From positions 18,836,508 to 18,900,507 of the forward strand of contig OZ316895.1 in assembly GCA_973895155.1 (NCBI GenBank): a stretch of DNA of 64,000 nt, read 5' to 3'. The notes below the pieces were generated by a model. That model ran no database searches and was not told the DNA's origin. It saw only the letters and a list, made by a program, of their open reading frames with translations. Each line of letters opens with the position of its first letter. Position 1 is the stretch's first letter. Origin of the DNA: Marsupella aquatica (lineage: Eukaryota > Plantae > Marchantiophyta). This document shows positions 1 to 64,000 of this stretch, one piece after another. Both the position numbers and the translations under genes were made by a program.

Positions 1-639
1 GGCTCCATATGCACATAGTGATGTATGGTTTGACAAGCATCATCTCAGATGACACGATTGTCCAAGTTCCCTTTGATAGCACCAGGCGCTAGCAAATATG
101 TATCATGCATATCTGGTCCGTAACGGTAACTCCCAACGCTAGCGCCAGGCGCTATCAAAGGTGTACTCGATAATCAAATGGTAACTTTAACGGTTGTCAG
201 GTTAATGTTTATTAGCGCCCGACGCTAGTAAACTATTCAAAAAGAAATGGTCTGTTCTCAAAGGAATATTATCTTCCGTGTAAATATATGAGAGGATAAA
301 GAGACCATAACCGCATCTCCCTATGATAGCGCCAGGCGCTAACAAAACTTTGAGTCAATTTTTGAAGGTTCCAGACTGTAATATTTTACTAGCGCCTGGT
401 GTCCAACGTCCCCCGACTCACATGCCGCCAGAGGTCCAGTCGTCGTACATTTAGGGTACTTTGCTTCCTTTGGAATTGTTCCTGCTGAGGCAGATTCTTC
501 TCATTTGCGTTGGTGTCGTTGAGGGATGCGTGTAAGGAGAATCCGCACGATTAAGCGTACAAACTCCCAAACTAACTCTCGTACAAAATGAAATTGAACG
601 GGAAAAATCTCTGCATCGCAATTGGGAGAGTATATCAAA

Positions 640-3600
640 ATGGGATCTGGGTCGCCAAACCATTCCCAGTCCTTAGAGTCATCGTATTCCAGTTGTGTTT
701 CAAGTCGAAGAGTAACTCAATCCATAGCGCAATATCCTCTCAGTCAAGTTGAGCTTCCTTGTCCAAAACCGAGGCAATTGAAAATGGAACATGTTGGTGA
801 GTTTGCCATTTAGAATGTCGATGACATTGAGAAATCGGTGGTCAATGTCATTGAAAAGCACGTGATGTCATTTGGAGTTGATGCAAATGGGTTACCAAAG
901 GAGCCTCCAAGAATTCCTTTATGTCATCTTGTTCACATGGAGGTTGTGCGCACTCTTCAGAGGAACAGTCAATCGATTGAGAAGCTGAAGGACTCGTTTC
1001 GGACATCTGGATACAATTCGTCCATTGGCATGCGCTTTTTTGTTCAGCCATCCAACGTTGAAGGTAATCCGCAAATTTGTACAAATGAAATTTTGGGCAC
1101 TTGGGATCCTCTTTAGATCATGGAGAACCAATTGTTCGAAGCGGAATGTGAATCAGACCCCGCTTTCCACGTCCTCAAGGACAAAATGTTCTATGTTTTT
1201 TATGGAAATTATCGGCTGTTTTCGTGGACTCAAGTCAAAAATGAGAGTCCAGAGAATCCTAAGTATCATCCTCGCGTGCAATGCACAATTTTCAAAGGAG
1301 ACAAGGCATCAATCATCAAGATTGAGGCAACGATGCATATTGTTAACCAGTGAGTTTTCTTTCACCACCGACTACTCTTCCCAATTTTGATTGTTTCCCT
1401 TTGACAATTTCTCCCTTTTTTCAGGTTGTATTGTTAGGTTAGCGCCAGGCGCTATTTCTAATGTCCTAATTTTCATAGGACGGGACAGGCAGTGGTAGAG
1501 TCTTCTTGGATTTTGGATGCGGACAGAATCAGGAGGATTTTGGCTCATGATCTTGAGTACTACAAACCCATAATTGATGAGGCAAATTATGCAAAATTTG
1601 AGAAGATAAGGAAAGGAACCCGAAAGGGTTTGTGGTTTACCAAGAAGATGCCGATGGAGGTGTTGGTATACATCTTGTGTGAAAACAAGATCAAATCATA
1701 CTCGCAGCAATTTCAGGTGATGACGAACCAGGCGAGCAGTTCCGGCGCTCCATGGTTGGTCGAAGAGACGAATCTTTGTCACAGTCAGATGATGAAGGAA
1801 GCCACTAAGGAGTGGACTGTGAAAACTCCGAAGCTCACTTCCTTGCTGAGCCCAGAGTTTGAAGATTTCATGGACACTTGCGCTGAGATGTATTGTCTTA
1901 CAGATCGACTCAAACGTGTAAAGGTCCCTGAAGCTGTATTCTGCACTACGGATAGAGCTCGCTTGTTCACTGCCAATTCGGCATTAGATCCAAAATTGCA
2001 AAGTACATTGCTTGTTGCACATTGTACTCCCGAGTTATGGAAACAATTTTTCCATCCGCTCGGAGTATCGGACGACCCCGTGAAGTAGTGGTGCCACACC
2101 TGGCATGTTTGGAACACGATTGAGGGGATAGCAATTGCTCTCCTTGAGGCATGTTTGAAGGAGCTATGGGTTCATGCACCAAACAACGTCTTACAACACT
2201 CGGTGGAGAACTGATTTCCTTTGAGAAGTTGAAGGCTTTGATTGTAGATGATTTTAGAAAGCATGGGGATTCCGTAAGGGCCAAGTTTTTCAACACTATT
2301 TGGGATTCCAAGTACGCTAACAAGGAGGATTTGAGTGAAGTGAACTGCAAGAGAGCCAAGAGATATTTGTATCAATACTATGTGAAAATGGAGAGAAGAC
2401 ACCCAAGCTATTTATGGGCTTATCCTGGTGCCTTCCAGAAATGGGCCGTTGTGAATATGAGGTCCGAAGCGTCTGGAGACTTTCTTGGGTACACCATGTA
2501 CCCACCGGAGGGAAAGTTTTCCCCAAGGAAAATGGCAAAGTGGGAGGTTTTGCATTGTCCGTGGTATCTTGACACAGACAAGTGGAATTCACTGTTTGAT
2601 CTCGGGGGGGTCACTATATGAAGGGTCATACATCACGTGCGATGGTTTGGGTCATTTATGACCCCCCTAAGTCACTTTCTAGAAAGTTATACAACATCAA
2701 TCATGTGATGACAGTATGCATTTTGCAATTAAACAACCCTATATTTCCATAGAAGACTTAATAAGTCTTCCGCCAAAACCATTTAAATGACCCTATATTT
2801 CATCGCACATGATATGCCACTTCCATGGAAGTGACCCCCCCGAGTGTTTGATGAGACAGAGAAAGATGCTTTTCACAAGTTATCAAAGAATTTGGAGCCC
2901 AGAAACATTTTGTCAGAGATGAAGCAGGGAATTGATGCCGAGATTGATCTCTCGGCGATAGAGCTCCAGCGGATTTGTGAGATGCAAGTCGTCCAAGTTG
3001 CAAGGAGTCAAAAACCAAGAGCAAAACCCAAGCAAGAAACCACCCCAAGTGGATCTCAAAAAGAGACCAAAAAAAGTGAGTTCCTAATTTTGTAGCTTCA
3101 AATATTTGTAATTGTCAATGTTTTATTTGGCTAGCGCCAGGCGTTGTTATTAATGTAACAATTTCTCTAGCAGGATCTCGGAAATCAGATGCGGGGTTGG
3201 TGTCGGGTAATGCTTTAACTGCAACTCCAGAGCCCTCTCGTGACAACAGTCTTGGGAAGGATGAGGATCCGCCAGTGGACGCCACGAGCACTAGGAAGAA
3301 GAAGAAACGTTGCATTTCTACTTCTGGTGGGTCTCACAGGGAAACACTTGCGGCGACTGGTTTACAGAGGAATGTGGGGGACTTCAAGGGGAATAAAACC
3401 AGGCACACATTCGTGGGGTCTACCTTGGCAAAGTTCTACGATAGTGTGTTTCAGAGGGAAGAGAAGCCATCTTTGGTTTCTCAGGTAGAGGCCCGGGGAA
3501 AGAATCATGTGAAGACGGGTTCTCGGTCGAAGGGGGTTATTAGAGGTGAAAAAGTTAGGGCATTTGGTGTCAATGCAGGATTTCTATATTTGCCTACCGG

Positions 3601-4612
3601 ATTGAGGCCATCACTTTTTGAGAAGAAAGTCCCAAAATGGAATGTGCAAGACCACTCTCTCCCTGGGGCTTTCTTTAGCGCAATGGACCCTTTCCTATCG
3701 GACGATGGACTTCTGGCTATTCTTCACACTGGAGAATATGACCAGATTTTGGAAGTGATATCTGCATGCCAGCAGTCGCAAAAAGTTTGACTGTATTGCA
3801 TCGTATACAGTTGTCATGGGGTTTCCTATGTATAAACCTAAGTCTGACACTCAGGTAATTAATGACATCCATTTTGGCCAGCGCTAGGCGCTAATCTTGT
3901 ATATCATTCATTTTGGCCAGCGCTAGGCGCTAATCTTGTATATCGTTCATTTTGGCCAGCGCCAGGCCCTAATCTACATATTTTTGTTTCATGACCTTAC
4001 TATTCTATTGTTTTGTAGATCTTCACGATGCGGTTGGATATATTTGGTCGTGTTTTGAGAAAATCAACAATACCGAAAGATCCCAAGTTCCGTCCATTTT
4101 TGCCTTCCAAAGATCCTTCAATTACAAATCTGATAGGACTTCCGTCTTTAAAGTCGGATCCAATGCCAGAACTTGTGGCTTGTGGAAACGGGCGGCTCAC
4201 AGTTGGTTTTATGCAGTCCGTTATAGAGATCATCTCCTGTCTAGGGGATATTGTGATCGACTGGACCTGTTGCTTAGAAAGTTCATTTGTGGCGAGAGAC
4301 TATTGTGGTAGATTTGTTGTTGGGGTGGAAGGGCGAACAGAGTTTGTCACGGCTTCAAAGTGTACCTTAGCTGACCTTTTGGAGCCAAAGTCAACTTTGA
4401 CTCCAGAGAAGAGATTGTCAAGGAAAGGGAAAGAGAAGTTGGACAGAGTACGATCAATTTTGAACTTTGATTCCAAAGAGAGCGAGTCGGATGTTGCTGG
4501 GGAATCTGATGAGGAAGAGATTCCAGTTGTTAATCTAGGAGACAACGAGGCAAAGAAAACAAATCCCTCGGGATCAAAATATGATTTCAAGGATGAGGAG
4601 TCTTCTGAGTAA
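640..4612 (+). pseudogene. Decayed multi-exon gene (copy A): ParB/Srx-like N-terminal domain, helical middle region, C-terminal beta-class DNA amino-methyltransferase-like domain; probably TE-borne
   Basis: ORFs 622-813, 838-1116 and 1120-1353 are one frame broken by TAG stops. GT-AG introns at about 1350-1478, 3076-3173 and 3855-4018. ParB-like pattern VRTLQ..SIEKLKDSF..GY..FFV..FYVFYGNYRL (cf. DGNHR). MTase-like segments FLSDDGLLAILH and IEIISCLGDIVIDWTCCLESSFVARDYCGRFVVGVEG (cf. S.PGD.VLDPF.GSGTT..A....GR..IG.E). Homologous throughout to copy B. Confidence 0.7.
3868..3975. repeat. Three ~39-bp tandem units, each with a palindrome variant, inside an intron of copy A
   Basis: cattttggccagcgctaggcgctaatcttgtatatc repeated at 39-bp spacing. 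Confidence 0.85.
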
Positions 4613-5754
4613 TACTCGAAAGCTCACTCCAAATGTACGACTGTTTTCAGCAACATATTTTTGGTAAACTTAGTGTTTGTTTCAATATGGATGAAACTTT
4701 CAAGTCAGAGTGGAATACGCGGAGAAGGTTTGAACTCCGGAAAATGATCGCTGAAGCTATGGAGATATATTACACCAGAAAAACCATTTATTCTCCCATC
4801 CTATGCTAAGAAAGCCGCCATAAAAGTAGAGAGGTCTTGGACATTATCTTGGGAAACAAAAGGTCTGAGACTTAGAAGAGGTTCTGATAGGAAGTTTTTG
4901 GTGAACAAATTTGTGGATGACATGTGCCGGAGTGAGTTTGTGGACGACGAGGTGGAGTTGACCGATAGATCCGATAGTAGTGAGACAGAGTCATCTGAGT
5001 AGATCAGTTATGAGAACCCCATTTGTATCATTTCCATCGTATAAAAATGTTCAAACATGAACTTTGTGTCAAATTCGTATATTGTGTTCACAAGTGAGCT
5101 TTGAGAAATATGAAAGTTCAATATTTCACTTTAGCGCTTAGCTTCATGCCAGAGACTATTGCAAAACTTGGATTTACATTATTTTGGGGACATGCTCTGG
5201 GTGACTCGTATTTGTATAGCGCCTGGCGTTAACCAAATAATATGTTTTCGGAATTTTCAAGGAACAAAAATGATATGGAAATGACTTTGTTTTTGATAGC
5301 GCCAGGCGTTAGCCAATACTATGCCTTCTGGAACAAGTATTACTGTTGAAGTTTTGTCGGTTAAGTGAAATGAACGTTGTCGTGTCAAAAGATTTCGGCT
5401 CAGGAATGGCTTTTATAGGGGATGATGGGCGAGGCCTCCTGATTGGGTTGCGTGCATGCTGACTCGGAGGGGCTGCTTGGTTGGATGGATTGAGGTTTGG
5501 TGATTGGGTGACTCGTCATCACCAAGTTTGGTGTTTGGGTGAGTCACCAGGCTTGGAGTTTGGATGAGCCTCGCTGATGGCAACTGGCTCAGGCTGGATG
5601 GTTGGGTTTCCGATGCTACTTAAGACTTGAGCCTCGGCTCATTGAGGTTGGCGATTGTCTATTGAGATCTATTGAGTTGCGTTCTGTGAGTTCCGCTCTG
5701 TTCTGCGGAACTCGACTGTTGTGCGACGGTTTTGGAGTTCTGAGCAAGTGTTGG

Positions 5755-5900
5755 ATCCAGGTGTGGAGTATTCAATCCAGGCAGAAAATTTCTTGAGTTT
5801 GGAGTCTCGTCGATCCAGGCGGGGATTTCTCAAGTTTGGAGTCTCGTCGATCCAGGCGAGGATTTCTTGAGTTTGGAGCCTCGTTGGTCCAGGCCCGAGT
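5755..5900. repeat. Short tandem repeat (~37-38 bp, about 4 units) in a non-coding, LTR-like region
   Basis: tccaggc....atttct..agtttggagtctcgtcga units at about 5776, 5814, 5851 and 5888. Confidence 0.75.
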
Positions 5901-7789
5901 TCCGTGTGAGTTGTTTTAGACTAGTGGAGTAGCTAGTCGAGTTTTGGTTTTGTGAGCTAAGGAGGATAGTTTTTCCGTCAAATTTTGAGTACTTAGTCAC
6001 TCGAGGAGTTCTACTCGATAAGTTAGAGGTAGCGGCCCGCCGTAGGGCCAGCTACCAAACTCTTGCGGGCAAGCTTACTCGAGGGCACCTATTGTAACCT
6101 TTGTGAGAAAAGTAAAAAATATGAAGGAGTGAGAGTTTGCTCCGAAAAGTGCTTGTCGCTTGTCCCAATTGCAGCCAGAAACATGCAGTTTGCCCGAGGA
6201 GCCCCTAACTTTAAGTCCTCGCGACAATGTAAGCACCCGTTGGGGCGATATTCCCCGTCGGTCCATTCTCATGCATTGGTTTGGTCGTATGTCCGTTGAA
6301 TCCAAAAAATGGTGATCCTTTGAGGGGGCATACATTCGAGTAAGCCCTCCAGACGAGTTTCGCTCTAGCTGTTCACACTGTGCTCTTGTGGTTTGGAAAG
6401 TATACTCTATGCTTGAAGGTTGTTTCTTGCGCTACAAGCGTTGAGTAACCCGATCAAAGTAACCGTCAGTGGACGATATGGAGCGTCCTGGTGTCAATGT
6501 CGATAACGTTATGCGGCCCCAGAGGGAAGTGCCAGCATCGAAGGAGCATACCGATCAGACGGTCAACTTCGGGTCATCGACACTGATTGCAGACACCGAG
6601 AGTCGCGTGACCGAGACTTCTGACATAAGGAATCATCTCCAGCTGCCTACGGACAAGGGTATGAGCCCGGGTGAATGAAACATTCCTTGGCTTCCTGATT
6701 CTCCTCCGAGGCCATTTCAGGAGAGATTCTCAATTCATTATCCAACTCCCGAACATCCTTCATCGAATGTCTTCTGGGATGTGGAAATTCAGTCTGCCAA
6801 ATTTCTTGGTCGTATCAATTTCTATGATACAAACCTTCCTGAGTCTTCATTGCGCCCTTCGCAAAGGCTTCCAAGTGCCCGGTACGTTGCAACTCAAACA
6901 TTTGGCTTTCGACAGAAGCCAAAACGCAAGAAGGCAAGGCTCAACGATGAATGTGAATCTTTGTTTGATCCAGGATCATCCTAGGATCATGGTGGTCATG
7001 GTCTTGGGTAGCGCCTGGCGCTACTCATTTCATGGAGGAGACCCGCATCCGGTTCATAGTTTGGAATCGGAGGAGGTGCACTTGGTGCTTCGTTTTGGGA
7101 TTAGGTTAGGCTTGTGAATGGGTTCTTTCACCGAGGATTACTCTGTTAGAGTGAGGTTGACTACAATTTGCAGGGCTCAATGACGGATTTGGGTCTTTCG
7201 CTGATCCGACATTCTTCAATAGAATTGTGGTTAGACTCTTAGGCCTCCCAGAGATACTTGTTTTGCTGATGCAATCTGTGATCCGGTGAATAATTTTGAA
7301 TTGGTGGAGGTGGACTTTAGGCTCCTCATTTTGGAATTTTGTATTGTGCTTCATTAGTAGAAGCGTGTATACACAATATTTTCACTTTAGTAAAAATCAT
7401 TTTTGGCTTGAGTTTTGTTAACTGGCATCATTACGTTTTTCATTTTTGGGTAGCGCCTGGCGCTATGATGTTTCATGGTTGTGTTTCATTACAATATTCA
7501 GTTTTGGGTAGCGCCTGGCGCTATGATGTTTTCACGTTTGAGTCGATCGCTATGTTTGGAACCCTGGATGATGAAAAGTGAACATTGCTTTGGATTTTGA
7601 GAGTTTTTACCCATTGATAAGTTGGGCTATTCATGGAATATTCTCTTTGCACATGTTATTTTGGGATATATTGTTGACATTTTGGTTGAATTATTTTCCT
7701 GTTTCCTTTTTGTTGTTTCTTGTTTGGATTTTCCTATTTCCTGGCACGGTGGTGATACCCCCATGTAGCAAGGCGTGTCATTCCGAATG

Positions 7790-10700
7790 GTGAATGAGTC
7801 AATGTGATCCAACTTCTCAGCCCAGTCAATGTGAAGGTACTCAAAGATTGAGCCTGTGTGGGCAAATGAACCGCTGTGCACGATGCACAGGAAACCGTTG
7901 TTTGTGAGTAGAGAGTCTGCCAATGTTGTCGCCACTTCTAGGTCACTGATCCAAAATCTATTCCACACCGGAACATTATTTTCAGCCTGTGCTAGGCGAT
8001 AATCTATCCCTAGCTGAACAAAGATCATATCACAACCATGGCCCTTAGGTACACACCATCAACTATCCAACCTTGTTTTCACAAGCCAGCCAACTTCAAT
8101 TTCTTACACCAGTCCCGGAATTCCCTCATGAATGGAGGGAGAGGCAACTTTCCCGTGGTTGGCTGATATTTGTCCTTCAGCCAAGAAGAACACTCTAGTA
8201 AGATCATATGCTCTTTTGCGTGGCAAAATCAGAGGGCAGATGTTATGGCATGAGAGGGCCAAGGTACTCCAAGAATCTCGCAAGGATCATCCTCCGGAAG
8301 AAGCGGGGCTTTTGTTGAAACTAGCTTCTTTGTGGCCTCTTCTATTCTCTTCTCAACTTTCTTCTTTGGTTGACTGGTTGGCTTACCAGGGATTTGTGGT
8401 TTGCTTGGGGTCCCGCTTGGGGTTGAAAGGTCAGCCTCCTCCTCCTCCTCCTCATGGCCCTCTGCATTGTCCCCAGTGGCCATTTCATCCTCCTCTCCAT
8501 TGTCCCCACTCGCTTTCTCATCCTCCTCTCCATTGTCCCCAGTCTCCTTCTCCTCCATCTTCTCATCCATCGGACGGCGTTTGCTTGATGTAGACCTTGG
8601 GGTTCCAAACTTTTTTTTACTTTTTTCTGTAGAACAAACTAAGGAGTTTAGTATACATTTTACAATGATACTATCTCGGAGAGGCTCTCCATCATAGGTC
8701 AGATGCCCAATGCAAAATGAAAGCCAGGGTGTAAACCTTACCAAGAGTGCCTTGTTTTGAGGTGGTGTCTTCTGATTCCTTATCATTCTTCCCCCGAACC
8801 TTCTTCCCATCATACTCTGGCTCTCCAAGAGGCAAAATGGTCTCCAAATCCAATGCAGCCTTTGCCGACTACGCAAGATTGGCCAACTTTGAAGGCTCAA
8901 AAAGGTTGGTTGGTAGTTTCCCCTCCTTTAGGAGGTTCGCGGCATCCTTCTCTTGGGGCATAGTGAACTCATTCCAATCATTGAACTCCATGAACCATGG
9001 ACAATCCACTCTTGCTGTTGGCTTCAGCCCATCTGGTGGATACATTGACAGAGGGTCTTTCTCTGTCATCCATGCAGTCAGAGCACTTGGTAACACTTTG
9101 AAAGTAGAGGCTCCAATGCTCTCTTGATGAAGTAAATATCTGACCACACACCTCTTTGCACGCTTCCTCCACACATCTTTGCTTTGCTTTGCTAGATTCC
9201 ACATCTTCTTGCCCTCCTCATAGGACCGAGTCTATACAAACTGCTTGTACATCTTGTTGTGAAACTCAACAAACTTGTCTTTGCTTCCATTGAAGTTTTG
9301 CCACTCACCAAAATCATATGCACTTTTGGAAAACTCTGACATAATCAAACTACCAACATGGGCAATGTAACACCACATTGACTACACTAGCGCCCGAGCT
9401 CTCACTGCTGAATCACCATATACATCTAGATGGTGGTGTCGCTTCTTCTCCTCCGCGGTTGAGAAATGAACGTGGAGTAACCTGTTTTGACACTCAACAG
9501 GCATGACTGTGCTTGCAAACAATTTAACTCAATCCAACCCCACTTGCACTTGTGGCTGATCTTTATGATTACTCTGCAACTGGTGCAACTCCTCGGCTAT
9601 CTCTAAAAATTCCTCTCCATTTGCTGGATTGACAATCTGAGCAAACTTCTGGATTTTGCCCTCCCAAGACCTACATCTTCACTTGTCATGAGTGTGGTTT
9701 CCTTCTGGAACTTCTCCAAACTCCAGGTGTGGCCAATTGCGGCATTGGCTGCCATCTCCTTTGCAAGACGAATCCTCCCATCTTCAATATTATTCCATGA
9801 CATGATGTACACAGCAGCATCCTTTGTCATGCACTTGCTGTACCATGTCTTTCCATGCCCATGGCTTCTTGCTGCTAAGAATGTAGCATAACCATCCGGA
9901 TGAAGCAATGTCTGATACTCCTCCAATGGTGTCATCAACAGCTTCTTCACCCTGTCTGCATCGGTCAACCAAGATGTTTGCACAACATTTGCGCTTATCC
10001 TGCGTAAAATAAGTGACAAATGTTGGCGTCAAAGGCTATGTATGAGCAATTTCAAGTTGGACATGTCTCTCTTGGAGAGGCTCTCCGAGAAGGCATCGCT
10101 CTTCAACAAGGCATGGATATCTTGGAGAGGGTCTCAGAGAAGGGAAGGTTCATTCTATCTTGGAGAGGCTCTTCGAGATAGCATTTTAGGGCCAAACATT
10201 CTATGTATGTATGTATCTATCTTGGAGAGCCTCTCCGAGATAGCATTGCCCGTCTAGGTACTCCATCATTTCTGATTGTCACCTACTTTGCTCCCCTTAA
10301 TATGAATGTCTATAAGATGGGAATTGCTGATGCACATTATCCATTTCATAGGTTAATCCAAGTCATTCATGATATATCACCACTAGGGGAGACATGGATA
10401 GTGGGGGACTTTAATGCCAGGGTATCTAATGAACAATTTACTGAAAGTGAGGACTTAGGAACTTTACCTTGGTCATCATGTAGTGAAGAGATACCTTGGG
10501 TGAGAGAGGCTCTTGACACCAGAACAAATGACATGACACGTCACTTTTTGCATTTGGGAGCTTCTTGTAATCTAAGAATATTGAATGGGCTTGAGAGATT
10601 TCCCCAATCATCTGGTTACACTTTTAGATCTAAACAAGGATGTAGTACCATTGATTACCTTCTTGCCTCACCTACCTCTGCCACTAGAGTGGTTGACTTT

Positions 10701-13486
10701 CAAATACTTGATCAACAACCAGAGTCTTCACACTTGCCTTTGTTGTTCCATCTTGACCTGACCACAATCCCAAACAAAGTGCATAGAAAGCCAGTACCCA
10801 AACCTCTGTTTCTAGACCCTGATAGAGAAGTCATCTTCAAAGCCAACTTTGAACATCTTCTCCATACCCTGGATGATCAGATTGAGCTCTCAGAAGTCAT
10901 AGCACAAGCAGCAGCCTCTACTTTCTCCACCAAACCCCCTAGAAAGCAAAACATGAAGGCTTGGTTTGACGAGGATTGTGCTAGAGCAAGGATGCAAGCA
11001 AGATCACATTCAGGGGAAAAGAGACTTTTGGCATTCACTATGTACAAGAACTTCATCAAACACAAGAAGAGGTGCTTCTTGAAGAGTCATCAACAATCAC
11101 TATGTGAGGAGTTCATCAAACATCCAAAACGTTTTTGGGAGAGAATGCAATCAGGCAAGACTACTCCCCCCTTGGATCACCAGGACCTGGTAACCTATGT
11201 CACATCCTTGTATTTCTTTCCAGATGCTAGTGGCATGCCTTTGCCCCTTGGGGACACCATTCAGTTTACAGAGAGGGAGGTGAAGGTGCATCTTTCCCAC
11301 ATGCAACATGGGAAAGCTAAAGATCTGTTGGGCCTGAACTTGGAGCTTCTTTTGTGGGGAGGACCCTCTTTACTAACAAACTTGGTGCATGAGCTGAATC
11401 AAGCAATGGCTTTAGGTTTACCTAAAGCTTGGATGACCAGAAGAGTGGTGCCTATCTTCAAGGCAAGCAACAAGGACGATGTGCACAACTACAGAACCAT
11501 CATGGTAGGCAATACTTTTGCTAAAGTTTTGGGAGGACTACTTGAAGCCAGATTAAGCTCTTGGTTGGAGAGTGAGATGAAAAGGGCACCTTCACAAGCA
11601 GGTTTTAGGAGAGAATTCAGCACTATGGATCACATTCTCTGCTTGAGGGTGTTGTGTGAAAAGGCCAAATCTCCACATAAACCATTATTTTGCTTGTTTG
11701 TGGACTTCTCCAAGGCCTTTGACAAAGTTTCCCGATCCAAGCTTTGGGATAGGATGGTGGAGTTGGAAGTGCCTGAAGAGCTCAGGTTGGCTGTTTCTAA
11801 ATTGTACCAAGAAGTGCGCATCAAACTTTCAAAGGAAACCTCTGAAGAAATCTGGAGCACTCTTGGGGTGATCCAAGGTTGTCCTCTCTCACCAACTCTC
11901 TTTGGCATCTTCATTGATCAGCTACACAACATTTTGGAGGAGCATGGTGGAGTGGGCACTCAATTGGGTAGGTTTGTCCTCCAACTTCTTATATTTGCAG
12001 ATGATGTGGTCCTACTTGCTCATGCTCAAGAAGCTTTGCAAAGACATCTCAATGCCTTGGAGGAGTTTTGTCAAGCAACAGGGATGGTAGTCAACCTCAA
12101 GAAGACCAAGTGTTTGGGCATTGGCACACGACAAAATCCAGAGCTCTACTTCCAAGGGAATCTGGTGGAATTTGTGAGGACCTACAAATACCTTGGGGTG
12201 GAGTTCTCTCAAAACTTGAGTTGGGCCTCATGTGTAAAATCTAGGGCTGCCAATGGGTACAGAGCTTTTTATGCATTCATGAACAAATGCAAAAGAGCTG
12301 GTCTACACACTTGGAGGTTAAGGAAACATCTCTTTGGAGCTTTGGTGAAACCAGTCATTCTTTATGGAGCACCAATTTGGGGAGCAGGTGTGTCTAAATC
12401 TGGGTGGCAACAGATTGAGGGGCTGCAAAAGCTATTTCTTGAGATGGAGCTTGGGATCAAGTCACAAACCCCATATGCACTTACACTTGCAGAGGCAGGC
12501 TTGTTTCCTTTGGAGGTGGAGGCACTCTTCCACACACTCAAATACATCATGCGTGTAAGAGAGTTGGAGGAAAACAGATTTCCTTTTCATGCCTTGCGTT
12601 CATCTTCAGCTAAAGGGTGGTATGCAGATGTGTGCAGGTGGGCCCATGCTTGGGATTTTCCTGAACATGAATGGCCAACACACCCAACCAAGCTAAGAGC
12701 AAAACTTGAGCAAAAGGCTTTGCACAAACTTTGGCATGAACCTAGCCCACGGCAGCAATACTACATGAGAGATGTGAACCCCATGAAGAAATATCGAGAA
12801 CAAGAATACTTATCTAGCACTATCTCAGTACAACTTAGACAACTTATTGCTCAGTATAGACTAAGCTCACACCACCTTGAAGTAGAACAAGGGAGATGGA
12901 AGGATATTGACAGGAAAAAGAGGGTTTGTCAACTATGTGATAGCTCTAGTATAGAGAATGAATATCATGTATTCATTGCTTGCAAGTTTTATGAGGGGGT
13001 TAGGATGGCATCTCAAATCTTGGTGAAAGATTTGTATGCATTGTTTGGTCTGCCCCCTCAATCCGCGGAAAATTCAGACATGGAGTGGATGGCGTTATGT
13101 GCATTGGTCTCTGATATGTGGAATTCCAAAAACTTGTCCACATACCCATTCTTCATGAAGTCCTTCTTCATCTTGAGGATGGAGCTCTATTGGAGAGTCC
13201 GAACTGCCTCCATCGTCATCAAACGACATAGTGGAATCCGAGGTGGCTCTCTGGGCTTCCCGCTTGGGTCAGCTCCAAATGAAACCAAGTAATCCCCAAC
13301 AATCCCTTTGAAAGCACCTTTGTTCAAACGTTCAGCAGACATATTTTCAAAGTTCAGAACCTTCGGCTCCAGCTTCTTCATTGTGTGCGTTTCCCGACCA
13401 CTGGTGGTGCTCTTTGCTATCTTTGATCTGGTCTGCCAACCAGACAATGAAGGAGAGGGAGCGGGTTGCTTCCTCTTCCCTGTCAT
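7790..13486 (-). pseudogene. Decayed paralogous ParB-like/MTase-like gene (copy B), interrupted by a LINE fragment and truncated within the MTase-like region
   Basis: Blocks shared with copy A: SFGADPSGKPREPPRIPLCRLMTMEAVRTLQ vs SFGVDANGLPKEPPRIPLCHLVHMEVVRTLQ; VVQTSWLTDADRVKKLL vs VVESSWILDADRIRRIL; RAKR..MYPPDG..CPWF vs RAKR..MYPPEG..CPWY; VPVWN..LLTNNGFLCIVHSG vs VPKWN..FLSDDGLLAILHTG. First intron acceptor (about 10000) is at the same position and phase as in copy A. A further intron lies at 8627-8741. Confidence 0.75.
10256..13060 (+). mobile_element. Internal fragment of RTEX-like LINE ORF2 (part of APE endonuclease, RT, C-terminal zinc finger), truncated at both ends
   Basis: Near-identical reverse complement of 17116-19919. 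Motifs GDFNAR, STIDY, QGCPLSPTLF, FADD and CQLC..ENEYHVFIAC. Both ends of the 10203-13292 ORF read into host sequence. Confidence 0.95.
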
Positions 13487-13519
13487 TTTCAGAACGCTTT
13501 TCTCTCACCAACTACTAAA

Positions 13520-14110
13520 TCGCACGAGCGCAACTTCACTTGCATAGCACTTGCACCACCCATGGCTCAATCGCAGCAAGCTCAATCACTAGCACTCATA
13601 CGACACTTGCACCGTCCACACCTCAAATACTGCCAATTGCACAGCACTTGCACCGCCCACAGCTCAATCGCAGCAAGCACAATCACTTGCACTCGCACGA
13701 CACTTGGACCACCCATAGCACTTGCACCGCCCACAGCTCAATCACTAGCAGTCTCCGAGAGCACTTCAACTTGCATCGCCCACAACTCACAACACTCAAT
13801 TGCACTGCTTCCACCACTCGCATAGCACTTGCACTTACACTGCTACAACTCACAGCACTCAATCCACAACGCACCCGCACTTGCACCCGCAGCGCCTCAC
13901 TGATTGTTTGGGAGTTTTGCCCACAGCGCACAACTCACAACACTCGCACCCTAAACCTCAGCAACATCTACAACGCACTCACACTTGCACTACATCTGAG
14001 CTCAATCTATAGCGCACAGAGAGGGAAAGATCACACACTAAGGCACACGGGCACACTCAATCCACAATCGCATCCGCACTTGCACTCACTCCGCCTCAAT
14101 TGCAATTCAA
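13520..14110. repeat. Degenerate low-complexity repeats (gcacttgcacc / cacagctcaatc) upstream of copy B
   Basis: Repeated gcacttgca and ctcaatc motifs. The ORFs here are T/H/S-rich by-products. Confidence 0.7.
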
Positions 14111-14589
14111 ATGAGGAAAGGCGAGAGATGGAGGGGACAAGGGTGGATGTAGTCATTATCATCATTAGGCAACGAAAGATCTAGGGGCATCACAACTGAA
14201 TTCACTACCGCCGTCACGCAGGTTGAGTCCCATCCAAGCAACGGGAGATCTATGGGGCCACTCATTGATTACAGGTGGTAGGGGCCACGGGAGGAAGTTG
14301 ACATGTTAGCAATTTATTGGCTTATATGTAGTCATACTCTGATAATGATGAATGCCTGGATTTGACTCATGTCAGAGTTGCAACACTGAAGTACCTGTAT
14401 AGATGCTTTCATTATTATTACCCCTTCACACCATAATGTCCTTGGTACAATTGATTCCAAACCAGATAAGATTTCCTATCATTACGCGGTATTAATGAGT
14501 ATGATCGTTCAACGATCGGCTTTAATTGCAAAAAATATACAGTACTCGCATGACATGTGAGGCCAGTCTCAAGTTGGGACATGTTCCTG

Positions 14590-15245
14590 ATTGTCTTCGA
14601 GATGACATGTCAGGTCAGGACCCATGTTAGAGAGGCTCTCTGAGATGACATGTAATGGCAAGACCCATGTTAGAGAGCGTCTTTGACATGACATGTCAGG
14701 TCAGGACCCATATCAGAGAGGCTCTCCAAGACGACATATCATGGCAAGACCCATGTTAGAGAGCATCTCCAAGATGACATGTCAGGTGAGGACCCATGTC
14801 AGAGAGGCTCTCCGAGATGACATGTCAGGGCAAGACCCATGTTAGAGAGGCTCTCCAAGATGATATGTAAGGTCGAGACTTAAGTTGGAGAGGCTCTCCA
14901 AGATGACATATCATGACGAGACCCATGTCAGAGAGGCTCTCCGGGATGACATGTAAGGTTGGGAATTAAGTCGGAGAGGCTCTTCCGAGATGACATGTCA
15001 GGTCAGGACCCATGTCAGAGAGGCTCTCCGAGATGACATGTAATGACAAGACCCATGTTAGAGAGCGTCTCCAACATGACATGTCAGGTGAGGACCCATG
15101 TCAGAGAGGCTCTCCGAGATGATATGTCATGACGAGACCCATGTTAGAGAGCGTCTTCGAGATGACATGGTAAGGTTGGGACTTAAGTCGGAGAGGCTCT
15201 TCGAGATGACATGTCATGATGAGACCCATGTCAAAGAGGCTCTCC
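14590..15245. repeat. Tandem array, 43-bp unit (about 15 units), containing palindromes GGAGAG(G)CTCTCC and TGACATGTCA
   Basis: Unit gagaggctctccgagatgacatgtcaggtcaggacccatgtta; successive starts at 14630 and 14673. Confidence 0.93.
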
Positions 15246-15567
15246 TCACTGTGACCGCAATTCAGCCCACTATGTACATATATGTGTGTTTCCAACTTGC
15301 TCTTGTCAAGATTTCATCATGAGAGATACTGGAAGATACTTCTTCCCTTGCAAACACTTGTATTGGTGCTATAAAAACATTTGTGGACAAGATCTAGAGA
15401 GTGACCAAGAGATCCACTAGCCAATCTTGAAACTTAGTGAGGTTAGAAAACTGGTGTTAGATGTAGCAGGCTCAGGGTGAATGCATCTTGAAGATGTTTA
15501 GTGTTAATGGGTCAAATGTCACTATTTTGTATCCTTTCATAATAATAAATGTTCAAGATTTCAAATG

Positions 15568-15870
15568 ATGTTGATCCCATCTCGGAGAGGCTCTCCAACA
15601 TTCCAACCCAGTGTTGATCCCATCTTGGAGAGGCTCTCCGACATTCCATCCCAGTGTTGATCCCATCTCGGAGAGGCTCTCCAAGATTCTAACCCAGTGT
15701 TGATCCCATCTCAGAGAACCTCTCCAAGATTCCAACCTTAAATGATCCCGTCTTAGAGAGCCTCTCCAAGATTCCAACCCAGTGTTGATCCCATCTCAGA
15801 GAGGCTCTCTGAGATTCCAACAATTCTTGGAGACATTGCTAACCAATCTCAGAGAGGCCTCCGAGATTGA
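15568..15870. repeat. Tandem array, 43-bp unit (6-7 units), containing palindrome ATCTCGGAGAG(G)CTCTCC with a different linker
   Basis: Unit gttgatcccatctcggagaggctctccaacattccaacccagt; successive starts at 15570 and 15613. Confidence 0.93.
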
Positions 15871-17149
15871 TTAAACCATGAAGCGCGCCCCAGCCCCATT
15901 CAACTGCAAAAAGGATTTGTCAAATCTTGCTAACCTAACTTAATGCTTTTTGTAGTCAATCTCTAATTTTTCTATCGCCGTCTTCTGGTCGTGCCAAAAA
16001 GGTGCTTAATTATCACCCAATTTCAGCCTCACATATGTAGCTAGGTTGGGTTTACTTATTGCCATGCCCCATAAACCTTCATGTTTCCCATGCCCCCTTC
16101 ATATATGACAACCAATGCATGGTTCATGTTCAATATAAGTCCAACTTAAATGTCCAACTTAAATATATATGATCAGCTCTTCACTACCCCAACCCTAAAA
16201 AAGTGTACTTATCATAATGGTAATGTGGGGTCATATATACCTGACTATTTGGCCACATTTTCACCAAAGGGGGTGGTTCAAAGTTGTGACTAACCACTCA
16301 CCCCACATATAACTATTGCGTAAGTCCTTTGGTTTCAAAGGAAAAAACTAATTAGGCAAATCATAGACTTTTGTGTCTCTTTTGTGCTTTCAATGTCTCC
16401 ACTTCAATGTGCGTGAGTGTGCCTTTGGACACAAGTTTAGGGTGCGCGGGTTTCGTTTAACACGGCAGCAGAGTGCAAAGTTGAGTTGAATGTGCGCGGG
16501 AACTCGGTTTAGGGAAAAACTAGCTTGTCCATTCTGCTGTCGGCCGGGGACATTCATCGTGCCTGAAGGTTTTGTGAAGGGTTTTGTGCGAGGAGCTTTA
16601 CGGACTTCACTCTCGCTTGAGAGATGGTGATGGCAGGCAGGTGCAACAGCAGTGCTTGATCAAGGCTGGACTTTATTGCGTAAGTCCCTGCTCGTCGTCT
16701 GGATATGTCATTGTTGTCGGGGTCTTCATGCTCGTCTGATTTGTCTTCTGCTCTTTGTGGCCGAGAGTCGACTACCTCACTCACTGACTTCTTGTCCAAT
16801 GCATACCACAACCCTATTCCTCGTTCTCAGTCTACGAATTGTTTCCAAAACTATTCGGAGAAACTGAGTCAAAGTGTCGTTCGTTGAGTGGTAATGGTAA
16901 TGGTAATGTATTATAAGCTCCGGGACCATGAAAGTCAAAGGAGCTGCCACAAAAAGTAAAGTACAATGCAATCAAAGAAAAGAGCAACCAAAAGAGATTG
17001 CTCAGAAGAGGACAACTATGTCCTCAAAGAAACTATGGACCTAGAGAGCCCTGAAAGATTTTCCAAACCTATTCTCCTTTCCCTATCCACCGCAAAGATA
17101 TATCTTCCAAGTTGCTGAGGGGGTAGACCAAACAATGCATACAAATCTT

Positions 17150-20100
17150 TCACCAAGATTTGAGATGCCATCCTAACCCCCTCATAAACTTGCAAGCAAT
17201 GAATACATGATATTCATTCTCTATACTAGAGCTATCACATAGTTGACAAACCCTCTTTTTCCTGTCAATATCCTTCCATCTCCCTTGTTCTACTTCAAGG
17301 TGGTGTGAGCTTAGTCTATACTGAGCAATAAGTTGTCTAAGTTGTACTGAGATAGTGCTAGATAAGTATTCTTGTTCTCGATATTTCTTCATGGGGTTCA
17401 CATCTCTCATGTAGTATTGCTGCCGTGGGCTAGGTTCATGCCAAAGTTTGTGCAAAGCCTTTTGCTCAAGTTTTGCTCTTAGCTTGGTTGGGTGTGTTGG
17501 CCATTCATGTTCAGGAAAATCCCAAGCATGGGCCCACCTGCACACATCTGCATACCACCCTTTAGCTGAAGATGAGCGCAAGGCATGAAAAGGAAATCTG
17601 TTTTCCTCCAACTCTCTTACATGCATGATGTATTTGAGTGTGTGGAAGAGTGCCTCCACCTCCAAAGGAAACAAGCCTGCCTCTGCAAGTGTAAGTGCAT
17701 ATGGGGTTTGTGACTTGATCCCAAGCTCCATCTCAAGAAATAGCTTTTGCAGCCCCTCAATCTGTTGCCACCCAGATTTAGACACACCTGCTCCCCAAAT
17801 TGGTGCTCCATAAAGAATGACTGGTTTCACCAAAGCTCCAAAGAGATGTTTCCTTAACCTCCAAGTGTGTAGACCAGCTCTTTTGCATTTGTTCATGAAT
17901 GCATAAAAAGCTCTGTACCCATTGGCAGCCCTAGATTTTACACATGAGGCCCAACTCAAGTTTTGAGAGAACTCCACCCCAAGGTATTTGTAGGTCCTCA
18001 CAAATTCCACCAGATTCCCTTGGAAGTAGAGCTCTGGATTTTGTCGTGTGCCAATGCCCAAACACTTGGTCTTCTTGAGGTTGACTACCATCCCTGTTGC
18101 TTGACAAAACTCCTCCAAGGCATTGAGATGTCTTTGCAAAGCTTCTTGAGCATGAGCAAGTAGGACCACATCATCTGCAAATATAAGAAGTTGGAGGACA
18201 AACCTACCCAATTGAGTGCCAACTCCACCATGCTCCTCCAAAATGTTGTGTAGCTGATCAATGAAGATGCCAAAGAGAGTTGGTGAGAGAGGACAACCTT
18301 GGATCACCCCAAGAGTGCTCCAGATTTCTTCAGAGGTTTCCTTTGAAAGTTTGATGCGCACTTCTTGGTACAATTTAGAAACAGCCAACCTGAGCTCTTC
18401 AGGCACTTCCAACTCCACCATCCTATCCCAAAGCTTGGATCGGGAAACTTTGTCAAAGGCCTTGGAGAAGTCCACAAACAAGCAAAATAATGGTTTATGT
18501 GGAGATTTGGCCTTTTCACACAACACCCTCAAGCAGAGAATGTGATCCATAGTGCTGAATTCTCTCCTAAAACCTGCTTGTGAAGGTGCCCTTTTCATCT
18601 CACTCTCCAACCAAGAGCTTAATCTGGCTTCAAGTAGTCCTCCCAAAACTTTAGCAAAAGTATTGCCTACCATGATGGTTCTGTAGTTGTGCACATCGTC
18701 CTTGTTGCCTGCCTTGAAGATAGGCACCACTCTTCTGGTCATCCAAGCTTTAGGTAAACCTAAAGCCATTGCTTGATTCAGCTCATGCACCAAGTTTGTT
18801 AGTAAAGAGGGTCCTCCCCACAAAAGAAGCTCCAAGTTCAGGCCCAACAGATCTTTAGCTTTCCCATGTTGCATGTGGGAAAGATGCACCTTCACCTCCC
18901 TCTCTGTAAACTGAATGGTGTCCCCAAGGGGCAAAGGCATGCCACTAGCATCTGGAAAGAAATACAAGGATGTGACATAGGTTACCAGGTCCTGGTGATC
19001 CAAGGGGGGAGTAGTCTTGCCTGATTGCATTCTCTCCCAAAAACGTTTTGGATGTTTGATGAACTCCTCACATAGTGATTGTTGATGACTCTTCAAGAAG
19101 CACCTCTTCTTGTGTTTGATGAAGTTCTTGTACATAGTGAATGCCAAAAGTCTCTTTTCCCCTGAATGTGATCTTGCTTGCATCCTTGCTCTAGCACAAT
19201 CCTCGTCAAACCAAGCCTTCATGTTTTGCTTTCTAGGGGGTTTGGTGGAGAAAGTAGAGGCTGCTGCTTGTGCTATGACTTCTGAGAGCTCAATCTGATC
19301 ATCCAGGGTATGGAGAAGATGTTCAAAGTTGGCTTTGAAGATGACTTCTCTATCAGGGTCTAGAAACAGAGGTTTGGGTACTGGCTTTCTATGCACTTTG
19401 TTTGGGATTGTGGTCAGGTCAAGATGGAACAACAAAGGCAAGTGTGAAGACTCTGGTTGTTGATCAAGTATTTGAAAGTCAACCACTCTAGTGGCAGAGG
19501 TAGGTGAGGCAAGAAGGTAATCAATGGTACTACATCCTTGTTTAGATCTAAAAGTGTAACCAGATGATTGGGGAAATCTCTCAAGCCCATTCAATATTCT
19601 TAGATTACAAGAAGCTCCCAAATGCAAAAAGTGACGTGTCATGTCATTTGTTCTGGTGTCAAGAGCCTCTCTCACCCAAGGTATCTCTTCACTACATGAT
19701 GACCAAGGTAAAGTTCCTAAGTCCTCACTTTCAGTAAATTGTTCATTAGATACCCTGGCATTAAAGTCCCCCACTATCCATGTCTCCCCTAGTGGTGATA
19801 TATCATGAATGACTTGGATTAACCTATGAAATGGATAATGTGCATCAGCAATTCCCATCTTATAGACATTCATATTAAGGGGAGCAAAGTAGGTGACAAT
19901 CAGAAATGATGGAGTACCTCTGGTATGAAATCTCACCACCATGAACTGCTTGTTGGGATCTTCATGTTCAATAGAGGTGATGTGTTGAAGTTGATTCTTG
20001 GTGTAGACAACAATGCCTCCAAACCCTCTTCCCCGTGTGGTCTTCTTCTCATTGAAGATGGATTGTATGCAAGTAAAGCCTTTAATGCTAGGTAGAGCAT

Positions 20101-20218
20101 TTCCCTCATATTCCCAAGTCTCCGTGAAAAGCAAGATGTCAAAATTCTCAAACAAAGGTTCCCCTCCAATTGCTGTTTCTATGGAAAGTCCTGAAACATT
20201 CCATGCCATGACTCTCAA
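17150..20218 (-). CDS. LINE ORF2: APE endonuclease, reverse transcriptase and C-terminal zinc finger; 1-nt frameshift near the C-terminus
   Basis: 1022 aa. Motifs MAWNVSGL, LLFTETW, GDFNAR, TIDY, SSHLP, FVDFSKAFD, FADD, YKYLG. Has aagtttatg where the other copy has aagttttatg. Confidence 0.95.
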   Translation of the reverse strand: MRVMAWNVSGLSIETAIGGEPLFENFDILLFTETWEYEGNALPSIKGFTCIQSIFNEKKTTRGRGFGGIVVYTKNQLQHITSIEHEDPNKQFMVVRFHTRGTPSFLIVTYFAPLNMNVYKMGIADAHYPFHRLIQVIHDISPLGETWIVGDFNARVSNEQFTESEDLGTLPWSSCSEEIPWVREALDTRTNDMTRHFLHLGASCNLRILNGLERFPQSSGYTFRSKQGCSTIDYLLASPTSATRVVDFQILDQQPESSHLPLLFHLDLTTIPNKVHRKPVPKPLFLDPDREVIFKANFEHLLHTLDDQIELSEVIAQAAASTFSTKPPRKQNMKAWFDEDCARARMQARSHSGEKRLLAFTMYKNFIKHKKRCFLKSHQQSLCEEFIKHPKRFWERMQSGKTTPPLDHQDLVTYVTSLYFFPDASGMPLPLGDTIQFTEREVKVHLSHMQHGKAKDLLGLNLELLLWGGPSLLTNLVHELNQAMALGLPKAWMTRRVVPIFKAGNKDDVHNYRTIMVGNTFAKVLGGLLEARLSSWLESEMKRAPSQAGFRREFSTMDHILCLRVLCEKAKSPHKPLFCLFVDFSKAFDKVSRSKLWDRMVELEVPEELRLAVSKLYQEVRIKLSKETSEEIWSTLGVIQGCPLSPTLFGIFIDQLHNILEEHGGVGTQLGRFVLQLLIFADDVVLLAHAQEALQRHLNALEEFCQATGMVVNLKKTKCLGIGTRQNPELYFQGNLVEFVRTYKYLGVEFSQNLSWASCVKSRAANGYRAFYAFMNKCKRAGLHTWRLRKHLFGALVKPVILYGAPIWGAGVSKSGWQQIEGLQKLFLEMELGIKSQTPYALTLAEAGLFPLEVEALFHTLKYIMHVRELEENRFPFHALRSSSAKGWYADVCRWAHAWDFPEHEWPTHPTKLRAKLEQKALHKLWHEPSPRQQYYMRDVNPMKKYREQEYLSSTISVQLRQLIAQYRLSSHHLEVEQGRWKDIDRKKRVCQLCDSSSIENEYHVFIACKFMRGLGWHLKSW

Positions 20219-20230
20219 GGTCCCAATCCA

Positions 20231-21001
20231 TCATTTAGAAACAACTCTCTTCTTATTGGTAACAACAGCTTGTCCATTGCGCAAGTAGGCTACCAATCCT
20301 TGGTCTTTGGCTACCCTCACCTTCTCAAGCTCAATTTTCCTTGCTTGGACTTGTGTGGGAGTCAGATCATCATCCAACCAAATCCTTAGCCCTTTAAGCA
20401 TGCTCCTGTTAGCCATCACTCTAGCTTTCTCGGATTCAACTGCAAACTTCACCAAGATTGGACGTGGAAGGTCCCCCTTCTTTTGCCCAATCCTATATGC
20501 TTGCAAAATGATAGGGTCATGCACTTTCATCTGAGATTGGAAGAATGAAATTGCTACCTTCTTGGTGTCTTCCTTCTCCTCCTCAACAAGGCCTGATATT
20601 TTGCAGTTGCTGACTCTTGCATGCTGGTTCTTGTGTTCTTCCTCTAGTGCTCTTCTCTCCTCCTCCTTGGCTTGGACAAATTCCATATGTGATTGTTTTG
20701 CAGCCTGTGCAAAGGTTTTGAGCTTCTCCTCAATCTCCCCTACAGCCTCATGTATCACTGATTTCTCTGGGCACATACTCTTCTCCATGTCTCCAAAACA
20801 CGATGCAAGCAATGAGAGTTGCTTACCATTCTCCTGAGTTTGAGATCGAAGATCACTAATCAACCTCTTTTGCTTGACATTCTCATTCTTTAGCTCCGTC
20901 ACCTCCTTGCTGAGTGTGGTAATCTCAATTGCGGAGTTTTCAGCCACAACTAAGATTTTCTCAAGCAAAGCCTTGAGATGGGCAATCTCCTCCGTTGCCA
21001 T
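20231..21001 (-). CDS. LINE ORF1: coiled coil plus L1-ORF1/RRM-like domain
   Basis: ATG of MATEEIAHL at 21001. Coiled-coil N-half, then RVSNCKISGL, AYRIG..RPILVKF and IWLDDDLT, typical ORF1 motifs. Ends 12 nt before ORF2. Confidence 0.88.
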   Translation of the reverse strand: MATEEIAHLKALLEKILVVAENSAIEITTLSKEVTELKNENVKQKRLISDLRSQTQENGKQLSLLASCFGDMEKSMCPEKSVIHEAVGEIEEKLKTFAQAAKQSHMEFVQAKEEERRALEEEHKNQHARVSNCKISGLVEEEKEDTKKVAISFFQSQMKVHDPIILQAYRIGQKKGDLPRPILVKFAVESEKARVMANRSMLKGLRIWLDDDLTPTQVQARKIELEKVRVAKDQGLVAYLRNGQAVVTNKKRVVSK

Positions 21002-21009
21002 CACAAAGC

Positions 21010-24000
21010 TTTGCCAGTGATACACTCTCGCTGTTTGCAACACTCTGCCAAAATCTGAGCTCAAACCGCAGCCGATTGCCCTTCCAACTCGAAGTGAAAT
21101 TTCGCCCCAAGCTCAGAATCCCGAAACTGGACACGTAGCAGATCGTGCATGCTAAAGTGCATACCAAGTGATGTCGGTTGCAGCTCTAACTTTGCCAGTG
21201 ATACATTCTCGCTGTTTCCAATGCTCTGGCAAAGTCTGAGCTTAAACCGCAGCCAATTTCCCTTCCAACTCGAAGTGAAATTTCGCCCCAAGCTCAGAAT
21301 TGCGAAACTGGAGACGTAACAGATCGTGCATGCTAAAGTGCATATCAAACGATGTCGGTTGCAGCTCTAACTTTGCCAGTGGTACATTCTTGCTGTTTCC
21401 AATGCTCTGGAAAAATCTGAGCTCAAACCGCAGCCGATTGCCCTTCCAACTCGAAGTGAAATTTCACCCCGAGCTCAGAATTGCGAAACTGGAGACGTAG
21501 CAGATCGCGCATGCTAAAGTGCATACCAAACAATGTCGGTTGCAGCTCTAACTTTGCCAGTGATACATTCTCGCTGTTTCCAATGCTCTGGCAAAGTCTG
21601 AGCTTAAACCGCAGCCGATTGCCCTTCCAACTCGAAGTGAAATTTCACCCCGAGCTCAGAATCGCGAAACTGGAGACGTAGCAGATCGCGCATGCTAAAG
21701 TGCATACCAAGTGATGTCGGTTGCAGCTCTAACTTTGCCAGTGATACATTTTTGCTGTTTCCAATGCTCTGGCAAAATCTGAGCTCAAACCGCAGCCGAT
21801 TGCCCTTCCAACTCGAAGTGAAATTTCACCCCGAGCTCAGAATCGCGAAACTGGAGACGTAGCAGATCGCGCCCTTTTCATCTTCCTCTAGTGCTCTTCT
21901 CTCCTCCTCCTTGGCTTGGACAAATTCCATATGTGATTGTTTTACAGCCTGTGCAAAGGTTTTGAGCTTCTCCTCAATCTCCCCTACAGCCTCATGTATC
22001 ACTGATTTCTCTGGGCACATACTCTTCTCCATGTCTCCAAAACACGATGCAAGCAATGAGAGTTGCTTACCATTCTCCTGAGTTTGAGATCGAAGATCAC
22101 TAATCAACCTCTTTTGCTTGACATTCTCATTCTTTAGCTCCGTCACCTCCTTGCTGAGTGTGGTAATCTCAATTGCGAAGTTTTCAGCCACAACTAAGAT
22201 TTTCTCAAGCAAAGCCTTGAGATGGACAATCTCCTCCGTTGCCATCACAAAGCTTTGCCAGTGATACACTCTCGCTGTTTGCAACACTCTGCCAAAATCT
22301 GAGCTCAAACCGCAGCCGATTGCCCTTCCAACTCGAAGTGAAATTTCGCCCCGAGCTCAGAATCCCAAAATTGGACACGTAGCAGATCGTGCATGCTAAA
22401 GTGCATACCAAACGATGTCGGTTGCAGCTCTAACTTTGCCAGTGATACATTCTTGCTGTGTCCAATGCTCTGGCAAAGTCTGAGCTTAAACTGCAGCCAA
22501 TTTCCCTTCCAACTCGAAGTGAAATTTCGCCCCGAGCTCAGAATTGCGAAACTGGAGACGTAACAGATCGTGCATGCTAAAGTGCATATCAAACGATGTC
22601 GGTTGCAGCTCTAACTTTTCCAGTGATACATTCTTGCTGTTTCCAATGCTCTCGCAAAATCTGAGCTCAAACCGCAGCCGATTGCCCTTCCAACTCGAAG
22701 TGAAATTTCGCCCCGAGCTCAGAATCGCAAAACTGGAGACGTAGCAGATCGCGCATGCTAAAGTGCATACCAAACAATGTTGGTTGCAGCTCTAACTTTG
22801 CCAGTGATACATTCTCGCTGTTTCCAATGCTCTGGCAAAGTCTGAGCTTAAACCGCAGCCGATTGCCCTTCCAACTCGAAGTGAAATTTCGCCCCGAGCT
22901 CAGAATCGCGAAACTGGAGACGTAGCAGATCGCGCATGCTAAAGTGCATACCAAACAATGTTGGTTGCAGCTCTAACTTTGCCAGTGATACATTCTCGCT
23001 GTTTCCAATGCTCTGGCAAAGTCTGAGCTTAAACCGCAGCCGATTGCCCTTCCAACTCGAAGTGAAATTTCGCCCCGAGCTCAGAATCGCGAAACTGGAG
23101 ACGTAGCAGATCGCGCATGCTAAAGTGCATACCAAACAATGTTGGTTGCAGCTCTAACTTTGCCAGTGATACATTCTCGCTGTTTCCAATGCTCTGGCAA
23201 AGTCTGAGCTTAAACCGCAGCCGATTGCCCTTCCAACTCGAAGTGAAATTTCGCCCCGAGCTCAGAATCGCGAAACTGGAGACGTAGCAGATCGCGCCCT
23301 TTTCATCTTCCTTTAGTGCTCTTCTCTCCTCCTCCTTGGCTTGGACAAATTCCATATGTGATTGTTTTACAGCCTGTGCAAAGGTTTTGAGCTTCTCCTC
23401 AATCTCCCCTACAGCCTCATGTATCACTGATTTCTCTGGGCACATACTCTTCTCCATGTCTCCGAAACATGATGCAAGCAATGAGAGTTGCTTACCATTC
23501 TCCTGAGTTTGAGATCGAAGATCACTAATCAACCTCTTTTGCTTGACATTCTCATTCTTTAGCTCCGTCACCTCCTTGCTGAGTGTGGTAATCTCAATTG
23601 CGGAGTTTTCAGCCACAACTAAGATTTTCTCAAGCAAAGCCTTGAGATGGGCAATCTCCTCCGTTGCCATCACAAAGCTTTGCCAGTGATACACTATCGC
23701 TGTTTGCAACACTCTGCCAAAATCTGAGCTCAAACCGCAGCCGATTGCCCTTCCAACTCGAAGTGAAATTTCGCCCCAAGCTCAGAATCCCGAAACTGGA
23801 CACGTAGTAGATCGTGAATGCTAAAGTGCATACCAAACGATGTCGGTTGCAGCTCTAACTTTGCCAGTGATACATTCTCGCTATTTCCAATGCTCTGGCA
23901 AAGTCTGAGCTTAAACTGCAGCCAATTTCCCTTCCAACTCGAAGTGAAATTTCGCCCCGAGCTCAGAATTGCGAAACTGGAGACGTAACAGATCGTGCAT

Positions 24001-24442
24001 GCTAAAGTGCATATCAAACGATGTCGGTTGCAGCTCTAACTTTGCCAGTGATACATTCTTGCTGTTTCCAATGCTCTGGCAAAATCTGAGCTCAAACCGC
24101 AGCCGATTGCCCTTCCAACTCGAAGTGAAATTTCGCCCCGAGCTCAGAATCGTGAAACTGGAGACGTAACAGATCGTGCATGCTAAAGTGCATATCAAAC
24201 GATGTCGGTTGCAGCTCTAACTTTGCCAATGATACATTCTCACTGTTTCCAATGCTCTGGCAAAATCTGAGCTCAAACCGCAGCCGATTGCCCTTCCAAC
24301 TCGAAGTGAAATTTCGCCCCGAGCTCAGAATTGCGAAACTGCAGACGTAACAAATTGCGCATGCTAAAGTGCATACCAAACGATGTCGGTTGCAGCTCTA
24401 ACTTTGCCAGTGATACATTATCACTGTTTCCAATGCTCTGGC
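21010..24442 (-). repeat. 181-bp tandem monomer array (about 15 units in blocks of 5+6+4) interleaved with two 5' fragments of ORF1
   Basis: Anchor aaac(c/t)gcagcc at 21063, 21244, 21425, 21606, 21787; 22307 to 23212; 23732 to 24275. ORF1 fragments at about 21880-22250 and 23305-23675. Confidence 0.97.
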
Positions 24443-25844
24443 CGTGTTGACAGTGTCGCTCTTTGGCAAGTAGGAAGGTGCTTTTTCCGGGTTTCCATCG
24501 TAAGGTTACGAGCTTCTGTTGTTGCAGCTGTGACCGACAACTGAGGAGCTACAACCAAGAGCTTATTGATTTGCAGCATTGCCGTGGACGAGGAGCTGTG
24601 GAGGGCCGGGGAGCTGCAAGAAAGTGGGGAGTGATCTTGAAGGCCAACTATCTAGCGTGAGGTGGATCATCGTGGCTGCAACATTGATCGGGCCTTTTTT
24701 TGCGTTTGGCACTGTGAGTAAGGCAGTCTATGGAGGTGCGAAAGAGTCACGAGGAGTCGAGTTCAGCTACGGCAGTATTCACTTCAATTGTCCCAATGTG
24801 GTTGGCGTGAGCTGCAGGTGAGCTTAGCTGTGTGCACATTTCATGTAAGTCAGGTGGTCGGTGTTTTAGGCATTGCGGAACTTGATTGACCACCCCATGG
24901 CTAAGATTTAAGGTGCGGACTACAACAAATATGTGTTGTTGCTGAAAGTGTTGGTGGTGAGCGACAACTGGTATTGTTTCAGCTAAAGGGAGCACATTGG
25001 AGCTTGTGTATCCATGACTTGCGACCGATTGCGGCTGCCTGTTGTTACAATCGCCGAATCAATCACGCACCCAATCTTGCGGGCAGACACAACTTTGCGG
25101 GAGTGTTGAAGGTTTAGGGTGAGCAACAGCGGAGAGCTCATTGCTTGGTGGCAGGGTTGAAGGTGGATGATCGGGCTGCAAGGCCAACCGGGGACTTGTT
25201 TTGCATTGAGCGATTGCTGCGGATTGCTACGCAGCTTCAATTAGGGCGGCTTGGTGCTACATCGGCACAGGTAAGGCTGCAATCCCCTATCGACGCGGAC
25301 TCACCTCGTGACTGCAAGTATAGTTGTCTAGGTGATGTATGCATTGCGTGTTTAGGGTCTAGGTGACATCGCTGCTAAGCAAAATTTGTGAGCTGCCTAG
25401 GTCCATTGCCGAATGTTGCTTCCTTTAAATTACCTGGTGCCTGCTGTTACAATCGCCTGCTCAATCATGCACCCAATCGCCTGGAGCTCATTTGCCTGGA
25501 GCTTCATCCGTCAGATTCAAACTGTTATTGCTGCTCTGCCCTTTTGCCATGGGTTGCCGGCCTACCGGATGCTATCAACAGATTAAGAACAAGTCATATC
25601 CTAAGTCCCGGTGTTGCAGTGATGTCCCCGACCCTAAGATGCTTTCCGAACTCATCTTTCTTGTTTCCTGTTGTTGCTGATGTATGTATGTTCTCCCCTA
25701 TTTTTGCTTACAGATTGGTCTCTCCACACTTCTTGCTTGACATGATTGTTTTGCTCCTCCCTGTATCAGAACATGCCTTGTGCCCGACGGTGGGGTGGGG
25801 GGGTGAACAGACGACCTTAAGGTTCACTACATTTCTAGGAACTG

Positions 25845-25995
25845 TGCATCTTTCAGTTGATTTTAGCCGCAAGTTCCCTTGCTTTACCCTGTTTTTGCTA
25901 AGATCCCTCCCACTAATCACATGCATCTTTCAGCTGATTTTAGCCGCAAGTTCCCTTGCTTTCCCCTGCTTTTGCTAAGATCCCTCCCCACTAAT
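25845..25995. repeat. Local tandem duplication of about 77 bp
   Basis: gcatctttcag(t/c)tgattttagccgcaagttcccttgcttt..ccctg.ttttgctaagatccctccc occurs twice. Confidence 0.8.
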
Positions 25996-27191
25996 GACAT
26001 GCATCCTTTACTTTTCTCGGTGGCCCGTGCGCCTGCCTTCCTACTTTCGTTCTTATGGACTCTCCTTAGGTTTTCATTCACCTGGTTTTGGACTTTTTGC
26101 TCCGATGGAATCTGTCTTGACAACTTGTGTTTGTTCTAATTGTTAATATCTCAAGAGGGTCGTCAACTAAGCTGAAAGGAGTCAAAGCTAACTACAAGCT
26201 AGCAAATACAGAGAATGCTCCCAAGTCAAGTCAGGAGGAAGTTACTAAAACTAGACCTTCACAACTCTCGAAACTGGAAAGTGAAATTCAGCGTGAGACA
26301 CGTAGCTGAAGGCCACAAGGATAACTATATGGCCACGCTGTCCCCCATTCAAGTCCAAAGTCCTCTTCAGATTGTCTGAACACCTATTGAATGTATTGAA
26401 TAATTATTTCATCACAGAAATTTTCAGAACAAACACGGAAGCACCAGGGGGCTGAGGATTGGATATTGAGGCTGAAGACATTGAGGTAATAAACTAGGTG
26501 TGGTTCGGGTGACAATGTTAGCAACTGATGCTTCTTCAGGGGAACTTCCCATGTGCAATTTATCCACACATGATTGACTTTGGTTCTTGCTGTTTTTCTT
26601 TTGGTGTACTCTTGAGTTTGGTGTCACTCTATCCTTTCCTGTAGCCTCAAAATAGGAACACACCTGCTTAGTGGTCCCCAATCGCCCAATGATTTATAAT
26701 GACTGTGTCTAGGTGATGTATGCATTGCGTGTTCATTCCAGAAGAATGAATATGTACACTTTGCACAAACCTGGACAGATTTTGAATGTTATTTATCTGA
26801 GTTTCTGTTTGTGAGCTCTGACTTGGAGCCTTAACATTTGTGTTTCTGTGGGGCTGAGCAGAGTTTGTTCCGTCTAGAAGCTGCTGTACTGAAGTGATCA
26901 GCCTCCAGCTTGGAGGTGAATCTTCAATTTTTTGTGGATCCGAGTGACTTCTGTCCAGCTGAGTTTTGCTTTGTCGGGACGATTGTGTTTGGCTAAGATG
27001 CTAGATTGTGGCTTGTCTTCTTGCTTCCAGCTTGTGTATTTTCAATTAATAGAAGTTGGGAACGAAGTGATAATTGAATTTCCTTATATTAAGCATCTTC
27101 ACCTAGAAACTCAATACATAAACTCCAGGATTCCCTCGGGACATAAAATGAGCCAAATTGTCTCAAAATTGGGAACCTGCACCCGCACTAC

Positions 27192-27534
27192 TCAAACAAT
27201 TGTGTTGGGCTTGGTGGCCTTGTAAGTCGTCTTTAGCTTTCGCAATGGAGGTTGAATCTTGCAGTACGTCAAGGGGAACTTGATCTTTGAATCATGGAAC
27301 TGCTTGGTACTTTCTCGCTTGCACAGAGAGACAGGGACTGTCGTAGTCTTCATGATCTGGATGCAAGGGAACCGAACTCTATGACAAGAAGCCATCTCAT
27401 CATACATCTGCTCTGCAGCTCCGTTTCTTGTGGTATCACAATATTCCTTGTACATGTTGTGATAACTTGTACGACTCTGATACGTGGACCCAGATACCGA
27501 AGTTCTTAATTGTGGTGGGCTTCTTTTCGAAGAT
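27192..27534 (-). pseudogene. RPL18A: Last exon of 60S ribosomal protein L18a (eL20), frameshifted gene fragment
   Basis: CAG acceptor, then [15 protein letters not shown], a frameshift, then [59 protein letters not shown], matching the plant RPL18a C-terminal half. Confidence 0.93.
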
Positions 27535-28542
27535 CTGGTAGACACATTATTCAGCATTTGCTAACTTCGAAACTAGAAGGGTAACACATTAAACAACAGA
27601 GAAACTCACAACATCCTCCTTTGGTCCTTCAGAGTCTGTACTTTGATTCTGAAGTTTGACTGAGTTTTTGTTTACTAAAAGAATGTGACTGTGTAAGAGT
27701 TCCGTTTGGCAGTGGATTGGTTGAAGCACTTCATGCTAGTGTGTTGTCCACAGCTCTTCAACCAGCTTTCGTCTTCCTTGTCTTTCACCACTTACGATGA
27801 CATCAATTCAGCTAAGACCATAGAAGGTTCCAAAGCATCTAACTTGTAAAATTGCATTCTATTACATCAAGGACTAAGGTGTTGGGTGCCAAAGGAGACA
27901 ACACAACAAACACGCTGAAAAGACTTCAGGACTGGGTTCAACAAGGTAGTGAAGGTGCTTAGAGCCATAGTAAGTATGCATTCTGTATCTTTCTCTGTTG
28001 ATGTGAGCTTGTGCATAATGGGAGTTGTAGTTGGCAAGAGTTCCAAATATGAATAGATCCAGAAGTATGTGATCATGTACTTGCTCTATAAAGTTCTGAA
28101 GATATAAGCATTTTTTGTTAGACCAGGCAACTTGGGAGTTGGTAAGTGTCACCTGCATCTGAGGGGCTACACCGGGGCATCAGTGGAGGTTCACTTGCAC
28201 AACACGACAACCAGTGAATTTTCTCTCTGTTGCAACCTGCAAGGTGAGACTTTCGGTCTTTCTGGATGAAAAAACAGGAGTTTAATATGATTGATATACA
28301 TGTCCGTCGAGAATATGGGTTTATCACCAAGCTCTTTGTCTTAGGAAACTCATAAACTCATAATCAAATATGTACTATGCACGTTTCATGCTATGTGTAT
28401 ACTATGACCTGTAGTTGGAACCAAGACAATGAGTGGGAACTGATTAGTTTAGGTGGTTGCTGTTGGCGAGGCAAGTCGACCTCCTCCTCACCTTGCTCAT
28501 CAAAGGACGTGAACAGAGGACATCACAACGAAAGCAACACTT

Positions 28543-28992
28543 ATGGTGAGGACCCGCAACGCTGAACATGTGCGACTTGCACGCAAGGCAGAGATGTTGC
28601 GCCTTGAGTATGTCAGACTTGGGATCCTTCCAGCCCAGTCTACATGGTACTTTGAGTACCCTGTTGTTTCCAGGAACAACTACAGCCGGCCTCTACCTGC
28701 TTCAGTACCCTTCCCGACATCCTTGGTATTTGTGTCTCTTGTACATGACCCGCCACAAATTAGGTGCCAAGGGTGTGTACACAGTTGCCAATATGACTGT
28801 CCTGCCTGTAGGGCTTCTGGCCCAGAATTGGATGACCGTTCTCTTGGATGCCGATTTTTGCACAGAGCACAATGTATCATCTGGAACCACTCGCTATCCT
28901 GCAATGTGCCTGGTGATGTCACTTGTCCTGCCCTCCCAGACCCCACCACCGGTGACTTTGGTGTCTACACATGTTTGGATCACATGCTCTAG
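28543..28992 (+). CDS. Small Cys/His-rich hypothetical protein, possibly CACTA cargo
   Basis: 149-aa ATG-started ORF with C..C.H..Q.DCP.C and CRF.HR..C clusters; co-oriented with the downstream CACTA genes. Confidence 0.35.
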   Translation: MVRTRNAEHVRLARKAEMLRLEYVRLGILPAQSTWYFEYPVVSRNNYSRPLPASVPFPTSLVFVSLVHDPPQIRCQGCVHSCQYDCPACRASGPELDDRSLGCRFLHRAQCIIWNHSLSCNVPGDVTCPALPDPTTGDFGVYTCLDHML

Positions 28993-29608
28993 AGGACCAC
29001 TTGTCACACCGCATGCACAGACCAGATACCATTGACCTATAGCTTAACACTCTGACTTCAACACAGAGGATATTTACTTAAAATTTTGATGTATGAGCAA
29101 TTTTGGGTCCAGGGTTTAGGGTCAACAGTACATAACTTATATCCTATTATGCCTGCACTAAGCAAAATATCCTAATTTAAGAGGCTAGCAAACTCGCATA
29201 AAAGTCTCTATTGAAAGACTGCTTTCATGACTGCTTTAACCTGGTGAACATTGCAACGTTGAATGAATTAATGGGCCATGTGATAATATGCAAAATGGTT
29301 TATGCCTCACTTATTTGTCTCAGCCACTATCATAACCTATTTAGGATGTATAAATTTCAACCCTTATGACACTGCTTCATACCAATCCTCTTCGAAGAAT
29401 GCCTGTTTTACATGTCACGACTATTGTATGTGATTCAAATGCATGAAATGTTGTTGCAGATCTCCTTTGGTGAATCATAGCCACAATTAAAATTGAGGTG
29501 TTGGTGGAGAAATTGTATTAGGGGATCAGTTTTGTGTGTGGGCTCAACATACCAAAAGTATGTGTGCTCTGCATCCTTGTGTGGCCATTCCAATTCATTG
29601 CAGTAGCA

Positions 29609-29751
29609 AATGCCTTTGTACCTTAAATGCTAAATATATTTTACTTTCTGTGCAGTCTGCTAAATTGTAGAGTCTATCTAAATGCCTTTGTACCTTAAAT
29701 GCTAAATATATTTTACTTTCTGTGCAGTCTGCTAAATTGTAGAGTCTATCT
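29609..29751. repeat. 72-bp tandem duplication immediately upstream of the PHD gene
   Basis: aatgcctttgtaccttaaatgc...gtagagtctatct occurs twice (starts about 29609 and 29681). Confidence 0.9.
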
Positions 29752-29762
29752 CATGCGCAGGC

Positions 29763-30443
29763 ATGGCACGGCCTAAAATTCAAGCCAAAAAGCGTGTGAC
29801 AGAGGTGAGAAACACAGGTGTACTTGGGGCAGATGCTACTAACTTCTCTGCAAGTCAGATTTTCCAGAAGGCAGCTCATTGTTGTGCCATTTGTGACGAT
29901 GGTGGGGGCCTGGTCATTTGTGAGGGCCCTTGCATGAGGCATTTCCACCTCAACCCGGAGTCTGACCTTGCTGCAGAAAACAACTGTCCAGGGGTGGGCC
30001 TCCCGTCAACACACCAGGGAGACTGGATGTGCACTGATTGTTTGGAGAAGCAGGCTAAGTGTGCACAGTGTGGGAAGTTGGGGTCCTATGAGGGCTCTGT
30101 TGATGCTGCAGCAAATGTTAGGAAATGTCCAGACCGTTTTTGTGTGAGATTTTTCTGTTTTGAGTGTTTGCCTGCTCATGCCACAGCTTGCCCACTTCAT
30201 AGGTGCAAGGCATGTGGTGAGCATGATGATGACTACTAGACTGACATAGTCCACTGTGCTAGGTGTCCCACTATGTGGCACTATCATTGCCTGAAAGATC
30301 ATCAAGCAGAGGGTTATGCTTGTGACAGAGAAATCTATGATCACTCTGCACATGGTGTTGATCGATGGATATTTTATTGTCATCGCCATGCCATTGATCC
30401 TACCTCGCGCACTCCTGTGAGAGATCACATATCTTGGCTGTGA
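29763..30443 (+). pseudogene. EDM2/NSD-type composite PHD-finger protein, stand-alone, with one premature stop
   Basis: CAICDDGG.LVICEGPCMRHFH..C..C..KQAKCAQCGKLGS..CPLHRCKAC; TAG at 30237-30239; then in frame CARCPTMWHYHCL..IFYCHRHAIDPTSRTPVRDHISW (cf. EDM2 LIYC..HEID...TPVRDHVKF, recalled from memory). Confidence 0.85.
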
Positions 30444-31036
30444 AGCTGAACATTGTACATGCACAGTGCACCTGATGTGGATGTACTATTTTTTGAGATT
30501 GCAGAGATTCCAATTTTGAAAAGGAGTTGGGCAGGCGAGTTTATATAGGCAGCACTTATCTTGTGCTCTGGCGTCAGTGGCTGGGTACATGCCTATACAA
30601 ACTTATCCTTACAAGCCTTCTTGGAAGTATTTAGGCTGAGTGGTCATTTTCATAAACACTTTCATCAGACTGCTAAATTAAAACAGGACTTCTAAGTTGT
30701 AAGCGTATAAATTATCAGGCATGCAATTAATCAAATTGCCCTATAAGTTTGTCATTTGAATGTATCCTCCTTTACAACAAAATATGTATGTGCCATGACA
30801 AGTTGGTTGCACTTCATTTCACCACGGATATGGATTTTGTAGTATATATTCAAACAATGTCCTGCATCCATGCAGGTGCCTAGTACGTATTGTTCACATA
30901 TCCCTTGTACCTATCAAAATCGGACCTGAGCACCAGTGGGCCAGATCAACTCAAAAAGCAGGAATTTTGTTGTCCTTGTATTGTCAGGTGAACCCATTCT
31001 TCCAAAATTCACTGTCATCACGTAGGGTGTGTGTAC

Positions 31037-31909
31037 ATGGAGTCTGGTAAACGTAGAAAGTGTGACCACCCAGCAGTGTTTACAGGGGTCAGAGCGATTT
31101 TGGTCCATGGCCAGCATGGGTTGACCAAAGTGCATTGGCCAACTGTACAGAAACAATTCTCTGAGCTCCATGGCACTGTAGTTCAGGACATCACTCCAGA
31201 GACTACACATGTTGTTGCAGGGACATGGCTATCAGTGATAAAGAAGTGGTCATGGTCCTACATGAATTCTGCAATTACTAAGCAAGGCCTAAAAGTAGTT
31301 GAGGCCTCTTGGATCACAGATTCCATAGCACATAAGATTGTACAGGATACTGAGCAATATGAGTTGTGGGAGGATGAAGAAGCTACTGCATCAGCTTGGG
31401 CTGAACAAGAAGTCTGGGAAGCAAAGGCACGGCTTGCTGATCTCCAATATGGACCTGTACTCAACAAAGGACAGAGCTCTACAAGGCTGAAGAGTATGTT
31501 GGCTGAGGAGACGAAGCAACCAACCCCCATTCTGAAAGGGCTGAGCATGGTATTTGTGGAGGCGGGAATTGGAGAGGTTAAGTGCAAAGTGTACAAGTCC
31601 ACAGTGCTTGACCTAGGTGGGACAGTGGAGGAGAATATAACAGAGGACACCACTCATGTCATTACTAAGTCATATCCCAAAGCCTGCCGCAAGTTTGGGA
31701 AGGGAGACATTCGCTTTTATGTCATGTCCCATAATGTGTTTGTGGTTTCATATGCTTGGCTTGTGGAATCAGTAGCAGCTGGGAAGCGTCAAAACCCAAT
31801 GGACTATGATCTTTTTGAGGCCTGGCCACGGAAGGGTCAGGATCCTTACAGAGAGGACTATGAGACAACAAGTGAGGAATGGGTCATTAGCGATTCTGAA
31901 TCAGAGTGA
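31037..31909 (+). CDS. Tandem BRCT-domain protein
   Basis: Two BRCT patterns: VFTGV..HGTVVQDITPETTHVV..VVEASWITDSI and ILKGL..LGGTVEENITEDTTHVI..VVSYAWLVESV. Open, intron-less frame. Confidence 0.85.
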   Translation: MESGKRRKCDHPAVFTGVRAILVHGQHGLTKVHWPTVQKQFSELHGTVVQDITPETTHVVAGTWLSVIKKWSWSYMNSAITKQGLKVVEASWITDSIAHKIVQDTEQYELWEDEEATASAWAEQEVWEAKARLADLQYGPVLNKGQSSTRLKSMLAEETKQPTPILKGLSMVFVEAGIGEVKCKVYKSTVLDLGGTVEENITEDTTHVITKSYPKACRKFGKGDIRFYVMSHNVFVVSYAWLVESVAAGKRQNPMDYDLFEAWPRKGQDPYREDYETTSEEWVISDSESE

Positions 31910-32342
31910 GGAGTAGTAGCATCAGTTTGGACACAAGTTTTTTTGTATAAATCAGATCATTGAAATAAATGTGATCTTTGAACTAATGTACCTTGTTATG
32001 GTTGGTGGTAGTTGGGCTTATTTTACTGTTGGCGGATTGTTGTTTCCTGCTGCCTGGGGGTGTCACTGTAAACGTACATGCAGAGGCGGTACATTTGAGG
32101 ACAGCGGAGGAGGTGGTGACACCCTCCAACATTTAGGAATTTTGTGTCATTCACTTGACAATAGGTACACTACTTGCGAACCTGTTTTTTTCTTTTGGGG
32201 TGGTTTAGGGTTTGTGAGAATTTAGTACACGTTATGTTAACTCTTTTGGCAGATATAGTCAGGGATATATGGAACACAAATACCACCATTAGGCATCCTT
32301 GTTCACTGCTGTCCATGACTGCAGAGCTCCCAGCCTGTTACA

Positions 32343-35300
32343 ATGCACCCTGGTCACCACCCTCCCCAGACCCAGCCCAGGGCACAGGCACTGCCTTTGC
32401 ATCATCCCACAAGGATATCACGCCATGATAATAAGCTTTGGCAGCGTGAAAGGTTACGAACCAGACTTTCAGGAGCCAGTAGGATGAGATGTCCTTGTGC
32501 AATCTGCCAAGGATCCCGTACCAGGGGTCTGAATGAGGTTTGGCGGCATATCGCGGTTCATGGAAGAGATCCACGACATCGAGTTTGGAATGATCCTGCA
32601 GAGGAAGATTCTTCCGACGAGGAGTGGAGGTTAGAATTTGATGCTGCCAATGCTGCAAGACGGGCAAGTGAGGTTCTGCCTGGTGAATTTGAAAATGTTG
32701 TAGCTGGTCTCTGTGGGTTGTCAGCTCTCCAACGGGATGGTGCTCAGGCAGCACCACGTGACGAAGGAATTCATGTGGAAGAGATGGTGAGAGACATCTT
32801 CCAAGACTTGGATACATTTCATGATGGGCTGGACAACGAAGAGGATACGGCTGCAGGTGCAAGTGTGCCCCCTGTCGAAGAGCCTCTTGATGAGTTTGAG
32901 ATAGGGCAGGAAACCCCTGGGCATGATGGGATGTTTGGCTCTCCCCTACAAATACAAGAAGGCAGGAAGTCTTTGTACCCCGGTAGCAAATGTTCTAAAC
33001 TGAGATTTGTCATCATGTTCCTGAACATTTGCGGCAACCACAATGTCCCCAACGTTTTGGTTTCTGAGTTGTTGGCATTCTTGCGAACAACTGTGCTACC
33101 AGATGGTAATATTTTGCCCAAGAACATGTACGAGGCAAAAAGATGCATATCTAATCTTGGATTGAACTATGATTCGATCCATGCCTGTCCTGATGGGCAT
33201 GTTCTTTTCAGAAAGGAGTATAAAGAATCGTTGACATGCCCTAAGTGTGGGAAGCACAGGTATCGGAACTCAGGAAAGTCTATGGTTCCCGCCAAGGTAC
33301 TTCGTCATTTTCCACTCATTCCCAGACTTCAGCGGATGTTCAGAAGCCGTGCCATCTTGGAGATGATGACTTGGGCAACTGACAAGAAAAGTGATGATGG
33401 GCTACAACGACATGCTGCAGATTCAAGGCAATGGAAACTCATAGATGAGATGTATCCCGAATTTGCTGCTGAGCCGAGGAATGTCAGACTTGGGCTGTCA
33501 TTGGATGGGGTAAACCCATTTGGAGACAAGAACAACAAATTTTCGAGCTGGCCTGTAACTATTTTGAATTATAACCTTCCTCCTTGGATGACTACAAAGC
33601 GATTTTTTGTTCTGATGGTCCTACTGATACCAGGGCCAGACAGTGCTGTATCTGCCAACATAGATGTGTTTCTGGCTCCCCTAGTGGAGGAATTGAGAAA
33701 GCTTTGGGAGGAAGGAGTTCTCACATATGATGTCCTACAGAGGCTTGGGAGGTTAAACCCATTCATCCTTAGAGCCATTGTCATTCTGACTATAGTTGAC
33801 TACCCAGCCCATGGGATGATATCAGGCCAAACAACAAAAGGATATTGTGCTTGTACTATCTATGGGCGCAATGTCACCAGTGAGTACTCCAGAGCCCTGC
33901 AGAAAGTGATATACATGGGCCATCGTCGTTTTCTAAAGGCAGATCACCCTTACAGAGAAAGATAGGCACTGATTGCACACTTTGGCAATGAGATTGAGCA
34001 ACGTGGACCCCCGGCACGAGTGACCAAAGAGGAGATCAGGCAGTGGGGAGCACTGAGGGATGACTATATCAAACGAGGGGGCAGGGAAGATGGAGTGAGT
34101 GATCCAATAAAGCGATATGGTGTAAAAAGACTGAGCATATTGGACTTGGAGCTCAAGTACTGGAGGGTAAGCCTCTTGGAGTTGATGCTAATTGGGATAC
34201 ATGTTTTGGTTCAGAGCATGTGCATTCATTTCGAAGAGAGAGACTAAACTTGAGGCATTTCCTGACGCTTTTGCATTGCAACGATGCAGGAGTTTGAGCC
34301 AAGCAAACATAACATTGATGTTATGCACATTGAAAAGAATATTTGTGAGAGTCTACTCAGATTCTTGTGTGGAGAGAAAGACACTGGTTCAGTGAGATTG
34401 GATCTTGAACAGAGGGGAATGAAACCCCATCTTTGGTTGAGGCCACATGCCCACAGAGCTGATGTGCTCTTGAAGTACCAAGCGCCCTATGTTCTGACAG
34501 ACACAGAGTGGGAACTATTTGTGCAGAGGTTGAGTTCTTTGAAGGTTCCTTCAAACTATGGCAGTGCTTTCAAGAAGCATATCATGACTAGAAAGCTTGG
34601 TAGTATGAAAAGCCATGACTACCATATGTTGATGCAACAGGTGTTGCCTTTATGCCTGAGGGGCCTGTTGCAGAAGCATGTTTGTACTGTGATCATGCGA
34701 CTCAGTGATGTGTTTCGTTGTATTTGTGTGAAGGTTTGGGATGAAACACACTTCCCACAACTGACAGAAGATGTCGCTCAGGTGCTGTGTGACCTGGAGA
34801 TTTATTTTCCTCCCGCATTTTTTGATGTCATGACCCACCTACTTGTCCATGTTGTGGAAGAGCTACACCAATTTGGGCCTGTGAGTGCTCGTTGGTTGTA
34901 CCCTTTGGAACGGTACATGAAGCTACTCAAAGGTCACGTGAGAACATATTACAAACCTGAAGCAAGCATGGCTAAAGGTTACATCAAGGATGAGACTCTG
35001 GGATTTCTGACCGAATACATAGCACAATATGAGCATGTGAAGACCAGGGTGTGGAATTCTAATGAGGAGGAAGGGGTGATAGGTGAAGTACTGGAAGGGG
35101 CTGCAACCACAAAGAACCTGACCATATCTATGAGAGACTTGGCACATGACTTTGTATTGCACAACACTGTGGTGATGGAACCCTGGATACAGTGAGTGCA
35201 TACATGTGCTATAATCCAGTTCATGAGCTTAAATGTTGTGTTCGTGTGGTTTTCTCCTTCAGCCTGTTCATGTTTACCCAAGCTAATGCTGTGTGGTTGT

Positions 35301-36062
35301 TCGTTCAGGGAGTATGAGTCATTGAAGGCGGCCCATCCCATTGCAAGAACAACTTTTCCAGGTTTCATGGAGTGGATCAGAGTGGCAATTAGAGAGCATC
35401 ACGAGACCCACCCAGACATGGATGCAGATGTTTACCTACTGTCTAATGCCCCTAGCCTGAAAGTGAAGACTTACAAACGGATGAGAGCATATGGGAATCA
35501 CTTCCGAGTGAAGGATGGTGACAGTGCCTACAGGGTGACGAATGACTGCGGGCTCATCACTGTATTTGAGCAACAGAGCCACAATCACGACAGGGCCTGG
35601 ATGGAGATGGGATATGTGGGAGAATTAGTTGACATATGGGCTCTGGACTATGGGGCGATGTCCAGTCCTGTGATTCTTATGAAAGGTTCATGGGTGCGGC
35701 AGGATTGGCTTGGTAACAGGGCTACCATGAAGAGAGACAACGACGGTTTCTTGCTGGCCAATTTCAAAGGGAAATTGCCCGAATGGTCTGAGCCATTTGT
35801 GTTTCCTAGTCAGGTGGAGCAAGCTTTCTTCCTGGATGTGGAAGACTCCCCAGGTTGGCGTGTAGTGTGTCATAAACAGGCCAGGCAACGTCGGATGGAA
35901 GGATCAAACCTTGAGTTTCATTTACACTCTCATAGTGCCTTTGATCGTCGGCGTTCAGACCAAGTGCCTGTAGTTCATGATAGCGGGGACTTCATTCCTG
36001 TGACAAGGGTAGATGCATTTGCTGAAGGAGATGCAGATGCCAACAGTGTGCCTGTGCCATGA
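32343..36062 (+). pseudogene. CACTA (En/Spm) TnpD/Tnp2 transposase (Transposase_21, DUF4218, DUF4216), three exons, one premature stop
   Basis: Motifs IHACPDG, KVLRHFPLIPRLQR, EPRNVRLGLSLDGVNPF, YNLPPW, HNIDVMHIEKN, MKSHDYH, FPPAFFDVMTHL, WLYPLER, EPFVFPSQVEQAFF. TAG at 33963-33965. Introns 34167-34289 and 35192-35308. Confidence 0.95.
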
Positions 36063-36217
36063 GTAATGTGAATTGTTTGCATGGACATTAGTGAGGGGAA
36101 GGATGTGTAATAAAGTAATTCTGAAGCAACACAGATGTATGGATGGATGCCTGGTGATTGTGGTTGCATTATGTTATATGGGGTGACCATAGATGACATG
36201 TTTTTGTGGTCCAGTAG

Positions 36218-39200
36218 GATGGAACAGAGTGACACAGAGATGTGTGAGTATGAAAGGAAAGCTATGGAACAACGAGCATACGTGAAAGCCAAAATCGCAG
36301 AACTGGATCTGGAAAAGGATGTGGCTGAATTGTAAGGGAACGATTCTCAACTACACCCCTCCGCTGAGTTTGTGTGACATGAATAGTTCAATGTGGCACT
36401 GAAATTGTGACTGTATTCTCATATTGGAATGTCGCAGAGCCACAACATTTTCAAAGAAACAAAAGGAGTACGCAAGAAGGGTGACCAGCACTATCTCTGG
36501 GCCTGTGCGTCGGAGTGACAGGTTGAGCAAGAAGGTCGTACCTACAATGGCAGAATGTGGAGATGACATTGATGCTGCACAGGTGGGTGCAGACACTAGA
36601 CAAGAAGATGCAGATGATGAGTATTTTCCAGAGGAAATGGATGAGGATGGGGGTTATGAAGATGAATACATTGCAGAGCAACCCCAAAAGAAACATGTAA
36701 GTAGTTTTCCCAACAAGGTTTTGAGTTAAAAACTCTTGTTTAGAGGTTTCATATGTTCAGTACTACACATATGTACCTTGCTTAGTTCCTGACATTATAG
36801 TTGGTGATGTGATGCAGCGTCCTGCCAGTTCTGTTTTGCCTTCGAAGCCTGTGCATGCACCATACCAGCAGGGGGGGCTGACCTCTGATCAAGGTTGGCA
36901 AGGTGGTAGTAGTGGTAGATCCCAGGCTGGTGCCCAATACTATGGCAGGGGGCAAGCTCTAGGTTATGCCCGTGGTAGAGGCAGAGCAGGTCCAAACCCA
37001 CAATCTCGTGGGTATGGACGTCCACCTCAACCATGGGGATGTGAGTATATATCTATATGCCAGTTCTTTGTGAAGGCATGGCACTCCTGAATTTCAGACT
37101 GCATATCAATTTTTGACATTGTTTGGGATGTATTGGATTCAGACAACATGAAATTCTGTCCACCTGCCATTGCATGCAGATTCTGCCCAACCTGATTGGG
37201 CAAATGCTAGTAATGATCAGTTCCAATGTCCACAAGGACAGACATGGGTTGAACCAGGTTGGGAGGATGGTGGTGGGTCATGGAATGAACAAGGTTGGGA
37301 AGGTGGTGAAGGTAATTGGCAGGGATATCAAAATTCAGTACCTACAAACGCTGGAAGAGGAGCAGGTAATGTCTGATCTTGTCAGCAATGGAAGAACTCA
37401 TTATATGTGGAGTCCATTCACGTGGGGGGGACTCTGCACATGTATAATGATAGAAAATGTATGTGTGCAGGTTGGACAGTCGAACCATCGACTCAAGTAT
37501 TCACTAATGCCCCTATGCAGATGCAGCACGGAAGGGGGACAGGTATGTCGGTGAATGTTCAGTTGTTTTCCTACAGTTTGTACTTAGTTTTCAGTACATA
37601 TGTTTGCACACACATACCTAGAAAGTGACATCATCCGGCCCCTGTACTAGGCTGGACAGGTGGTCCAGGGTCGCAACAATTTCAGAGTGCAATCCCTGCA
37701 CAGGCATCTACAGGCAGAGCTACAGGTATGTATGTTTGAAGAATTTTTCTTGAAGTGAAGCATTGAATGTTGCCGTCATCCATTCTGCTATATGTAGTTC
37801 TCAAGCATGAATGGCATTGTATTTTCCCAGGTGGCTTCAGAACCCCAGGTAGGGTGAATGAAGGGGTGGCCAATACAACGCCCAGTACTACCGAGAGCAG
37901 TGCACGAGGGGAGGTGACAAAGAAAGGGAACGTAAAGTTGAATGAGAGACAATGGGTGGATGCTGAGTGTCCTCGCAAGAACCGATGGCATGCTGATTTG
38001 AAAGCTGAAGTATTGCGTTGGTTAGATGTGAGTGTTATTAATTTTAAAAAACAGCATCCAAAAGATTGGAAGACTGTATGTGAAAATGTTGCTGCCAAAT
38101 GGAATTATGTGGGCAGTGATGATGGCGTGGACATAGGTTGCCTAGAGAGTACAGCAGGTAAAATTATCAAGCACGAGAGGTGGAGAATGCATAAGGCTTG
38201 GAAGGAAGGTGGGGAGAAGCCAGATATGCCTCCACCAGCCAGTTGTGATGATAAAGTGTGGGCAAGGTTAGTAGCTTATTTTGTAATAGATGCTTCAAAA
38301 AAGAAGAGTTCACAGATGACCGAGGCCAGGTTGAGTGTTCAGAACCCTAATCTGACAGGAAGGACCGGCACTGCACCGACAGCTAAACATTTGGTAAGAA
38401 TGAATGGCCTAGCTATATAATTTATGCTACACTATGTACTATTTTTTAGTGTAAACCCATACATGTAAACTTTGTTTTTTAGTGTACGTTCCCTGAATAT
38501 TGATCGATAACTTGTGTTTGCCATGCATGTGCAGAAAGCCCAATTGGGGCAAAGCCCTTCAAAAGAAGAGTTGAGGGCTGAAATTGTGAACACCCGGGCT
38601 CAAGAGGGTGCATCTGAATCCTCCAAGCATGTAAGTTATATGAGTTCTGATTGGTAATTGAATGACCTGCGTTGAATTTCAGGTGTACACTGTATATAAC
38701 ATTGATTGTGCATATATTGCCCAACATTTCATATGGAGTGATTGAACCTATACCCCTGTGTCATGTAGGGAGGTGGATCTTCACTTACCTCTTAAGTGGT
38801 CGTTTGAAGGCTGTCGAAACATGTCTTCCAGAGATCAATGAACGTTTGAATTCATTGACTGACTTGTTCCATGTGAACTTCAAGACATTAATGGAAGCTG
38901 TTGTGTCGGTGAGAGATAAAATTGATTCCAATTCTGCAGGAGTTCCACCATCACCACTTGAGGTGGCAAAGTCGATGCACTCTTCTGGCATGCCAACGAC
39001 ATGTAGGCTTGAAGGTAAGGCCTTTACAACTGTGTGGGATATGATTATTAAATGTATAGTTTGAATTGACATTGTTTGTTGAATGTGTTATTTTCAGTAA
39101 CATATATTGTGGTTGTTGTGTCCATAGAGAATAAGACAGGTGCTACAGAGAAGAAGTATGAGAACCTGGCAAATACTCGCTGTAATTTAGAGGCAACAAA

Positions 39201-39924
39201 GTTGCAGTCTGTACAAGCAACTTGTTTGACAGAGGGCAGTCAACCATGTTTGGATGAGGATGACATTGGCAAGGGAGTGGATGATATCAATGTTGGGGCA
39301 AATGAGGATATCAGCAAGCATGACAATAATACCATTGAGCCAGATTCATGCTATGTAGATCTTGACTCCATTGCAGAGATAAATGATTTGCAGAATGTAT
39401 CATTCTCAATGACAGGTGTGCCTCTTGTTGAGATAAATCCAACCAAAGAGTTAGTTGGTATGACACTCCCAGGTGATGAAACTGCTACTGTGACAGTCCT
39501 AACAGAGGAACCTACTGAGCCTAGCTTCACTACTGTGAAGAGAGGAAGCATGCGCACACGAAGCAAGTCTGCTGGTGGGAGCAGAGCCACGTCAAAGGTT
39601 TCATACAAACCTCCAAGAACAGTGCTGGCAGAAAGATCTAAGGTGGAAGTGGGGAAAGCACCTAATGCTGAGGGACAAAGTGGCTTGTTAGCTGTTGATG
39701 AGAGTGGAACACGAGTAGGATTTGCCAGAGTGCAGGTTGATTCCACAACGTTCCATGGCAAGAGGATTCCCCCAGGTTATTCAGTAGTGTTAGTCACATT
39801 ACTAGTGAAACCTAAAGCTGTCCTTCCCATTCCAAACACAAATGATGATCCTCCTCAAAAGACACTTGGAGATGCTGCAGGTTCTTTGGTATTATGGCCA
39901 AGCAAGTTCATAGAGGATCCATAA
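36218..39924 (+). CDS. CACTA second gene (TnpA/Tnp1-like), multi-exon, probably decayed
   Basis: Series of short GT-AG exons. The 37830-38393 exon resembles the TnpA/Ptta core (W..LV.YF...SKKKS). The last exon ends in VGFARV..FHGKRIPPGY..LP.PN..LGDA.G..VLWP (Tnp1-like). Exon boundaries are only approximate. Confidence 0.7.
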
Positions 39925-40419
39925 CAATGTCATGCCATTATTTGTTTGTAGTGTGAGTCATGTTATGTAGATTTTAGATGTCAAGAAGCAGTACAAGAAT
40001 CATGTCCTCTTGGAGATTCATAGTATCATGCATGTGCTTTCAGTTATCTCATCCTACAGTCATCAATTATGAGTTCCTGTTTTGTCTAAATTACATTGAT
40101 CACATTGTAAACTATTCCATTGGAATTCAAATGATCTTCATTTTTTAGCAAGATTGTGATTGTGTTTAATTCTTATGAATGTTTTATGTAGGATCTGCTT
40201 ATATGATGCTTTGTTTCATGTGGATGTCATTCATGCTATGTTCATTTCTTGTATTCAATGTGTTATATTTCTAAAGTTAGAACATCAGGTTTCTATGTAT
40301 TGTAATGTCGAGTGCTCTCTCTCCTTATGAACTGTCCCTCTGTGTTCATTAGTCATGGTTATAACTTGCATGTGAACCTTATTAGTTATAAACATGAGTA
40401 TATAGAGTCCCAAATGGTT

Positions 40420-40779
40420 CTGTTGTGTGACGCGGGCCAGGGTCTCCATTGGTCTCTCCTGTGACACTAAATAGTCACACGCTAGTCGTTGTTGAATGCG
40501 GGTAAGTCATGTATGTGACTTACGATGTGACTCGCTGAAGTCATATTGCAGTCACGTCGAAACAAGGCTAGACTCCACAATAAAGTCACAGATCAGTCAC
40601 AAATGGGTATCAAGCAAGTTGCAAAGCCCAGTATCAATAGTGACTTCCATTTTTTGGTCTCAACTTTTGCAACTCCAAGGGTCACAGCATGGGTCAAGTC
40701 ACGTTGAGTCACAATGAAGTCACATGAGCCAAAATGAGTCATATATTGCGGTCTCAGTTCACCTCGGATTCTTCTAGTG
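40420..40779 (+). mobile_element. CACTA right end: subterminal GTCAC/GTGAC repeats and terminal ...ATTCTTCTAGTG
   Basis: More than a dozen agtca(c/t)/gtgac motifs in both orientations ending at TAGTG 40775-40779 (reverse complement CACTAGAAGAAT). Matching left TIR not found. Confidence 0.75.
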
Positions 40780-43247
40780 ACAATGAGCAATATTTTTCTC
40801 CAAGACCTTCCCAATGCACTCCAAGGTCCAACATCATCTTCCTAGCTAGCACCATCCTCCTGCAATGTTATTATGGTGCTATCAAGGTCCAAAGCATTCA
40901 AACTAAACATTGGATTTGGGCAACAGGTCGGCTGGCCCTTAACTCCCTGGCCTAAACCCTAAATTCCTATCTGAGTCCCAATGGCCTCCTCAAGTTGTGC
41001 CCTCCCTAGCCGTGAGTTTTGTAGTCCTCCAATGATAGCAACTTACAGCAATTGAGGCCCCGTGAGTTGGTTAGCCCCTATACATAAAGGTCCAAACCCT
41101 ACATTCATGCATACCTTTAGCTATTGTCTTGGGGAAAACTGAAACTTCTATTTTGGGGGAATACATTTGTACCAATTGCATAATGACAAGTGTACCAATT
41201 AGAACATATGCGTCCTATGCATGTACATCACACAAAAAACTCTAACTTTCTTTTGACAACTCCATGTAATATGACCCATTTAATGAGAGTATATTGTTCT
41301 TTAAAGCGGACCCAAAATTTTAACGGACCCTATTGTTCTTCCACAAAACTTTGGAAGTTTTCATTTAGTACCATTTAAATGACCTTATACTTTGTCGCAC
41401 GTGATGTGGGACATCTGCAGAAGTGACTCCCACAAAAATTGGCTTTTCATGCACAAATGGAACCCAGGCCCGTTAGTGATTCTCAATGTGTTGTGCAATG
41501 TCACCTGGAATGTGAGAAATGCTTAGGTCTATTCTCAAATTTTGGGCCATCTCCTGAGTTGAGTCATTCTGAAAAATGCCAGCACCCACATAAGTGCCAT
41601 GAGGGCTACTAGCCAATCTCTTTACAAATCAAGACAACTGCAACAAATTTTTGACAAACTAGATTTTGTGCTTAGGCCATGGGCTAATTTGGAATCCCAA
41701 GCGCAATGACTCAATGAGTTTAATGACCCCCAACAAGCAGCAATTCCCTGGTGAAAGCATGGACTCTTTGCACAAGCAATGCCTTAAGATTGATATAGAC
41801 TCAACCCTGATCAATGCTCATTTTGCAAGGATTGAAAATGAAGACAATAGCAGTCGCTCCCGACCTCTACAACAAGATTAGGTAGAATTGAGACAACACT
41901 AGTTATCACAGCTGTAGGCCCAGCACTTGCACCCTTAGTGTCCACACTCTGCAACATACCACGGAGGTATTTACAAACGATAGGAAATAGCAAACAATAA
42001 AAGGAAACAGAAATTGGTAACAGGAAAATGGGTGGTATTTTTTTGAATTTGAGAAAAAAAGTTTTCATTTTTTGGGTCGACAACCTTTTTTTTGCTAGCA
42101 CTCGACGCTGGTAATAGTAGCGCTCAAAACTAGCCAAAAAATGTTGTATGGTTAATTTTTTTGGAAAATGAGAATTTTTAGGAGATATTTTTAGATTGTC
42201 ATTTTTCCCGGTAACAATAACTTTGTGCTGGTAACATGAAAATTTTTGTTGGTAACAAGAAACCTGTTTCCTCTTTCCTATCATGTGTGTCATACCCATA
42301 CCAGGGACACTGGGATACTATCTCTGCCCTAGTTGAGAACCTTAGGAGATCCAAGAATGACATTATTTGCCATTTGACTCCATTATGTCTATTGGCCCGA
42401 CTAGGAGCATTTGTGGGCTTGCCTGCCTTGAAGGCTTTCTGTTAGTTTTTGTGTGCCAGGTGGTTCTGCCCCTGTTTTAAATCCTTCTCCTTAATTTTTT
42501 TCTTCAAAAATCCCATCTTACATATATGGTGAGACCCCAAGCCCAATGCATGCGTAAGAGTTATAAAAATTATAGATCATGCATGAACCACGAGGACAAA
42601 GAACGCAGTGACAGGGAGAATTGTGCAAAATGACTTTGTTTGTTGTCAGAAAGGCATCTGCTTGCTACAAATGCTTTCACTTGTGTGGGGACACAAGGGT
42701 CATCTTGGCTTTGGGAATTGAGATTTATACTTACATATATTGATTATTTAGATATATGGTTCAATACTAAACTCATTTTGCAAGTGGATAGTTTGCTATG
42801 GCAAAGCGCATTTTTCATTTGGACTTTGGCAGTTGTGATGCTTCTATGTTGTGGGAGGTAACACTCAATTGATCAGTGTTGATGAACTTGCAGACCTTCC
42901 TTGACATTCAAATGCAGGTGGGCTTTGTAATTCTTCTTATAATTCAGTTTAGAGACACTTTCCAAAGTTTGCCAGTCCCTTTGCATTTGACAAGGTCATT
43001 TGCTTGTGACCATTCTTTTTAAGGGAGGATAGTTGAAGGATCCCGAGCAAAACTATGACTCAGACAAATTAATACATTGTGCAACCTCTCTATACAGGTT
43101 GGCTGCAAATGGATCTGAAGGGATGATTGTGGGCATCTGGAAGAGACGTAAAAGCACCCAAACATTTAGATGAAACTTCATAGCACGTAGAGAAGGTGAT
43201 TGGTGCCGCAAAAAAGTAAATAGACTATTGAAAAATGGACTCATAGT

Positions 43248-43378
43248 TGTTAAACATTACAATGATCCGAATGCTTTATTCATCTTCCTTCATATACATA
43301 GTAGGTTGCTAAGGTGGTTGGTTATGTTACCGCCTTAGTCCTAACCCTTGGGTAGACCTAACCTAAGGGGTTATAACA
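43248..43378 (-). repeat. Copia 3' LTR
   Basis: Direct repeat of 52213-52343, adjacent to the PPT. Confidence 0.96.
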
Positions 43379-44089
43379 CTCCCCCTTGGATGCATTGTTT
43401 GTGGTTGTAAACATGCAGACATTTAAGGTCTACCTTTGATAACTGTAGGAAATTTGAATGTTTTCTAGATGGTAGTTTAAGTGATCATCTAGTAGGGTCA
43501 AAAAGGGTTGGGTGTAACCTCATTAAAGCCCCCTCCTTTCTTGTGGGGGAAAAAGAGTATTACCACCCTGCCTTTTATATGCCCTTAATTGACTTAAAGT
43601 AATTGGTTCTAATCATGTCGGTATTAAGTGTATGAGTTGTAAGCGTTCAGGAGTGTCGGGGGGGTAATTGGTAAGGTGAAACGGGGGGAAATTAGGTTTC
43701 CCGTTTCCTTTGTTAGGAGTCGTGGGGGATCAGTGATTTCGGTGGTGATGAAGTGTGTTGAAGGGCCCGCTCTTGCATTCTATAGAGTCTGGTGGTCCAT
43801 GTTCGATTGAAGTCTTGGGCGATCTGTTGGCGGTCGACTTGTAGTTGTCGATCATGTCGCTTGGGCTTGTGGAAGGTGATTTCTTTTGGTTGGTCATTTG
43901 TAATCATCGCCCTGGTCGATGCTGTGCCCGATTGATAGCGTTGTGCCAGGTAACTTTGCACTCCCCCTGAAGTCAGGATGTTTTGTGTTATCTGCACGTC
44001 TTAATTAGTTGGAGGAGTTTCTCCTCATTCGCTGTTATGTATGAGTTCAAAAAGGCTACGCATCGTGATCGATTCGATTAGTGTTGTAT

Positions 44090-44619
44090 GTGTAACCGGA
44101 GGTAGTGACTTGGTGAATAGGTCCGCGCTGTTCTCGGGGCCAGGAATCCATTTCACATCGATTGTATTGCCCAGCTATTCGTGTGCAAAAAAGAACTTAG
44201 GGGCTATATGCTTTGTCCTATCTCCTTTAATGAATCCGGATGATATTTGCTCTACGCATGGTTGATTGTCTTCGTAAATGATGGTGGGCGAGTTGAGTTT
44301 AGGCATACCTATGGTTTCTTGGATGTAATCAATGACGTTTTGTAACCAGATGCATTCCCTGCTCGCCTCATAAAGGGCAATAATCTCTGAGTGGTTCAAA
44401 GATGTTGTTGTCAGAGTTTGTTTTGTGCTGCGCCAGGAGATTGTTGTAGGTCCAATTCTGAAAATATATCCGGTCTGTGATTTTGCATCTGTTGGGTCAA
44501 ACAAATAGCCCGCATCTGCATATCCTATAAGTGTTAGGTCCATGGTAGCGGGATAAAATAATCTAAGGTCAATTGTTCCACTCAGGTAGCGTAGTATTCG
44601 CTTGAGCCCGTTCTAGTGC
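44090..44619 (-). pseudogene. Copia end of RT and RNase H
   Basis: KRILRYL..GYADAGYL..AKSQTGY..ISWRSTKQT..SEIIALYEASRECIW..IYEDN..RTKHIAPKFF..ADLFTKSL; in-frame stop present. Confidence 0.9.
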
Positions 44620-47600
44620 TGTGGTGCGTCCCCTGCCTCCCCAAACCCAAGAAACCCCCTTGCTTAAGCTGATTCCCGCAGGTTTTGTCCTTGGCGAGGC
44701 TGTTTCCGTGGCTTAGCGGCATGGGACGCTGCTAACTGTCCTTCAACTACTTCTATTAACATTTTACACACATATACTGGACAGATCCTTCATCGGGTCA
44801 TGAGATACTTAGCCGGCCTATTCTAGTCCCTCCCTTGTATTCCTCTCCTGGTCTTCCATTAGGTATGTTTGGATTCCGCCACCGAAATGATCCCCAATTG
44901 GCTTGGTTAAGCCGCTAAGACCTCTCTCAGCTCGACACATCCAACTCTCACTCCCCTGCTTACTTCTATTCCTCTATTAGTTGATGTGGGCACTCTTCAC
45001 ACAAGTTAATGCGACACACAAATAGCAAAATGACTCCTTCTGACTGAGTTATACCCTGCACTTGCCATACAAACAGTACATCTCATACACAAGCTCTGCG
45101 AACTAAGCTGTGAGGCCAACTCTATTCAGTTCTTAAGTATGAGGAAACATGAATATACACAAGGGTCACTGTATAACTAACCGAGAGCTTCTCTTACTAC
45201 TTGATCCCAGCCCTGCTGGTGCAACTAGAAACTTGCTAAAGAAGAGGTCGTGAACTCCCCGCAGCCCAGGTACTTATCCTGGTTATGGATCCTGCCTGAT
45301 TCCTTGCAGCGTAAGCCTAATCTACCTACTATAATCTACCTAACTGTAATCTACCTAAGTATAGTGAGGCAGGAGCACAAGTGTCATCCACACCCGTGGA
45401 TCCAAAATCCCACTAATCTAAGTGTCAGGGCCGTCTCCTGATCCTGATCCTAAGTCTAAACTTGGAGATCAGCGCCCGCCCTGCCCACTCATGCCTCCTA
45501 CCTCCACGTCCGCCCTCCCTAAAAGGGACGGCGCCCTTACACCGTCACGACACCGGTGGCTGGTCCTCAATGGATGCCCCCAACGCTTCCTCCGCAGCCA
45601 CTGCCGTTGGTCCGTCCTCTGACAGATTACCTGCCCCTGACCGAGTCAACTCTTCATCGGCCTGACTGGATCCACCATCGGCTTCGGCCTCAGCATCGGT
45701 CATGGCCTCTGCTACGGCTATGGCCTCCCCGGTATGTTCTAGTGGAGGATCCGGTACCTCGGCAGCATTACTGGTTCTCCCAGCCTCGGCCTTGCCATCT
45801 CCACTTCCTAGGACTGGTGAATCCACCACCGTGCCGATGCCAGAGGTTGGTGCCGGGTTTATCTTCTCGGTCACAACGGCTTGAGAAGCCGTATAACTCC
45901 CAGACCTAGAAGGTTTTCGCTTCTTCTTCTTCCCTATTTCGACAGCCGGTTCCTTCCCCTTGACACTTACCTCCGGCACCGGGGTGAGTGTTACGGCTTG
46001 TCCTTCGGCCAATACTACCCCTGGTAACTGGGTTCCCCCAATTGGAGTTGGACCTGAAGAAGCCAAGCATTTAAATACTGTGGCTTGTGTCTTCAGCCGC
46101 TCCGTTTGGTTGTCGGCCCGCCGCTGTAGGTTCTCCATCTTCCTCGTGATTTCCTCCAACTCCTCCTGGGTCTCGTCCAGGTCCTTGCGCGCCTCCTCCA
46201 GGTCCTTATTGGCTTCCTCCAATTCTTTTTTCAAGGTAGCCCTCTCCTCCTGGGTTGCTCTTAGCTCCTTGTCGAGCTCTACGACGACCACAGACTCCAT
46301 CTTATTCATCTTGGCATAAGTCTGGTCGAGCTGGTCATCCTTTTCACGCAGGTCGGCCTTGAAGCTGGCCGTCAGGGACGCAAGCTCCTGCTGCAGCGCA
46401 ATAATCCCTTGATAGGATTTCCCTAACTCTGCTTCCTTCTGCTCAAGGGCTCCGTGGATATCTTCGAGCTCTCCTTTCAACACCCTCTCCCTTCTCTGAG
46501 TCTCCGCCATGGCCCGATTGTTGGTTGCTAAGTGGGCTTCCTCTGCATCCCTTAGCTCCCGCTTCCATTTCTCTCTCTCCTTAACTGCGTCGGCCAACTC
46601 TCCTTGGGTCCGAGTCAAAAACATCTTTGATAATCTGATTGTCAGACTGAGCGGTATCCAACTGCCCCTGCATGATGTTTAGCTCATGCTGGTTAATCCG
46701 CAACTCATCTTGGGCTTTCTTGGCCACCTGCAGGTCTTCCACCTCGGCTTCCTTCTCCCTAAGCCGCCGGATGACCTCGTCCTTCTTGCTTCTCTCAAAA
46801 GCCACCGCTTCTTCTAATCGGTGCTTTTCCAACATCTCCCTCTGGAAAAAGGGTCCCTGCTCCAACTCCTCCCCAAAGATGCTGAGCGCCAGGTCCCCAC
46901 ACATTTCCCCGTACTCCATGGCTCTATCCTTAGCATAGGTGGAGTAACTAGAAGTCATCGGCATCAACCACCGCGGCCTTTGCTCCCAAGCCATCTTGCG
47001 GATTTCTTCTACGGTGGCAAGAGGGTTGCTTCTTTTTTCGGCAAGCCGCCTGATGTCCTCCGGCCAATCTCCTCCTGGTAAATCCTTCTCCCTAGCCAGG
47101 GCTGCTCTCTCTTCCTCCCTAAGTCGCTCCTGAAATTCTTGTGCCGTCTACTTTATGCCGTCAAAGCTCGGGGGAGCAACCTCTGGTGGGGGAGACTCGG
47201 GGTTACTCTACTGGGTGGGGGTCCCCTCGAACTACTCTTGGAAGCGTGGGGATAAATCGGCCACAGGTCCTTACTCTTGGAACATGATGATCCGACCCAT
47301 AGCCGGAGTTATCATTGCTGTAGTCCTCCACCGCCTCCTCCACTACTTGGACTCCCGGCTCCTCTGCCTCTGATTCGGGGCTTGAGGCTCCCACATACAT
47401 TCGCACTCCCGGCCTGTGTTCCGGCCTCAATCTCTCCTTGGTTCCGGTAAAGGGGTCTTCCCTTCTGAGTCGGCTTAGGTCGACTTCTGGGGCAGCGTCC
47501 TGTATCCGTGCCGTTGCCGTTGCCGGAACCATTCTCTTTTCCTTCTCCAGCAATTTCAGCAGATTTTGCATGCCTGGTTGCTGCATCGGCAAGTCTTCTT

Positions 47601-49251
47601 TCCTTGGCCTAAACACCTGCTCGATCGTCAGACTGTCGGGCTGGTTGGGCTTCTCAGGTGCCGGTCTCTACTCCGGGACCTCCTCCGGTGCCCTTGCCAA
47701 TAGGGGAAGTAATGGGGCAAAGATTTGACTTCTGGCATACCGGCACAACAGCGACATGTGATAGCCAAGCCGGGACACGCTTCCCACGCCGATCACCTGC
47801 TGTTCCTCCTTCAAGATCTTCTTCAGTTGGTTGAGGAGGTACCCGTTGTAATCCCGGCTTGGGTCTGGCCTTTCTGCCAGGTAGACCTGAGCCTTGCCGA
47901 TCTCTGCCCTCGGCAAGTTATAGTGCATGGTCACTCGCAAGAAATCGATCATCTCTCCGATGTGCGGGTTGGTGCAGGTGTTCCAAAAGAAGCCATTCTT
48001 CGTTGATGGTCCTAGGAATGACCGGAACTCCTTGTCAGGTAAGGTCTTCCTGGTATCAACCTTGGTCTTATTACCCATCGGCAAGCCAAACACCTCAGCA
48101 ATCACCCGGGGAGTGAGATAGAAATCCTTCCCATACACCCTCGTGGAATTGGTCTCGGGTTCCCATGATCCCACGAATTCTAATAAGTCTGAGTCCGACA
48201 CCTCCGGCTTCAGCCATGGTAATCTTACGAAGGCTTCCAAGCCGGATCCGGCCATGAAGCCTTGGTACTTCTTGGTCTGCATGGCCGTAAAGCATGCATC
48301 CTCCTCCCGTGCAAAGTGTAATTGCACTTCCTCCGGTAGGGTCACCGCCCAGCCTTTCCAGGTGTCATCGTTTGTTGGAATGGCATTGATGGGATCGACC
48401 TCTTCCTCATCGGCTTCTCCCCTTGTCCTGCTCTGCTGCTCTGCTGGCTTCCTAGGTGCCGCTGACCTCGTTCTTTTTGCCGGGGTGGCCTCTTCGTTGT
48501 TGTTTCCTTTCCTTTTCATCTCGGCTGCCATGGATGTTTCTCCTAGCAAGGTTGCCTTTGTCCACCCCTCCGTGTTACCCTTCAACTCCCAATGTAGGTC
48601 GTTGCAGCGATTTATGGCTTCCCGGATGTTGACGATTATGTTTTCGCAAAACAGAAGGTCATCGAGCTGATTGGCAGTAGGAGTCCACAAGAACTCGGCC
48701 TTGATAAGTTCTCCTCCTAAGAAAGCCGTCTTCTGCAGTTCCCAGAGCCGAGCGAGCTCCTGCCATTCTCGAGCTGCTCTCTCTGATTCTTCGTCCTCGT
48801 AAGTCCTGACGTACTCACCTGCCCGTTCGAACAGGCATCCCCAAAAATGTGCCGCTTGATTGACGTTGCTCATACCCTCCTTGAGTCGATCGTTGGTATC
48901 TGTTCCCACCCCGAGTGCTTGTCTAAGCAGCTGACAGCATTTAGCCTCCCATAGTCGTCTGCCCAGTTCGTTCTTGCAAATGAGCCACTATTCCTCGCGA
49001 GCGGTCCTTACCCCTCTCCTCCTCTGGTCTCCCCTCCCGTTGGTCACCCCTAGCCGCCGACGCTTAGCGCGCCCTAACCCTAATCGTGTTCTCTCCCCCG
49101 ACGTCCTTACTTCCGGCCTTGGCCTGGGTTCCATAGTCACCCTTAATTGTTTATATTTTCCTTGTTTGTGGTCCTATACTAAGGTGTTTCCAGGGTACAC
49201 TCCTGCTTTACCATGTAAACCGGGCTTAGTGATTCCTGGCTAGGCATCACA
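44620..49251. mobile_element. 4.6-kb nested insertion with TG..CA ends and 5-bp TSD; probable solo LTR of a large Gypsy (Athila/Tat-like) element
   Basis: Starts TGTGGTGC, ends GCATCACA; AGTGC on both sides (44615-44619 and 49252-49256); splits the Copia RT. No internal direct repeat, gag or pol seen. Confidence 0.82.
45545..48909 (-). pseudogene. Long ORF (about 1100 codons; stops and two frameshifts) with a plant-TE accessory domain (Athila ORF/Transposase_32/PMD-like) and a long coiled coil
   Basis: ORFs 47668-48909 and 47203-47616 share a frame; 46581-46994 and 45545-46624 are shifted. Motif LLEFVGSW..VYGKDFYLTPRVIAEVFGLP; E/K/L heptad-rich C-half. Confidence 0.7.
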
Positions 49252-50390
49252 AGTGCCTAATCATGTGTTGTGAGCTATGTCGGGATAGCAGGTTGACAGC
49301 AAAGGCAATATCCGGGCAAGTCTGGGAGGCTAAGAAGAGTAGTGCCCCGATGATGGACAAGTATGGTTTCTTGGGGCCAAGAAGTGGCTCTTGTTTGGTT
49401 CTTTTCCGAAATATATCTTTCTCTTTGTCTAGTGAACATAAGTCCATTGGTGATCTTACTGATTTCACTGTATGCATGTTGAATTGTTTCAGGATCCTGC
49501 GGGTATAAGTTGATTGGTGGATGAATACTCCACTCGTAAGGTGTTTGAACTGCAGTCCGAGGCAGAATGCAGTTCTGCCTAAATCTCTGGTTTCAAATAC
49601 TCGATTCAAACTGTTTAATTGTATCCAGTACGATCTTTTTTGTGCCAAATAGGTTTAGATCATCCACATAGATGGCCACTATGATTATTTCATGTCCTTC
49701 GTGTTTAATGAATAGGCACGGGGTAAGGTCTGAGGTCTTGAAACCCATGGCCAACATCTCATGTTTGAAATGTTTATACTAGGTGCGTCCACTTTGCTTC
49801 AAGCCATACATGGATCGGAGGACCTGGACAGCGAAACGAGTTCTTGCATGAAGTGCCTTCTCGTTCAGTTTGGGCTTAGTAGAAGCTTGCCATCCTATTG
49901 CTTTTGCAGTGTTGTATAACACTGTTTTGTTTGTGTGGCCAAAAGGGCCTTCGCTCATAGTGTTTGTGTCTAGATGCCCCTTCTCCCCCTGAATGTGGTG
50001 GTTTACTCTGGTTATAAGTTCAGGAGGGGCTTCCATATAGATCGTAGTGTCAAGGTGACCGTATAGGTAAGCGGTCCTATGTCCAGTTGATGCATTATAA
50101 GTTTATGGTGTATGGCGAATGCTATTAGGTATTTGTACGTTATCACGTCCATTACCGGTGAGTAAGTTTAGTCATAGTCTCTGCCTGGGATTTGTGTGAA
50201 TCCTCTGGCTACTAATCTGGCTTTGTATCTCACAATCGCTCCCTTTGCATTCCTCTTTTTGATGTATGTCCATTTGTAGCCCGTGAGGTGAACCTCCGGT
50301 GGAGCTGGTTTAATCGGGCCAAACGCTTGCCGTGAGATCAAGGAGTCGAGTTCAGAATTGATTGCAGTTTGCCATTCTTGCCAGTCTTTT
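49252..50390 (-). pseudogene. Copia reverse transcriptase, decayed
   Basis: WQTAINSELDSL, GYKW..YKARLVARGFTQIPG.DY, YGLKQSGR, IYVDDL, DLG..FCLGLQ, PYLSIIGALLFLA; several stops and frameshifts. Confidence 0.9.
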
Positions 50391-50392
50391 TG

Positions 50393-51831
50393 CTATATAG
50401 ACTTACGTATATAGTCAGTATAGAATGTATATGTTTGGACGGCATAGAATCCCAGTGGGAAAGCTGTGAGGGTTTCTTTGATCTCCACGCCTCTCGGGGT
50501 CTGGGCTAGGATGTGTAGCACCTCTTGATTTTCCTGTATGCTGGTGTGAATGTGCAGGCCATTCTCGCGAATGTCCTTGAAGCTCAGGAGATTTTGTGTA
50601 GCCCTCGGAGCATAAATGGCGGACTTGATATGGATAATTGTGCCTTTGGGTAGCTTTAGTCTTGCTGGGCCGTTCCCTTCTTCCAACTGATGGTGTCCCA
50701 TTATTGTTGTGACTCTTCTTTGGGATGGAATTATGTATTTGAAGTAAGCTTTGATCCTTAATATTGAATGAGAAGTTCCGCTATCTAGTATGCAGTGGTA
50801 TGGATCATTCAAAGTTGCGGACATCTCTGATTGAAAAGCAAGGTGCAGTTCAGGTAATAGTTCTGGAGTTTCTAAGAATGCTCCGTGTGTTTCATATTCT
50901 GCGTTGTTTTGATTTTTCTGATATAAAGCAACAAGATGTGCTGGGGCTCGACATGCTTTCTTAATATGTCCTCTAGTGCCACACCTATGACAAATTTGCG
51001 GGTTCTCGGACTTATCTGGATTGTTGTTGTTTCTGGTCCAGTTGTTCCGGAACCTGCCTGGTTGTGATCTCCCTCGGCCTCTTCCTCCCCGGTATGAGCT
51101 TCTTCCTCCACGTTGGGAGGAATTTCCACGTCCACGGTAGGTTTGTCGTCCCCTATATTTCCCTCTCCCTCCAAATGAGTTGTTGAATCCTTGTCTTGGT
51201 GTGTTGAAATGGGTTTCAGGGTTCGCTTGTGGAGGTAGGGTGTCGGGTGGTCGTTGTTTCGTATTTTGCAGCAGTAAAATTTGGTATTTTTCTGCTAACA
51301 ACATATGTGCAATTAACTCTGAATATGTTGTGAATCTCATATTTTGGTATTGGGTGGATATTACCAGGTTCGTTGAGTGGAAGTTGAGAGGGTCTTCTCA
51401 ATTTGTTCTTTGTCATTAACCGGGTGGCCGCATATTGCTAATTGCGAAACAATGCGAAACAATTTGCTGTTGTATTCTACGATCGTCTTGTGATCCTGTA
51501 CACGGAGGTTAATCCAGTTGTGCCGCGCTGCAGGGAGAAAAATGGTGCCGGTATGATCAAATCTGGCGTGGAGTTCATCCCAAAGTACTCTAGGATTATA
51601 TGCATTCGTGTACTGGCGTTTTAAAGAATTGGCGAGGTGGTGGCGGATCAGAATTAGCGCCTTAGCCTTTTCCTGTAGTGTGGGGCCGTTGTCTGTCAGA
51701 ATTGTGTCCTCCAGATTTTTAGATGCGAGGTGGGCCTCAACATCTAGTGTCCAAGACAAGAAGTTTGAGCCATCGATGCATAGGGCTTGGAAGTAGAGCT
51801 TCTCAATAGTATTAGTAGTCATTGTGCCCAA
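50393..51831 (-). pseudogene. Copia gag, zinc knuckle and protease
   Basis: DGSNFLSW..IRHHL..LWDELHARFDH; CHRCGTRGHIKKAC; CILDSGTSHSI; NLLSFKDIRENG; frameshift at about 51360. Confidence 0.92.
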
Positions 51832-52198
51832 GTGAGGTTTGCGTTTAGAGGTTGTAATATGATGCGGGACCTCGCTGCTCAGTTGTGTCTAGTGATGTTT
51901 AACTGTTGTCAGTAATTTCTGCCCAGGATAGATGTAGGGAATTTATCCTTAAAGATTTTGAAAGGATCAATGTAAGATTGCAGCAATTGAATGATGCATG
52001 AGTTGATGCGGATTGATTATACCCAATTTTGCATTTTATCTCGACGAAATCTGGTGTAGAATTACTATCTATGGGTTCACAGACCTCGGGCGTTCTTGGT
52101 TTGAGTGCCACTGAGGTCCCCACAGATCCGCCTGTAATCTTCCGAGGTCAATGCTCTCCCAAAATCGATGTCTCCTTCAAAAAATTTGATGAGCACCT

Positions 52199-52212
52199 TC
52201 GTGCTGATAACG
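52199..52212 (-). promoter_or_regulatory. Primer-binding site complementary to the tRNA-Ile anticodon arm (half-tRNA priming)
   Basis: CGTTATCAGCACGA directly after the 5' LTR; the + strand reads TCGTGCTGATAACG, like the tRNA-Ile anticodon arm. Confidence 0.75.
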
Positions 52213-52343
52213 TGTTAAACATTACAATGATCCGAATGCTTTATTCATCTTCCTTCATATACATAGTAGGTTGCTAAGGTGGTTGGTTATGTAACCGCCT
52301 TAGTCCTAACCTTTGGGTAGACCTAACCTAAGGGGTTATAACA
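52213..52343 (-). repeat. Copia 5' LTR
   Basis: Direct repeat of 43248-43378, followed by TSD ATAGT. Confidence 0.96.
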
Positions 52344-53574
52344 ATAGTGATATTTTGGAGCTTGGTGGATTCACTGCAAACACTGTTGGCACAACGTGAG
52401 CTCCAAATTATATATATTCTTAGTTTTATAATAAAGGTTTTACTTAGCGTAGGAAGTACCTGCCAGGAAACCAAACTAAAACCAATTGAGCATGAGTGCT
52501 CCCAAAGTCTTGAAGGAGGCATGCTGGAATTATAAATCATCTGCCTCGTACCCGGCCTCGTACCTCTTGGCTTGTACCATGTCCAACTGTTGCCCAGATC
52601 ACTGCGGCTGTCTTGTTTAGTCTTGTCTGTTCCTGACTTTGTTTACTTTTGTCTGTTCCTGATTTTTACGTACATCACTTTTTCAGTCTCCCAATCCATT
52701 TTTTGGTTATAATTTAAAATTTGGACCTCTACTGTAGCTGTCTTGTTTGTTATCCTTTTCATCTCCGAATTACTCTAACCTCCCACGTACATAATGCTTA
52801 TGTTATTTCAATTTTGAAATTAACTGAACCCCCCCCTTCCGTGAACTTCTTTCTCTGCCCTTCTCTGCCATTGATTGAAAAGAAAAATTGCTCAGGGCAC
52901 TGCTTGAGCACACAAGCTCATTGTTCCAACTGAATTTCACTAGTGCATCACACCGTACCCGCTGTATGTTTGTTGTATGTTATATTTAAGTTAAAATTAA
53001 ATCAAGAATTATTATGACTTTCTTATGGGCCCTAACCCGTGGCCCACGCCTCCTTGACCTGGGCACATAATATGAGGTTTGCACGTTCTGCACTGGTTAA
53101 AAGTTGATGATTATGAATCTTAAGATAACTTCTAGTTTTCACATGCAGGACGACTAGAAAAGGAGGAGACTAAAAACAAACACGTCCTATTATTTCATAT
53201 TAACACAATAAAAATTAAGCTAAGAAAACTTACCCCTCCACATTTCATTGTGAATAACTCAATCAAAATGGTCAAAAATTCACTGTCACTTTAAGTGCAG
53301 CTTACCTAGTCTTCTAGCACATCTTGAAAGGTAAAAGAAAGTTAGATTATTATTTTTAATAAAGTAAAATAGTCAAGCATTAGAAGGATGTACCTATGTC
53401 CTGCATCCCTCAATGAATATTGAATGTGAGAAAAAAGTTAAATTTGTTTTTTCCTTGCCTGTTTTCACTTTACTACTTTTGACCTCTGGCAGTGTTCACA
53501 ATTCTTGTTTCTAGCCCTTTACTATAGCTGCCTCCAAAACATGTACTTTTTGTATTGCTTTTTGCCTTGAAATA

Positions 53575-53848
53575 GAAAGCTGACCCATCCAAGAGAGGAT
53601 AGACCCTCAACTCAAGAGAGTGTGCCTCTGGAGTAGCCCACAAGGGGTCACACCCAAGGATCCAATACCCAGACCGGGAGGGAGAGAAGGTTGAACCAGA
53701 GCCCCAAAGTGGACCGGCCAGGGGCTGAGGAGAAACCAGGACTCCCTCCCACCACCACTACCCCTCGCTCACCCTCCCCCACACACACTCCACAACACTT
53801 GCATGTGGAGGGGGGATTGAACCTGGTACCTCTCGGTTCTAGGCTAAT
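53575..53848 (-). mobile_element. Possible tRNA-derived SINE (5'-truncated)
   Basis: GC-rich island in AT-rich DNA; B-box-like GGTTCAATCCC at its 5' end on the minus strand and an A-rich 3' flank. No well-spaced A box or TSD confirmed. Confidence 0.4.
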
Positions 53849-56717
53849 TGAAATATGTACTCTTTGAATTGGGACATTTCTGCATTTCTCACCATGTGAG
53901 GAGTAATTCTCCTCCTCTCCAGTGAGTGAAACAGGTGCCTTAGAAAAGGGAAGTTTTTGAATTTTTTTTGTGCGTGCCTAACAACATGAAATGGAAAGGG
54001 CACCTAACAAATGATTTTGTGCAACCCGCCCAAAAAGCACTCAGTGTTGTTTCCCTCCATTGGGGAAAGGAGCCAACTAAGTACTCTAAGTGCAAAAGCC
54101 AAGTGTGGTGTCACCTGAGGTTTTTTCATACCTCTCAATGACGTGGTTAAGAGGTGCCATGTCTCATGGAAATCAATCTTTTGTCTTTTCTATTCCCCTA
54201 GCTTGCTGCTTCTCCAGTTCTCCCTTGGTGCCCTCACCCTTCCTGTCCAAAATGCAACCTTGGATCCCCTACCCCCTACTCCTTTCCATCCTTGGTTTTA
54301 ACTCAAATTTTCCACCCAGAAAAGGAAAGAAGACCCAGAACAAACATGCCAGAACAACAATCATACACAACAGCATATTTCTGCATCTCCCCTTGCTGGG
54401 CAATAGCACCCTTTTCTGTTTTGCCTTCCTGTCTAAAATGCTACCTTAGGTTCCCCATCCCCGGTTTGGCCTTAATGGGAAAATCAGGGGTCTGGACCCT
54501 GTCACCCATCACTTCGAACACCCGATAGTCCTGACCGTGCAGTCCCAACCCCGGCCCCGACTCCGAACTGGGGACAGGCTCACTAAATCAGGGGGGTCCG
54601 GGGGAGCCTGGGACCGGGCCGGGAAGGGGTTTGGAAGAATTTGGGACCGGCTGGGGAATAAAGAGGAATGTACGTCATTTGGCCCCTTTTGGAGCCATAA
54701 TGTGACAAGTTTATGTGTCTGGCAACACGTAAACTTGCCCGTCAACTCAAACCAGGTCCCGTCTCCTTCTCCTGTAAGTTGTGGCAAATAAAGTGATGAA
54801 ACACAAGTAAAGACAAATCTAAGCTACCATTCGTGCACACACGTCCAGGGAATTCCTTAATAGGTTTTAATTGGGATCCTGTAGACCGTTTGGAGTTTAT
54901 TGAATTGGCCATGTGATATAATTTTCTGAATTCAGATTGTACACCAAAATAGAACACAATTACAGAAACAAAAAGCCATTGTGGCGCTGCTGTTGTTGTA
55001 GGCTACTCTTCTGGCCTCCTTGTGGAGTTGTCCTTTTCTTGTTCAGTTGGTGTGGTGTCGTTTGCTTCCCCTTTCTCTAATCTTGTGGGTTTAACAAAAT
55101 CATGTAAAAAATACTCCCGGTAAATTACTGTCAAAAACGAAACACATTAACACAAACAGCCAGGCCCCACAAGAATTAAAGTGTCACCCAAACCAAGAAG
55201 CATCTGGGAAGGGGGCAACTGGTACAGAAGGAGGACTGGACAAGCACAGCCTCCCTCCAAGCTTGACATAGCAACGGGGAGACAAATAATGGAGTAACAA
55301 ACCAAAGGACATTCATTAACAGGTGTTCAAATAAACTCAGGTTGTAGTGTCGCTCATGAAGCAGTAGACAGTAGCTAAAAGCGGTGTTCGACTGTTCGTG
55401 TGATCCCCCCCCGAAATCTGTTGACGACTGTTGTCGTAGCCGGGACCAATTACGGATCGAAGAAACGACGACTCGGCTACGTAGATGCCGACGACAACCA
55501 CAGGAAGTGTTGTCGGCGCCAAGGCACTCCCCCACACCAACCCTGGAGAAAGCTGATCGAGCGAGATTAATCTTCAACATATTGACAATGTATATGACCC
55601 CGTCAAAATCCCAGTAAATAAGTGATTCAGAGGTCGTGTACCGTACATGGCCCGGGACATCTACTTATCGAGTGAATGCATGCATGAGATCTACAGGTGT
55701 GCGCTTGAACGAACGTACGGAAATTGGCATTGACAGATAGATTCCGGTTCGACACTTTACACATCGGTCTACAATAGTAGGCCAGCATCAGCCATGAACT
55801 TGTTTAGTTTATCGAAAATGTATGAACGGAAAGGTTTTCTCCTGCTTTGACCTTACCTGACACCCCTGCCCTCAAATGGGAGTACCGAAGACATAATTCG
55901 TACTAACATACAAGAAAAGGATGGATGGAATGATATTATGTATAGGATAACGCAGCTCTAGGCAGCCATTATTGGGCTGCAACGGGGTGACCAGGTTCTG
56001 ACAGGAAGTTGACCGGCGTAGCCGGGAAACTGACTGGAAGAACCGGGGAACACCGGTAAAGCCCACTAATGGACGGCCTAGATCTGCGTTAACTTGCGTA
56101 ATCTAGGTCGACTGTGTTAGTTACTGGATAAACCCGTTTTGGCAAATGGGAAGTAGGCGTCAGCAGCGCGCGAACAATGGGAGGCGCGAGCAATGCGAGA
56201 GTGGGAGGCAGTAGTGGGAGGCGACAGTAGTGGGAGGCGCGAGCGATGCGCGAGTAGTGTGAGATTGAAGGTCGAAGTGCTAAGCGGGAGGCTGAACGTG
56301 GAGGCAAGTGCAGCGATTGAATGGGGAGGCAAGTGCAGCGGCTGAGTCGTCAAGTTGCTGAAAGGGCGGCGAGCTGCTGTCAATTTCATTGCATTTGAAA
56401 TCGTTTTCTATGGTGGCATTGCTTTGTGCTTCTTTGTGTAGCTTGCAGTTTTTAAAATCTGTTTAGGGTGGCGCGAGCACCATGGAGATTTGAGTTGCAT
56501 GCTTGTGCTATGCGCTCGCCCCTTCAGCTGATTCAAAATGTGGATTCGCTGTGTGTTCTTGCTCTCAGATCCCTGTTATGTAATTAGTATAAGGTCATCA
56601 GACGATCGAATCACTAAGAACATGGCTCATTGTGTGAAGAAGCTCATCTCCTTTTCTGCCATAACTGGTTCGATTAATTCAGTGTTGCCTGGTTGCAAGG
56701 TTGTGCGGGGTCGAAGG

Positions 56718-59700
56718 ATGGGGGATTCTGATGACGGTGATCTGATGTTTGTTGAGGGAGAGGAAGAAGGAGGAGACATGGACATCATGTTCTTGGATGA
56801 GGCTAATGGGCCCTACGAGCTTCCGTGCCCATCCGACTTGTCTGTTGTGTTCGATAATGAAACTTCCGATCTGCCTGGCCTGTCCGATGTATCCCATGTG
56901 TTTGAGAACGAAGTTGACACACTTTCAGTCAACCAACCTTCGTATCATGGAATCGTGCCTCAGATCGAAGCTACTGTTCAACCTCCTACTGAGCTGATGC
57001 AGGTAGAGGTAAATGCCCCTGGATTCAGGATTGTTGCTGATCCATCATTGGCTGATGCAGGGAAAGGGAAAGAAAAGCCTGGATCTGAACAGAATGATCG
57101 ATGGGCCACAAATTGTGCGAATCTACTTCGAACTGCTTTGAAGTGGGACACGAGTATCCCACTTGGGGATCTGCCTCTGGAGGTGCTCGATGAGCTGTTC
57201 AGTAATGTCTTCTCCCGGGTTGTGAAATTGGATGGCAAGCAGTATCCGTCATCTTCTTTAATGGGCCTGATGAATGCCTTCAATCGTGTGATAAGGCATG
57301 CAAGCGAGATGAGAGCTTTGAGAGGGGACAGAAATGTTGTGGATAGGGACTTCAACATCATCAAGCATGCATGCTTCACAAAAACTCGACTGGTTCTGAA
57401 AGCTACAATCAGGAAGAGTGCGAAAGAGGGAATCAACAAAAAGACCAAGAAGGTACACGCTTCATTTATTTGTGTTGTGAATTATGGTCACGACAGTTCT
57501 CCTTCGTTCGCGAGCAGAACGAGGCCTCCTGCGAGATGAAGAAAGTACGTACATGGTAGTCCGTTAGTCAGTGTGACTAGCAGTGACTCCCTCGGTGTCT
57601 CAGTGATCACATCGCCCGCACGCAAATCCCAGTAATAAGTTTGGCTGCCTTGGAATGCTGCACCTGCCTGCCAGGAAGGCTGAGAAAGCCAGGAAGGAGC
57701 TCAAGTGGAGCTGTGGGTGGTAGGTGGGAGAGGTCATGAAGGTACTGCCGCCCTGCTCTCTTGTGTGATACGATAGCCGATGGGACAGAGGGTGATCGAG
57801 CGACGGCGATAGTGAAGAGTCGTTCGGTCCCGGCTTTGCGGTGTGGGCACTTTCCTTTTCTTGGAGCTCAGCTGAGCTGAACCCTTGTACTGACATGCAA
57901 CCAATGTCTCACACATCCGGTCGAAAGCTTTTTCTCTGTGGGATTGCTCGTTTGTCACATTTTCATATTTAGAGTGAGAACCTTGGGCGACGGAGGTGCA
58001 CGGTGCAAGCGACTGGACTCACATTAACGACGACACTGGCTGCTTCGTTGGGCACGGTGGGATTTGAATGGTAGTAGTGGTGTCGTTTTTTGTTGACATG
58101 CGTGGAGAGGTTTATGATTCACGTATGATAGGCAAGCGGTGAGAGAACAGGCAGGCGAGGGTCTTGGTATAATTATATTGGCGAGAGCGGTTCATCCTGA
58201 TTCTGCAAAATGTATAATAAGTGGGGAGGAGATGCTGTACAATTGGACGGGTCAGTCTCGGACGATGACCGCAGCAGAGTGAGCAACACAGACATAGACA
58301 GAGCCTTTGTGAAGAGTCTGGAAGAGACCTCACAGAGCTGGCTCCTTGGGGCCGGCGAGCAGAAGAAAAAGAAGACTATGGGATTTTGACAAGAGTGTGT
58401 TTCCTTGTGACAGGTATCGAACCTCACAGAAGAGATGGAGAAAGCTATCCTGTCTGATATGGATCACCAGATTAACTTCTCACATGGTTGTCAAAAACGT
58501 TTGGCTTTCTTCTTCCTTGTGAGGCTTGGGATTCGAGGAGGGCAAGAATTATGGGACTTGCATCGAGACGATATCAGTATCTGGCAGGATAAAGAGGGAC
58601 AAGACTATGTCCGGTGAGGAGAATTGAATTCAGTCTATTAACTGTCGGTTTTAGTTTGGTGATATTCAGTTCATGTTCGTTCTTATATTTTCTTGGAGTG
58701 GTTTGTGCTTGACTGATGCAGCTTTGAAGAGAGACAGAGCAAGAATAACTCCTACACGCTTGAGAGATACAACGAGGAGCAGTTTCGGAAAGTATTCCAT
58801 AGCTTTGAACGTGATTTTGTGCTGACATTGAGACAATATTTACGTCACATGCCTCCTCTTGAAGAGGGGACAAAACCTGACTTGTTCATGGGTGCTATTC
58901 CTAATCCGGTTGGAAATATTTGGTACAACAAGGTTCACAAGGTGTCGAAGGAGAGAGCAGGTTCATGGCTTGTGAATATGCTGAAGTTAGTGGGCCTGCC
59001 TACAGAGTTGTTCAGTAACCGGTCTGGCAGAGCAACTCTGATTACACGCATGGCTGCAAGGGGAGTGCCTGATGAAGTTGGCATGCTGATATCAGGGCAT
59101 CATACTATCAGTGGGTATCTAAGGTATGATCGAACCAAGGCTATCAAGATGGAAGCAGCCACTCTAGTAGCATCAAATCCTATGATCAGTTACAAGTCTG
59201 CATTACAGGAAGTATCCAAGAAGTTTGTGGAAGAAAAGATTGTAGGCAGTGCTGCGAGTTTGAACCCTTTGACCTATGTGATTGATGGGGAGAGAGGGAG
59301 ATGTGCTGCTTCTTCATCATCAAATCAGAGTGTGCAGGTCCCTGTAGATTTGACTGCATTCACACCTCTAGTGGAGAGGGTGAGCGAAAAACGTTCGTTG
59401 CAATTGGCAATAGCTACAGGGCCTATTTAGGTAAAATATTATCTATACTTGTTATTTGCTTCATCGTTGCTTATATCTAGTCTTTCTGTACACTGACAAA
59501 GGTCAGTTGTTATGTGACAGAATCCTGGTGATGGCATGGGCGTAAGTGACATTCATGAAAAGAGCAAGGAGTTTCTTCAAGATTTTGAATCAGTCAATTG
59601 GGACAAGGAGGTTCTTGCTAATCAGGGGTTAGCAAAGTATCTCAGAGGAGGTGCATCTGCTGTTTCAATTGCCAACAGCTTGGCTAATAATTCGTTCCAG

Positions 59701-59781
59701 AATTGCAATGTTACCATCAAGATTGTTCAAGCTAAGGACGAGGAGAAGGAGGCAGCAAGCGAGATAGAAGGCCAGAAATGA
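56718..59781 (+). CDS. Crypton-type tyrosine recombinase (DUF3504-like), four exons
   Basis: Exons 56718-57452, 58414-58613, 58722-59430 and 59521-59781 join in frame through GT-AG introns. Motifs LDELFS..VVKLDGKQYPSSSL, FNII..F...R.VL, LTEEME, GIRGGQE (R), SKNN (K), WY, FSNRSGRAT (H>R..R), SGH (H), YLRY (Y), C-terminal FQNCNVTI. TAG at the end of exon 3. Confidence 0.88.
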
Positions 59782-61749
59782 GTTAGATTAGGGACAAAAT
59801 AAAACAGCTGATCAAATATGGTAGTGTAGTTTTATTGATAGTCAGTCTGAGATCAAGTATAGTCATATCCAAGAATGGATTGTACTTTCAAAGCTTTTGA
59901 AGCTATAATAGGCCATCCATAGTTGCAGATCCCCTGCTAAGTTCTCAGTAGCAAGCTTTCACGGTTGATCATTTTTCAGGGTTGATCATTCAGGATCCCC
60001 TTTCAGTAAAGTCTTTTCACGCAACTCATTTTTCAAGAAACTCGTTTCGCATTCAATAAAGTGTATTTTCACCTCAATAAAGTGTATTTCACAAAAAGAA
60101 TTGTGTCGTGGCTGTTCAGCCTATTGGAATATCCAAAATGGGTGGACTATACAAATTCTATTAAATGAGCACCAAATCTTCTTGTGTCGGGGGCCTTGCC
60201 AGGACCAGGAATTATGGCCCCATGTTGTGTCAGGACCCAACGTTATGGCACTCTAAACGTGTTAGGGCCGGATATCACGGAAATAATGCATATGCCCTAA
60301 TCACTGTATCCACCGATAACCAATAGAGTCAACCTTGATTACGTGATTTGAAATGATATTCCCAACACAGTCGAGATCCCCTGACACTCACCGGCACAAC
60401 CGGTCAATTTTTTAACGGGTCAAAATTTTAAGGCTGTTGCAAATTTGTTAATTTAGAAAACAATACACTTCATCAAATAATTCATGTCCAATGGACTTTA
60501 GTTATAAAAATTGTGGAACAAACATTAGAAGTTATGTCACCAGCGTGAAGGAATTGTTTCATTCATATGAACCCGGTTGCTTCTTGGTTTAGATGACACT
60601 TCAATTCAGTGGGGGCTTTGCTGTTTGTGTTAACGTGTTTTATTTTTGACAGCAAACAACACGGAACCAATTGCACAAGAAAAGGACAATTACACAAGGG
60701 GGCCAGAAGGGTAGCCTACAACATGTTCGATTCATATGGCCCAAATCAAAGACCAGTTTGTCTGGAACCGTTCTAAGACATTTCAACCAATCATCTAACA
60801 TGAGAGATATATGTAATGGACCTCCAAACACAACTTTTTTATTTAACCAACCAAAACATGCAGGTTCCCTCCCAATGGACCTACGGGCCCACTCCATACA
60901 ACAATGTTCTTGTGAAAGGGTTCGCCATACAATTCATGCTGATTGAGTAACCATAGGATACCGTGGTTGGGCCTGTGTAGTAATGTCTATGATAACTATG
61001 CAATGCATGGATCACCCAAGCGCCATAGCCTCTAGTTGCAATGAAGCACAGGGCTTCCTAGTCTGGTTGAATACAACATGGTTATATATATCCCAACTAT
61101 AAATAAATTAAGGAGCTTGCGGCAACATCAAAACACGTGAGTGCCATCGCCCCCTGACCCCACAACTTTTTAGAATACATTGTGGCCATCGTGTTCAAGA
61201 TATGACAGAAATAGAACAATGCATGTCCGGGATACACAGTGCAGATTGTATTCAATGTTCATAGTAGAAAAACATATTTCTCCCGGCTTCACAAAGACGC
61301 TTGACGCTGAAGCCTGCCAAAATGGACAAAACCATGTCAAATTCTAAGACATAAAAGTAAGATTGTGATGTATACACAATGTACGTTGTATGCATAGTTC
61401 ACACTTAGAAAACATATTAGTGTCAAAGGACGCTTGGCGTCAAAGTCTGCCCAAATATATGGGCAAAACCATATCATATCCAGCATAGAAGTAAGATTGT
61501 ATAGTCACAATGCACTTTGTATGCACTGTTCACACTAAGAAAAAAATCAAGAAATATGCATATCAATTTTGATTTTATGCTTTGTGTTGTACCCTAAACC
61601 CTAAGTCCTCTGACATATATAATGCATTGTATACATTAATGCCCTACCAAATAATCATCAAGGATTTTGGAAACTAAGATCGCTTCACCATTTGTACATG
61701 TTAAAAACCAGGTCAAATTCTGAGTCTACAATGGAAAGTGTCACTACTG

Positions 61750-62417
61750 CGGTCAAGCTAAAGCAAATGTTGATTGAGGCACCTGTAATGGTTATGCCAG
61801 ATTGGTCTATGGATTCTCATGATGCTCAGCAGTTATTTTTCTATTAATGTATTGGATGAATGGTATCCTGATATCCTCAACATCTTAAGTACACTCAGTC
61901 TGATTGAAGCGGGGGCTTACCCAAGAACAAACTGTTGTATTCCTTGGGAAGGCTACAAGCTATCAAGTCATCAAGGGAATATCGCATAAGTATGGAGCCG
62001 ATGGAAGAATTCAAAGGTGTCTGGAAGAACGGGATGCAAAAAGGGTTTTACAAACAATGCACGGGGAGGAGGCCATTATTCTCCAACCACGCAGCTAGCA
62101 AGGTTTTAGATGGTGGTGACTGGTGTCCAACTTTGCATAAGGACGTCCGTTGCATTCAATTTTACCTCTTGCACCTTTGAGACATGGGGGATTGATTTCA
62201 TTAAACCTCTTCTCCGAAAAATATTAAGTATATCATATTGACCACTGATAATGCAACAAAGTGGGTTGAAGCCCGACCAACTACTAAGGATTATGCTATC
62301 ACCACTGCCCAATTTCTGTATGAGCAAATATTTACCTGGCATGGACCACCGTTGGAGCTAGTAAGCAACCAAGAGGCCCATTTTCTGATTGATATCATAT
62401 ACCGACTAAATGAGCAG
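61750..62417 (+). pseudogene. Degenerate Ty3/Gypsy pol remnant (RT-RNaseH linker and integrase)
   Basis: LKQMLIEAPV..PDWS; RCL..AKRVL..MHG; PFETWGIDFI; TDNATKWVEA..TAQFLYEQIFTWHGPPLELVSNQ..HF; deletions and frameshifts. Confidence 0.85.
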
Positions 62418-63610
62418 TGCTGCAACCCATAGGTTAAATCAGTCTACCTTAGATTAGATCTAACCCACGGCGGTTATACCACTAACCACCTTAGTAACTA
62501 CCTTGTGTATAAAGTGTTCACTAAGTAAAGAGATGGGAGTTATTGTGATGTTGAACACGTTATCGGCACGAAGGTGCTTGACAATTTTTCCCCCTCTCGA
62601 ATGAGCGAAGATTGATTTCCAGGTGGGAGAAGAACACAGCCAGACTGCATCGGGCTTCCATGTATTCTTGGGGATTTTTCTTACTCCACTGATTCCTAAT
62701 TCAATCAAATAGGCCCACTAGATCAACCCCTGATCCCATCTCGATAGCCAGCAGTACGAAGCGCAACTCAATCAATTTGACCACGATCTCCAAACAATTC
62801 ATATAGAAATCTGACATCACCAAATCCCTCACCAACATTGCTCACTTTATTACCACCAAGAGTAGAACGATTCCACATAAAATTACAATCCAAAATTCAA
62901 TTCAGTTTAAACATCACCGCTGAGCAAGATATCCCATAACCGATTATCTCCAACATGACAACGAGCACAATAGAGAAATTACATTTCCAAGCTCTCTCTA
63001 TTGATGGTTCCAATTAATTGTCATGGACTATCGATGCCGAGGCCCACCTCACATCTAAGAACCTACAAGATACTATTCTCATTGACAACGGCCCTACACT
63101 CCAACAGAAGGCCCAGGCCCTGATCTTCATCCGGCACCACCTCGCTGATTCATTGAAGAGACAGTACATGAATGAGTACAACCCCTGGGTACTCTGGGAT
63201 GAGCTCCACGCTAGATTCGACCATACTCGCACAATCTTCTTGCCGATAGCGAGGCATGACTGGGTCAACCTCCGGGTATAGGACCACAAAACAATTGCCA
63301 AATACAATAGCAAATTATTTTGCATTGTATCACAACTCGCCATATGCGGCCCCCGAGTTGGAGAAGAACAAATCAAAAAGATGTCAACATTTCATTCAAC
63401 AAATTTGGTAATATCCACTCAATACCAAAATATGAGATTTACAACCTATTCAAAGTTAATTGCACATATGTTGCTTGCATAAAAACACCAAATCCTGCTA
63501 TTACAAAATACTCAATAGAGACCCCCCAACACCCTCCCACCACAAGTAAATCCAGAAACTCACTTCAACACAATGAGGAGGGGATCTGCAAATTCATCCC
63601 TATTAAATTA
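62418..63610 (+). mobile_element. Second Bianca/Lyco-like Copia: 5' LTR (about 62418-62557), PBS and decayed gag
   Basis: LTR similar to the 131-bp LTR; PBS CGTTATCGGCACGA at 62558; gag from 62955 closely matches the gag at 51361-51831 (SWTIDAEAHLTSKNL..WDELHARFDH). Confidence 0.9.
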
Positions 63611-64000
63611 TGAAATATACATACACCAACAAAAGATGATTGAATTTCTCTTAAGCCAATGTGGCTTATCTTATATTGTACATTGGGGTAGTTGTAACTA
63701 CCCTCTCCTAGTCTTGTGTCTCTTTATATCTAGGTATTGCATACCTCTTTGTATCATCATATGGACTAAGGGTTAAATATATTCTAACACTCCCCCTTGG
63801 TTACTTTATGTTTCTTAAAGTAACCATTTTGGAAATAAATTTAAGCCTAGTTCTGAGTATAATGGAAAAACTCATTGGGGTATGACCTAATTAAAAACCC
63901 CCCGCTTTCTTCTGGGGTAAAAAGAGTGTCACTACCTTACATGTAATGAGTCAAAAATAGTAAGAAAGGAGTGTAATCATGTATGGCTGAATCGAAATGA
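63611..64000 (-). mobile_element. 3' LTR (63611-63789), PPT and 3' UTR of a third related Copia nested in the preceding gag; runs off the window
   Basis: TG..CA segment followed by ctcccccttgg; 63890-63940 resembles 43520-43570 of the first Copia. Confidence 0.78.

Follow-up and report, generated by a model that had tools for sequence, protein, structure and literature searches.

Two genes in one stretch of the liverwort Marsupella aquatica genome, each with a ParB-like and a methyltransferase-like part and each accompanied by a palindrome of its own, raise the question whether such proteins recognize the DNA that encodes them. The initial annotation of the window, a stretch of 64,000 nucleotides to which all positions refer, had proposed self-recognition of this kind. 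If true, a ParB-fold clamp of liverworts and ferns would add an unrelated second route to de-silencing beside that of the VANDAL elements, the only transposons for which, in the accessible part of a preprint, binding and de-silencing of their own DNA is reported (bioRxiv 10.1101/2025.02.11.637652), and a nucleotide-gated clamp mechanism would have been carried onto eukaryotic chromatin. The reading that we prefer, with a probability of about one half, is that genes A and B are decayed accessory genes of two large plant DNA-transposon families, whose ParB-fold/methyltransferase-like protein would load on its own palindrome against silencing.

Palindrome A (TAGCGCC-N-GGCGCTA) is present in six exact copies, ten with at most one and 14 with at most two mismatches, all within 77–7523, as against 0.07 expected per 64 kb (30 order-2 Markov simulations). 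Palindrome B (TCGGAGAG-N-CTCTCCGA) is found 21 times with at most three and 25 times with at most four mismatches, all within 8676–15812 (0.2 expected from order-2 Markov simulations). They are the two commonest perfect palindromes of the window, neither occurs in the unit of the other, and both are missing from 17116–64000. The earlier claims that A is accompanied by about 15 copies of its palindrome only and that each palindrome is private to its unit are thus borne out, whereas the count of more than 25 for B holds as 25 copies with at most four mismatches, the full 23-mer as then written having no exact copy. Mapping of GT..AG introns likewise agrees with the reported placement in three introns of A and two of B (Table 1). 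Coding DNA makes up 62.5% of unit A, yet none of the 14 palindrome A copies lies there, as had also been observed (p = 1e-6, or 5e-5 once tandem copies are collapsed to ten sites); given non-coding placement, the chance of a copy in all three introns is 0.07–0.14.

Table 1. Features of elements A and B in the window (pal, palindrome; strand “.”, none assigned).
Feature	Position	Strand	Remarks
Four pal A copies upstream of gene A	77..341	.	at 77, 140, 213, 327
Gene A exon 1, predicted ParB/Srx-fold domain	640..1349	+	stops 811, 1117; fold seen on relative P0001; GxxR box YGNYR
Gene A intron 1	1350..1478	+	pal A at 1440
Gene A exon 2, helical middle region (candidate for DNA binding)	1479..3075	+	stop 2086, frameshift near 2162, MITE inside
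MITE	2601..2844	.	terminal inverted repeats, 8-bp target duplication
Gene A intron 2	3076..3173	+	pal A at 3132
Gene A exon 3, linker and first half of beta-class methyltransferase-like domain	3174..3854	+	motif IV region; frameshift near 3780
Gene A intron 3	3855..4018	+	pal A at 3879, 3918, 3957; 39-bp tandem repeat
Gene A exon 4, second half of methyltransferase-like domain	4019..4612	+	SAM-binding motif I region; PF01555 on relatives
Small downstream reading frame	4684..5002	+	frameshift near 4765; by eye like tail of Riccia models P0022/P0148; no Pfam match
Two pal A copies	5217..5311	.	at 5217, 5297
Probable solo LTR inside element A	5378..6226	.	joints skip 853-865 bases; TG..CA ends
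Reading frame in element A	6478..6984	+	one stop; no Pfam or PHROG match
Three pal A copies	7009..7523	.	at 7009, 7451, 7509
Right terminus of element A	7721..7760	.	inward 5'-GGGTATCACC
Gene B exon 3, linker and first half of methyltransferase-like domain	7761..8626	-	cut by element A
Gene B intron 2	8627..8741	-	pal B at 8676
Gene B exon 2, helical middle region	8742..9999	-	stops, frameshifts
Gene B intron 1 remnant	10000..10255	-	pal B at 10072, 10122, 10160, 10222
5'-truncated LINE	10256..13060	+	99.8% identical to 17116-19919
Gene B exon 1, first half of ParB-like domain	13061..13486	-	
43-bp tandem array, 15.1 units, with pal B	14594..15245	.	upstream of gene B
Further 43-bp tandem array, 5.9 units of another sequence, with pal B	15569..15821	.	

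That tandem duplication within each element family produced the palindromes as neutral by-products is very improbable and largely refuted: 20 of the 25 B copies are units of the two 43-bp arrays and five of the 14 A copies lie in tandem units, but the ten collapsed A sites are 89% alike in the motif and only 36% alike in their flanks, the B sites are spread over two introns and two distinct array units, and independent clades have each their own palindrome in the same gene-relative places (see below).

Of genes A and B, which had been described as two diverged paralogues, B is split by the LINE, which supplants about 100 codons (half) of its ParB domain including the GxxR box and the intron 1 donor, and it is cut at 7761. 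The two are not tandem genes; each is a decayed copy of a separate dispersed repeat family. Other copies of element A end at the same terminus (7760) with unrelated flanks beyond, and this sharp end falls inside a B exon, so that the cut in B results from insertion of element A. The mobile-element nature of both is supported. Only one end of element A lies in the window (GGG.. inward, varied flanks), and neither unit has convincing CACTA-type ends. We saw no transposase of either element in the 64 kb; a CACTA transposase (32319–36059) and PHD/BRCT frames were rejected as partners of B, as no B motif lies past 15812 and no connecting homologue was found. The MITE in exon 2 of gene A we take to be hAT-like from the length of its target duplication.

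Folds were read on intact relatives (from the liverwort Riccia, the fern Adiantum and metagenome contigs). Single window exons gave no match in word-index protein searches, window pieces none in Pfam or PHROGs, and PDB sequence searches no usable one. The named relatives that we checked are all from Riccia or Adiantum, with none in viral or prokaryote collections. For the N-terminal model of relative P0001 (pLDDT 87), the top eight of 48,161 chains are all of the ParB/Srx fold (KorB, PadC, Srx, pNOB8 ParB, SerK, Atu1540, a further Srx and SbnI; Z 7.4–4.5), KorB being the best (Z 7.4, rmsd 2.6, 92 residues), and the top Foldseek match is ParB-CDP (6sdk, probability 0.98). As each single match is modest (E 0.049; Z under 8), the assignment draws on their agreement. 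With the GxxR box kept as well, the models confirm for intact relatives the ParB/Srx fold that had been suspected. In our alignment A1, the GxxRxxA box has G in 78, N in 83 and H in 78 of 84 proteins, and R in 73 and A in 57 of 83; GxxR is the Box II P motif of ParB/Srx proteins (PMC12704722). In canonical ParB the CTPase domain is followed by a DNA-binding helix-turn-helix. The full model superposes on KorB with residues 110–381 on 52–193 (137 aligned, Z 7.5, rmsd 4.0). Atlas matches of residues 266–455 to DUF6551 and DndB clusters (0.78–0.83) are leads only; a second structural look at the middle region added nothing, and Pfam gave no HTH or ParB match on 40 and 48 relatives.

The C-terminal domain matches MboIIA (Z 16.1, rmsd 3.1, 196 residues) and further CcrM, PvuII, RsrI and N4CMT (Z 14–15; CcrM E 3e-7), in the permuted beta-class order with motif IV before motif I. 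PF01555 was the only recurring Pfam family on 88 relatives, at E 9e-6 to 8e-4 on six Riccia proteins, below Pfam's cut-off. By these models the beta-class amino-methyltransferase fold of intact relatives is confirmed, in keeping with the methyltransferase-like domain first proposed. The catalytic motif IV of this class has the consensus (D/N/S)PP(Y/F/W), from which the aligned proteins mostly depart by lacking the aromatic residue: it reads D[LMI]P[TS] in Riccia, DFPI or DLPT in ferns, DVPS, NVPS, DIPE or DVPR in six metagenome loci and YLPT in window gene A, with an aromatic residue only in fern protein P0099 (DVPF).

These motifs bear on a reading that we consider rather unlikely, namely that the protein on its own palindrome is an active amino-methyltransferase that marks its own element with N4-methylcytosine or N6-methyladenine, while the ParB part does no more than deliver the enzyme. 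It is also how the Ectocarpus study interprets its element (PMC12477816), and the complete beta-class fold, motif I (DF[AV]GGWG) in several Riccia proteins, the retained D and second P of motif IV and the DVPF of P0099 all fit; but motif IV in Riccia and metagenome proteins is without the aromatic residue of TSPPY-type motifs, and the P0154 group shows drift in motif I. A 4mC enzyme does exist in a liverwort: the Marchantia MpDN4MT1 methyltransferases are likewise of the beta class, but are host genes with an intact TSPPY that act genome-wide in sperm, and the accessible part of their description mentions no ParB domain (bioRxiv 10.1101/2021.02.12.428880).

Whether palindrome type follows protein phylogeny was surveyed in 49 relatives from metagenomes. 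Families of at least three palindromes lie upstream of the gene in 11 of 26 relatives, as against two of 58 distal windows; the other 15 have no such upstream family. Five multi-member palindrome classes each occupy one tree branch (support 99–100/97–100), and none of 200 shuffles was as low, a result that shows private motifs and not binding, since the classes were seeded from the same loci as the tree and a protein and its motif are passed on together in cis. The predicted co-variation is supported in the form of one palindrome class per protein clade. Three further classes were scanned but did not label the tree, namely J, which is about 4 kb distant, K, which overlaps with E, and L, a second family within L030; and a “palindrome” of L039/L040 was dropped as a low-complexity tandem insertion. 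Among the 34 loci listed, only L002 and L003 have a recurring-type palindrome in intron 1; that of L003, whose exon 2 is 47% identical to B and 30% to A, is B-like.

Some relatives belong to elements measuring 18 kb or more, in which they are oriented head-to-head with a putative Mutator-like transposase. A divergent transposase-like frame was seen in six of 14 loci with at least 8.6 kb of upstream DNA (two of the six being query sources) and was absent from the other eight. By eye, the frames of L052 and L048 read MFD..MAD..CLFH..W..TCNLIE, a layout resembling that of MULE transposases, which are DDE enzymes with a CxxH motif; such frames gave no Pfam MULE match (ZSWIM RNaseH-like only, E 0.097) and no PDB match. 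Mutator elements also have terminal inverted repeats and target duplications of 9–11 bp; no terminal repeat was found in 17 long loci. A repeat common to about 16 loci was rejected as a partner gene, its changing places and strands marking a dispersed host repeat. Pfam gave no match to a convergent frame that lies 5–10 kb downstream in class E loci and in some others. No ParA family member was found among 27 window frames or 66 long frames of related loci, a search in which short or broken genes would be missed as the loci are decayed.

Class E elements form a colinear unit of at least 18 kb in which the sites occur only between −0.6 and −1.8 kb and in the intron that precedes the methyltransferase exon, with none near the transposase gene or in the outer parts over 20 kb. 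This tracking of the promoter and intron of the ParB-like gene, together with the recurrence of related sites in its intron 1 in other genomes, makes it improbable that the palindromes are transposase binding sites and the ParB-like gene a passenger, even though palindrome A copies lie 250 bases from the element A end, transposase and accessory gene have a common history and a preprint reports sequence-specific activation by a Mutator transposase. The same class E sites, lying between divergent genes and in one intron and not element-wide, would suit copy-number control by a KorB-like repressor of both its own gene and the transposase, as would KorB, a repressor, being the best structural match; on the other side, element A has sites in all three introns and in its 3' part, and these, with their tandem growth, parallel the VANC targets. 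We hold repression to be a minority possibility.

In the preferred reading, the accessory protein would bind its palindrome as a dimer through the helical middle region; nucleotide binding at GxxR would close a clamp that slides from the sites, as in ParB, KorB and VirB, and occupancy of the shared promoter region and the introns would leave both the gene and the divergent transposase open to expression. The methyltransferase-like domain would more likely bind or shield bases than methylate them, given a catalytic motif mostly without its aromatic residue. Site and protein would diverge together, so that each family serves its own copies only. We infer binding, dimer formation, nucleotide (CTP) use and anti-silencing; nucleotide choice of ParB-fold proteins is reported not to be predictable from sequence (PMC12704722). 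Self-recognition as first proposed thus gains from both folds, the mobile-element nature and the palindrome class per clade, and loses in that the idea is not new and the catalytic motif is mostly degenerate. More tentatively, and with the odds against it, a bacterial ParB–parS switch may have become a nuclear, nucleotide-gated sliding clamp in land-plant transposons, with family-private loading, spreading that lifts silencing of that family alone, a catalytically rewired methyltransferase domain and at least ten protein–site pairs forming a recognition code. As clade-private palindromes provide cognate and non-cognate pairs, self-binding can be tested directly, and they could yield orthogonal, sequence-specific epigenetic tools.

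The folds of the plant relatives, set apart from VANC by description, are presumably unrelated to it. VANC of Arabidopsis VANDAL, whose function was shown by experiment, has short motifs particular to each family, which lie in introns, between genes and in terminal non-coding DNA and were multiplied by tandem repeats, with protein–motif co-evolution proposed; the palindromes here are similarly non-coding, family-specific and tandem-multiplied, whereas VANC motifs are of 8–9 bases and not palindromic (PMC5735166). VANC is not known to have a ParB or methyltransferase fold. Bacterial CTP clamps (ParB, KorB, Noc, VirB) share with the plant family the ParB/Srx fold, the GxxR box and palindromic sites (15–24 bases in bacteria); VirB loads at its sites and counters H-NS silencing, and ParB-fold fusions to PF01555 are common in phages (PMC12704722, PMC10676424). 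The plant family differs in being eukaryotic and intron-bearing, with a large insertion in the ParB domain and no ParA seen.

We found no description of ParB-like transposon accessory proteins in land plants in the literature searched, so that the arrangement is undescribed to that extent, whereas work on red and brown algae has already published the concept, arrays of inverted repeats next to the gene and a comparison with VANDAL, self-binding being a proposal only. Sola1-1_Ec32 of Ectocarpus encodes, on the strand opposite the transposase of a giant DNA transposon, a protein of about 1,100 residues that was proposed to bind and modify its own element; it has the same ParB-like and N4/N6 amino-methyltransferase fusion, likened to ours by description, but in a brown alga with a Sola-1 transposase, and the accessible part of the paper reports no palindrome, clade-private motif or state of the catalytic motif (PMC12477816). 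PAG3 of red-algal Plavaka (EnSpm/CACTA), Mutator and Zisupton elements combines a ParB-like N-terminal domain with inverted-repeat tandem arrays adjoining the gene across families, as here, in three-gene giant elements explicitly compared to VANDAL; a putative 2OG oxygenase forms its C-terminal domain, with the methylase placed in PAG2, and intronic sites or a mapping of motif by clade do not appear in the accessible part of the preprint (bioRxiv 10.1101/2025.02.11.637652). Common to these algal proteins and ours are a ParB-like domain fused to a DNA-modifying domain and inverted-repeat arrays beside the gene; new here are the land plants, the clade-private motifs and the intronic sites.

Other genomic copies have the consensus base at 3144 and 10131, two motif positions at which the window departs from it. 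Neither window copy is intact, and their divergence is rich in transitions, so that whatever protection there may have been was not lasting.

The protein pieces encoded by the two decayed gene copies of the window, A and B, matched no family in Pfam or PHROG. A full HMMER scan with exon 1 of A recovered 141 relatives; 20 of these were looked up and comprise seven proteins of the liverwort Riccia sorocarpa, three of Adiantum ferns and ten that are unnamed or hypothetical. A profile search returned 81 proteins, 78 of them from R. sorocarpa, a distribution that points to a non-seed land plant as the probable source of the window. In the first domain and on into the middle region the Riccia protein P0144 aligns with A as well as B, and in the last exon with A; a profile built from 80 relatives maps every exon. 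The ParB/Srx fold proposed in the initial annotation was borne out on a model of the first domain of an intact relative (P0001, pLDDT 87), for which Foldseek placed ParB, Noc, KorB, PadC, SbnI and Srx on top (best E 0.049, probability 0.98) and for which ParB/Srx-type proteins fill the top eight among 48,161 chains (KorB Z 7.4). GxxRxxA is conserved in the alignment of relatives. In the full model of another relative (P0154, pLDDT 70), the KorB match extends 45 residues past the first domain, a model-based hint at a ParB-type DNA-binding region; that the protein is a KorB-like repressor we consider unlikely. Structure matches of the same model also confirmed the methyltransferase-like domain, a beta-class amino-methyltransferase at residues 790–1066 (CcrM, E 3e-7; MboIIA, Z 16.1). 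Motif IV of the relatives reads D[LMI]P[TS], DVPS, DIPE or DVPR and nearly always lacks the aromatic residue, so catalysis is doubtful, and an active 4mC/6mA writer is an improbable reading.

The two private palindromes described beside A and B occur far more often than simulated, the expectation per 64 kb being 0.07 for motif A (TAGCGCC-N-GGCGCTA) and 0.2 for motif B. A scan of the window found 14 copies of motif A at up to two mismatches, 6 of them exact, all in 77–7523, and 21 copies of the 17-base form of motif B at up to three mismatches (25 at up to four), all in 8676–15812. Each motif is limited to its own unit, with no motif A in the B unit and no motif B in the A unit, and neither was found in 17116–64000. 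Motif A is absent from exons, as had been noted: coding DNA makes up 62.5% of the A unit and holds 0 of 14 copies (p 1e-6; 5e-5 when the copies are reduced to 10 independent sites). At these ten sites the motif is 89% alike and the flanks 36%. A copy is indeed present in each of A's three introns and in the two introns of B that can be recognised; given non-coding placement, the chance that all three A introns are hit is 0.07–0.14, so intron occupancy alone is weak evidence. At two motif positions where the window departs from the consensus (3144 and 10131), the consensus base is present in other genomic copies of the elements. Of the 25 motif B copies, twenty belong to two 43-bp arrays that differ from each other. 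That the palindromes are neutral repeats we regard as very improbable. The observed/expected CpG ratio is 1.01 upstream of A (1–639) and 0.65 in gene A (640–4612), compared with 0.35 in the 3′ part of B and 0.37 in the CACTA gene, a contrast that could be explained by age or family composition.

In a metagenome scan 365 stretches matched, 126 were confirmed and 80 kept, leaving 49 loci after removal of near-identical ones. These relatives, many of them old, AT-rich copies, keep the position of intron 1. A palindrome family (at least three) lies within 2.5 kb upstream in 11 of the 26 loci of sufficient length, compared with 2 of the 58 distal windows (p 2e-5, the loci not being independent); the other 15 have none, and most loci also have no site in intron 1, which speaks against a general rule. 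When 13 palindrome classes, seeded from the metagenome loci and the window, were cross-scanned over the 49 loci, 21 had a class at two or more copies, 17 of them one class only. The expectation that palindrome type follows protein phylogeny held in a first-domain tree of 68 rows, in which 22 loci bear a class label (assigned from one or two copies for L003 and L009) and 27 bear none: the five multi-member classes each occupy one branch (support 99–100/97–100; 0 of 200 shuffles as low). This shows that the palindromes are clade-private in the relatives; shared descent in cis gives the same picture, so the pattern falls short of proof of binding. Loci L002 and L003 have B-like sites in intron 1, and exon 2 of L003 shares 47% identity with B and 30% with A; B itself covers 41% of the tree columns and has no firm placement. 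Motif B and the L002/L003 sites have TCGG..CCGA arms in common, with a longer centre, and a TCGG-CG-CCGA-like core recurs in several classes (L008, L020–L052 of class E, L061, L080); common arms around a varying centre suggest that these may be related half-sites with altered spacing.

Over up to 20 kb, sites of class E are confined to the stretch from −0.6 to −1.8 kb and to the intron that precedes the methyltransferase exon. Colinearity among the class E loci extends from about −8.9 kb to past +9 kb. They carry a convergent frame that matches no Pfam family and a divergent frame whose motif layout, judged by eye, is Mutator-like, for which Pfam gives no support; such a divergent frame is present in 6 of the 14 loci whose upstream DNA is long enough. 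That the palindromes are transposase sites seems to us a slim possibility. A conserved convergent frame without a Pfam match lies 5–10 kb downstream of the ParB-like gene in L052 (15600–19100), L045 (6100–9500), L023, L034, L036, L067 and L073 (minus strand).

The most likely explanation, with a probability of about one half, is that a dimer of the protein binds the palindrome of its own clade, that the GxxR pocket would serve as a nucleotide switch for loading and spreading, and that the bound protein would keep its own element expressible. Binding and function of the ParB-like protein are what we infer here, and cognate binding, which this anti-silencing reading shares with the active-writer and repressor readings, is very probable. 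The literature describes comparable systems. In Ectocarpus, a 1104-aa ParB-like and N4/N6 methyltransferase accessory gene lies opposite the transposase; self-binding and self-modification are proposed for this accessory gene, and green and red algal cases are cited (PMC12477816); a Bostrychia preprint reports the ParB-like PAG3 with adjoining inverted-repeat arrays and names VANDAL (bioRxiv 10.1101/2025.02.11.637652). The motifs of VANC proteins are found in non-coding DNA, introns included, and are multiplied by tandem repeats (PMC5735166). The CTP clamp VirB acts against silencing by H-NS (PMC10676424). In phages the ParB fold is often fused to PF01555, and the nucleotide choice of ParB-fold proteins is unpredictable (PMC12704722). 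Our literature search, with subscription papers and Repbase mostly outside its coverage, found no land-plant description. The finding is real and well supported: a land-plant variant of a kind of transposon accessory system that was noted only recently and whose function is so far proposed. Both folds, mobility and the private motifs are established by the analysis.

A and B, about 30–45% identical in aligned pieces and with common intron positions, had been described as two diverged paralogues. Both are covered by thousands of divergent contig pieces from four public runs (3982 in run X1), so each is a dispersed repeat, not a member of a gene pair. Several contigs end at 7760 with unrelated flanks (five in X2, agreement 0.53; two in X4, 0.58), while in all four runs contigs carry B onward past position 7761 with one common sequence, at whose end a splice donor stands where A has its third intron; element A therefore sits inside an exon of B. 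A single X3 contig, in which 7570 follows on the end of A's intron 3, links gene A to the terminus at 7760. The left end of element A and the remainder of B fall outside the window. Both genes carry stops and frameshifts, several of them private to the window copy.

Further features of the window
Feature	Position	Remarks
MITE and probable solo LTR	inside A	
Small frame in element A	4684–5002	by eye similar to the tail of two Riccia models, P0022 and P0148
Small frame in element A	6478–6984	
LINE, short copy	10256–13060	99.8% identical to 17116–19919; replaced about 100 codons in the first domain of B
LINE, longer copy	17116–21112	ORF1 and open ORF2
181-bp tandem arrays	21009–24442	interleaved with partial duplications of the LINE 5′ part
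PHD-finger and tandem BRCT frames	29736–31906	directly upstream of the CACTA transposase, whose accessory genes they may be
CACTA/EnSpm transposase pieces	32319–39921	Transposase_21, DUF4218, DUF4216, Transposase_24; scanned for motifs A and B, neither present
Tyrosine-recombinase-like frames	56532–59427	match to a PHROG integrase, E 1e-4; may belong to an element of the Crypton type

The two LINE copies are inverted and lie 4 kb apart, and the short copy has an observed/expected CpG ratio of 0.08.
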